A DNA stretch of 63,116 nt, counting the filler, from Craspedostauros australis (taxonomy: Eukaryota), in NCBI GenBank assembly GCA_030167865.1. It is 8 parts of 8 records of this genome, joined end to end, with 100 filler letters (N's around TTAATTAATTAA, not from the genome) between each part and the next. Parts side by side here need not be neighbours in the genome. Positions count along the whole stretch, not along the records: positions 1 to 25,849 come from JALAGF010005295.1; 7 more parts are not named here. The stretch is one strand, 5' to 3'. Within the stretch, counting starts at the first letter, position 1; the number at the start of each line of letters is the position of its first letter. Of this stretch, positions 1 to 63,116 are shown piece by piece. Below the pieces are notes generated by a model. The model was not told the origin of the DNA and did no database searches. It saw nothing but the letters and a program-made list of their open reading frames with translations. The translations under genes and the position numbers were made by a program.

Positions 1-2057
1 TACACCTTCAGAATATCCAACCATTCATCTTCGCTTGCCGGTGGTGGTCCACCGAACAACGACTCGTACAATGCACGATGCCCATCCTCGCCCGTTCCAT
101 CGTCCTCCGCGAAGCCCTCCAGCGCCGTTCGCAACAGCAACCACGAAAACGTAGATCCTAAACATGCCGCTAGCGGCAGCAGGTACTGTGCCGTATCGAT
201 CTGCTGCAGCTTCAGCTCCATCAGCTCCACCACGTTGATGGTTGCCGGAGTCTCTCGCTTGATCTGATCGTTGTCCCACACCCACTTCATCGATGCGATG
301 TCGTATGACAGCAGGGTGTCCTTGACGAGCATCCGAATGAACTGCTGGACGAAGAAGACGTTTCCATCCGTTTTCTTGAACATGATCTCTGCCAGTCCGT
401 AGCTGTTGCTATTGCGGTCATCACCGTCGTTGCTGTAGATACCCAGTAGCTGTTTGAGCATGGTATGCACGTTGTCCAACGAGAGGTTGTTGACCTCGAG
501 ACTGACGTACCGAATGAAGCGCTCCCGCTTCTTCTTCTGGATGGATGACAGCATCTGGCCAACCAGATCGGCCGTGTTCGATGTGGCCACAGAGTCCAAG
601 TCCGAAGTGCGCTTGTTGCTGGTGCCAATAGTATTCCTGACATTGCCTTCAGCATTTCTGGCATTGCCTTCAGCATTGCTGGCATTCCCATTGTCGATTC
701 CGTCCATGTTGACGAGGTTGGATCGGAAGCAGATGACGACCATGAGAGAGGAGATGGTGGTGTCCAGCATCCACGACTCGATCATGTTGAGTGATTCCTT
801 GTCTGCCCATTGGACATCATCGGATACCCACACGAGGGGACAGCAGCTGCAGATGATCTTGATGAATCGTCGGAAGGCGAACTTGAGTCGAATGGACTGC
901 TCCTTGAAGCCTTCTGTTGTCTGCGCAGGTTGGCCGGCAGAAAGGACTGTGCTTTCGTCACCGTCACCGTCACCATCACCGTTGCTGTTGCCGTTGCTGT
1001 CGGCGTGGTTGTCTTGTGTGCTTCTGTATGATAGCGCCTCGTTGCCGACGACATCGATCAGGTTGGGAATGAGCTTGTGAAGCGATTGCAGTTCAGCAAT
1101 GTTAAGATCATCTGTGATGCGCTGCCTGATCATGTCGAAGCTTCGGGTGTGCTGTTCTTCGCGATGCTTGGTGTCAACACGGCTTCTTGGAAGAGCGCAG
1201 ATCTGCGAACACAGATCGGCCATCGCGGTTCGGAAGCCAGAGTACGGTTCATCCATCTGCTTGAGATCGAACTTTCCGGACACGAAGAAGACATCGTTGG
1301 CCTTGCACTTTGGTCGCAGCGTGTTGGCCAGCGCCGATTTTCCGGTGCCCGAGTATCCGGAGATGGACACGAGGGATCGGACGGTGATAGCTTGTGCTGT
1401 CACATGTTGGACGAGAGCGTTTTGATTGTCTGGGTTGATCGCATTGCTCGCATAGATTGCGTTGCTTTCCTCGTCATTCGGACCCGTTGACCTCTCTTTG
1501 TCTGATGAAGATGAAGATGGTGGTGAGGCTGCGGACGTTGGCTTCTTGAGGATCTGCTGGAATAGACGGTCGAGGACGCGCTTCTCCTTTTCTCGTCCGA
1601 TGAGACTGATGCGCGAGAAGTCGAGAGAGCTTTGGGAGAATTCCGCCAGCTTTCTGGCTGTACGCATGCGGTTGGTCTCTGTTGCGAGCGTCGGTCCATC
1701 CTTCAGAATGCTGTTCGGCATTCCGTGTCGGTTGGAGGGCGATGTTTCCGTTGGTAGTTGGAGAGAGTGCATCCCACCCCTGTGCTGGCTGCTTGCCCCG
1801 TTGCTGACGTTGAAGGTGTTGGGCGTGTGGGGCGTGTTGGATGTGTTGCGTGCCGCGGATGCTGGCACCTTGGAGGAGCTGGGCGAAGTGAGGGTGGACG
1901 AGCAGCGCAGCTGATGGCCTGTCACATTCGGCTGTCCATTGCTGTCAGTTGATGAAGAATAGTCAAATGAGCTGTCACAGTCGACGGTGCGGGAAGCAAA
2001 AGTCCCATCATCGTGCTTCCTGTCATCGCAGAGTGTCGTTGCGTTCATCGCCATCAT
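1..2057 (-). CDS. AAA_16/STAND-like P-loop NTPase domain protein, 3' end runs off the window
   Basis: Manual translation of the minus strand from ATG 2057 (absent from the ORF track because there is no stop in the window): LIGREKEK, Walker A ISGYSGTGKS (~1335-1365), SGKFD, Walker B-like WVSDDVQWAD, and KKTDGNVFFV. The plus-strand ORFs here are antisense shadows. Confidence 0.85.
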   Translation of the reverse strand, partial: MMAMNATTLCDDRKHDDGTFASRTVDCDSSFDYSSSTDSNGQPNVTGHQLRCSSTLTSPSSSKVPASAARNTSNTPHTPNTFNVSNGASSQHRGGMHSLQLPTETSPSNRHGMPNSILKDGPTLATETNRMRTARKLAEFSQSSLDFSRISLIGREKEKRVLDRLFQQILKKPTSAASPPSSSSSDKERSTGPNDEESNAIYASNAINPDNQNALVQHVTAQAITVRSLVSISGYSGTGKSALANTLRPKCKANDVFFVSGKFDLKQMDEPYSGFRTAMADLCSQICALPRSRVDTKHREEQHTRSFDMIRQRITDDLNIAELQSLHKLIPNLIDVVGNEALSYRSTQDNHADSNGNSNGDGDGDGDESTVLSAGQPAQTTEGFKEQSIRLKFAFRRFIKIICSCCPLVWVSDDVQWADKESLNMIESWMLDTTISSLMVVICFRSNLVNMDGIDNGNASNAEGNARNAEGNVRNTIGTSNKRTSDLDSVATSNTADLVGQMLSSIQKKKRERFIRYVSLEVNNLSLDNVHTMLKQLLGIYSNDGDDRNSNSYGLAEIMFKKTDGNVFFVQQFIRMLVKDTLLSYDIASMKWVWDNDQIKRETPATINVVELMELKLQQIDTAQYLLPLAACLGSTFSWLLLRTALEGFAEDDGTGEDGHRALYESLFGGPPPASEDEWLDILKV

Positions 2058-3274
2058 GGTTTGCAAGTCCGAGAGTGGTTGAGATTTATTTATGCCTGCA
2101 TGCTGTTGCTCGGTGGTCACAGGTGTCTGTGATCTTGTTGCTGCTGCTGCCGCTTTTGCTGCTGATTTTACTGTTACTGATGTTGATCTCCCACGTGAAG
2201 AGAGGATTGGCACGTCGCGCGGCACACTCGTACCATGGCAGCGACCGCCACCATCAAGCCAAGTCGGCGTTGCGATAGGCGTGGCGCGACACTCCGCCAG
2301 CTTTTCGCTTTGGCGCATCTTTCTGCGCCATGTTCCTCTCTCTCTGTGCAATTTTGTGAGGCCATTGTCACAGTCGCTGTCCACGGCGTCAAAGACAAGC
2401 AAGGACATGCCATTCTGCTACACCCGCTTAAATGAATCGTATCACGATCATCTTCCAGACAACCAGTTGTCCGTCAGCGCGAGCTTAATAGTCGTCACCT
2501 CATCCAGAGTCATAACGCCCTTTACAGCTCACTTGTTTTCAATGTTCGTTTCTGCAATGCAGCGATAGGGAAGATGTCAACCACATCTTTTAGCAGAGAA
2601 AGTTGACACGAACTGCAGGTGTGTGGCCAACTGCCAGAGAATCTGTCGCACGAGCCCGGAGCGCGAAGGCACCGAGGCTGGCACAAGATGAATACCTCAC
2701 GCAGCAAAGCATCCCTATCCGACCCATCCAAACATTAGCGGCTAGAGGAGGTCGTATTGATGCAGCGTACGAGCGAGTAGTGTGAAGCAGGTCGGAAGGA
2801 GCCGGAAACTCTGCACAATGCGTGCTGGGAGGTGTGCTGAATCCTCGGGAAACATTTTCGTTCGCCTCCCGAAGGTCGCCGCCTGATCCACGTACCAGGC
2901 GTCAAGCAGGGCATGGACAGGGCACAACGACACAGGTTTTGGCTTGAAGCCGTCACACAGAGCCTCGATCGCACACTCCATCCACCCTCACATGTCCAAT
3001 TCTGCAAACAGTGTTGTTCCATGTTCCAGTGGGGATGGCGAAGGCGAGGTTCTCGTTGGGACTATTCGTTTTCTGTTCTGCTCCGCGCTGTTCGAACACT
3101 TCACTTCAAGAAGACATGGTGGCGACGCCGGTCACAAACAGCAAAAGGTGGACTTTTTCCTCTTTGGTGACTGGACGAGGATCTCCAGTGCGCTTGCATC
3201 ACACCCAACGAAATCCTATCAACACGTCAACAAACCCAGCACAAGCAACAGTCAGTTCCATCTCGCGCAAAACG

Positions 3275-3347
3275 TTCCGATACCGGGACTCGAACCCGGG
3301 TATCCTGCGTGAAAGGCAAGTATGCTAACCACCTACATCATATCGGA
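3275..3347 (-). tRNA. tRNA-Glu (anticodon TTC)
   Basis: The reverse complement folds as a cloverleaf: acceptor TCCGATA/TATCGGA, D-loop GGT, anticodon arm CTTGC-CT-TTC-AC-GCAGG, T-loop GGTTCGAGTCC. A TTTT Pol III terminator follows, and there is no encoded CCA. Confidence 0.95.
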
Positions 3348-4133
3348 GTAAATTGGTCCCTTCGAAGGCGTTTTCTTGCTACATGAATGGTGCAACGAGG
3401 CTTGTCGTGGCGTCGATTGTGCAATGTGCGGTCCGCAACATTGTCAGCAACACCGGATCTTGCTTGTCTTGGGGAGAAGGATTAGGTCGGCCAGTCAGTG
3501 TGAATAGAGACGTCTACGTGGTCATTGATGCGCCCAGGTTGCGGTCGATGTCATTCATGTGCAAGCCGAAGGCTGATCCAGATGAACAGCGTTGTCGATG
3601 AACACCGCATCATCTCTCTCTTTCGCAATCGGCTGTCAGCGTGTCAGCTCTTTCTCAGATTGTATTCAATCTCCCTCTTCAAAATCAAGTCTCACATCAA
3701 CAAGTTGGACGGCACAAGAGCAGAGGAGACATGTTGGTGGTGGACACAACCGTGTGCCACTCTCGAGCACAGGATACTCGATGTCAACAAGACAACATAG
3801 TTATGGTTGGTCTTTGGCTTTTCATTGTTTCTGTTGTGTCTCAAATCCGAAGCGCTATATTGTCTGTTACAGAAGGACACTCTGTTCTGATTGGGGGATG
3901 CGGCAAATACTATATTTATAAATTACTTTTTTTGCGCAACCGAAATCGCACAACGTGGTGCAATTTCGACTTCGCCGCTGCAATTGCGCAGACACGAGAC
4001 GGCTGCCGTCTGTGTCAATACAACTGGCACAACAGCTTCACACGATTTCGAAATGTGGTATGGCAATATGATTGTGCTACTAGCGTGCGGCACATCGTTC
4101 CGCTGTCCTATTGTCGCATGGTCTTTGCTGAAC

Positions 4134-5844
4134 TCAGCTTGTCGCCGACGTCTCGCTGGGCTCCTTGAGGTCCTCGCTGCTGTCATCCGTATCCGGCAGC
4201 ACGATGAAGTCCTGCCGACAGCATGGACACTCCATGGGGAACTGGCAGATCTTCTCGAGCTCGTCTTCGCCGACGGCCTGATTGTTCTGTCGACGGCGCT
4301 TGCGCGCTGTCTTGCGTCCCACCGTCAGCAGCCAATGCATGATGCAGGATTCGTGGAAGATGTGCGAGCATTGCTTGTTGGAGCTCCATGTGACGTTGTC
4401 GCCGGCCTCGAGAGGCGCGATGCAGATGGCGCATCCGTTCGGTACGTTGCGTCGTGTCGTCGTCGTCACGAAGGCATCTTTTTGATTGTCGGGCGATGGT
4501 TTCGTTTGCCCGGCCAACGGGACGCGCAACATCTCATCGGTGTCGTCTGGCGCTTCCGTCGGATCGAAGGTTTCCTCCAGCATCTCGTCGCAAGAATCCA
4601 CGCTGTCGGCACGCTGTCTGCGCACGGTTGGTTCACCCTTCATGGGTGCCACTTCGTCGTCGTGACCGAGCGGGATTTCGAGAACTGGCGGCGTCTCGTC
4701 GTCGCCATCATTATTGTCGTCGTTGCAGTTGGAAATCGGGACCGTTTGCTCCGGTCCAAAGGACGTCGACGATTCCGTGGGCATGCTCGTGCTCGGTCGC
4801 AGTTCATCCGCGTCGCCATCGGTGTCCGTGGTTTCCGTGGTGCTGGAGACGATGACACTCGAGTCCGGTACGTCGCATGATTGCGATTGCTGCAATGCAT
4901 CGTCAACGCCATCGTTGGAATTGGGATTGCCCGACTTGGGTTTGTTGTGCGTGGCGCCGAAGCTGAAGCGCCTCGTGCTCGTGGCTTGGTTGTTGCTGCT
5001 GTTGTTGTTTGGGCTGAGGCCGAGGAGGTTGAGGATGGAACGACCTGAGTGGTTGCTGTGATTGTCCTTGATCTCATCGGTCTTGAAGATGTCATCTTCT
5101 TCCAGCTCCTGCGTGATTAGTTCGTTGGTGCGTGTCCGCGGAGATGGTGGAGGCGTGGAACATGTTGCAAGGCACAAGAGTGAGCAGATTGGCGGTTTGA
5201 CGAATGCGAAGGGTGATGCGTTGTGGTCAAGATGGGAAGAGTTCGGTGGTGATGCACGAACAAGAACAAGAATGGAAAGGAACATTGCCGAGCGTGTTGT
5301 GGAACATGGTGGAAATGCAGGAACGCTTGATAGCACGGTTCCGATTCAACAACATCACCATCTCCCGGTTTGATGGCTCTCCCATTCGACAATGAACGTG
5401 ACGGACGGTACCCCACAACACAACGCAACGCAATGCAATACTCGTGATGTGTAGTATGGTACGTACCATGGTGTAATCTTGCATGGAACTCTTGAGGAAC
5501 TGCTGGCGGATCTCATCCTCCTGCGTCTTGGAGAGTTCGAATCGCTGCCTGCGCTGCTGCGCCATGCGCTGGCGACGTTCCGCTGCCGGCGTCATGATGC
5601 GGCGCATGGTCTCATCCGGCGACAGGCCGACATTCCAACGGCGTTCCTTGAGTCGCATGCGGCAGATCAATCGTCGTCGCTTGTTCCCGATGAAGGGGAG
5701 CATGATGAAGATGAGCATGCCGAGGATCCAGATGGTGAAGAAGAAGCCGCTGCTGGAGATGTCCATGTCATCGTCGCCTCTGCTGTTGTTGTTCGGTTGC
5801 GGCGTGGGCGGTAAGGTCGGGATGGTGGTTACGGTTGACGTCAT
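4134..5844 (-). CDS. Single-TM RING-H2 E3 ubiquitin ligase (ATL-like); exons 5844-5467 and 5108-4134
   Basis: N-terminal TM segment FFFTIWILGMLIFIMLPFI. Intron GTACGT...CTAAT-CACGCAG (5466-5109) joins the exons in frame. RING-H2 CAIC...CSHIFHESC...W...CPCC with an insertion before the last Cys pair. Confidence 0.88.
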
Positions 5845-7708
5845 CGTGGGGCGAAGTCTTCGTTTGCTTTGTGTGGCGGTGCGCTGCGTTACGATGCGCT
5901 GAGTTGTGGCAGGAGGGAGACGGACAATGACTCTTTCTGCGTCGGATGAATAGAGTGGGAACAGCGTTGAGTACGAGTACTATCACTTGTGAGGTGCGCA
6001 AGAACTTGCGTTTGCGTTTGACTTTGGTCCGATTTGCTTTTTGTGTGGATGTTGTTCGCCAAACCAGCGGCAAATCAGCGAACTGAGCAACTTCGTGGGA
6101 TTGGGCGCCGCGCGTTGCTCGGTGTAAGTTTTTCGCACGTTGGCACAGTATGTGTCCTTTTGGACGCCGTTGAGGGAGCCTTTCACGTAGTCACTCACAG
6201 AAGAACGAGAGAAACCGAAACCAATGCACAGTGGCAATGCCAAACACGATGACAGTGGCACAAGAGAGGATGATGACAGTGAAGTTCGCGATGGTGATGT
6301 CTCGAATCTGTTGCAGCAACCTCACGCCTCTCACCTCCTTCGCTCTGTTGCAGATACGAGTACGAACACGAGTACTGCAGTGCAAACTTGCTCCTCCAAT
6401 TGCGTTCGCCTGTCTCTCTCCTTCTCTTGTCTACGCGTATCCTGTGGGCGCAGGTTTTCTCTCGTCTCTGCTTGCTGGCGCCTTCACGATCTGCGGCGAC
6501 TACAGTTTTGCGTGTCTGCACCGCGTTGGTGCGTTGCCGGAGCGATGTGATGGCATCACAGCAGATGGATGACTTCGCGTCTGTGTCGGGAAGGGAGAAT
6601 GTAACGAGAATCTTGGTGACAGCAGTTCCAATCGATTCTTCCAGCAGTCGCGAATAATACAACACAACAGTTCCCAGAAGAGGAGTTTGTTCCCATGTTC
6701 CACACCTTTCGAAGGAGGTCATCAGGTCATCCGTGACGTCAAATGTGGGCACGCAGAGGCAGCAAAGGGGCTCTATCATCTGTTCCCCAGCGACCGAAAA
6801 CGAGTCATTCGTTACGAAGCAAAGAACAGGCATCGCGAAGGCCGACTCGCACGCTGGGAAGATGTCACAGAAGCAGAATCCATCCAAACGCGATACGGAC
6901 GACGGTCAGAATCCGGGGGTCGAGGGTTCGCTTTTGAGTGGTTCTCATTCAGTAACGTCTTCCAACGACAAGTGTCACAAAAGACGCCCACAAGACATAT
7001 TGTCACAATTGAAACGGACACAGCGATCTTTGTTTCCAGTTCAACAGCAACGCACTGTTGTTGTGACCAACAGCAGGAGGCAAGAGCAAAGAATGCTTCA
7101 TAGCCAAAGACAGGATGCCATCATCATCATCATCACTCACCGAAGCGAGCAACCAAGCAAGACAAGACAAGCAACCAAGAAGAACAGAGCACGACTGTGT
7201 GTTGCGATTGCTCCTTGGAAGCGAAGGCAGTTGACATACCACAAACATCTAACTCATCATCATTGATATAATACTACGCAACCATCCAAGAGAAGAACAG
7301 CGCTGCCACACACAACATTCCAACACAGTTATTTGCACGCTCTGCTCTATTCTTGTGGTTTGATCTCCATCATCATCATCATCATCATCATTGGCGGCAA
7401 GAAGGGCAACGGCATCCATTGCAGATAGCATAGCATACTTATTCATACATTGATTCATTGATTCATTCATTGATCGACTTGGTCTGTGGTGTTGCAAGCA
7501 ACAGAACAGCAGAACAGCAGTTGAGAACTGGGTGCAGGAGAACACAACAGAACAGAATTCAGCGCAAAGGAATTGAAGACGGATTCAGCCGCAAAACCCA
7601 AGAGAGCTCTGCATTCGGAACCTCTCCAACTGCCTTTGATCTCTGTCTACTATTATACCAGACCATACGACCATAGAGAGAACAACAACAACAACGAAAG
7701 CACCCACC

Positions 7709-9490
7709 ATGACACCACCCCGCGAATGGAGGATCTGCGCCGCGCTGCTGCTCTCCACAGCGCACGCATCCTTCCTCAATGCGCCGCAGCCTGGCATGCC
7801 GGCAACGCATTTGCAGCAAGTCGCGACGGACACGACGCCATCGCCGCGCGACATGGCGCAATTCGTCTCGAGGCAGCTGTTCGACAAGGTGTTGCATCGC
7901 GTCGACTTGACGGGAAAGCAGACCAAGAGCGATGCCAACGCTGTGGCCTTGCAAGATGTCGAGCCGTTGCTGCGACCCAAGCCCGCTCCGCAGCTTGCCG
8001 ACATTGCCGATGACACGACCGCGTTGTCCAAGTTCCAAGATGAGTTGCGGCGGCGTGAGCGTGGTGGTGGTGTGGCAGAAGAAGAACATGAAGAAGAAGT
8101 GGCTGTGGAAGAGACCGTTCTCAATGAAAAGGAGGAATCAACTGCCACGCAACTCCCAACGACAACTGACGGCAGCATCGTCAACTCCATCATGACCTTC
8201 GTGGAAGCCGATGTTCCCGTCTTGCCACAACCACCGCAGATGGAGCAAGAAACCATTCCTGAAAAGACGATCATCGAGGTGCAAGAAGCGGATGATGACG
8301 ACGACGACGACGATGCCATTGAGGAAACAACTGAGACTCCACCCATCGAGGTGCAAGAAGACGACGACGACGACGAAGAAGAGCTGCCTGCCGCCGAGGA
8401 ACCATCGCCAGATGAGCACATGGAGATGGAACCTGCAGAATCGATCGCGGAAGCACGTCGCCAACCAAAGTCGCCACAGGAAGAGGCAGCGTTGGCCGCC
8501 AAGTACGCCGCCATCGATTCGCTTGAAGACAGGATGTTCACAATCCTGCAAGATCTGGGCATGGTCGGATTGCACGATGCGGAGCCAGAACTTCTCGTGG
8601 TCGAAGACGACGGTATCGACGACACAGATGATGATGACACAGGTGATGATGACACAGGTGATGAAGACGGTATCGATGTTTTGGACACCACACCGGAACA
8701 AGCTGCTGAGGAAGCTGCCGACGAGCCGCAACTCGCAAGTGCGGATCTTGCTGCACCTGAAATCGTCACACCAAAGCCACTCGAAGTCGTCTACGAGCCT
8801 CCACCCGTCGCATCCCTGCCCCCCAGGCTAACCCAACAAGAGATCCAGGAGGCACGTCGCCAACCAAAGTCGCCGGAAGAAGAGGCAGTCCTGGCTGCCA
8901 AGTACGCCGCCATCGATTCACTTGAAGACAGGGTGTTCGCCATCCTGCAAGATCTGGGCATGGTCGCTGTCCAAGAGGCGCTCGAACCGACACCATCCAA
9001 CACCGCGCAACCGGGTTTCACTGCCGTGTCCTACGCGGCCAGCACGCGCGAGGCATCGATCCCGGTTCCGGCCACACAACTGCAGGCCACCGCCGTCACG
9101 TCCGAGTCCTTGGAGACGTCGCATCCACCCAGCCTCCTCCAAAAGATCCGCCCCAAGCGCGTCGTGACCGGCCTCAAGCACTTCGTGTCACGTTCGCGCG
9201 ATCCGCTGCACCTGTCGCCAATCAGCAAGACCGTCCGTCTGCGCAACCGCATGCTCGACACTCTCGCCATCGTGTGGGGCAAGTTCAAGAGCGTGCCGGG
9301 CGTGCGAGTCGACGTCGATGTCGATCACCGCATCAACGCCGATCTGGGTTACCTGCCGCGTTGCATCCGAGAAGCGCGCCAGCAACCCAAGTCGGTCGAG
9401 AAAGAGTTGGCGCTGGCTCAGAAGTACGCCTCCATCGATGATCTCAGCGATCGTGCCGCCGTCATTTTGGATGATCTTGGCATGATCTAG
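7709..9490 (+). CDS. Acidic, low-complexity protein with signal peptide (possibly plastid-targeted) and three copies of a ~40-aa RQPKS...DLGM module
   Basis: 593-aa ORF with hydrophobic leader AALLLSTAHAS|F. Modules lie at ~8450-8566, ~8848-8965 and ~9371-9487, separated by D/E-rich spacers. Confidence 0.85.
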   Translation: MTPPREWRICAALLLSTAHASFLNAPQPGMPATHLQQVATDTTPSPRDMAQFVSRQLFDKVLHRVDLTGKQTKSDANAVALQDVEPLLRPKPAPQLADIADDTTALSKFQDELRRRERGGGVAEEEHEEEVAVEETVLNEKEESTATQLPTTTDGSIVNSIMTFVEADVPVLPQPPQMEQETIPEKTIIEVQEADDDDDDDDAIEETTETPPIEVQEDDDDDEEELPAAEEPSPDEHMEMEPAESIAEARRQPKSPQEEAALAAKYAAIDSLEDRMFTILQDLGMVGLHDAEPELLVVEDDGIDDTDDDDTGDDDTGDEDGIDVLDTTPEQAAEEAADEPQLASADLAAPEIVTPKPLEVVYEPPPVASLPPRLTQQEIQEARRQPKSPEEEAVLAAKYAAIDSLEDRVFAILQDLGMVAVQEALEPTPSNTAQPGFTAVSYAASTREASIPVPATQLQATAVTSESLETSHPPSLLQKIRPKRVVTGLKHFVSRSRDPLHLSPISKTVRLRNRMLDTLAIVWGKFKSVPGVRVDVDVDHRINADLGYLPRCIREARQQPKSVEKELALAQKYASIDDLSDRAAVILDDLGMI

Positions 9491-9810
9491 AGAACAGTGG
9501 GGACGGAAATGATTTCATGTTCATATTCTATTCGAATGGCAGTAGTAGACAGCATATTACATCATGTGTTGAATCATGGAGTTTGTCAGGCTCTCTCGCT
9601 CTCTAGACTCATTCAGTATGGTACCAAACGGGACAATGACATTGAGTGAGTACCGTTTCCTCCGTACTTTTTGCGTTGATGCGAAGTTCAAATCAGCAAC
9701 ATTCTGCTGCAGCCACATCCGGCGACATCCACAATCATAAAAAAGAAATCCGCAGACATCGGGGTCATCGCTGGCCTTCATCATCGATGGCGACAACTGC
9801 AAGCACCACC

Positions 9811-11817
9811 ATGACGCCGACTCTCTCGCAGCACGTGGCCGTGGCCCTGCTGCTGACGATGCCCTGCGTCGATGCATTCTCCGTGCGCGCCAACAATCAG
9901 CAGCAGTTCGCACCTCTCTTCCAAGCACAGCAACGACAGCCGCAACGCACGTGGCTCTCCAAGTTCCGCGATCAAGCCACGCAGGCCATCGGGATGGCCA
10001 GCATCTCCGTGGCCTTGCTGCAGGGTGCGGTCGTGCCGCCGGCTCATGCCAGTGTCGTCGTGCAGCAGCAGCAAGCAGTAGTGCAGCAAGCAGTTGTGCA
10101 ACAAGAAGAGTCCGTCGACAGTATCCTGTCGCATGCAAGATCCGTGCTGGCCGACTTTGACGATCTTCTGCGAGATGATGTGGAGAATGATATTGAACAT
10201 GATGTCGAGAATGATGAGGCTGAGGATGCATACGAACTCTTTCTGCAACACAGTGCTCATGGCTCAGAACAGGAACAGCATGCTGACATGATCGACATCA
10301 GCAGCAGCGACAATGACTTCGATCGCCATGACTATGGCTGGGATGCCTCCTTCGATGCTCTTCTCGCTGAAGGCAACACAGCAACGATACAGACTTCCAT
10401 CCCGGCTGCGTCCAGATCAGCGCTGAAGCAGCATCCGACCTTGGACGATAGCCATGACTCCGACGTCGAAGAAGACATCGATGGCCGCACTGCCTCATCG
10501 TGGTCCAGACCTGCCTTCCTTCGCCGATCGGTCATGGAACCGACGCCCGTCATGAAGCACCACGAAGGCACGTCACAGCAACAACAGCAACCAGAGATGC
10601 TGGCCTCCACGACAAACGCTCAACAGCAACAAGCGCAACAGCAACAGCAACAGCAACAAGAGACGAACACAGCTTCCACCACACAAGAAGACGTTTCCCC
10701 GATGATGCGTCGCATCTCTCTCACGACACCGCAGCTCTCCACAAGAGGCGGCGACAGTTCCATCCTCGCGTCCACGTCCACATCTACGTCCACCACCGCA
10801 TCTCACATGATGAAGCGCGTCGCGGCCGGTGGGGCGCTGGTCAGTGTTCGGCCCATCGCCACCGAAACCCCCGTCACTCTGTCCGATGAATGGATGGAAG
10901 AGTTCCATTGCCAGACCAAGGACTTCACCAACGTGGAGACCACGCTGGTTCCGGAAACCAACATCGCACAACAGCTTGCCGCGGCCGGTCCCAGCGGTGG
11001 CGACGGCAGCTACGATCATGACATCGACACCGTTGATGCGGGGCCCATATCCAGGGTGAGAAAACTCTTTCGCAACAATCCACGTCTTTCCAAAGGCATC
11101 GCCTTTGTGGCAGCTGGCACTGCTGGCGTGATGGTTGGCAAGGCCGTTTACAACAACTGGTTCAAGACTGCGCGTACAGAATCCGTCGTCGACGCCACCA
11201 CCGACGATGTCACCGAAGTCGACATCGCAGTGGAAGCACAGACGATCCAAGAACAACTACAGACGACCACACCCATCCGAACCATCGCGACAAATGCGTT
11301 GGACAGGATCAAGGGTCTCCCATCCATCATCTCCAACACGGTCGTGGCCAACCGCGAGATGCAAGATGCGACTAACCTTCCTACAACGGTAGCTGCGGTC
11401 ACTCTGGGCGGTGGCGTCGGTCTGTTCATGACACGCAAGGAACATGCAGCGACGTCTCTTATGGAGGCCGACGACGACTTCCTTGAGCTCTCCGCTCCTG
11501 CACAAACGCACGATGCCCCCACATCCGATGTCTCCGTCGATGACATCCAGAAACGAGGATGGTCCAAGATCTTTGGCGCGCCCAATCCGCAGATCATGAC
11601 ACCACCTGCGTTCGTGGCCACGCCACAACAGGAGCAATATCCATTAATGGACCGCGACTCCATCCGCGCCCGACAACAACCCAAACCCAAACGAGTCGAA
11701 CGATCCTTGGCACAACGATACGGTCAGATTGAAGACGTGGGCGACCGCGCCTTTCAGATACTGTTGGATTTGGGCATGATCCAAACGACGACCAACGACG
11801 ATGTGGTAATTGCGTAA
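9811..11817 (+). CDS. Plastid (probably thylakoid)-targeted low-complexity protein with one C-terminal RQQPK...DLGM module
   Basis: Start is ATG 9811 or 9787. Leader VAVALLLTMPCVDA|FSV, then a second hydrophobic stretch ending PPAHA. Two later hydrophobic segments, then the module ARQQPKPKRVERSLAQRYGQIEDVGDRAFQILLDLGMI. Confidence 0.82.
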   Translation: MTPTLSQHVAVALLLTMPCVDAFSVRANNQQQFAPLFQAQQRQPQRTWLSKFRDQATQAIGMASISVALLQGAVVPPAHASVVVQQQQAVVQQAVVQQEESVDSILSHARSVLADFDDLLRDDVENDIEHDVENDEAEDAYELFLQHSAHGSEQEQHADMIDISSSDNDFDRHDYGWDASFDALLAEGNTATIQTSIPAASRSALKQHPTLDDSHDSDVEEDIDGRTASSWSRPAFLRRSVMEPTPVMKHHEGTSQQQQQPEMLASTTNAQQQQAQQQQQQQQETNTASTTQEDVSPMMRRISLTTPQLSTRGGDSSILASTSTSTSTTASHMMKRVAAGGALVSVRPIATETPVTLSDEWMEEFHCQTKDFTNVETTLVPETNIAQQLAAAGPSGGDGSYDHDIDTVDAGPISRVRKLFRNNPRLSKGIAFVAAGTAGVMVGKAVYNNWFKTARTESVVDATTDDVTEVDIAVEAQTIQEQLQTTTPIRTIATNALDRIKGLPSIISNTVVANREMQDATNLPTTVAAVTLGGGVGLFMTRKEHAATSLMEADDDFLELSAPAQTHDAPTSDVSVDDIQKRGWSKIFGAPNPQIMTPPAFVATPQQEQYPLMDRDSIRARQQPKPKRVERSLAQRYGQIEDVGDRAFQILLDLGMIQTTTNDDVVIA

Positions 11818-12036
11818 GCAAGCAACGCGCCGTGTGTGAGAATACATGGGATTTTCCGTAAATCCTTTTGCCGCACACGCGCAGATGCCGTGCCATTCCT
11901 TGTCTTGTGTTGTTGTAGAACTGTATCCTAATTGATGTAATGTAATGTAATCGTATCTATGTACCAGTAGCAACAGCAGTATGCACTCGTTCATCACCAC
12001 TCTATGTTGCTGCTGCTATGAACGGCACACGCCCAT

Positions 12037-12792
12037 TCAAGATGCAACGCCCTTGGTCTTCATGTCCGCCCGTTCGCTGGATCTCATGACCGTCTCGGCA
12101 TTCTTGCGATCCACCTCATCCACGCGCACCGCAATCTCTTCCGGCGTGTATCCCGGTATACACTGATTCCGAATCTTCAATCGGTCCATGCACTTGTCAA
12201 TGTCCGACTCGATGTAGATCTTGAGATCAAACATCTCCGGAATCTCCTTCCAACCATCATCTTCATGCAGCAGGTACAACCCTTCGCAGATCACGACGCG
12301 ATGCTGCTTGCGATCAAAGATATGCTTATCAGGCTCCGGATCGCCGACGGCATGATCGAAGGCCGGTACCGTCACCATAGCCTCATCGCCATCGCGGATG
12401 CGCTGCAAATCGTGCAGCAGGGTGCGCGGATCGAATGTGTCTGGCGCACCGCGGCGGTAGATCCTGTCGTCGGCATCGTGCAGCGTCTTGAGATGCGCCA
12501 TCGTGTAGTGGTATCCATCGTGCGGCATGATCATGCATGGCAATTGGAGGGATTCCAAAGCGCTGGCCAGCAGGAAGCAACTGACGGACTTGCCGCTGCC
12601 CGGGATGCCGACGACGCAGACCATGAAGGGTTTGGTCGTACTCGTGTTTTGCAGCGCAGTGTGGATTTGTTGTGCGGCGTCGGCTTCCCATGTCAGTTCG
12701 TAGCAGTTGGATGGTTCCTGCGGCGGCGCAGATTGATCGGTGTTCTGCGGTTCGCGCATCGTCAGATCAGGGATGTGGTGTTTGGCGGTCAT
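12037..12792 (-). CDS. Uridine kinase/PRK-superfamily P-loop kinase (YFH7/YggC-like)
   Basis: Motifs VVGIPGSGKS, PHDGYH, RRGAPDTFD, VPAFDHAVGDP and VICEGLYLL. Confidence 0.9.
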   Translation of the reverse strand: MTAKHHIPDLTMREPQNTDQSAPPQEPSNCYELTWEADAAQQIHTALQNTSTTKPFMVCVVGIPGSGKSVSCFLLASALESLQLPCMIMPHDGYHYTMAHLKTLHDADDRIYRRGAPDTFDPRTLLHDLQRIRDGDEAMVTVPAFDHAVGDPEPDKHIFDRKQHRVVICEGLYLLHEDDGWKEIPEMFDLKIYIESDIDKCMDRLKIRNQCIPGYTPEEIAVRVDEVDRKNAETVMRSSERADMKTKGVAS

Positions 12793-13708
12793 GGTGGAGT
12801 CGTATCGTAGCTATCCTTGATGTTGCTGTTGTGTCTTTGCGATTGATGTTGTTGTTGATGTTGCTTTGTGAGGGGCAACGGACGAGCGCCCAACTTTACA
12901 TAAATGTTCCACCGTGTATCAAGAGAGGCTTCCGTCTGTTTCTGTTCTTGTGCAAGGCGATGGTGCAATTCAAGTGCGAGCGAGAGTGAATACTCGTCTT
13001 CGATCGAATGCTGCCTCCTTTTGCTCCCCTCTTCGGTCGCTCTCTTTTGTGATCAGTTGTCACAGACGTGTGATCCTTGTGATGCATGCAAATGAAGAGA
13101 GTCTCCGAAGAAGAAGATGATGATGCCAATGATGATGATGCCAATGAATGCAGAGTTGAGCAGTCCGAAAATGAACGAGAGTTGCAAGGACAAGCAGCCG
13201 CGATCACAAGATGGACGGAAGCAAGAGGAAGAATACCAATGCTCCGCACTGGTGCAGCACTCGTAAAGTTGATGCAGTGCCCGACGAAGATGAAACCGCA
13301 CCGCGTTGCAACGATGATGCCGTGGACGATGGCGGCACAGCAGAAGAGAGGTGTCTGTTCTGACTTGAACGAGAGTTGACGTCAACGAAAAACACGGATA
13401 CCATCTTCACCACGCTCTTGTTCTTTTTGGAACGTCTTCGAATCGACGTCATGCAATCGGTTCAGTCGAACTCACGGGGAATCGATCGTGAATGGCTTCA
13501 ATTTGAACAAATCTTCTTTTTCCCTTGTTGGGTTCTGGATGTGACATTGTTGCTGCGACCGACAACTGCAACGTCGGTGACAACGATGGCGACGCTGATG
13601 ATGTTGAGGTTGATGATCCGCTTCGATGATCGGCGCTTCTTCTTCCCAGAGGATCTATCCATCGAACTTCCACAAGCATAATACCAGCTATCCAAATCCG
13701 TTTGAAGA

Positions 13709-14608
13709 ATGAGGTCGTGCCGCTCCAGTTCTCTTTCTGCTGCGACAGCTTCTGCCATGGTTGCCGTTGTGACGGTCGCCGTGGTGATGCTGCAATGTAG
13801 CATGGCAGATGCCTTCGTGCAACACAGTCAACCATCCTTCGTCTCGTCATCCATCCAGCAACGATCGGCTGCATTCCCGGCCTTGAAGGCATCCCCAAAT
13901 GACAACGACGAGAACAGCGACAGCACGAAAGCTGCTGACATGAACGGCGTTGAAGAATACAAGAACGTCGCCACGAAGGTCCTGTCCAACTTCATGCAGG
14001 AGGAGGACAGCGAGGAAGCCATCGAAGACCCGCTCGATCAGATCGACTGGAACAACACCCCCAAGATCCCACCCACAACGACGCTGGCCACCTTGGCGCA
14101 GGCCCTCGACTACGAATTGACGCAACGCGAGTGGTTCGTCACGGGCGACGTCAATCCAGCCTACTTCGCCGACACGTTCGAATTCCAGGATCCCGACGTC
14201 CAGCTCAAGGGCATCGAGGCCTACGCGCGTGGGGTGCGCAAATTGTTCAATCAGAAGACGGCGCGCGCCGAGATCATCGAGACGGTCGTCAATGCGGACG
14301 GTGGCATCACGTGCACGTGGCGGTTGTCGGGTGATATCAACATCGGATTCAACGGTCTGCCCATCAAGCCGTACATCTGTTACACGGACTTCACGGTCGA
14401 TACGGAGACGAGCCTCATCACGCAGCAGGAAGATCGATTTGATATTCCGCAGTGGGATATTCTGTTGAGCAGCCTGTTTCCATTTTTGATTGGCACGGTG
14501 ACGTCGGAGCCGGCGCCGCCCGTTGCCAAGCGTGGAGGCTTGGTCATGCCCCGATTGGGTGGTGGGAAAAATTCCATGCGAGTTTTGCAGACGCTATTCG
14601 GCAAGTAG
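13709..14608 (+). CDS. Plastid-targeted SnoaL/NTF2-like (DUF2358-like) protein
   Basis: Leader ...MLQCSMADA|FVQ (alternative start 13757). Domain motifs WFVTGDV...YF...FEFQDPDV.L.GIEAY...ITCTWRLSG. Confidence 0.8.
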   Translation: MRSCRSSSLSAATASAMVAVVTVAVVMLQCSMADAFVQHSQPSFVSSSIQQRSAAFPALKASPNDNDENSDSTKAADMNGVEEYKNVATKVLSNFMQEEDSEEAIEDPLDQIDWNNTPKIPPTTTLATLAQALDYELTQREWFVTGDVNPAYFADTFEFQDPDVQLKGIEAYARGVRKLFNQKTARAEIIETVVNADGGITCTWRLSGDINIGFNGLPIKPYICYTDFTVDTETSLITQQEDRFDIPQWDILLSSLFPFLIGTVTSEPAPPVAKRGGLVMPRLGGGKNSMRVLQTLFGK

Positions 14609-15280
14609 CTTGCGATTGTATGGGCGGTGTTTGGGAAGAGGGCATGGTGCGCGATTCACAGGGTTTGCAGCTCGCAGTTATCGCATAGTCACACGAGGTA
14701 GTTGTACTGCGGGAAACTCCCAGCGTACTCCGATACGTAGTAGCGCTGTTCAGCACGGATGATGCTTAAGGCATGTAATACATAATAGAATTGCTGTTAA
14801 AATTTGCTGCCAAGTGTTACCAAATCTTATCATTGATCGCAGTGCTGTGCACATCGGGGGTGCTCTGTGTTCATTGGAGCACTCTATTACGCTGTATTCA
14901 TCATCCATAGATAGATACAACACGGCGATTGTCATCTTCAACCTGCTTGTTCGTTGGTTGGCTTGTTTGTCCATCTTTCCGGACATCCTTGGCTTTGTTC
15001 ATTTGTTCCATCGTTTGTGTTCGCGGCCATCAGATCAAAGTCGGGAGAGAGTAGCGCTTCTTTGTTGCCGTCATGGCTGTCGACCTGTCGAGTGCGCGCT
15101 CCTACTCCTTCTCCTCTCACCGCAAAGAGCAAGGGAGAGCAGTGAATCGCGAGAATGGTCATAGTAGTCGTGCTGCTGAATCATGCATACTACAATTGCG
15201 TGAAGCGCTCCATCTACGATACATACTATCCTCTATAGTATGAGTATGTATGGCACGTGTAATAGAGTTCTGCATCGACT

Positions 15281-16506
15281 CTATTTGGATTTCATGGCGA
15301 AGCTTTCTGTGAATTCCTTGGCGCGTTTCAATGCCTCCGGCTCATTCTTCTTCCATACCTCGGCAACATCATTGTCCAGCGGATCATCTGGATTGGGCGC
15401 GCTCAGCAACGCCTGGATGGACAGAAGGACGGTGCGGATCTGCAGGGCCGGGCTCCACTTATCCTTGAGGATGTCCAAGCAGATGCGTCCCAGCTTGTCG
15501 ACGTTGGGGTGGTAGATTTTGGTGAGGAATCGGACCTTGGGCGGTGCCATGGGGTAGTCGGCGGGGAGGAACAGCTCCAGCTGGAAGACTCCCTTCTCGT
15601 ATGGTGAATCCTGCGGCCCTTCGATGGCGACAGCGAAATATCTCAGATTGTCCTGGTACGGCGTGGCGCTGATGCCGGCGACTGGTTCTGCGATCAGTCG
15701 CTGTGTCTCCTGCGGGCGCGTAATTGCGGTGGCGGAGTAGTTTGGCAATGCAACCATATTGTCATGCACATTGGTGTATGCCACAGAATGAGAGTGTACC
15801 ACCGCAGAAGAGGAGCGCCGAGTTGGAAGCGTGGGCATCGAATGAATAATCGAGCATTTAGAAATCCGATGGAACCGAATAACGTGACGGCATTCGTTCG
15901 ATTGCACAATGCAATATCATGCCGAGTCCATGGTTTGTATGCGTCAATGCATGTGATTGTAAATGTGAATGTGAGAAGGAGGGCACAAGATCATTGGTTT
16001 GGAAGGTGTGATGGTGAGCGAAATGAGAAAGATGTTCGTTAGTTGCTTGCACATGCGAGTAGTGGAGAGTAGAGAGTTGAGGACTCCACTCCACTCCACT
16101 CCACTCTGCTCTGCTCCACTGCCATTGCCTCAATTTTCAGACCAATACCAGGAGATGGTGCAGAGCATGGCGCAGGTATTGGTACCTTGTGAGCCTATCG
16201 TGGGATCCGCAATGAGATTTTGGGGCCAAGAAAGGGCCTCTCGCTGCGAAGCTTCGTGGTGCAATTGCCAGCCAACTTGGTTTACGTCATCCACGGCGAA
16301 GAGCTTTGGGCGATGGAACGCTTGGATCTGTCAATCATGGAACATGGCATGTCCATCCTTCAAAGATTGCGCAGATGTGTGGGTCGTCGCTGCGGCAGCG
16401 ATGAGTTTCTCTGGAAACGCAACAATGTCCGCGTTGTTCTCTTGGATCGAGGCGAATGACTTGACGGACGTACCTTGACGATGCGGCGTGGGAGTGTGCT
16501 GGTCAT
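15281..16506 (-). CDS. UBC13: Ubiquitin-conjugating enzyme E2 N (Ubc13); exons 16506-16474 and 15709-15281, 153 aa
   Basis: Exon 1 [16 protein letters not shown] splices to [12 protein letters not shown]. Motifs [64 protein letters not shown]. Confidence 0.95.
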
Positions 16507-17240
16507 GATTTCGATTCTGTGTTGTTCAGTGCAAAGCAAAGCAATGGAATGTTTGATGGAGTGATGGGGTTCGGAGAGTGGTGTTGGTTGCGATGCGCCG
16601 TATGAGCTACTCTGCTGAAAGCCAAGATGAAGCGGCTGATTGACTAATCGTTGTCTCGTGCACGGATAGTTTGTCTCTTCTCTTCGTTCTTCTCGTCTTG
16701 CTGCTCACAAACGATGGGAAGAAAGCAAACACCGGAAAGGGTCGGGACATGCGGCAGCGTGACTTTGTCATTGTGCTGTTGCCGCCATGGTCGCCTCGTG
16801 TTTTTTGTTCCAGGATTTGTTCGCCCGGCAAACTCGGCGACTCGAACCACGCGATTCAAACACGCCCATCGATTCATTCGAATTCAACCCGGCGATGTGC
16901 CTGTCCGTATGTACGTCGTATCTTTCCTTTCTGTTCCCGAGCCATCACGAACACCATCATCGACCACGCAACACTCGGTGAGCACAGGACGACCATGGCA
17001 CCGTTTGGGATCTGCACAGAGACACCACACGAATCCGGTGAATAGCGCTGCTGCGGCCTCACATCCCTGGCTGACTTCAAACCCACACCTCTGTTGCGAA
17101 CAACCACGGGCGATCTCTGCACTCGGGAGTATTGTTGTAGCGTGCATACTTGAACTCGTATTCGTATTCGTACTGAATTCGTGCACGTATTATACATACA
17201 TATTATACATACATATTATACCTATCATACGACGGAACAA

Positions 17241-17996
17241 ATGGGAAAGTTCAAGGGCATGAACGCCAAGGCGGCAGCCGCCGTCGAGAAGAAGGCGCAG
17301 AACGATGCCGTGAAGAACGCCAAATCGGCCGCCGACAAAGAACGACAGACGCAGCAGGAATGGTCCGTCGGCGCCAACAACCGCGGTACCAAGCGTGCCG
17401 AATCCGCCGCTGCCAAGGCCGACGAGGCTGCGCGCAAACGGCAGGAGAAGGCCGCGTTGCTGGCCGAGGAGGAGGCCAACTTGGGACCCGGCGGCAAGGT
17501 CAAGCGCACGTCGGCGCTCAGCAAGAAGAAGAAGAAAGGAAACGACCTCAGCCTGCTCGAGGATGCGCTCGTGGGCGCCGCCGACAAGAAGGTCAAGGCC
17601 AAGAAACGGGCCGAGCGTGAGAAGCAGGAGAAGCTGAAGCAGGAGCGTCTCAAGAAGGAGGAAGCAGACGCCGCGAAGGTCGTCGATCCGCTGCTGGCCA
17701 ACACGAATGCGATGCTCGCCGGCACCGAAGATCAGCTGGTGGGACGCGCTGCCAACAAGGCCATGGATGAGGATGGTGTGGCGGCCAGCGGTCTGGACGG
17801 CGCCTTGAATTCTCTCAGCCTGTCCGGTGGTGGCGAGCAGATACGCAGCGCCAAGGCGTTGTACAAGGCATTCGAGCAGCGGATGATGCCAGAAATGAAG
17901 GAGGATTACCCAGGTCTCAAGCTTTCGCAGTACAAGGAAAAGATCTTCAATCTGTGGAAGAAATCACCGGAGAATCCTGCGAATCGGCCCTCGTGA
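17241..17996 (+). CDS. CCDC124: CCDC124/Lso2-family coiled-coil protein
   Basis: N-terminus MGKFKGMNAKAAAA...W..GAN.R. C-terminal KALYKAFEQRMMPEMKEDYPGLKLSQYKEKIFNLWKKSPENP motif. Confidence 0.88.
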   Translation: MGKFKGMNAKAAAAVEKKAQNDAVKNAKSAADKERQTQQEWSVGANNRGTKRAESAAAKADEAARKRQEKAALLAEEEANLGPGGKVKRTSALSKKKKKGNDLSLLEDALVGAADKKVKAKKRAEREKQEKLKQERLKKEEADAAKVVDPLLANTNAMLAGTEDQLVGRAANKAMDEDGVAASGLDGALNSLSLSGGGEQIRSAKALYKAFEQRMMPEMKEDYPGLKLSQYKEKIFNLWKKSPENPANRPS

Positions 17997-20900
17997 TGGA
18001 TGGCTCCAACGATGGCGGTTCCACGGGGGCTCAATGGCGGAGAAATGGCCGGAGTGCGCCTATTCCGTGACACACCTGTACCACGAGCCGGGAGTGACAC
18101 AATTCAGCTGCCTGTGCATGAATTACTCCCATGTTTCTTCTGCAGGCAGAGCACTGTCTTGCTTATCCCGATCTCGGTTGAAGTCTTTGTATTTCACACG
18201 TTATGCGTCGTGGTTGGCGCCTTGGCGCTTTGTGTGTCATTAGAATGACTGTGGAAGTACCGGCACAGCCATACGTCCTCTCTCTCTCCAGTATAAGTGG
18301 GCATGGCTGCGAATACCCCGCGGATGGAAGTTGCTCTCTTGCTTCCAGTGATTGTTGCTCCTGGCGCAAACATGAAGGAAGCCACATGAAATTCGCTCAG
18401 TTGTTTCCGTACTCGTTCTTATTGGTAGCTCATAGAGTACTGTAACAAACTCTCACGGAGATTCCTTGGGATTTATTCTATTCTATTCAATAAGCTGCGC
18501 ATTTTAATGTAGAATACCTGCGTGTGGTGTGAGCACGATTGCTGCACTGCTCCTTGCTCTTCATGTTCGTGCGTGTGTGGCACCGCATCGCATGGGACCA
18601 TCAGCAGCGGGTCGTGGTCGGCTCGTATCAGTATTCATTCTGATGAACGGCACGACTCACTGTTGCGTGTCGTGGAGCACGCGCAATTGGTACGACCATT
18701 CGTACCTTTGCGAGGCCAAGGAGAGACGCGAGGAAACGCGGCAGGTTGGACATTCTTGGATGACCTGGGCCTTGTTGAACTTGGCTGGGTTGGTTTGATT
18801 GGGTTCGGTTTGTGTTGCGAACGGAGTGGTTGAGCCAAGACTCGTTTTGATGTCGAAAGTTGAGCAGAACATCCGTTTCATGAGGGTGATCTTCCTGCTG
18901 CGTCGACATCGCGAGGTGTTGGCCGAAGGCAACATCCACAAGGGCCGGACACGTCTCCCCTGTGATGTTGCGAATCTGTCTGTGCCGTCTCTGCTGTTCC
19001 AAACAAGACAGCGCACAAGATCAAAAATCGAGTAGATTTAACATTGATAAACTGTCGACATCACGAGATGGGCTTGGGAGGGAGCTGTTCTTCACAACAG
19101 CACAACATAAGGGACCGCATCACAGTCTCTCATTGCCTCCTGCGGGGTGGCGGATCAGATGCGCGTGCTTTCTATGGAGAAGTGTGGAAAAGCTAATCCT
19201 TCACGTGATGTTTTGAAGTGTGTTGGCTCTGATACGACGAGGAGTATGGTATTCTGCAAGCTACGCCATTGTGAGCACCTTCATGAATGATGTTGTTGTT
19301 CGTGCCCAGATGGCGATACCAACAATGCGATGAAGGCGCACCCTCGTGGTCGTATCACTCCATACAATTGAGAGGGTGGGCATGGTAGGAAAGTACAGTC
19401 GGAACAGTTTGGCACGGCACGCAAGTTCGTGCGTCGGCAGCACAGGTACATGAATTGATCCGAGAGCACCGCTTGTATTTCTCCGCCGCGATGTTGTTGC
19501 GTCTTGGTAGAGGAGGTGGTTTGTTTCATTAATCTCTTTGCGCTTCTCCTCCTCCCACTCCTCATCCTGTCCCGACTGGTGCAAGCTGACGTGGGGGTGA
19601 CTGTGATTGTAAATTCCCGACGGAGCAAATCATCTGTCCATCGCTCGTACGGATGTTCATACGGCTATCAGTACACATGGGTGTTGTGCGTGCCTTGCGC
19701 GGACAATCTCCATAGCCGACCTCTCTTTGGAGACCCAGAGTCGGAGCACGAAGTTTGTGGCAAGGAGAAAAACTGCTACAGGGATGATCAGCAGAGAACA
19801 TGTCGAAAGTGAACGTTCGCAGCAGCGCGTTTACCTCCATGTTTGGAGACGACGCCGTCACTGCGGGTACCGCGATTGCACTTCGTTCACGTGTTGGTCA
19901 CGCAAAGATGGTCTGTTGTTCAGCGCTGCAGCGAAAGAGAAGCCCCAGAGCGGCTTTTGCTATCGCTCCATCCTCGACGTTTTCCGCCGATGTGTTTGCG
20001 CTTTCGATGTCGGCACCTCCCGCTGCTACTCGTTGTAGTTGTGTGCCCCTGTCTGTCATTGACCGCCCATGGTTGCTGCGGACCAACGTTGCTACGGACC
20101 AACGTTTCTATCACAGGGCATTCCCTCTCCGGCGTCGCGGCAACCAACATCCCAGCCCGCAGGCATGCCCTACATCGGTCTATCACCTCCGCTTTGTTCA
20201 ACAACCATGCCTTGCCTTTGCCCCTGCGCATCCCCATTCCCATGCCCACTCCCATGCCCACTCCCATGCCCATTCCAATGTCAATACAGCTAAACCGAAT
20301 GAGGTCTGCTTGGCGGCATGAAAAGTGCATCGGTCCCGCTGCTGGCGTTGAACCTAGCTTTGGCATGGACCAACAATTCATGTCGGTGATGGCCTCGATG
20401 GCGTTGCGCCCATCCAACATCGCCGAGGTTTGCGTGCGCATGAAACACAAACGGGAACAAACGCAGCGGGGTACAAGAGTGCTCCTCCACAAATGGTCGC
20501 GATTTGCGTGGACGGACGGATGGATAGTTGGTGAGTTGGTGAGTTGGTTGGTTGGTTGGTTAGGGACTTATGGTTCGATGGTTAATCAGTTGGTTGGACC
20601 AAGGAACGGACTATTGCACTTGGAGACTACGGCTCCAGAGATCGACTCCACCTGGTTGACGTGCGCGCCATTGCATAGGTCAGAGTTGAGAAGAGTGGAG
20701 CTCTTACTCCTCTGGTGCAGGTACGCACAGCCTCCGTTTAATACACGACACAAAAAGCAAGCGAGGACTGATCCTGACAACTCCGTGGTCGCAACCAAGA
20801 CCTCCGACACGAATGACGGGCGAAGCCCCATGGCGAGGCCGTTCTCCTTCTGTGTACTTGTTTTGTCCAAGTGAGATTCCGGTGTTATCTCGGTTGCCGG

Positions 20901-21740
20901 ATCATGCTTCGCAGTGTCTTGTGTGGCTCTCGCTTGTATTGAAGCCCTCGCGATTGACACAGAGGACCTATTTCCGTCAAAGTTGCCAGATCAAGTCTTG
21001 CCTTCTGCAGACGTACCATGCCACATCCGCAAACGAATGCCGTGGGGCAAAGAAGCCGCGCCACATTTTGTCAACAAACTATCACCCAGTCATCTCGTCG
21101 GCATCGCCCTCCCTGCGTCTCTGACTCTTGCTCTCTTCAGACGCTGCATGAACTACAGGGCCATGTGCAAGTCCAGAGAGGCAGCTCATGATCCTGCTTT
21201 ATCACACCCACGTCAGGCAAAATGGAAATACAAAGAGCCCCTGGTGATTGTCCGATGATTCCATCAGTCGGTGTTCCTCACCTTCAACCATCCCACCAAA
21301 CATCCTCCTTCCGTCCACACCTCTTTTCACTCACTTCATCCATACTCACGGAAGTGCCGCCTCGCCAACCCGCGCCCCATTCTCATGTGGACAGACAGAC
21401 CCAGCACAACATCAGTCTGTGGGCCACCAAACTCGCAACATCACAAGAGTTTGCGCGTCGGGGCAATCTTGTTCTCGCTGTTGCGACCTTAAACACCCTT
21501 GCCCAAGTGATTGTTTGGCATCACAACTCAGACCTTGCGGTTGCATCCTCACAAAATCACAAACCTCCACGGAAACAAACACCAACATTTCCACGGAAAG
21601 AACGACGACGACTCCTGCTGCGGCGGCAACGGTAAGCGCAACGCGAACGTCGATGCTCACAAATACAAACAAGCACAAGCACAAACACCAACACCAACAC
21701 AAGCACAAGCATACACAGAAGCACATCCACGAGCAAAATC

Positions 21741-22700
21741 ATGAACACAACCATGAATGCTAACACGAGCATGGACACCGACACAAACACACCTATGAAC
21801 ACTACTACGACCACAACCACAACCACAACCACAATCAGGAACACACTGATGGCCACGGGCACAGCAGCGCACAAAACTCCAACACCTAATCCCCGCGTTC
21901 AGAAAATCCAAAGGTTGGTCAACCACGCAGGCTTCTTCGTCGAGACACAGCAATATGCAAACGCCATCCTGTACTACAGCAAGTGCCTTGAGGCATCTTA
22001 CTCATGCTCTACCGACAGCAGTTCTTCCATCACCGGTCGCACCGACTGCGAAGTCTTCAACGCCATCGATACCCAAGATAGTTGGCCACAGCTGCATCAG
22101 GACCGCCCTGGAGACGATTGCGCCACTCCCCCAGACTGCCGAGGCCCATTGTCACCTTCGATCGAGGCTGCTCATCATCAACCATCGATTGACACCGCCA
22201 ACGTCGCAAACAGCGCCATCAGCGCCATCAACAACATCAGCGAGATCGCCACAGTCTACCAGCAGCCAATGCGATTCGATCTCCACGCTGATATCTGTGC
22301 AGGACCAGGACGCCCACCATTCTATGGTGTCATCATGTTCAACCTGGCCCTATCGTATCAGCTTCAGGGCATGTACATGCATCAGGCCGCTGAGAGGAGT
22401 CGGCACCTGCAAAAGGCATGCCGGCTTTACAGTCTGACACTAGACGTGCACGCCGTGGAGTGCGATGAACATTCGACATCCTGCGACTTCCTGGTTTTGG
22501 TCACCCTGAACAATCTGGCACTCACCCACCAGTCCTTGGGTCAACTGAGCCAGGCAGACGGCTGCTACGACGACATGATCTCGCTGTCGTTATGCTACCT
22601 GCTCCAAGGCACACCGCACCAAATCCCGTACTTTGATGACTTCTTTCGCAACGCATGGATCGGCAAGGCGTGGTCCAAGACGCCTGCACCGGCCGCATGA
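21741..22700 (+). CDS. TPR-like helical protein of unknown function
   Basis: 319-aa ORF with IMFNLALSYQL, LQKACRLYSL, LVTLNNLALTHQSLGQ and a C-terminal APAA. I recognise this pattern from expanded diatom families. Confidence 0.72.
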   Translation: MNTTMNANTSMDTDTNTPMNTTTTTTTTTTTIRNTLMATGTAAHKTPTPNPRVQKIQRLVNHAGFFVETQQYANAILYYSKCLEASYSCSTDSSSSITGRTDCEVFNAIDTQDSWPQLHQDRPGDDCATPPDCRGPLSPSIEAAHHQPSIDTANVANSAISAINNISEIATVYQQPMRFDLHADICAGPGRPPFYGVIMFNLALSYQLQGMYMHQAAERSRHLQKACRLYSLTLDVHAVECDEHSTSCDFLVLVTLNNLALTHQSLGQLSQADGCYDDMISLSLCYLLQGTPHQIPYFDDFFRNAWIGKAWSKTPAPAA

Positions 22701-24333
22701 AGCTCCCAGACAATAGACTTGCTCTCGTCCTCGTACCTTACCCTAATTGATCTACTCTAGACCAGTCTACTCGTAAGCACGCCCCTCCGTCCGTATCAAC
22801 GCCTGCAAAGATCTCTACTCACGCACGATGTCCAAACCAGCCACGCATGCAAATCTTGAAGACGAGAGACAAGCATGGGGCTCCTGTACCCCGCATGGGG
22901 GAAGGCGTGAAGGCAAGCACAGCTTGCATGCCAACCCGTGTGGCTCGTGCATAGAAGATGCGGGAGCGTGTTGACAATCCTTGTGCAAAAATGGCACCGG
23001 ATAGCGGCAACCATGCCCGAAGCGGCGTATTGGGATATGTCGGTAAGGCACACCACGACCCACTGGAACCACCCAACACTGCCCACTCTCAATTCTCAAG
23101 ACAAAAGTAGGATTCTCACCAGGCCCGTATGACATTTATTTGGGTAGAGAATGCTGTATCCCATTCTCAATCAACAAAAGACACATCTTCTGTTCCGCCA
23201 GACTTTTGTCATTGAAGGTACGTCTGGGGCAACCGCTTCTCTGTGCTCCTCGTTGACCCTTTTGCCTTTGGGTGCATCGCAACGAAACGAGCCTCTGCAA
23301 CTAAGACGACTACTCGTAGGGAGGTACCGCCTGGACCGTCCGGTACTTGGATTAGTCATGGATAAAATCGACGGACAGACCGCCATCAGAACTTCATGAC
23401 GTTTCGAATTGAGTCCCGCGTAACCCTGTTCTGTCTTCAAGCAATAATTTGAATAGTAACGGACGTTATATTGACGTTCCGCATGTCGGTCTTATTCCAT
23501 GTTAGATAGCACGGCTGGCGTGTTTCTGAATGATTCAGAATCAGACTCCGATTCAGAACGGATTCAGACTTTCAGAACCGATTCAGAACGGAGTCAGAAC
23601 TTCAGAACTTCTGACTTTTTCCATTCTGATTCTGAATCGAGAGTGTCTCCCCCAGTGATCGTCGCGGGGGCTTTGCTGCGACATCAACAACACGACCACG
23701 AGCCAAACCATCTTGGCACCAAAAAAGATGTCATAGCTGATGTGATGACGAGGGCTACCATGTTGCTCTACTCAGTATTCTGTTCTTTGGTGGAATGTTA
23801 TCTTGTCAGCCATCGAAAATTGAAGAGTACGTACTTGCAACCTGATGAGTGAAGAGTTGCAAGCATGCAGCAACAGAAACAGAGACAATGAAGTAGCTAT
23901 CGATTATTTGCGTGTGGGTGCTTGGAAGCAAACAACGAAGAAGCGGCTGTTGTGTTACCAACTTGTCATGTTACGAAGGCGTTAGTAGATGTTATGCGCC
24001 ATGTTTCAAATAACGACAATCTTGTGCAGAACTTGACTTGCATCCGCGACAGCATTCAGACTTTCAGGGACACCCGGCAAAATGGGTCGAATTAGTCTAT
24101 CTTGGAGGCTACTGACCCAGCCAATCAAAACTCGTTGTTTTGGCGATGACAAAAGATCCCACATGAGGAATGTTCTCGAATCAAATTTTCGCTCTCAGGA
24201 ACTCTTTGAAGGTCTTAGCTTCCAGTTTTATTTATGGGTATTTCATGGAGAAACTCCGAAAATGACTCTGCAATACTGTCCCTTGATTTAATCCCGACCA
24301 GTCGTGCGAAAACCGAACCCTCGATTTTAATAG

Positions 24334-24487
24334 CCGTCATTCGATTTATTTATCCGTCATTCGATTTAAATATCCGTCATTTGATTTATTTATCCGTCAT
24401 TCGATTTAAATATCCGTCATTCGATTTATTTATCCGTCATTCGATTTAAATATCCGTCATTCGATTTATTTATCCGTCACTCGATTA
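24334..24487 (+). repeat. 20-bp tandem array, ~8 units, alternating TATCCGTCATTCGATTT-ATT / -AAA
   Basis: Read directly; the alternation gives a 40-bp higher-order period. Confidence 0.95.
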
Positions 24488-25407
24488 AATTAGCTATCAA
24501 TCCATTGTCTTCACGGGACACCATTGACACTATCGGACTAGTTCGACTAAACGAGGTTTTCGTCACATCGCCACTGATGACACGAAAACAGACCAACAGA
24601 CCANNNNNNNNNNNNNNNNNNNNNNNNNNNNNNNNNNNNNNNNNNNNNNNNNNACGAAAACAGACCAACAGACCACGAATACAAAGACGGGGCTTGATGA
24701 GAGCAACACATGATGCCCCCGCGCTCGTTTCGGATGGTCAAGCCAGGCAAAACCACTCCACAACATCAAGTATCAACGTAGTGTAGCGAACGCGATACAA
24801 ATGCAATACACACTGATACATGCATGTGTTGCATCCTANNNNNNNNNNNNNNNNNNNNATGTCATGCTCATTTCGTCTGTTCTGCACTTGGTTTTGCGGT
24901 ATCAGTGAAGGTGTCTCTTTGTTCGAAGGGTAGTCGCATTGTATTTCTCTGTGCATTGCTCACAAATCCTGCCGTTCACCACAAACAATCGCCATGAGAT
25001 TCCCCCTGCCCCACGCTTCCTCCTTCCAACAAAGCAAAGCCGCTGGCACGAGCGGCAGCCATACCATTCCAATGGCTCTCTCCCGTTCCTCTTCTTCCAA
25101 TACAGTACCAAATGGACAACAGATCAGAACTCTTCAAGGTTGACCACGAACTCTTTGCACAGTCTGCTTCNNNNNNNNNNNNNNNNNNNNNNNNNNNNNN
25201 NNNNNNNNNNNNNNNNNNNNNNNNNNNNNNNNNNNNNNNNNNNCACTCCAACTCCACACTCGTCTCTGTTGTGATCCGTCCAGAGCAGGGCAGAGTCGAG
25301 GAGAGCCACCATTTCGTGGTTTGCTTGCGTGACCAAGTGCACTTGATTAGTTCGATCACTTGCCGGCCTTGTCTTCTTGGGTCACGAGTGACAAACTTTG
25401 TGCGACT

Positions 25408-25513
25408 TATTTATCCGTCATTCGATTTAAATATCCGTCATTCGATTTAAATATCCGTCATTCGATTTATTTATCCGTCACTCGATTTATTTATCCGTCA
25501 TTCGATTTATTTA
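25408..25513 (+). repeat. Second array of the same 20-bp unit, ~5 units, same orientation
   Basis: Read directly. Confidence 0.95.
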
Positions 25514-25849
25514 GAATTAGAAANNNNNNNNNNNNNNNNNNNNNNNNNNNNNNNNNNNNNNNNNNNNNNNNNNNNNNNNNNNNNNNNNNNNNNNNNNNNN
25601 NNNNNNNNNNNNNNNNNNNNNNNNNNNNNNNNNNGGAGATTCGTTCTTCGCCAATCGTGGAATGTCAATTGCGGCCTTCTTGTGTCTGAGTGACAAAATT
25701 GGTTTTGGATGTCAAAGTAGTCGTACTAGTCGAAATACGTTTCCGTTGCTTTTTGCTGGGTGTCCCAGAATGGATTCAGAACAGAGTCAGAACGGATTCA
25801 GAACTTCAGAAGTTCTGATTCTGAATTCAGAATGAGCATTCTGATTCAG

Positions 25850-25949
25850 NNNNNNNNNNNNNNNNNNNNNNNNNNNNNNNNNNNNNNNNNNNNTTAATTA
25901 ATTAANNNNNNNNNNNNNNNNNNNNNNNNNNNNNNNNNNNNNNNNNNNN
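25850..25949. other. Artificial contig spacer N44-TTAATTAATTAA-N44 (also 33625-33724, 39294-39393, 42711-42810, 44278-44377, 57287-57386, 61365-61464)
   Basis: An identical 100-nt block with a six-frame stop linker occurs seven times. Confidence 0.97.
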
Positions 25950-26176
25950 GCTGTGGCTATCTCTGTCGCTGTTGTCGTTGCCGTCGCGACCACTCCATTT
26001 GATGAAGCGGCGAATTGTGTGCAGATGGCACTGCCCCTCCTTGTCTGCGGGTCGAAAGCCGCTGGCGCTGCGTTTGGACTCAACTCACAGGGAGAAACGG
26101 GAATAATGACAATTACCATAGGTCGCAAAATAGCTGAAGTGAAACACGTATGCCACAACGACTTGGAGTGACAAGC

Positions 26177-27050
26177 TGTTGGCAAGTTCCGGACCTCGGA
26201 AGCCTACGATCGTGGATAGTCATTCTGTTTGATATTTCATTACTTGAGCACTCCGATCCTCTTGATGTCTCTGTTCTCTTGCCCGATGCTCTTGGCGTAT
26301 CTGTCTGTTTCGTAGATTGGGTCTCCGACTACGAGTCAGTGCACAAGATGCTCTCTCGCTGCTATTCGTATTCTCTCTCTCTCTCTCTCAATGTTGTGTG
26401 TTCATGCTACACAATACTCTGTGTTCAATGTGTACTCCACATTCGACACTTCGTTCATTCACTACTGGCTTGCCACTCCATGAGTGCTTGCCACTTGAAC
26501 TCCTCCTCGTGTATCCACAATCTTGATGCCCTTTGGTCATCGAATCTTCACTTTCTGCTTCTGACATGGAGACAGATGTCGACGTGGTGACATGATGACA
26601 TCCTGTCGACTTCAGCTGTCGTCTTCCTGTTCCTCCAGATGTCACGTTCCATCGATGATGTCGATGGCTTGATGAGGATATTGTCATTTGAGGTTTTGTT
26701 GGGAAGTACATCGAGGCTCGCTCGATACCATACGTTTCCATTGATGGATGGACGGACGATCTTCCAATTCTCTCAGAAATCATTGATTGCAAATTTCCTC
26801 CAGAAATTCTCCTCATGTTTCTGTGTTCCATTTCCACTGTGGTTTTGCCAATTTACAGCATATTATCAACACGAATGTAGTTGTACCGTCCATACATGTA
26901 TAAGAGAATAGCAGGTGAACGATGCACATATACACGTACATCTCGACATATACTCACNNNNNNNNNNNNNNNNNNNNNNNNNNNNNNNNNNNNNNNNNNN
27001 NNNNNNNATACACGTACATCTCGACATATACTCACATGTACATCTCGACA
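26177..27050 (-). repeat. 3' LTR of copia family A, preceded by PPT ACAGGAAGGG (27060-27051)
   Basis: Starts TGTCGAGA directly after the purine tract and ends GCCAACA. Short tandem repeats of the terminal motif lie at 26930-27050, with a (TC)n tract at ~26372. Confidence 0.8.
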
Positions 27051-27070
27051 CCCTTCCTGTGTGCATTCGG

Positions 27071-30000
27071 TCATTCGAATGTTCTTGATGTATCAAGGTA
27101 CGACTTCTCGTGTTCACGTTGTAAGTCGGCCTTGATGTTCTTGGTGAATCTGTCGCTTGTGTTCTGCTCGGATTTAACGAAAATGATTTCGATGGTTTTG
27201 TTGATTACCATGTTCCTCACGTAGTGATGGCGCACGTCGATGTGCCGCGATCGTTGGGATGTTGATGGGTTCTTGGCGATGAAGATTGCTCCAATGTTGT
27301 CCATGCGGACCTTGATCGGCGTCTTCACTGGGACGCCCACACTTTCGAGTAGCTGCATGACGAAGAAGATCTCCTTTGCTGCTTCGGAAAGGTCAACGTA
27401 GTCTGCTTCGGATGAGCTGAGTGTGATGGCCTTCTGTGCCTTGGATCGCCAAAGGATTGGCACCTTGCACAGGTATAGGATGAATCCCCCTACGCTGATT
27501 CTCGTGTTCTTNNNNNNNNNNNNNNNNNNNNNNNNNNNNNNNNNNNNNNNNNNNNNNNNNNNNNNNNNNNNNNNNNNNNNNNNNNNNNNNNNNNNNNNNN
27601 NNGTATCGATCACATACTTGATGATCCGATACATCTCCTTCATTGCGGCCTTAGTGGGCCCGATCAATACCTTGGAGAGTTCCCTCACAGGGTTCGCGAT
27701 ATCTGGTCGCGAGTGCTTGATGAGAAAGAGCAGCATACCGACGCCTCGGCGGTATTCGGCATGTTCTTCCAGTCCGACCTTCTGTAGTCCGTTATCTTCG
27801 AATGGTCGTACGATGATTTGACCCGGGGTTCCCGGTGTCCCGTAGCGTTGCATCTTCTCAACCTTGGTTCCGAATTCTTCGATGAGATGTCGGATGAGGT
27901 GTGGTTGACGTAATGTTGCTTTGGTCTTGTCATGGTTCAGNNNNNNNNNNNNNNNNNNNNNNNNNNNNNNNNNNNNNNNNNNNNNNNNNNNNNNNNNNNN
28001 NNNNNNNNNNNNNNNNNNNNNNNNNNNNNNNNNNTTGGAGTCTCCGCAACAGAAGCAATCGTCCACGTAGATGGCCACGATCATGCTTCCTTCGTTCGTC
28101 TTCCTGTAGAACAGGCACAGGTCTGCTGCGCTCTGTTCGAAGTTAATATCCTTGAGGGTCGATACCAACATCTTGAACCATTGCCTGGCGCTCTGCACAA
28201 GTCCGTAGATTGGCTTGTGTAGGGTCAGGGCTTTGTCTGCTTGATGATCCATCCTGTTGGGACAGTTCATGTAGATCTCCTCGTTGAGGTCTCCATGTAG
28301 GAATGCCGTTACAACATCGACGAGTGCGCAGTCCATCTTCTTGATCAGCATGATCACCATCATGACCCAATAGGTCACGTCATGAATGACGGGTGAGTAG
28401 TACTCTTGGAAGTCTACTCCTGCAATTTGTGAGTAGCCACATGCAACGAACCGTGCTCGATGTGTGCCGTCGCGTTTCAGCTTGAAGACCCATTTGCACT
28501 TGCAGCATCTGCGGCCGCGTGGGATGGCGTCTCGTTTGATCTTGCTGTACACCTTTCGTGTGTTCATGGAGTCGAACTCCTTCTTGATGGCTGCTCGATA
28601 TCCCTTTCGATGGATGGGATCTGGATGATTGAAGGCTCCATCGAATGTTGTAGGTTCGATGTGCTTCTCTGGTTCCTTGTTCTCGTCCTGCATCGACAAT
28701 TCGATGTCGATCATTGGTGCCTCGGTGATGATTGCGTTCATCCCATATAGTCCAGTTGTGCTATGATGAGTGATTTCGATCTCTTCTTCATCTGCAATCT
28801 CTTCGTCATCTGTAGTTTCGTTGTTGGACTCGTCGGTTATCTCATCGCTGAGTTCGTCACTATCGTCATTGGATGATGACTTGCTCTCATAGCCTTCCTC
28901 CTTTCGACCTTGTTCGTTGAAGTCTGCGAGCTCACACAGAGCTCTGGGAATACTCTTCCCTGTAGTTGGCTTAGGATTAGCTTCTCCCTTCCTGTCTCGT
29001 GCTTCATGACGTCGGATTCTCTCCTTTCTAGCTATGTCACGCTTGCTTGGTTTGTTGGGTGGAGGTCTGGATGGTACGTTATGTGTAGACTTCGCTGGTG
29101 TATTCGGAGGAGTGACGCCTGTGTCATCGTCGGCTTCGTCGCCGGATGGTATGATCTCGTCATCCTCATGATTGGATTCGCTCCAATTTTCCTCGTCGTT
29201 GTGGATTAGTTGAGTCACTACTCCGTCGTCCTCATTATCCTCATCGTCGCTGTCCGATAGGATATAGTACCTGTTGCTGTCAGCGAAAGATNNNNNNNNN
29301 NNNNNNNNNNNNNNNNNNNNNNNNNNNNNNNNNNNNNNNNNTCGTCCTCATTATCCTCATCGTCGCTGTCCGATAGGATATAGTACCTGTTGCTGTCAGC
29401 GAAAGATACTCTCTTCGCTTCTGATACTTGACACGTTGCCGTCCTTGGCATTGCTCCCTTCCGTCCGATGGTTGTAAAGCCGTCTGCGTCCGTTGTTCCT
29501 ACTTCGTTGGATATGTTCGGTGCTGGTGCCCAGCCACGGAACTGTCCGTATGATTGGTTGAGTCACTTGATATCGCGTGAGCAGATCAGTGACTTGGTCG
29601 ATGGTCTGTACATGTTGTAGACCCCTGATGCATGTTGGTGTGCATATCCGATGAACACCATCTCTTCTCCTCTATTCTTGAGTTTAGCGGTGATCCCGCC
29701 GTAGGTAGTCTTCACAACACCCACCTCTCCGAATGTGCGGAGTGCATCTGCGTATGGTGGATCGTTGCCAAAGAATTGTCGATGTGGTGACTCCTTTTGA
29801 TTCTTCGCTACGGTGATGTTAGCGATGGCAGTGGCAGTGCTCGCAGCAGCTGCCCACAGGCCATGCCTATACTCTTCGTCGAGCTGTGCTCCATTGAGCA
29901 TGGAGCGGATCTTGGTATAGAGGTACGCGAACTTGCGTTCCACTCTGCCGTTCTGTTGCGGCGTGTTCGATGCCATGAATTCGAATTTCACGTTCAGTCC

Positions 30001-33000
30001 TGCATCGATGAGAATATCCTGCGTGGATTTGTTCTCTCCGCTGTTGTCACCTCGGAAGATGATCTGTTGGTCACCAGTCTGTGACTTGATCGTTTGGATG
30101 AATCGTTTGATGTACCCTGGTTGATCACTTTTGTTCTTGAGAAAGAAACTCCAGCAGTGATCCGTGCAGTTGTCCACGATCAGGGTCCAGTAGCGTTTAT
30201 CTCCGAAGCTTATGTGTTTAGTGTAACTAATGTCAATGAAGAGCCGTTCGCCGCGGCGAGTCGTTCTTGGAATGGTTGCCTTCGGGATGTTCTTCACTCT
30301 TGCGTTCGCGACTGCGCAGTCGCGACATACCGGCATCTCGCCGATGATCTTCCATCCGTATTGGGCGGCTGTCCGCTTCATGGTCTCGAGTGGCGCGTGG
30401 CCGAGCATTCGATGCAGATTCACCGCGCTGATCTCCTTGGATGGATTCTTGATGATGGCTGTGCAAGCCTTGTCGTCATCTGTTGGCATGATGGGATGCA
30501 TCTGCACTCCCGTGATGAATCTGTTGGATGTGGGGAAGACTCGGTCGAATACGATCTTCGTTCCGGATCCGTTGATGATGTCCATCAGAATGCCGTTGTT
30601 ACCAAGNNNNNNNNNNNNNNNNNNNNNNNNNNNNNNNNNNNNNNNNNNNNNNNNNNNNNNNNNNNNNNNNNNNNNNNNNNNNNNNNNNNNNNNNNNNNNN
30701 NNNNNNNNNNNNNNNNNNNNNNNNNNNNNNNNNNNNNNNNNNNNNNNNNNNNNNNNNNNNNNNNNNNNNNNNNNNNNNNNNNNNNNNNNNNNNNNNNNNN
30801 NNNNNNNNNTCCCACTTGGACGAATGACTTGATGTGCCGCACGTTGAAGAGAGCGGCGTCTGAATTGACGATGTGACACGAAGCTCCACTGTCAGCGAGC
30901 CAGGTGTCCTTGTTGACCTTGTCTTTGTATCGAGTGCTCAGCTCGTGGAGCTGCTCCACGGCGGCTGTAGCCATCTCATCCATGAGGCCGTCTGCCTCTT
31001 CATCTTCATGCACTCCNNNNNNNNNNNNNNNNNNNNNNNNNNNNNNNNNNNNNNNNNNNNNNNNNNNNNNNNNNNNNNNNNNNNNNNNNNNNNNNNNNNN
31101 NNNNNNNNNNNNNNNNNNNNNNNNNNNNNNNNNNNNNNNNNNNNNNNNNNNNNNNNNNNNNNNNNNNNNNNNNNNNNNNNNNNNNNNNNNNNNNNNNNNN
31201 NNNNNNNNNNNNNNNNNNNNNNNNNNNNNNNNNNNNNATAGTGCAAATCCAATTCGGAGAGTTCCTCCTCTTCGTTTGCTTGCAGTAGTCGGTTGAGGAT
31301 GGCTGCGTTTGCGAGGATCTCCTCAATTGATTTGAAGTTATCGGATAGGATGGTGCTTACCATGTTCACCCAAATGTATCGCAGTGGTTCGTTCACGAAC
31401 CCTGGGAACATTGGTAATGCAGCTGTTAGAACCGCATCGTAGATGAGCTGCTTCTGCATTCGTTTTGCAGTGACCGTTGGTTCCGGGAAGGTCTGGAGTC
31501 GGTAGATGTCGTCGACTCTTCTGGGATTTGGTTCCGGTGGGAATTGGATTCGGATTGGATAGACGACGTGTTCATACGGATTGAACGTATCGCTTGGACG
31601 GTCCTCAGCTTCGTCGCTGTCCTCTTCATCGAAGATGCCCGTTCTCTCGTTTCGCATTGCTGCTGGAGGCGGCGCCTCGGCGCGGTTCGCCCCGTCTCTG
31701 ATGGTGTCGTCGTCGTCTCCATCTGCGCTGTCCTCGTCGGCGTCTTCGTCTGAGCCGCTCTTGTCGGCGTCCTCGTTGTCTTCGCTCATTGCCTCTTCGA
31801 TGTCACTATCGATGGCTTCGCTGTCCATCTTGGCTGCGTCGCCGTATGAACCGATCAGGTCGTGCGCGTTGAAGCAGCATTCGTAGCTCACTTCGCGTCT
31901 TGGATCCACCTCGTGGATGATTGGCTCCTCACTGAGCCACTCAGGAACGATCTCATCGTCCTGTACTTCGTCGTCACTTCCGACGTATTCGAAGTTATCG
32001 AAGAAGGAGTCTTCAATGTAGTCGTCGGACACCAACATGCAGAGCAGCATGTCTTTCGCCAAGAGTACCATCTCGTGCCCGCTCTTGTCGTGTCCTTCCG
32101 TTGCCGCGTTGGCTTGTTCGTTGTTCTTCTTCTTCTCGTTGAACTTCTTCTTTTGGCACTCCGCCTCGCGATGTCCGAAGATGCCACAGTAGTTGCACTT
32201 CCCGTTGAAGCCGCTTCCCTTGTTGCGGTTGTTGTTGCGCTTTCCGTTCATCTTGTTGTTGTTGTTGTTTTTCTTGTTGTTCGATTTCTTNCGTTCTGGN
32301 CAATCGGCGGATCTNTGACCATACACNCCACAGTTGTGGCAAGTACCCTTGAAGTTACCGGTGCTCGTGAAGCCGGTGTCGTTGCTCTTCGTGTTGCTGT
32401 CTTGGAAGTCGTCGATGTACGCTTTGCCTCCTTTGTGAGTGGCGTATGCAGTGCGGAGTACTCCTCTGATCGTGTTGATGGTAATCAGTTCCGGATTGTA
32501 CGTGAGTTGATGTTGGAAGTTCACAATGTGTGTACTGTACTCGTTGCTCACCGTGCTGAGGATTTGCATGATCATTTCCTCGTCCGTGATCTCGTACTTG
32601 ACATCGTGAAGACGCGAGCGTAGACCCTCGAGTCGTGTGATGTAGATGTCTGGGTCCGTGTCTCTCTTTATCTTTTCGTTGTTGAATTGGCGCTTGAGTT
32701 TGATCTTCGTCACCGCGTCGGATGGTCGGAACTTCTCCGCGAGAACGTTCCACGCTGCGTGTGCGTCTCCTTCGGGGTAGTCGTCGGAGATGCATTGGTT
32801 GATGTATTGGATGGCCTGCTTGCCTTTTCCTTTCTCTGCATCCATCATGAGGATCAGATCGCTGAAGCAGTCACATCCCAGCTCGTAGATCTCTTCCATC
32901 GCTTCCTTGGCTTCACCGGCGGCTGCCGCGATCTTGCTCACTGTTGGCACCTTAGTCTTGCCCAACATCACGTCTCTCGTCTTCTGTGCACGAGCGTATG

Positions 33001-33536
33001 CCTTTGCTTGGGACTCCCATGCGCTATAGTCTTCCTGTNNNNNNNNNNNNNNNNNNNNNNNNNNNNNNNNNNNNNNNNNNNNNNNNNNNNNNNNNNNNNN
33101 NNNNNNNNTTCATGTTGGCTGATGTCGCCATGTTGATTCGTTGTTTCGTTGTCGGTGCGCTCGCGCCCTTGATTTCCGTCTGTTTCTGTGTTGTCGATTC
33201 TTCGTTTTTCGCTTGTTGTTTCGCGAGGGTTGATTTGCTCACAAATTCTCCTCCTGGTGGTNNNNNNNNNNNNNNNNNNNNNNNNNNNNNNNNNNNNNNN
33301 NNNNNNNNNNNNNNNNNNNNNNNNNNNNNNNNNNNNNNNNNNNNNNNNNNNNNNNNNNNNNNNNNNGCAGACCGTTCTTCTTCGGTCTCGTCGATCGCGC
33401 TTGCGTCTGCGCCTGATAGGACAGTAGCCGCGGCTGCTTCCTTCTCTTCTTGTGGTGGAGTCTCACTCGCACCTTCTTCTTGTTTGATAGTCGGGTTGGA
33501 CAGAGGGATGTCTTTCAATTCCTCTTCCTCGCTCAT
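27071..33536 (-). pseudogene. Copia gag-pol polyprotein with nonsense mutations
   Basis: Two CCHC knuckles, protease WLADSGASCH, LHRMLGH...CRDC, integrase RLFID...TPQQNGRVER, RT KWVFKLK...AIYVDDC, and RNase H ITLSSSEA...DNIGAI...HIDVRHH. In-frame stops at 29563-29565 and ~29219. Confidence 0.9.
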
Positions 33537-33724
33537 TCAACTTGTTGCTCTTGAATGATGTTCGTCTTCCTCGCACGATCCGATCCGCGGGCTCGCCCTG
33601 ATCTATCGTTTATAAACGTGTTGGNNNNNNNNNNNNNNNNNNNNNNNNNNNNNNNNNNNNNNNNNNNNTTAATTAATTAANNNNNNNNNNNNNNNNNNNN
33701 NNNNNNNNNNNNNNNNNNNNNNNN

Positions 33725-35711
33725 AGCGGTGCTCCGGAGGATCTGGCATTGCCGTGACTTCGGAGTCATCGGTCTCCTCAGAGATGTTACCCGTGGATGC
33801 GTCGCCGTCGTCATCTGAGATGACGCCGTGTGCATTATGTTCCGGCATGTCGCCGTCGTTGGGAATTATGTTTGGTTGACCGAACCATCGGTCAGCCGTG
33901 CCTGCTGGCGTGTTAGTCTCGGATACGCCCCTGATCTCCTGCGTCTCCGGCTCCGGTGGACCCGCCGCCGCCCCTGACTGCACAGCAATCGCGTCGATGG
34001 CCGCGCGGACCTGTCGAGCGAGTTCCGCCGGCAATGTCTTGGTTCTGGCGCGTTCGCCGGATTCGCCGCGTGTAATGGTGTGGATGATATCGAGCCGAGC
34101 GATGCGGTTGATCTCCGCGTCGGTGATGCGTGGAGGAATGGCGTCTTCGACGACACGCGGCTTGACGATGTTGCGCACAAGCGCGGTGCCTTTCGTAATG
34201 TCATTGCCCCGTGGTGACCATATGGTGTAGGTGAATGGATCACCGTGGTTCCATGCGATGCCAAGGAAGTACCCTGGTTTGAATGGATGGTTGGGAAATT
34301 TGGTCATGGGCTCGAAGAACCATACGGGCTGGAAGAATGTGAAGCGAAACATCGAGATGTCGGGAGTGTTGCCTCGAAGAATCTCAATTGGAGTGCGCCA
34401 TTGGAGGCTCGCCTTCGCCGTGTAGTTCCATGTGTCGATCGCGTGTTGCACAGCATAGCACCAGAATGAGAGTGGCGCCGAGGCGGCCCACAGAAGCTGG
34501 TATGCATGCCGCTTGACATTGCCAATCGCCCGTTCTGCGTGGTTCTGGTTCTGATTCATTGGCACAGTGAACTGGTGCTTGATCAGATAGCGGGATGTGA
34601 CCGCTTTCCATGCCTTGCCCGATTGCACTTGCGAATTGTCTGAAACGAGCAGGTCCGGAGCGCCGACGCGGGTGATGAAGTCCGTGAGCGCCCCTGGCGC
34701 CATGGCCTCGCGGCTCAGCGGCTTCGCCCAGATGAATTTCGACTGGCTGTGCGAAAATAGCTGGAAACACTTGTAGTGCCGGATGGACTGAATCGTAGAA
34801 AAGAACGTGTCCGTGTCGACTCTGCCGTTGATTCTTGCGGGTAGCATCACTCCTGCTCGCTGCGCTCGATACTGTCGTGGGATGAGCCTTGACTCTGCCT
34901 TGATTGGAGCATCCGCCAGCTGAGTGGATGCCGCCATCGTCTTCTCCACCACGTGTGGCGGAAGGTGACGGAAGATTCTCGTGAAATCGACCCGACCTGC
35001 GTTGCGTCGTAGACGCTGATGTCTGTCGCATATGATGATATGCTGCGCCGTTGCCATCTCGTGGGCTGTCGGCTTTCTGATGGGAATTCGGAGCGTGTTG
35101 CCTTCATGGTTCTCCAGTGGTATGCTGATTTCGTCCGATGAGACCCGCTGCTGTCCCTGATGTTCGATTAGGCAATCGTAGACGTTCAGTCCAGACGCGC
35201 GCATATGATGTGTGTTAAACAGTGATTCCGTCTGCTGTGGATGCTTGTCAAGAGCCACGTAGTTCGCTTTGATGAGGATCACGCCGCCTGATGGGGGCTC
35301 GTATGCTGCCACCGCGTCGACCATCTGGAATGTCNNNNNNNNNNNNNNNNNNNNNNNNNNNNNNNNNNNNNNNNNNNNNNNNNNCTCGATTGGTGAGTTG
35401 ATCGTCGCCCCTCGGGCACGAAACTCTTGTTGGTGTGTGTGGGTCACCTCCCAGCCCGATGCATGAACAATGTCTCCGTCCGCCCCTGAGTCTAGGATGA
35501 TAAAGCCTTGGCTATGGTTCGTTGCTCTTGCCCTTTGGATGCAGTGCTCCACTATCGGGTGGGTTGTGCACGGACGGGACTCTTGTGGTACCTCCGGACG
35601 TGCACGTCCGGGCATTCCCGCTGCGGTCGTCACGCTCGCCNCCCTACAGTCGCGGGGTTTGAGGTGGATGACAATCTCCGACTGACAGCGAGTTGTGCCC
35701 GTCTTTGATTG
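33725..35711 (-). CDS. pol (protease and integrase) of family B, in frame directly after the gag stop
   Basis: Open from 35711 to the gap, with aspartic protease DSGA and DDE integrase motifs. Confidence 0.8.
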
Positions 35712-37109
35712 TCAAGAACCGGCGTTCCATGATCCTTGGGTGCTGGGTCGTCCGGTCTTGTGATCGCCCGTGCGAGGCCGCTTGGGCCCTCGCTGGGTCA
35801 GTGGCAACTCGAGGTTGCGCGCGTACTCTGTTGGCTTGTTGCGCTTGAGTGTGTCTTCATCGATTGACTTCCCGGTGGTGCGGAAGTGACGAGACGCTTC
35901 GACGAGGAGCACTTGAGTGCTCGCCGGCATGCAACAGAAGACGGAGTCCGGCAACCGAAATGATGCGGCGCCCTTGCGATCCCACTTGGAGGATTCGCGT
36001 GGCCTCTTGCGGTCGTCCTTGGTGTCCTTCTGCTGGTAGCGACGGTTGCGCTTGGGAGAGTAGTGTCCCTCCGACTTTGTGAGGAGCGCATCATGTTGCA
36101 TGAATGCCTCCCGGATTGCGGTAAAGGACTGTTCCGTGTGACGGAATCTGGACATCTCGCTCGTGAAGCGATCGTCCGTGATGTTGCGGAAGAACTTTGC
36201 AATCTTCTGTTGGTCTGTCATTTGCTTCCCGTTCTGCTCCATGACGCGGATGCATTTGGAGAAAGCACTGACGAATACTGGGAAGGGCTCGGATCCGTTG
36301 TAACGGAGCTCGGCAATCTTCTGTTCTTCTTCGACAATGGCTTCAGCTTTGTGTTCGGGTGACTCGTATGTTCGCACAAGTGCCTGGAACGCATCGTGTC
36401 CGTTGGGTTCGTGGGCTTCCACGATGAACGCTGCACACCCATCCGCCGTCTTCGTGTGCAGCACTGTGTACAGCTGCTGGTCGATCTCCGGCTTGAAGTG
36501 CGATGGTTTGTCAGCGCTGAGATATGCAGCGTATCTGGATGTGACCAGCTGGCGCTTGAATGCGATCTTTCAGTCATACCAGTTGCAGTTCATTCCAGTG
36601 AACTCAGGTGCTTCTGGCATGCTGACCTTGTCGAACTTCCATCCTGATGGAGTTCGCGGGGTCCGTGGTGATCGTGATGTGCGTGTCGCGCGGCTCGGAG
36701 AGCTGACGGTGATCTTGTGGCTTGTTGCAACTGCCATCTCCGTGGCTGCGGCTGCCTCTCTGATTGCGATTTCCGATCGGACTTGAGCGGCTGCGTTCGC
36801 AACTGGCGTGCTGACCTCTGGTGGCACGTAGTTGTTCGCGTCGTTGAACAGGTCAATTGCTGCCCAATCTGTGCGCGCAGTGATCGTGTTGGCTCTTGCG
36901 TACACGAAGATGCGGAGGATGTTGGTGATGCTGATTGCTGATAGCGTTGGCGAAATCGTCAATGCCGCCACGATGGTCGCGTCCGAGCTGCGGATCGCGC
37001 GATCGAGTCTCCCGAGCTTCTCGCCAAGGAACTCCATCTCTTCATCATCGAGCTGAACCAGCTCTTGGATGATCTTGTTGAAGGTGTTGATGTTGGTTGG
37101 ACGGTCCAT
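35712..37109 (-). pseudogene. gag of family B, with one in-frame TGA at 36570-36572 (probably TGG to TGA)
   Basis: ORFs 36570-37109 and 35712-36464 are in the same frame. Motifs FTGMNCNWYD*KIAF, NGHDAFQALVRTYE and LRYNGSEPF are gag-like. Confidence 0.75.
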
Positions 37110-37170
37110 GGTGATAGCTCGAAAGGTGGTAAAAGGTGGTGTGGTGTTTGGTGTTGCTCAGTGTTGGTAA

Positions 37171-37185
37171 GCACGACTCTTAATC
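37171..37185 (-). promoter_or_regulatory. Primer-binding site complementary to the anticodon arm of tRNA-Lys(CTT) (half-tRNA priming)
   Basis: GATTAAGAGTCGTGC directly follows the LTR-terminal CA. Its complement GACTCTTAATC is the typical tRNA-Lys(CTT) anticodon stem-loop. Confidence 0.7.
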
Positions 37186-37355
37186 TGTCAAACAGTGCAA
37201 GTAACTACGAAAGACGTATTGGCCCGTTGTTTCGTGCCCTGGTCGGAGCTCTTGATGTTTATTTGTGAGTGCTGTCCGAAGACAGCCCCCGACCAGTATT
37301 TGACTAATAGGATTAGTAAAGAAGTAAGAAGTAAGGAATTCTGTGAGAATTGTCA

Positions 37356-37673
37356 GATCAACCAAGTGATGACCTGCCCGGCCCGCCCGCCCGAACGACA
37401 GTAGACGGCGATGTGGCATGCCGTGCGCTCGCAGCCCAGCAGCATCTGTTCCAGCTGCGTCGTGTCGGCGGTGGAGCCCATGTTCTCGATGAACGTGGCG
37501 TTGGGGATGCGGCCCTGGACCCATTCATCGGTGCGTCGCACATCGACGAGGACATCGAATTGGCCCATCTGCAAGCCATCGTACAGCTGTTGCGATGTCA
37601 GTTGGATTTGGGCATCGCAGACAGCGATTGCGGCGATCAGCAAGAGCAACGTGCGGATGGATGTGGTCGTCAT
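37356..37673 (-). pseudogene. Secreted rhodanese-domain protein truncated by LTR insertion
   Basis: Signal peptide MTTTSIRTLLLLIAAIAVCDA; LVDVRRTDEWVQGRIPNA; active-site loop VYCRSGGRA. The stop codon is the first three bases of the LTR. Confidence 0.85.
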
Positions 37674-38756
37674 GGTGCTGATTGTGTTGGCAAGATAAAT
37701 GATCGTTGTGGCGCAACTGGGATTATGATCGTCAGGATGGCGTTGGCGTTGAGCTTCACTTTGCCGAAGAGTGAGTTGTTGTGTGGTACATTTCTCCGCA
37801 TTGGCCTGTTCTGCACCGTACGAGGTCCAGATCGCAGTTGATGCACTCGCGATAACACTAGTTGTGGAGTTTTGGCCCCTTGTTGCCACTGGTTTGCTTG
37901 CTTTTGGGAGAAACGGCGATTGGATATTTAGAGCTATTTCGTGTTTGCTCTCGCTGATCCGTCTTCTACGTCACAGGGAACGGATTCCACGTCTGTTGGA
38001 AGGCTCCGCGCACGGAGAATCGGTAGTAGTCAACACTCTTTGTCGAAAGTGTTTCTGTTACTGTTACTGTTGTTGCTATTGATTGTTGGTGAGCGAGCGT
38101 GAGGTATGAGATGATCAAGATGCTCTTTTGATCCATCTCTTCCTTGCTCTCATTGCTTGGTGCAATCCTCTTGCACCTCCATGTACATTGCTCTCATGTT
38201 GCTCGTTGATGTTGACTTGATCATCAACCTCGTCGTTTCTCTCTCGTTGTCTCGTCGTTGTTCCATTCTCGGGTTTTGTTGAATCTGATGATTGATCGAA
38301 TCTGATGGAATATTCACAACATATTTCATTCCTGTAGACCTGGTAGTTAAGATCTTGATGTGACGTCATGTGTGATGGATACTGTCGTATCCGCTGGTAT
38401 CGCGGTATCCTGGCATTGTAGTATCGCGGTGTCTTCGTGGTACAGCGATGGTATCGCTGTGACGTCATAGTTTTGTGTCGTGATTCCGCCACCGAATAGT
38501 CTAGATGGCGGCAAGCAAGTGTGACTGATGCATACACATCCGAGTACACACATTCCGACACACGTCATGCAAAACGAGTCACAACAGAGGAAGAGACATC
38601 GTGTGGCTCTTCCTCCACAAGACAACGTGATGACTGTGCGAAGCAACGAGCACACACGATGCTACAGTGTGATCTTTGCCATCGCAGCAGCAGCAGCAGC
38701 GCAAGCAAGGGGCCAAACTGGGCCTTGTGTCCGCGACGTTGGAATCTGTAGGGACG

Positions 38757-39293
38757 ATGTTTGGAAGAAAGGCTGCCGGCAATGATGCATCCAAGTCAGA
38801 GAAGGGTGGGGCAACTACGGACGCTCAATCGAACACCACCCCCACTGTGCTCAAAGCAGCAACGTCAACCGCAACCTCCGTCGACCAACGCAATGCCACG
38901 ACGGCAGGCAGCGGAGCCACTTCAGTCAAATCCACACCCTCCACTCAACACGCCACAGCCAGCGGATGCTCGGCGGCGCCGAGCTCCGTCCGAGTCGGAG
39001 AGAACCAAGCCCGAAACAACCCTGCCATTGTGGCACTGTCCAGGAAAGAGGCGGAAGGTTCGGTATCTGTCATCCCTGCACCCACTTCGGTCAGAAAGAT
39101 GCGTGGTAAGCAGGCGGTGGCGGCCTTCGGTGCAATTGCTGCCTCTCAGTCGATGCCAAAGTTCTACAACAATTCGCTTGGCAAGGAATCACCATCCAGG
39201 ATTGGACAAAGAGTTGAGATTCAATGAGGGACAGACTATTACCGAACACGGTATCAACCCGATGGGAGAAATTCTTATTTTGGCGCGAAATCT
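38757..39293 (+). pseudogene. Possible gene fragment: S/T/A-rich region, then IGQRVEIQ*GTDYY (Tudor-like if the stop was Trp)
   Basis: The frame stays open past TGA 39225-39227 up to the gap; the similarity is judged by eye only. Confidence 0.3.
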
Positions 39294-41576
39294 NNNNNNN
39301 NNNNNNNNNNNNNNNNNNNNNNNNNNNNNNNNNNNNNTTAATTAATTAANNNNNNNNNNNNNNNNNNNNNNNNNNNNNNNNNNNNNNNNNNNNTCGACTC
39401 CATGATGAGCAGGCCACCTTCCCTCCAAGGACGGATCTGATCTTGACGATGAGTACCGCCGCGATCAATTCGCACATGACCGTTGCATGCTGTTCGATGT
39501 GGAGTACCCGAATGCAAGTCGTGACTGAAACAGTAGTTGAGGAAGCTCTCTCGATGACGAAGCACGCAATAGCAATCCGCTCCATGGAGGATGCGACGTT
39601 CCACGGTTCATTCTCATCAACTAGCTGACGGGTGTGAATGAGACATGATGGGAATCCACTGATCCGAATGCCTCCTTCCATCCCTCCATTCCGTTGTTGC
39701 TGCTGCAAATGGTGTTGTTGTTGTTATTGTTGGGCATCACTATCAAGGAGGACCGCGCCCGTTGTATCGTCTATTGCTCATCGTCGATCATGATCAATCT
39801 CACCGCGAAGTCTGCTGCAGATTCTGCAGTCGCTGTTCATCCCTGTGAGTAAGCATATGCTCGTGCTTGTCCTCGTTGGCCCGATGGCTAATAGAGCCCA
39901 AACGTAATGGCTGTTGTCTTGTTGGCTGTTCTTTAGCTGTAGGCAGAGGCTTGACTGGCAAGCGATCCGGNNNNNNNNNNNNNNNNNNNNNNNNNNNNNN
40001 NNNNNNNNNNNNNNNNNNNNNNNNNNNNAATACTGGTAGATGGTGAAGAAACGTGCGGATTATGAGATTAGTGCTATGGTTCTTCTCTTCGAGGGGAATC
40101 TCCTGTGATGTCATGTATGACAATGCGTGTGGGTTGTGTAGCCCAAGTACCGTGGGTCGAGATCCGTCGTCTGGGTTCTGTGAGAGACAATGGGCGATGA
40201 TGATCGTTGTTGTGGTTTTGGTTCCGTGCGTCGGCGTTTTGGCGATGGTGGGTGTCAGAAACTTGGTTATCGGAAGCCCATTGGTTCCCTGACACGAATT
40301 CCGAAGATCCGCTTCAAGGTTCTGGATCTGTCTCCAAACGTGGGGTTCGGCGAAGTGTCCGTTCGATCTACTGGAATGCTGACGAGTCAGAGGATTCGTA
40401 GTCTCTCTCGCTAAGGTGGTTACTAGTTTAGCTCTATTAATGGCAATCCATTCCAAGGACTTCCCATTGCATCATGGTGAAGATCTGTTGTGTGTTCGAG
40501 TGTCCGTCTTGACCGTTCCCAGAAGAGCGAGGCGGTTGATGATCGCAGCTCGCTTGGCGTGCCGTACCATGCGCGTATTTGCTGGCCGATGATGATCAAT
40601 AATGATCGATAGTGACAACTCCAAGGACGGGCATCGCCTCGGGATCGTGCTTGTGCTTGCGGGGATAGGCTGCGAAGGGCAACCGTGAAGGATAGTGGTA
40701 TGTCCACCGCGTGCCTGTCCAACGTGTTCACTCTGTACATACGAGTGTGAGCGTTGGTATTGGTCTTTGCGTTGACGTTTGCTCTGTTGCATATTGCGGC
40801 AGCGTCGACGATGCGGTCTGTGGCGCAGTCGGCAGCGTTGTCAATATCACCAAAACCCAGCGCTCGTCAGATGGTGCGGTGGACGGGTGGGCAGCGCCTT
40901 GGAGATGATTGATTGCTCATGCCAGCAGCACTCTGCTCGTCATGCCGCCACCCTGGGAACTCTCGTAATTGTGTGTACGAGTACGACTGAAGTGCCTCTG
41001 CTTCCACATTTTCAGAATGCTCGTGCTTGTCAAAGCAGTGACATGGAGAACTACTACACAACATGTCGATCGGGGCATCGGGAGAGCAACATCAACTCTC
41101 ACAGCCATCATCATCATGTGTCAATACGGTTGTAACATTCTCGGCCGCCCTTGTACTCGTACTGTTGCATGTACTCGTGCATTTGGTGCTAGTGATTTTC
41201 TTTACGTGTAATATTGGTAAGACTGCAATGCAGCCTTTCATTTCGGAGGGCCATGCATTGGTACTGGCATAAGTATCGTTGCGCAACTCATCAGAACCAC
41301 CAGATGTTCTGAAGGATGCATGCCTGGATGGATGCATAGATTGGAAACACCGAACCCCTTTTCGGTGTGCTTCTTTGGTTGGCGTCGGCAATGAACGACG
41401 CCTTCGTGAGGCATGTGGCATTTGCCGTCTTGGTCTGGCTGCCTGGTTGTTGCTTCACGGCACAATGCCCGCAGTTCCCCCGTCGTTGTTGTGATTCGTA
41501 GCCGCCGTTGGGTCCAACTTTTTGGCCGTGTTCTTTTGCGGGGTTTGGGTTTGCTTGAAGCATGTTGCTCACGTGC

Positions 41577-42710
41577 TTATCTTTCATTCTTCCCTTGTTT
41601 GAGGTGCCCAGGTTCTTGCTTGAGCGAATCGTACGGGTACGATGCCTCATCTTTTACTGGTCCATCCAGGAGTGCGGCGTGCTCACCTTGTTTTGCAACT
41701 TGGTGATGACCCTGACTCAATGCCACCATCTGGTTCTTCAGGATGGTGGACTTGTCCACCACGAAAGGAACGTATGGGAATTCTCCGAGTTGGTAGTCCC
41801 AAGCAACTGTCTCTTGCGCACCTGCAACAGTGAAGATCCGGTCTTCGCCAAAGAGAGGGTCCAGTCCCGGGCTCGTCGTTGCGACGGCATTATTCAGGTA
41901 CTCTCCCATGTCTGGACTTGTGCCATTTGCGTAATCTTTGGCTTTGATACAGATCGTTCGCAAGCTGTGGCGTTTCTTGTGTGACTCGGTTGTCAGCGAC
42001 TCCACAAGGAAAGTGACATACACGTCTGCGAGGTCGCTCTTGCCTTCTGCGATGCTGATGAATGGCAGGCGGAAAGCATCTTTCACGACGCCTCTGGTTG
42101 TGTGTTGAGATGTGCGGGCGGGACCAGAGAGTCGCTTTTCGAGCCTTCGGAGCTTGCTGTGGATGCGGAGTAGGTCCTCATCGGCCAATATTGAATGGTT
42201 GGACTCCAGTGTCTGTTGGATCGCGTCTGAACCAACTCTATACAGCCAAGTTACTTTTAAGTTTCCACCTTCATCAAACTGAACTTTGTTCATGTTGCGA
42301 AATGCACCGCTCCCCGTTTCTGCAGCAGCCTTGAGGCGTTCCTTGTCTGCGTCTGTCGTGACGGAAGTCATCATGGACTTGTGGAAGTAAACTCCTGGAA
42401 TGTGCGGCCCTTCCAAGAGAAAGACGGCGTGGGCACCCTTGAGAGACCAAAATTGATCGCCGATCATTTTCATCACAGGTTTCGGGCCTGCAGTCGTTTC
42501 GCATGTGTAGGAGGAGGAAGTTGGCGCAGCAGCCGCGCCAGCCGCAGCAGCTGCACCAGCCACGTCATCTTCCTCGATAGTCTCGGTGACGGCCATTCCA
42601 ACCTTGCCCAGAGCAGCCATGATGTCTGCCTCCTGTTGGACAGTTGTGCCATGATCGTAGTTCTCGGCAGGAGCAGCAAGGACCCGCCCGTTCTTGTCCT
42701 TCTTCACAAC
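41577..42710 (-). CDS. Hypothetical protein, 5'-truncated by the gap
   Basis: Open frame of >=376 codons with protein-like composition; no family recognised. Confidence 0.55.
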   Translation of the reverse strand, partial: VVKKDKNGRVLAAPAENYDHGTTVQQEADIMAALGKVGMAVTETIEEDDVAGAAAAAGAAAAPTSSSYTCETTAGPKPVMKMIGDQFWSLKGAHAVFLLEGPHIPGVYFHKSMMTSVTTDADKERLKAAAETGSGAFRNMNKVQFDEGGNLKVTWLYRVGSDAIQQTLESNHSILADEDLLRIHSKLRRLEKRLSGPARTSQHTTRGVVKDAFRLPFISIAEGKSDLADVYVTFLVESLTTESHKKRHSLRTICIKAKDYANGTSPDMGEYLNNAVATTSPGLDPLFGEDRIFTVAGAQETVAWDYQLGEFPYVPFVVDKSTILKNQMVALSQGHHQVAKQGEHAALLDGPVKDEASYPYDSLKQEPGHLKQGKNER

Positions 42711-42810
42711 NNNNNNNNNNNNNNNNNNNNNNNNNNNNNNNNNNNNNNNNNNNNTTAATTAATTAANNNNNNNNNNNNNNNNNNNNNNNNNNNNNNNNNN
42801 NNNNNNNNNN

Positions 42811-44277
42811 TTGTCAACCATCACATCCACAGGTCTCTCCATCCTCAATCCATATACTCGTGTCCGACACGAGCTTCGTCACTCTCAGCATCTCGTATGC
42901 TGTGGTCGTTGGCCCATCCAACACCTTCGTCAGTTCTCGGATGGCATTCGCGACGTCTGGTCTTGTTGTCAACCATCAGGTATAGCAGTACACCCACACC
43001 ACTGTGGTATCTGCTGTGTCGATCCATATCGACCTTGGGTGCTTCGTTGTTCCTCTGGATCCCTTGGCCATGTATACCAGGTGTTCCATATCTTTGAAGC
43101 TTTGTTGTTCCTCTTGAATGATGAGTGGCTGGTTCACCCAGCGGTTGGTCTTGCTCTCATTGGATCCGATGCGGCAATTCAAGTAGTCCTCGAGACCATT
43201 CTCGATCTTGATTCCGAATCACTCTCCCTTGATGTTCTTCACCGATTGCTTCAGCTCGAGTGTGCTTCCGATGCACAGGCGATCGTCGGCGTACGTCCTG
43301 ATGAGGACGAGGCTCCCTTCCCGATTCCGGATTAGCAGACATGGANNNNNNNNNNNNNNNNNNNNNNNNNNNNNNNNNNNNNNNNNNNNNNNNNNNNNNN
43401 NNNNNNNNNNNNNNNNNNNNNNNNNNNNNNNGATGGTCTTCTTCAGCGGCAGGCATCCATCCGGTTCGTGTTCCTTTCTCTTGGGACACTGCATGTAGAT
43501 CTCTTCTCCTTGAAGACCCACTTCATCTTCATTCACTGCCGATCCCTCGGCATCTCGCTCTTCTTGATCTTCTGCCAGACTCCTCGTCTGACCATGTCGT
43601 AGAACTCCTTGTTGATGGCCTNNNNNNNNNNNNNNNNNNNNNNNNNNNNNNNNNNNNNNNNNNNNNNNNNNGGATTAGCAGACATGGATCCGCCTTGCTC
43701 TGCCAGAAGCCAAGCTTGGTCAATGTGTTCACAAGCTCCTCATTTCATTGCCTCGCGCTCTGCACCGACCCATAGATGGTCTTCTTCAGCGGCAGGCATC
43801 CATCCGGTTCGTGTTCCTTTCTCTTGGGACACTGCATGTAGATCTCTTCTCCTTGAAGACCCACTTCATCTTCACTCACTGCCGATCCCTCGGCATCTCG
43901 CTCATCTTGATCTTCTGCCAGACTCCTCGTCTGATCATTTCGTAGAACTCCTTGTTGATGGCCTCCTGCCATCTCTTTCACTTTGCTTCGCTGGATCCGC
44001 ATGGTCCCAGCATTCTTTGGATGTGGTGGGGTCCAGCATCATAGCNGTGTATGCATGCTTGGACGTCTCATTCCCTCTCTCGTGGTTGCTGGGGTCTTCT
44101 CTGCTTCCTCAGCTGACTCACCACCTCCACTGCTTGAATCTGAGTCGGACTGGTGTTCTGGCGCGTTGTTGTGCGGTGCCAAGCCGCGTATCGTCCGTGG
44201 CATCCTCGCCACTGGTCTCATGGGAGAGTACTCAAGGTCCTCGCTTTCAGCGATTGCCTCCGGGTCACTCGTACTTC
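42811..44277 (-). pseudogene. Degenerate copia RT fragments with internal deletions and duplicated segments
   Basis: IKKEFY.M.RRGVWQKIK, KWVFK, EEIYMQCP, KKTIYGSVQSARQ*, SKADPCLL, YADD and SGVGVLLYL, with frameshifts and stops. Confidence 0.85.
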
Positions 44278-45759
44278 NNNNNNNNNNNNNNNNNNNNNNN
44301 NNNNNNNNNNNNNNNNNNNNNTTAATTAATTAANNNNNNNNNNNNNNNNNNNNNNNNNNNNNNNNNNNNNNNNNNNNTGTGATGTTGTGATGTTGTGATC
44401 TTTTGATTTTATGATGTGATGGGAAGGGGAGATGTGACGACAAAAATGGGATGGAGAGACCGAAATTGGGAGGGACGGGCTCGCCGAATCAATTTTTGCG
44501 ACAGTCCCGCTGGCCAAAAAACGATTCACGAGTAGTTCAGGCTCTGATTGCGACACAAGCATCCTAACAACCCCATCGAAAGCGACACATGGCTGGATCG
44601 CCCATCTCTCAAGCTTTCTTCAGGTATGAAGAAAACGATATGTTACACGTAAACGTCGACGTCAAAATGGAGAATCCGTGAAATTTTTTTGCTATTTGGA
44701 TTCACTATAGGCCCTGGGTCATGAAGGGATAGCACCCAAGAAGGCATCCGTTCCCGCTGCGTGCCTACACGTAGAATAAACGAGGCGGAATGAAAGCGCC
44801 CCCGGCGCATGACTTAACTGTCATAATCAATGTGTTATATATATATATACATAAAAGGGGTTAATTCATGTATGAATTGGGTGTAAGACTCGTCTACCCC
44901 GATAATGGAACCATATTGTAGATATGTACAATCCATCCATTTGTCTCAGACAATGTCGCACTCGCATTCCAGGAACCTTTATATGTAAATATATATATAA
45001 CCGCAGCTTACAACGTAGATTCAACCAAGATTCAAAAGCTGCGTCAAAATATGTAATTACTTACTATTTCTGAGTATGAGTCTATGAATTAGACAGAGGA
45101 CTTTCTCAGACGCGTTCTCAATGGCTCGACCCGTTCGATCTATCAGATGGAGACTTTCTCTTTCTGGTTGTGATGGATCTGATGTCGTGTGTCATCCGAA
45201 CAGTCCCTCTTTCTCTTTGTTCATTGTCGTCCATGGAGCAGGCAGTATCGTCGCTTTTCGTTCTCATCCATCAACAGCGCCCATGTTCTCTTTGTTCATC
45301 TTTGTTCATCGGGCCACGGCCAAACCCATCATAGACTTCACTTTTGATCATGCAATGAGCGGTTTCGCTTTCTTCCTTCTCGTTCATATCATTACCAGCC
45401 GCAACATCACTGACACATTCTCGTGGCAACAGCATGGTATGGTGGAGATCCACCAGCGTGGATCAAGCAGCAGAGAAGCAGGTCAACACAGTGTTGGGGT
45501 GGATGGGATGGCAGGGCGGGCAGTGCAGGGTGTTGAGAGAGGTGAAGAGAGATGAAGAGGAAGGAGAGCCAAGCAACACACGACGTCTCTCTCATAAAAT
45601 CTCAACGTGAACATGCTCATCCGATCATCCCTTCGTTTCCTCACATTCGCGTTAATCAACAGCAACACCAACATCAGAAGCGACATCATCAGCAACAGCA
45701 ACAGCAACAGCAAACTCAACAACGCCGGCCACCACCACCACCACCACCAAGATCACGCA

Positions 45760-46773
45760 ATGACAACAACCATGAAGCGCGTCGATTTGATCAAGATGGG
45801 AGGATTTGCTCCCAACGAACACCTCGTCGTCGTGGACGTCGAAGTCCCGAAGCCATGCGACAGCGAGGTGCTGATCGACATCAAGGCGTCTGCCATCAAC
45901 CCAGTGGACTGGAAGATGCCGGAGTATTACTTCTATCTCCCGAAGGAGCTCCCAGCCTCCCTGGGATGCGACGTCGCAGGCATCGTCGAGGACGGACCCC
46001 AGGACATGAAAGGTAAGCGCGTCGTGACGTACCTCGGAGCTGACAAACGCGACACCAAAACCACGCGCGGCGCATTCGCCGACAAGGTGCTGGCAGACAA
46101 GGACATCGTCTTTGAGATTCCAGACTCGATGTCGTTCGCGGAGGCAGCGAGCCAACCAGTCGGAGGTCTGACGGCAGTGCTCATGCTCGACGATCTCACG
46201 GCAGCGAAGGAGGGCGACTGGATTCTGGTGTGGGGCGGATCCTCGTCCGTGGGATTCCACGCTGTCCAGGTGGCCAAGGCCAGAGGCTACAAGGTCATCG
46301 CCGTCGCGAGCGCAAAGCACGAGCAGAACCTGAAGGACCTGGGAGCCGACGGCTTCGCCGATTATCGCAATGAGGACGTCGCGGCCAAGGTGGACGAGAT
46401 CATGAATGGCCAGGAGACCGGCTTGAACGGTGCCGCCGATTGCATTGGCATCCCCGAATCGCACGACGCGAGCGCCAAGATGCTGAAGAAGCACGGAAAG
46501 GCAGATGCCCCCTTGGTCATCAGCACCGTCAACTTCGAAATGCCCGCGCCACCGGACGGCGTCGAATCAAAGGTGGTGAACCTGGGCAGTGGCCTCGTCG
46601 AGCCGGCAACCCGCAAGACCGTGATTGACGCATACCCCTCTGTGTTCAAGCTCAAGACTCAGGCCATCCGTTCGGTCAAGGGCAAGATGGGTGCCGAGAC
46701 CGTTGCAGAGGCCTTCCAAATCAACAAAGACGGAGTGTCTGGCGAGAAGGTCATCATCGAGTGGGAGGAGTAG
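45760..46773 (+). CDS. MDR-superfamily NAD(P)H oxidoreductase (enoyl-reductase/quinone-reductase-like)
   Basis: SAINPVDWKM, LGCDVAGIV, GAFAD, and the Rossmann motif ILVWGGSSSVGFHAVQVAK. Confidence 0.92.
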   Translation: MTTTMKRVDLIKMGGFAPNEHLVVVDVEVPKPCDSEVLIDIKASAINPVDWKMPEYYFYLPKELPASLGCDVAGIVEDGPQDMKGKRVVTYLGADKRDTKTTRGAFADKVLADKDIVFEIPDSMSFAEAASQPVGGLTAVLMLDDLTAAKEGDWILVWGGSSSVGFHAVQVAKARGYKVIAVASAKHEQNLKDLGADGFADYRNEDVAAKVDEIMNGQETGLNGAADCIGIPESHDASAKMLKKHGKADAPLVISTVNFEMPAPPDGVESKVVNLGSGLVEPATRKTVIDAYPSVFKLKTQAIRSVKGKMGAETVAEAFQINKDGVSGEKVIIEWEE

Positions 46774-47232
46774 ACCACGGTGTCACGGAAATTGAATTGA
46801 ATTAGATTCAGCAGAGTGGGGGATTGGAGCGTTCAACTTGACTGCCATACTACGAGTATGAGTACGATGATGAGAAGTCCACTGCGCTCTACTGATAGCA
46901 TTCGACATTAAATATAACACATGCATGTACAATGATGTATTCCTTTCCACAAACGAGATATGCTCACTCCATAAAGTGGTCGCCTGCACCGTGCGAGTAT
47001 CTTTTCGCACGTATGGTATTCAACGATGAAGGACGCGGATGCTCTGTGTCCACACTTGATTGTGCTCTCACTGAAGCGGCGATTGTCGCATTTGGTCAAA
47101 AAATGCCACCGAGACATGAACCAAGAATTGCAAAGAAAAGATCTTTTGTGGTGGGAACACAGATCGTATCTTTGGCTCCATCGTGTTTCTTGCCACGAGG
47201 AGCGCAGCAGATGGCGCCTGCGTCGATCATCG

Positions 47233-47292
47233 ACATCACTGTCAACATCACTGTCAACATCACTGTCAACATCACTGTCAACATCACTGTCA
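47233..47292 (+). repeat. 12-bp tandem repeat ACATCACTGTCA x5
   Basis: Read directly, ~140 bp upstream of the S28 start codon. Confidence 0.9.
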
Positions 47293-47428
47293 GCATCATT
47301 ATCAGCACTCTGCCATACGATTAGTTGTGTCGTACCCTTGCAACAGCAATGAATACATCCTGTTATTATAATATAATATATTATATATAATACGCGAACA
47401 CTACGAGTAGCACGGATACAGTCAAACC

Positions 47429-49765
47429 ATGGTTCGTTCTGACACGTCCTTGCGCTTCTTGCTGTTCGCAGCAGCAAGTACAGCAAGCGCAGCAAGTACA
47501 ACAAGCGCAGCAAGTGCAGCAACAAGAGCAACAGCAGATGATCGGATGACCATCGCCAACATGACATGCGCGTACTTCACACAGCCACTCAACCACTTCG
47601 TCCCACGAGGCAAGTCGCCTTCCTACCAACAGCGATACTGCTACTATTCGGGATTTGCACCAGCACCGCTGTTGGCGCCCTCTTCGGCTTCATGCTCGCA
47701 TGCATCGCGTGCCGGCGAATGCGCGCGCAATGGGAACGATGACGGGAATGATCATGGGAATGACTATGGGAATGGCGAGGACGATGCTGCCGCTGATGCG
47801 ACGCCCATCCTGTTCTACACCGGCAACGAGTCGCCTTTGGAGCAGTACATCAACCACACTGGCCTCATGTGGGAATTGGCACCGGAGCTTGGTGCTCACG
47901 TCGTCTTCGCGGAGCATCGCTACGAAGGACACTCCTTGCCACCAGCAAATCTCACCACGGACTGCATGTCCTACGCCTCCACCACCCAAGCGCTGGCGGA
48001 CTTTGCCACTCTCATCCAGTACATCAACCCCGGTGGGAAGGCGCCGCTCGTTGCCTTCGGCGGGAGCTACGGTGGGATGCTCAGTGCGTGGTTCCGCATG
48101 AAGTACCCTCATCTGGTTGCTGGCGCCATTGCTGCGTCAGCGCCCATCGGTGCATTCCCGCAGCAGGCATACGACAAGATCGACTCCTCCGCCCAGATCA
48201 TTGCGGCAGCCATGGAGTTGGACTATCCATCTGTCAAGTCCTCCTCCCCCACTCCCCCTACTTCCTCCATATCCTCCGCATCCTCTTCTTCCCTCCCGTC
48301 ACAGCCATCGCAACAGTCGCAACCATCGCAACCGTCCCGATCGACAAGACGATCGTCGTCGCAAGATAATCACTGCTCCACCAACCTCATGGCTGCATGG
48401 CCTCTCATCCATTACCTGATAGACACAGGTCACGGAACCTTCCTGCAGCTCATGTTCAGTCTCTGCGAGCCCTTGAAGGATGCCGATGATCTGCTGGAAT
48501 GGGCGCAAGCGCTCTGGTTTGATTTGGCCGAGGGGGAGTTTCCGTACCCGTCCAGCTACATCCCATTCGCCTTGCTGCACAAGAAGGTGGAGCTGCCAGC
48601 ATGGCCAATCCAGACGGCATGCTGGAATATCAGCCAGTTGCACGCGGATTGGGGCGTTCACATCGAGGGCGATGTGTCCAGTGTCAACTACACGATCACG
48701 TACGCCGAGTCTGGCTTGACCCTCCACGTGGACTGGGATCGAGTGGCTGCCGTCCAAGCCATCAAGAGTGACGCTCACATGGGGAACGCTGATGGCGGTT
48801 CTGCTACCGACTCAAGCGATGCGTCGAAGGCAACCATCAAGCGTACGGAACGCGTGCTGCACGATGCACGGAATACACCGCCCATCGAGGACAATGACGA
48901 AATTATTGGACTGCTCACCAGCGTGCGCGACGCTGTCTCTATTTGGTACAACATCACAAAGGATTTACCATGCTACGACGTCTCCGAACCAGCGCCGAAC
49001 AGGAAGAAACGGATGCCAACACGAAGCACAGCACGAAGCACAGCGCGCATGGTGACATCGTCGTTGTCATCGTCATCATCTGCGGCGGCAGCAGATACAG
49101 AAGCTGCATCAGCCTCACAAGAAACGACTCGCGAAGGAAACTTGAAGCGGAGGGTTCCTCCCCTCCAGGCCGACCCAGCCAGTGTCTGCCAATCGCAAAT
49201 CCATACGACGGGGAGTTGGGAACCCGTGTGCTGCAACGATGACCTCAATCTCATCATCACTGTGGCGCGGGGCCTGGGCAAGGACTTTTTCTGGCCGCCC
49301 AGTCATCCCAGAGGCACGAAGGTGTACGCTGACATCGTCAAGAATGTACCCCCGTCCGTCTGCCCCGATCCGGATGGGGTGTTCGGATACTCGACACAGC
49401 CTCTGGATTTGTGGTCCGAATGGCTGGATGCGTACTACGGCAGCGGCCACATGCAAGGCCATTCGAACATCGTGTTTTCGAATGGCATGCTGGATCCATG
49501 GAGCGCGGGAGGTATCTACGCCATGGACCCGACACCGAGGGGCACAAGGCCAGCAGTTTCTCCAAAAGCTGGCGGCGGCATGGTGCAGAACGTGACAGAT
49601 GATGGCAGCATCATCGCATTGCTTATCGAGCTTGGCGGCCACCACACGGACTTGATGTATTCCGACCAACGCGATCCGGAGTGCGTGTCACAAGCCCGTA
49701 GCATCGAACATGACCGTATCGTCACATGGATCAATCAGTGGCGGGATGGCGGGCAACGAAGTTGA
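47429..49765 (+). CDS. Peptidase family S28 (prolylcarboxypeptidase/DPP7-like), secreted or lysosomal
   Basis: Signal peptide; FYTGNE, AEHRYEG, nucleophile motif GGSYGGML, FSNGMLDPW (Asp) and GGHHTDL (His); several low-complexity insertions. Confidence 0.93.
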   Translation: MVRSDTSLRFLLFAAASTASAASTTSAASAATRATADDRMTIANMTCAYFTQPLNHFVPRGKSPSYQQRYCYYSGFAPAPLLAPSSASCSHASRAGECARNGNDDGNDHGNDYGNGEDDAAADATPILFYTGNESPLEQYINHTGLMWELAPELGAHVVFAEHRYEGHSLPPANLTTDCMSYASTTQALADFATLIQYINPGGKAPLVAFGGSYGGMLSAWFRMKYPHLVAGAIAASAPIGAFPQQAYDKIDSSAQIIAAAMELDYPSVKSSSPTPPTSSISSASSSSLPSQPSQQSQPSQPSRSTRRSSSQDNHCSTNLMAAWPLIHYLIDTGHGTFLQLMFSLCEPLKDADDLLEWAQALWFDLAEGEFPYPSSYIPFALLHKKVELPAWPIQTACWNISQLHADWGVHIEGDVSSVNYTITYAESGLTLHVDWDRVAAVQAIKSDAHMGNADGGSATDSSDASKATIKRTERVLHDARNTPPIEDNDEIIGLLTSVRDAVSIWYNITKDLPCYDVSEPAPNRKKRMPTRSTARSTARMVTSSLSSSSSAAAADTEAASASQETTREGNLKRRVPPLQADPASVCQSQIHTTGSWEPVCCNDDLNLIITVARGLGKDFFWPPSHPRGTKVYADIVKNVPPSVCPDPDGVFGYSTQPLDLWSEWLDAYYGSGHMQGHSNIVFSNGMLDPWSAGGIYAMDPTPRGTRPAVSPKAGGGMVQNVTDDGSIIALLIELGGHHTDLMYSDQRDPECVSQARSIEHDRIVTWINQWRDGGQRS

Positions 49766-52188
49766 TGCTGCTGCTGCTGCTGCTGTTGGCAGAAGATCGT
49801 GGTGCACCAATCCAATCAACGAAGGGACGAAACAATCTTTCCACGTACGAGTACTGTGCCAGAATCCATTCCTGTACGAGCCATGGTATAGCCTTGGTGG
49901 GGAGCGCTGATGAACAACCAAGAAGCAGCAAGCCACAGTCATGTACGGCATGCATTTGCACTTGCACTTGCACTTGTACTCGTACTCCAGCATCAGCACT
50001 CCGTGACTTGCATGCATGTGACCAAAGAAAGCAGGGGCCCGAACCAGTACGAGCTATCAGTATTTGTAGGTACAGGTAGCCCGCACGTCGAACCAATCAC
50101 CGAGGTCCTGGATCACTGAATCAGAAACTACGTGGGCAGCAAGAGCAGTGCGCGGCTACCTTCATTCCATGGAGCGAAATTTGTGATTGCTTTCGCGACG
50201 GTGCCTTGGGTGGCGAGTGGGGGCAGTTCGTTGGTGGTTGGTCTGCTGTGGCGCATTCACAGGATTGAACGTGAATGATCACACACGCGTGTCCGAGTAT
50301 TCCTCACAATTCAAATAAGATCTTCTCAACAAGCCATGCTTCCCTTTTGTCCACCAGAACATGCACATCTTACATGGCATTTCATGTTCGGATTGGGGCA
50401 GTACTATACGGCTGCCCATGGATATCCGTGTTCTTGTTTTGTGGTTGGCTGATCATGACTTCGCTAGCCCAACAGCCGTGTGAATGAAGTCACCGACGAT
50501 ACCGTCTACCCAGGTGGACGACAGAAGTTGTTGTGATGGCCGAACGACCAGGTCTTCTGGTGCGATTCCTTCCCACTTCGACTTGGCAGCACACAAAGTA
50601 CCTATGCATAGGCAGTTGACCTATTGACAGTGAAATAGCTCGCGGATTTACGACATGGCATGAATTTGAAACTGAACTTGATTGATGTGGTGTCACCCTT
50701 TGTTTCGCCCATGGTGGTGTTCTGCGGAACTCGGAGGCCATCTTCTGGAGATTTGCGACTTCGTGTTGTTAGATAATGTAATAGTAGCTTGTCCACATCT
50801 ACGAGTACAGCATGCACAGCGCTTAGTCATGGGAGCGGCATGGATGAAAGGCGAAGTTGCCCGAGTGACGATGAAGTGGTGAGAGAGAAGAGCCGCCGCA
50901 AATCACCGACCCGCCGCAGAAACCGATGCGGTTTCGCCGCTCCAACGAAAGCGTGCTGTGAAGGTTGTTTGTGGAGTGTTCCCGCCATCACTCTAAGGGT
51001 ACTTGTACGAGCTGCTTGCACGAGGTATGAGCAGTTCCTCCCTGAGGCCGAGGTGGTCGCGAACTGGAGGAATCATGTCGTCGGTCATCTCTCCGAAACT
51101 CCGTTTATCGGTGTCGAGGGCTCACATGGTTGTCACAGAATGACAAGGGCAGACACCACAATCACTTTCTTCGTCGCATTGGTGCCGTTCGGAGCTTGAC
51201 GAGATGGAGGCTTCATGGTTGGGCTACATTTTTCGAATGGAACAACCGGGGGAACCGCTGAGCACAGTGGGTGTCGGTTCCTCAATCGAAAGGAGGTGGT
51301 CGACGACTTTTGGCGAAAAGCGCTCACCCGAATTCGCAAGGTGGATCAACACGTCTTCTGTGTCCTTGTCCTTGTCCTTGTCCTTGTCCTTGATGATGAC
51401 ACGCTGACGTTTGCGCCACCAACAGGTTCTCGGTCTCAGGAGGATGGAGAAGACAACCAAAAAGATGACTGGATGAATGAATGAGTGAAAGGAAGTTGGT
51501 CGCGAGAACCACGGCCACAACGCCAGTCGAAGCGGTAGCCTTTCGAGCTATCGCAGACGCATGAGGGTGGATGTACCCATGGTGCTCGTGTTTGTAGCGC
51601 GCGGCCATCCGGCAATTGTGTGCCACTGAGGAAGAGGAGGCTGCAAAAGACGCAGAGCTGTTGTGTTCAGGTGTGTGGACGGGGACAATACGGACTGTAT
51701 GCACTGGCATGCTGTGTTAACTTGCAGCAGTGGTGAAGTAAAATCAAAATCTATGGTTGGGTGAAGGTACAAATGTGAATGGGATACGAGTATTGGTAGA
51801 GTCGAGTATTCCGAGCTCGTTCCATGGAGTGAAGGTCCACTCCTGAGAGCTGGCTGAAAGTGTTTGTGGATTCGCGGGACCAAGTCGATGTCAAGCTCCG
51901 TTTGGTTTCGGGCGCAGCGCATTGGGAGCGCCCGTCCCTCGAAACCACGCTGCTTTTGTTGTGCTGATGGACATTGTAAGCTCTTTCAGTTGTGTTCAAG
52001 AGGAAACAGGGCGGCTGGATGTCTCATGTGCTCTGCTCTCTCCAAAATCAAATATCGCTGGAGCTGTTCGTTCGATACATTGAAGCGGGCTGAGATATCT
52101 GGGGATGTGTATTGTAGTAGATGTAATGTACAAGCAGGCGGAGCTCGTGTGTATGTGTCTCCGCTACACGGGTAGGAATGAGGTATTC

Positions 52189-53869
52189 CTACTTGTTGCA
52201 GTGGGTATGCTGTTGTTGTTGTTGTTGCTGTTGGCACTGTTCTTGGTACGACATCATCGCCTCTTTCATCACGCACGGTGGGGAATGGGTGCGCTGCTGC
52301 TGTGCGAATTGTGCCGCTGCCACTGGCGCTGATGCGTAGGCCTCTTCACTGCATGGGTCGGCTTGATTCTCGGCCTGTGCATGGATGGTGGCCAGCCTCT
52401 GGTAGCATGTTCGGATTCGGGAGGAGTATGGGTGCAGGGATGGGTGGAGCGACGAGAGGTCGGGCAACGTCGTGCCGTAGTATTCCGGGATGCCGTCAAG
52501 GGCCACCAACATGGCAGCGTACGCGATTTCTGAGGGTTTGTACAGGACGAAGAAGTAGTCCATGGTTGACAGCTCGATGAGGAACAGGGCGAAGCTTTGG
52601 ACGTTGGATGTGACGCCTGGCATGTAGTACATGAAGTGCTCGATGAAGAGCTGTGGCGTTGGTGGGTGAACGTGCCAGTGCAGACGTTGCAGCACGTCGT
52701 ACTCCAACCTCTCCATCTCCTGCAGGGTGAAGGCGCCCTTGCTGAGCATGAGGATTGCCTCCATTGTGGAGCGGCAATCGCCGATGATGAGGCATCGAGA
52801 TTCGTTGAGTTTGATGGAGAGGTAGAGGCACGTCATGACCAGAAGCTGGAAGAAGGTTTTGTCGACTGGTGTGGGGCAGTTCGACAGATACCGATCGAGG
52901 TGGCTGACTGCAATGGTCACCATTTCTCGCGACAGCTTGAAGTGATCAACGACTGTTGTTGTTGTTGTGGGGTTGGCGGGCACGAGCGTTGGGGAAGTGG
53001 CGGTGGTGTACGCATGTTTGATGGTCGCAAAGTAGGGCATGGCAAGCGTTGTGTTGCGTTACGTTGTGTTGCGTTGGCCGTGCGATTGATCATGTGGTTT
53101 GTGTATCATGGGGTGGTGCATGGTTTGATTGGAGGCGGCAAAGGCAATCGCGGGTGTGCGCAGACAAAGACAAGGATGGTGAGAGATTGTGGGTTTGGTG
53201 AGTCTTGTGATGTTGGTGTGTGCTTCCGGTTGTGGCACCTTTCGTGGGTTTGATGTTTCGCCCGCCGTTCTTGCGTCCCGTTTGCGTTCTCTTGGCATTG
53301 GTTGTTTGTGTGCTTGTAGTAGTATGCTTCCTCTTGAACTTGCTGAACTTACCAGTGTACGCCCAGTTGCACATGGTTTCGCGCCAATGGATGTTGATGC
53401 TCCTGCTGGTGGCCACCGATCCTGAGGACGAACCTGCTGCATTCGCTTGGGTTGGACGCGATGAAGCGCAAGACGAGGAAAGCGAGGATGTGGTTGTAGT
53501 TGATGACAGCGATGCTGGCGATGCCGCCATCGAGCTGCAGTTCTCATCCTGCCGATTTGGAACGCCGATGCTGTGTTGTTGTGCCGTCGTCTTCGTCTTC
53601 TTTGGCGGGCTGGGTTGGAGGTCATTTTCATCGGTTCTCATCCGTCGCAATGGCGATCTGGTGGCGCAAGCGGCCGGTGACGGGTCCTTCTCGATGGCGG
53701 CTTCCACCATCTGCGCCCATTGTTCCTGCTCCCGCTGACGCCGCTGCTCTTCCTCTGCCTCCCTGGCAGCCTTCACCTGCTGTTGCATGCGCCAGATGTA
53801 GTCGCTGGTTCTGTAGTGCTGCTCCTCCTGTCGAAGGACCACCTTCAGGCTGTCAAGAACATCGACCAT
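52189..53869 (-). CDS. Cyclin (diatom-specific type); exons 53869-53353 and 52952-52189, 426 aa
   Basis: Phase-1 intron G|GTAAG...CAG|TC rebuilds the cyclin box WRETMCNWAYTVVDHFKLSREMVTIAVSHLDRYL. Also FQLLVMTCLYLSIKL, LHWHVHPPT and a Cyclin_C-like YKPSEIAYAA. Confidence 0.92.
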
Positions 53870-56800
53870 GGTTGCTGCTTGGTGTGTGTTGCGTGCTGCG
53901 TGCTGCGTGCTGCGTGCTGCGTGCTGCTTGATGTGCTTGATGTGCTTGTATGTTTGTTTGCTTGTTTGTGTGCTCGTTGGATGGCTTGATGATCGTCGCC
54001 GTGTCTTCGCGGTGTCTTTGCAGTCTCCTTCGTCGCTGTCGGTTCTGGGTCGGTTGTTGCTTTTTGTGGAGTGGCAGAGTTTGATTTTGTGATTGCGTTG
54101 CAGACATCACTGGGGTTTGGTCGTTGCCGCGAATCTGCCCACACGGCTCTTCTTGAGCAACAGTACGTGCACATCACGGCGGAAGAAGGAAGCTCGCTGC
54201 AACCTCCCAACACAAGATTTGACTTTTCTAGTCGTTCGTCTGTCCGTATGTCAACGAGGGCAACCATTGCAAACGGTGTTTAACTGTTTTCCTTGCCCGC
54301 CATTCGGTGACCAGCGTCGTAAATCATGTGGTACAATACGTTGAAATGCGTAGTGCTTCGTACTTGACGCACAATGCGCAGCGCGACGCCAACGGTTGGC
54401 TGGCGTTATTCAAAACGGGAGAAGTGTCACAAATCAATTTGGCACAAAGAAAATTAGCCGTCATTTCGCCGGACCACTTAACGGCAGGGCCTGGTTCGGC
54501 TTGGGCGCGTTGGTGGAAGGCGCCAAATTTCATTGCGGAAGACGCTTCAGCATCACAGGCGATAGTGGAGCGAAACGGAGGAATAAGGGCGACTTGGGCC
54601 AATCACAATTGGGCAGCGCGGCACAAGATCAGAGCGCTGTGCATTTCATCAACACCTCCAGAGAAAAGGGAGGACATGCCAGTGGAAGGAAAAGCACGCG
54701 GCGACCTGTTTGCCAGTGACGCAAGTGGTGTTGTGGCCCTTCTTTGCCACGTATCGCTCCGCGTCTGGCTTGTCTCATTCGGCGGTCTTCGTTCATCAGC
54801 ATCCACCTTGCGATTTATTTTCAGGACAGAGTATAAGTACGCATGATACCAGTAAGGTCCTGTCAGTGCGGCTGGGAGGGACAACGGTTGCAGTGTCCGT
54901 CATGACTCTTCATGCCATTGTTCTTTCGTTCTTTCGTTCTTTCGTTCTTTCTTTCGTTCGTGCGTTCGCTCTTCCTTTCCTTTCGTTGATCGTTTGCTCT
55001 TCGGTGGACTTGCTTGCTCAGTTGGCGCGAGAGCAACGAAGATCTGATTGGGCGTTTCGTTCGCCGTTCGGATCTTTTGGTCTCGGACACGGCATCACTG
55101 CTCCTTGTTGAGAAGGCTATGACAAACGCAGATCGTGAAGAATGACCCCAAACCAGCCACTTGTGAAGTCGAGCGGAATTAAGACCCGCCTGAGCGAAAA
55201 TAGTACACCTTTCTCGGGAAGTCCTCTCAGATTTCCCTATAAATTTAATATGATGTTCCTCTCTATGAGAAAGTGACGGATTGACTTTCCTAGAATTCCT
55301 ACACTTTATATTTTATAAGTTATGAGGGCTTGAGTTGAGAAATTCCCCACAGTAGCCCGTGCTTTATATTTTTAGCTTTCGATCGGACATGGATGCGACT
55401 CGTCATTGTCTTCAAGTTGGACGTCGGCGAGCGGCGAAAATGTTCTTTTTTCCTCTCTCAGACGGACTCACAGCAAGGCACTGGAAGCTGAACTCAGACG
55501 TGTCTACAGTCGTGCGAACGGATCAACATTTCGACTGTTTTTGGCCCCAATTGATTGCACGCAGTTTNNNNNNNNNNNNNNNNNNNNNNNNNNNNNNNNN
55601 NNNNNNNNNNNNNNNNNGAACTCAGACGTGTCTACAGTCGTGCGAACGGATCAACATTTCGACTGTTTTTGGCCCCAATTGATTGCACGCAGTTTCTCGC
55701 AGTGGACTTGGAACAATAGGTGAGGAGCAAAACTGCATCAGAATGCGATGGTACGTGCGTGCACTGCGCCGTACCATACGACATTAGGGTGGGATGAAGG
55801 TGCAGAGCTATCAGCATATTCCACCAGGTATAGTGGGATGTTACTTTTGCCTTTGCTGATGCTGGTAGTACTTNNNNNNNNNNNNNNNNNNNNNNNNNNN
55901 NNNNNNNNNNNNNNNNNNNNNNNGTTCCACGTGTGGTCTCTCATTTCATACAAGGGGCACGAGACTCTGTGACAAGATAGGTGCAGGAGGATGACGTTCC
56001 CATCCTGAGAATCAAAGTTGACCGGTGGCAACTACGGCACATTCCTGATGTACGCTGCTCTGCTCTTCTCGAGTTGCTGAGTTGCCGAGTCGCCGCGCGT
56101 TGCGCCTCTCAGACAGGATTTCGGTGTCTTGTTGTTGTTGTTGTTGTGGAAGTTTGTGAGTTGATTTTGCTCTTTTCTTGATCACGTTTCATTCCTTTTC
56201 CTGGTTCTTTTTCATGTCGCACCCAAAGAATCGCTCTGTACTTTTTCAGATGTCGGTGGACAGACAGACGTGAGATGTGGTGTTTTGGTAGAAACCTGTG
56301 TGGAACAGAACCAAATCAGATACTGCGCTCGCGAATTCTGGACTGCTTTGTGCCTGTCGATACACATTCCCAGAAGAATCGGTTCTGGTGCGCCACAAAA
56401 CTGCGGAGTGGCTCTGCAAGAACAGAATGATGTACCGCACTGAACACAAGAAGGGGAGTACAGCAGTATCGCATATAATACATCTGTTTTTTATCGTACA
56501 TGCCCACATTTGTATTATTTGCACATCGGAGGCTGATCAGGTTCGATCTTGTGATGGATCGGCTGACTCCGCAGAATCAACATTCCACCGTCAATTCCAA
56601 CCGTCAACGATGGTGTTGCATCCACAAGGCGCGCTTGGTGGTCAGCGGCGCAGGCAGACTTGGAGTGCGAGGATTGTCAGCATTGTTGCCCTCATGAGAT
56701 AGGTATGACGATCAGTTCCATGGTGCGTTATCGTCTCCAGAGTTGGCGTGGATCAAAGACAAGGAACAACAACGTGCTGACCGTTTGGACGCTATATTGT

Positions 56801-57386
56801 GGATTGAATTTAGGGTAAGTGTATTGCCTTGACAGCACCGTCGCATAGAACAACAATTACTCTTGGTGCTGTGGGAACACAGCTCCAATTTTGCTCCTGG
56901 CGACAACATCGATACTGACATGCGCGTGCGATTTTTTTTTGCGCCCATGGATTTGGTATCATCACTCGCTCTCGCTGATCGTCATCATTCTCCGTTGTCT
57001 GCTGGGGCCGTTCGTGGCAGTCTGGGTGGTCACAGAGCAAGCAACAGCCAGCGCCAAACATGAATGGCACCGGCGGTTGATGATTGGTGAACGCTGTTGC
57101 ACAGGCGGATGCGATTTGTTGTCTCCCCCAGCGGTTGTTGGATGAGTGACGGACAAGAAGCTGGTGGTGATCGTCTGTACGGAAAGCGTTGGCGTAGATG
57201 GATGGGATGTTCTGAGCAATGAAACAATAGTGCCATACTAATGGATGAGGTAGTGTGGATGAGGCTGAGAGCTTGTTCCGATTTCCNNNNNNNNNNNNNN
57301 NNNNNNNNNNNNNNNNNNNNNNNNNNNNNNTTAATTAATTAANNNNNNNNNNNNNNNNNNNNNNNNNNNNNNNNNNNNNNNNNNNN

Positions 57387-63116: not shown

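Follow-up and report, generated by a model that had tools for sequence, protein, structure and literature searches.

Diatoms account for much of the carbon fixed in the ocean, and little is known of the interior organisation of their plastids: how thylakoids form bands of three, how the pyrenoid is attached and where proteins are synthesised are all poorly understood. Two neighbouring genes of Craspedostauros australis, found in the window analysed here (a stretch of 63,116 nucleotides, filler included), raise the question of whether a small protein module common to both takes part in this organisation and, if so, what it would bind.

Two neighbouring genes with a common module

The two ORFs lie on the same strand, 189 bp apart (Table 1), and contigs of run X1 with 100% identity cover 9157-9566 (gene 1) and 11458-11894 (gene 2). 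The initial annotation described adjacent, otherwise dissimilar genes with three copies of the module in gene 1 and one in gene 2. This description holds, the two proteins being unrelated outside the module. The multivalent character and acidic disordered spacers attributed to gene 1 were also borne out: its product has three modules and 125 D+E residues versus 52 K+R. It belongs to a conserved family of soluble, highly acidic proteins (P0054, P0100, P0049, P0181, P0038 and others) that combines an N-terminal helix, 2-3 modules and a basic RPIR segment of the form K/R-x-R-x-x-R-P-I-R-x-F, in which R484 is nearly invariant (alignment A4).

Table 1. Features of the two-gene locus, in nucleotide positions of the window.
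Feature	Position	Strand	Remarks
Gene 1	7709..9490	+	ORF, 593 aa; soluble, very acidic, three modules, pI 4.25
Gene 1 putative ER signal peptide (MTPPREWRICAALLLSTAHAS, then F)	7709..7771	+	weak hydrophobic core, aa 9-27
Conserved N-terminal helix of the gene 1 family (MAQFVSRQLFDKVL)	7853..7894	+	aligns with MSWFLTTQLLE / MASFLAMQLLE of P0054, P0049, P0100
Acidic spacer 1, D/E runs	8009..8440	+	14-23 D+E per 50 residues
Module copy 1 (gene 1 aa 245-289)	8441..8575	+	80.6 bits, six-frame profile scan; alignment A1
Acidic spacer 2	8576..8839	+	aa 301-350: 21 D+E, 0 K+R
Module copy 2 (gene 1 aa 378-422)	8840..8974	+	79.9 bits, six-frame profile scan
Basic segment (LLQKIRPKRVVTGLKHFVSRSRD...) preceding the last module	9134..9289	+	7-8 K+R per 50 residues; alignment A4
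Module copy 3 (gene 1 aa 552-593), exact C-terminus	9362..9487	+	67.6 bits
Gene 2	9679..11817	+	712-aa ORF; membrane-anchor-type module carrier
Gene 2 putative ER signal peptide ending ...CVDA, then Phe67	9787..9876	+	hydrophobic peak 1.66, aa 53-71
Second hydrophobic stretch of gene 2, ending AHA (aa 103-124)	9985..10050	+	hydrophobic peak 1.54
Gly/Ala-rich TM-like segment 1 of gene 2 (KGIAFVAAGTAGVMVGKAVYN)	11092..11154	+	peak 1.45; fits class pattern
Gly-rich TM-like segment 2 of gene 2 (LPTTVAAVTLGGGVGLFM), then RKEH	11377..11430	+	peak 1.38; fits class pattern
Gene 2 module with YPLxD extension (aa 654-705)	11638..11793	+	69.9 bits

A profile built from 27 modules was scanned against the six frames of the window. 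The four copies match its 48 positions over the full length with 67.6-80.6 bits (alignment A2), which is far above chance because the next best stretch of the window scores only -0.8 bits; the scan found no fifth copy. The consensus, A-R-[RQ]-Q-P-K-S-P-E-E-E...L-A-x-K-Y-x-x-[IM]...[DE]-R-A-[FY]-x-I-L-x-D-L-G-M-[IV], spans about 42 residues, and 18 of the 48 alignment columns are invariant in the four copies. Identity to copy 2 is 77, 60 and 40% for the remaining three, the lowest value being that of gene 2, and copies 1 and 2 are 84% identical in DNA (121/144). The copies of gene 1 are 133 and 174 aa apart and have pI values of 4.4-4.8, compared with 9.7 for the gene 2 copy, which occupies residues 659-706 and leaves about 11-12 residues after its DLGM end.

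Outside C. australis, the gene 1-type and gene 2-type proteins P0100 and P0174 are both recorded on contigs of exactly 14,876 bases, and the corresponding pair P0305 and P0175 on contigs of exactly 19,076 bases, which suggests conserved linkage although adjacency itself is not seen. This bears on the reading that the genes have no joint function and became neighbours by old local duplication or module shuffling, the module serving each carrier separately, for instance by capping and stabilising a disordered tail. Eukaryotic gene adjacency is seldom functional, the two proteins resemble each other in the module only, and the gene 2 module is nearer to those of anchor-type proteins of other organisms (55% identity to P0174 across 51 aa) than to those of gene 1. 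However, the paired contigs suggest that linkage has been kept, and 18 invariant positions are more than a simple cap would require. We regard such independence as very unlikely.

A predicted three-helix domain without a named family

The module is confidently predicted by AlphaFold2 to be an autonomous three-helix mini-domain (mean pLDDT 92; helices at positions 2-6, 13-24 and 29-39). Helix 3, D-R-A-F-x-I-L-x-D-L-G-M, is strongly conserved on both of its faces.

The initial annotation could not assign the module to a named domain, and neither could we. The best matches of P0001 and P0002 in Pfam-A (2025 copy) have E values of 0.033-0.39, all below gathering cut-offs. When the 27 modules were scanned singly against Pfam no family was matched by more than one of them (best E 0.11), and comparison with solved structures gave no match. 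The module is a real, shared and so far unnamed unit.

Distribution of the module

The profile search for homologues suggested in the initial annotation, carried out over 1.84 billion cluster representatives, returned 682 protein clusters that carry the module at E<=1e-3, 383 of them at E<=1e-10. The carriers with a named source come from one pennate and one centric diatom. Of 168 carriers examined, 137 have a single copy, 26 have two, four have three and one has four. The modules sit behind long disordered or charged spacers, and the YPLxD extension of gene 2 recurs in 18/168 carriers. QPK is directly followed by Ser in about 73% of module copies and by S-P in 78 of 164.

The last module lies within 25 residues of the C-terminus in 160/168 carriers and within 5 aa in 89/168. 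Owing to this position, the module may be masked by the C-terminal GFP tags of large-scale localisation studies; the available text of the Nam et al. preprint gives masking through C-terminal tags as a limitation. The near-constant terminal location, together with the chaperone trigger factor among the carriers, would also suit a C-terminal tag read by plastid proteostasis (a protease adaptor, a PDZ protease or a co-chaperone reader) and not a scaffold. Yet the internal copies of gene 1 and of 30 other proteins keep DLGM complete although no free carboxylate follows it, degrons are not usually folded domains of 42 aa, and multivalency would be left without a role. We therefore hold this reading to be highly improbable.

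Outside the module the carriers are mutually unrelated. They include plastid trigger factor (P0027, with Trigger_N, FKBP_C and Trigger_C, and P0037), cold-shock-domain (CSD) proteins (P0031, P0141, P0165) and a 16-member subfamily, the largest, in which residues about 224-334 match GluTR-binding protein and DRI heme domains (Z 10.9, 11.2 and 10.4, against 4.8 or less for unrelated rows). A Pfam domain is absent in 128/130 further carriers, thus the diversity rests on few families. The commonest class, to which gene 2 belongs, has a membrane anchor, then a disordered tether, then the module. A Gly/Ala/Ser/Thr-rich TM-like segment with a basic tail precedes the module in 40/130 carriers of at least 150 aa, a count that is rough, like that of the leaders below, because many database proteins are fragments.

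Plastid leaders and membrane topology

Bipartite presequences of the ASAFAP type consist of an ER signal peptide with Phe (or Trp, Tyr, Leu) at position +1 of the cleavage site. The initial annotation proposed leaders of this kind for both genes, and in both they are candidates. Gene 2 would have a clear hydrophobic core with a cut between CVDA and FS only with a translation start at Met37 or Met45; the first ATG of the ORF would prepend 36 non-signal residues, and the start is likely Met37, at nt 9787. In gene 1 the core is short and weak (ICAALLLSTAHA-SF), and the choice of cut puts Phe at +1 or +2; clear signal-plus-Phe leaders are found in its relatives P0054 and P0100. Leaders were judged by eye and with a crude script. 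Across the module family, [AGSC]F follows 39 of 53 N-terminal hydrophobic cores versus 75/605 control windows (12%), in line with the anticipated enrichment of plastid leaders among homologues. Trigger factor and CSD carriers have signal and transit peptide only, from which we infer that the module would act in the stroma.

The proposal that gene 2 encodes a membrane tether is strengthened by two Gly-rich TM-like segments, weakly hydrophobic (means 1.38-1.45), and by the preceding hydrophobic stretch ending in AHA, a candidate thylakoid-transfer-type signal or anchor; judging from its sequence, the protein looks membrane-anchored. The hydrophobic A-x-A feature is present also in P0011, P0014, P0063, P0067, P0099, P0144 and others. 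In thylakoid proteins of the PsbW/PsbX/CFoII type, a hydrophobic A-x-A transfer signal is cleaved off and the mature protein has a single TM helix. Gene 2-type carriers resemble them in their predicted succession of ER signal, transit peptide, hydrophobic stretch (A-H-A in gene 2), further helix and basic residues, a layout that would place the C-terminal tether and the module in the stroma. Unlike these proteins, gene 2 has two TM-like segments, with about 345 residues from AHA to the next one, and two such segments after a lumen-type signal would bring the module into the lumen. The topology of gene 2 is ambiguous; its single-segment relatives P0011, P0014 and P0099 agree better with the A-x-A plus one-TM pattern.

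Rubisco, the pyrenoid and self-binding as possible targets

The Rubisco-binding motif of Chlamydomonas is short and Trp-containing, [D/N]W[R/K]xx[L/I/V/A]. A search for this pattern found it in neither P0001 nor P0002, and Trp does not occur in the module. The general arrangement is nevertheless alike. According to the available text of PMC7673724, one motif, often C-terminal, is common to a multivalent disordered soluble protein, transmembrane thylakoid proteins and unrelated carriers (EPYC1, RBMP1/2, SAGA1/2, CSP41A) and is read as binding a common partner that organises a plastid sub-compartment. The module could likewise be a Rubisco- or pyrenoid-binding unit through which gene 1 would condense Rubisco, as EPYC1 or PYCO1 do, and gene 2 would tie the matrix to pyrenoid-penetrating thylakoids in the manner of RBMP1/2. 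No linker is known in T. pseudonana according to the available text of the Nam et al. preprint, and pyrenoid localisation of PtBST3 in P. tricornutum requires a C-terminal extension for which its authors report no motif (PMC11142338).

Several observations argue otherwise. The module is a predicted folded three-helix domain of about 42 aa, nearly always C-terminal, instead of a linear sticker of a few residues. The spacers are acidic, as are all modules but that of gene 2, and the lineage is that of diatoms, with form ID Rubisco. PYCO1, the Rubisco linker of Phaeodactylum, is described in the available text as having a pI of 10.03, six repeats of ~80 aa, and KWSP and GTGYNP stickers (PMC10288592). 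Gene 1 is comparable as a probable diatom plastid protein with repeats separated by disorder, but it has a pI of 4.25 and three modules at wider intervals than the expected 60-80 aa or so, KWSP is lacking from both P0001 and P0002, and it has no sequence similarity to PYCO1. The screen for green-algal linkers demands pI>8, and the part of the Nam et al. preprint available states that repeats with the anticipated spacing of ~60 aa are absent from all of their pyrenoid proteins. Only 1 of 120 bestrophin homologues is fused to the module, and this may be a gene-call chimera, while carriers of the trigger factor, cold-shock-domain and heme-binding types are not named as pyrenoid proteins in the accessible portions of the literature found. 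No link of the module to Rubisco or the pyrenoid was found in this analysis, and we consider one quite unlikely.

The stickers of PYCO1 can oligomerise, as stated in the available text of PMC10288592, a precedent for a different scheme in which modules could dock to one another. Anchored tethers of opposite membranes would then join with the gene 1 proteins, whose valency is 2-3, in a homotypic network that spaces or bundles thylakoids, for example. The commonest carriers are already seated in membranes and would need no membrane-targeting domain, and both conserved faces of helix 3 could be engaged. Against this, the module is predicted to fold stably as a monomer, and there is no evident reason for soluble enzymes or chaperones with a module to join such a network, which makes the scheme unlikely.

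A proposed docking domain at the thylakoid surface

We privilege the hypothesis, with about even confidence, that a large diatom family of plastid-directed proteins shares the module as a docking domain on the stromal side of the thylakoid, with gene 1 as multivalent linker and gene 2 as anchor. The architecture of "linker plus tether" put forward in the initial annotation finds support in the multivalent acidic protein of gene 1 and the membrane-anchor-type protein of gene 2. Nearly every module position is kept across unrelated carriers, so that all copies would fit one common partner. Gene 2-type proteins, ordered as ER signal, Phe, transit peptide, hydrophobic A-x-A transfer signal, Gly-rich helix and basic residues, would have their anchor in the thylakoid membrane and present the module at the end of an acidic tether. 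Cross-linking, whether of the partner or of the anchors, would fall to the soluble gene 1-type proteins with their 2-3 modules each, and carriers with one module would be drawn to that site as well. The conserved Ser of RRQPK-S-P-EEE, in an acidic-directed and Pro-directed kinase context, might, speculatively, switch docking on and off.

Dockerin and cohesin form a modular docking pair that offers a functional analogy only: there too a small autonomous domain is found at the end of linkers in many unrelated carriers, some with several copies. The module is different in having no relation of sequence or fold to them and in its probable placement in the plastid stroma instead of the cell surface.

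A wider and more tentative extension, on balance doubtful, makes the module the plug of a diatom-specific network inside the plastid, with gene 2-type tethers, gene 1-type cross-linkers and tagged translation, RNA and tetrapyrrole factors on one hub. The hub would define a stromal sub-compartment under control of the Ser, and the gene pair would be a conserved linked cassette. If so, this sub-compartment might be a zone of biogenesis or translation, or one concerned with the spacing of three-thylakoid bands or the attachment of thylakoids to the pyrenoid. An unnamed domain predicted to fold autonomously, present on hundreds of plastid-directed clusters, would offer a handle on plastid organisation, and a ready one because many carriers are membrane-anchored and some have multiple copies.

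Two adjacent genes with a common module

The window proteins P0001 (gene 1) and P0002 (gene 2) are encoded by neighboring ORFs separated by 189 bp (see table). The initial annotation described them as sharing a module in three and one copies, respectively. This is confirmed by a profile built from 27 modules, with which the whole 63 kb window was scanned in six frames: the four copies score 67.6-80.6 bits and all else scores -0.8 bits or less, the scan finding no further module. Pattern scan and alignment place the copies at residues 245-289, 378-422 and 552-593 of gene 1 and 659-706 of gene 2, with 18 of 48 alignment columns invariant (A, R, Q-P-K, E, L-A, Y, I, D-R, I-L, D-L-G-M). Copies 1 and 2 of gene 1 have 84% DNA identity, which points to a recent internal duplication, while identity of the gene 2 copy to the other copies is just 43-50%. 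The acidic spacers attributed to gene 1 are borne out by its composition (125 D+E versus 52 K+R; pI 4.25), the most acidic stretches carrying 21-23 acidic residues per 50.

Features of the window
Feature	Position	Strand	Basis or remark
AAA_16 ATPase	3-2408	-	ordinary nuclear gene
RING finger	4134-5285	-	ordinary nuclear gene
Gene 1 ORF (P0001), 593 aa	7709-9490	+	ORF call
Gene 2 ORF (P0002), 712 aa	9679-11817	+	ORF call
PRK/uridine-kinase-family gene	12037-12792	-	convergent with gene 2
Ccdc124/LSO1-like	17241-17996	+	ordinary nuclear gene
Copia-type LTR retrotransposon pieces	27071-32968, 57335-61353	-	RVT_2, Retrotran_gag_2, SH3_retrovirus, Pol_BBD, zf-CCHC
Zinc alcohol dehydrogenase	45613-46773	+	ordinary nuclear gene
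S28 serine carboxypeptidase	47429-49765	+	ordinary nuclear gene
Cyclin	52189-53040	-	ordinary nuclear gene

The module as a family

No Pfam-A family matches the module, searched within the whole window proteins or as 27 isolated modules, in agreement with the initial view that it cannot be assigned to a named domain. A sequence profile search of solved structures in the PDB gave no match either; its top hit, complex I subunit ESSS (7ar9_g; E 0.06, 16 bits), was taken as chance. AlphaFold2 run on the module alignment yields a confident mini-domain (mean pLDDT 92) with helices at positions 2-6, 13-24 and 29-39. Fold searches with this model revealed no informative neighbor (best E 5.8 for Foldseek against the PDB, best Z 3.7 VIA-wide), few matches being expected for such a short helical unit, and the ESM Atlas searched with the module and with the carrier protein P0018 gave no usable match. 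Complex prediction for two module copies scored 0.01 in a run with neither controls nor the module alignment, which is evidence neither way.

Matches of a word-seeded search with gene 1 were found in 4 proteins and were all just module-sized, and a profile of the four window copies reached 33 longer proteins. HMMER with the 27-module profile against 1.84 billion cluster representatives retrieved 682 proteins at E<=1e-3, of which 383 reach E<=1e-10 and 11 reach E<=1e-30. A related-locus search based on the four-copy alignment found 5 short metagenome loci with one module each and no second module gene. The two carriers with an organism name in their source are both from diatoms, the pennate Cylindrotheca fusiformis (P0054, of gene 1 type) and the centric Thalassiosira profunda (P0165). 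Module sequence strings matched no paper among 8.1 million PMC and 0.36 million bioRxiv texts, and topic searches led to no description of the module. We rate the module as a new, unnamed domain family in a known style, that of a putative shared docking unit.

Position, copy number and cargo

In 89 of 168 carriers, P0001 and P0002 included, no more than 5 residues follow the last module, and in 160 no more than 25; in 2 carriers its end lies more than 60 residues from the C-terminus. Most carriers have one copy (137), the others two (26), three (4) or four (1). Beyond ...DLGM, 15 of 157 carriers have a tail of the type P-[ND]-P-x-D-P-x-Y-D...DDE and 12 of 157 an acidic stretch with terminal Trp (...EW[AEQ], ...ASW); several further carriers finish in ...AFM or ...PFQ. 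The gene 2 tail (QTTTNDDVVIA) has none of these P-[ND]-P, acidic-Trp, AFM or PFQ motifs.

The proteins that carry the module are diverse. Grouping them by similarity with the module masked gives 100 groups, of which 78 consist of a single protein and the largest has 16 members. Pfam scans of 21 and then 130 carriers identified a trigger factor of plastid type, complete with Trigger_N, FKBP_C and Trigger_C (P0027), a second protein with the trigger-factor C-domain (P0037) and proteins with a cold-shock domain (CSD; P0031, P0141 and P0165; fragments P0020 and P0035), in which a long Ala/Glu/Lys/Arg-rich repeat separates the CSD from the module; the remaining carriers have no Pfam family (128 of 130).

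P0018 and its 15 relatives form the largest group, with the consensus motifs ...YGxDG... and ...PDWWT.... Folded with the family alignment (mean pLDDT 72.8), P0018 matches at residues ~224-334 a DUF2470/DRI-type heme-binding domain that Pfam does not recognize in this group at E<=0.01. The matching structures are MSMEG_6519 (5bnc_B, Z 11.2), the GluTR-binding protein (4n7r_C, Z 10.9, rmsd 2.3 over 98 aligned residues) and Ssr1698 (8zxq, Z 10.4), with Foldseek E from 4e-5 and unrelated rows at Z 4.8 or less. The group may correspond, in diatoms, to the plant protein by which GluTR is held at the thylakoid.

A bestrophin-module fusion was rejected as a general architecture because P0015 is the sole module bearer among the 120 bestrophins listed (P0015 and 119 homologues). 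The diatom homologues P0186-P0304 (700-1300 aa) are extended at the C-terminus by long acidic stretches in which short motifs unrelated to the module recur (...[DS]-I-I-[EQ]-P-I-F-[IL]-E... and ...D-[IV]-[DS]-V-L-E-M-D...), which may be another shared tail signal.

Putative plastid leaders

The initial annotation assigned a signal peptide followed by Phe to both genes. For gene 2 this would hold only if translation starts at Met37 or Met45: the leader then has a good signal-peptide core that runs into ...CVDA|FS, whereas a start at the ORF's first ATG puts 36 polar and basic residues in front. It would hold less well for gene 1, whose core (ICAALLLSTAHA-SF) is short and weak and leaves Phe at either +1 or +2, depending on the cut. 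Family-wide, the proposed plastid direction is supported by a crude rule, used in place of SignalP or ASAFind calls, that looks for a hydrophobic core and then [AGSC]F within the next 24 residues. An N-terminal core is found in 53 of the 114 Met-starting carriers of at least 150 aa (one near-duplicate excluded), and 39 of these 53 have [AGSC]F past it, versus 75 of 605 control windows of equal length farther along the same proteins. The other 61 carriers mostly look like gene calls truncated at the N-terminus.

Gene 1-type and gene 2-type proteins

Gene 1, P0054, P0100, P0049, P0181, P0038, P0039, P0040, P0005 and P0007 align on one common plan. A signal plus Phe leader, clear in P0054 and P0100, is followed by a helix near the N-terminus, which reads MAQFVSRQLFDKVL in gene 1. 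Then come an extended acidic region with one or two internal modules after it, often without the RQPK arm, and a basic segment K/R-x-R-x-x-R-P-I-R-x-F ahead of the full terminal module.

The commonest architecture is that of gene 2, present in many full-length carriers. It starts with an ER signal ending in ...A|F, a transit-peptide-like stretch and a second hydrophobic stretch that ends in A-H-A or similar; after a short gap come a Gly/Ala/Ser/Thr-rich hydrophobic segment, Arg/Lys directly behind it, then a polar or acidic stretch of some length and, last, the module. By a simple composition rule the Gly/Ala/Ser/Thr-rich segment precedes the module in 40 of the 130 carriers that are at least 150 aa long. 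Thylakoid targeting uses A-x-A processing sites and PsbW/PsbX-type insertion. By these rules, proteins of this pattern would be anchored in the thylakoid, with their tether and module on the stromal side. Gene 2 has the AHA stretch at aa 103-124 and two segments of the Gly/Ala/Ser/Thr-rich kind, both weak, at aa 472-492 and 567-584, making its own topology ambiguous. Its module most resembles those of this anchor class: it is 55% identical to that of P0174 over 51 residues, which take in a YPLxD extension found in 18 of 168 carriers.

A putative docking domain

Overall, the module is a small autonomous domain, nearly always terminal and set behind flexible or stiff spacers in unrelated carriers, many predicted to be membrane-anchored and some multivalent. 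That the module is so uniform among paralogues with different cargo would best be accounted for by a single ligand common to all carriers. This ligand would be stromal, since the trigger factor and CSD carriers have a stromal leader only, and the module is thus most likely a docking domain. Proteins of the gene 2 type would present it fixed to a membrane, those of the gene 1 type would act as multivalent cross-linkers, and the carriers with a single copy would be clients. Ser follows QPK in ~73% of 164 module copies, as S-P in 78, in a context of the acidic- and Pro-directed kinase type; this conserved Ser may regulate docking.

The initial annotation compared the pair to the Chlamydomonas pyrenoid system, in which a multivalent linker (EPYC1) and membrane proteins (RBMP1/2) share a motif. 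The parallel with this motif system (PMC7673724) is real at the level of architecture, but no finding links the module with Rubisco, and several observations argue against such a link. PYCO1 has ~80-aa repeats, KWSP stickers and a basic pI of 10.03 (PMC10288592), whereas gene 1 has pI 4.25, module spacings of 133 and 174 aa, and neither KWSP nor a Trp-type motif. Its pI also falls below the pI>8 required in a green-algal linker screen (Ulva preprint). The Nam et al. preprint reports no T. pseudonana pyrenoid protein in its set with a repeat at the expected spacing. A remaining lead for a pyrenoid tie is the C-terminal extension of PtBST3 (G407-P519), which is required for pyrenoid localization and in which the authors report no motif (PMC11142338).

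Linkage, transcription and neighboring features

In another organism, P0100 (gene 1-type) and P0174 (gene 2-type) are each recorded on a contig of exactly 14,876 bases, and their close variants P0305 and P0175 each on one of exactly 19,076 bases. These equal lengths give a hint of putative linkage conserved in a distant diatom, suggesting more than chance neighborhood. Contigs of one public sequencing run, labeled "RNA?" as a guess, cover 9157-9566 and 11458-11894 at 100% identity; in either gene they span ~330 bases at the 3' end and a further 76-77 bases beyond the stop. Such coverage would fit, and suggests, 3'-biased cDNA from the two genes. The deepest contig of the run begins at 11905, so that the 3' ends of this gene and gene 2 would be ~10 bases apart.

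A 325-aa Ser-rich ORF antisense to gene 1 (7585-8562, minus strand) was not counted as a gene, being a shadow cast by the coding strand, which is GAx-rich and acidic in its product. The six-frame profile scan found no module in the six ordinary nuclear genes of the window. The copia pieces lie partly inside a low-GC block (36-48% GC at ~24-34 kb versus ~52-56% elsewhere).
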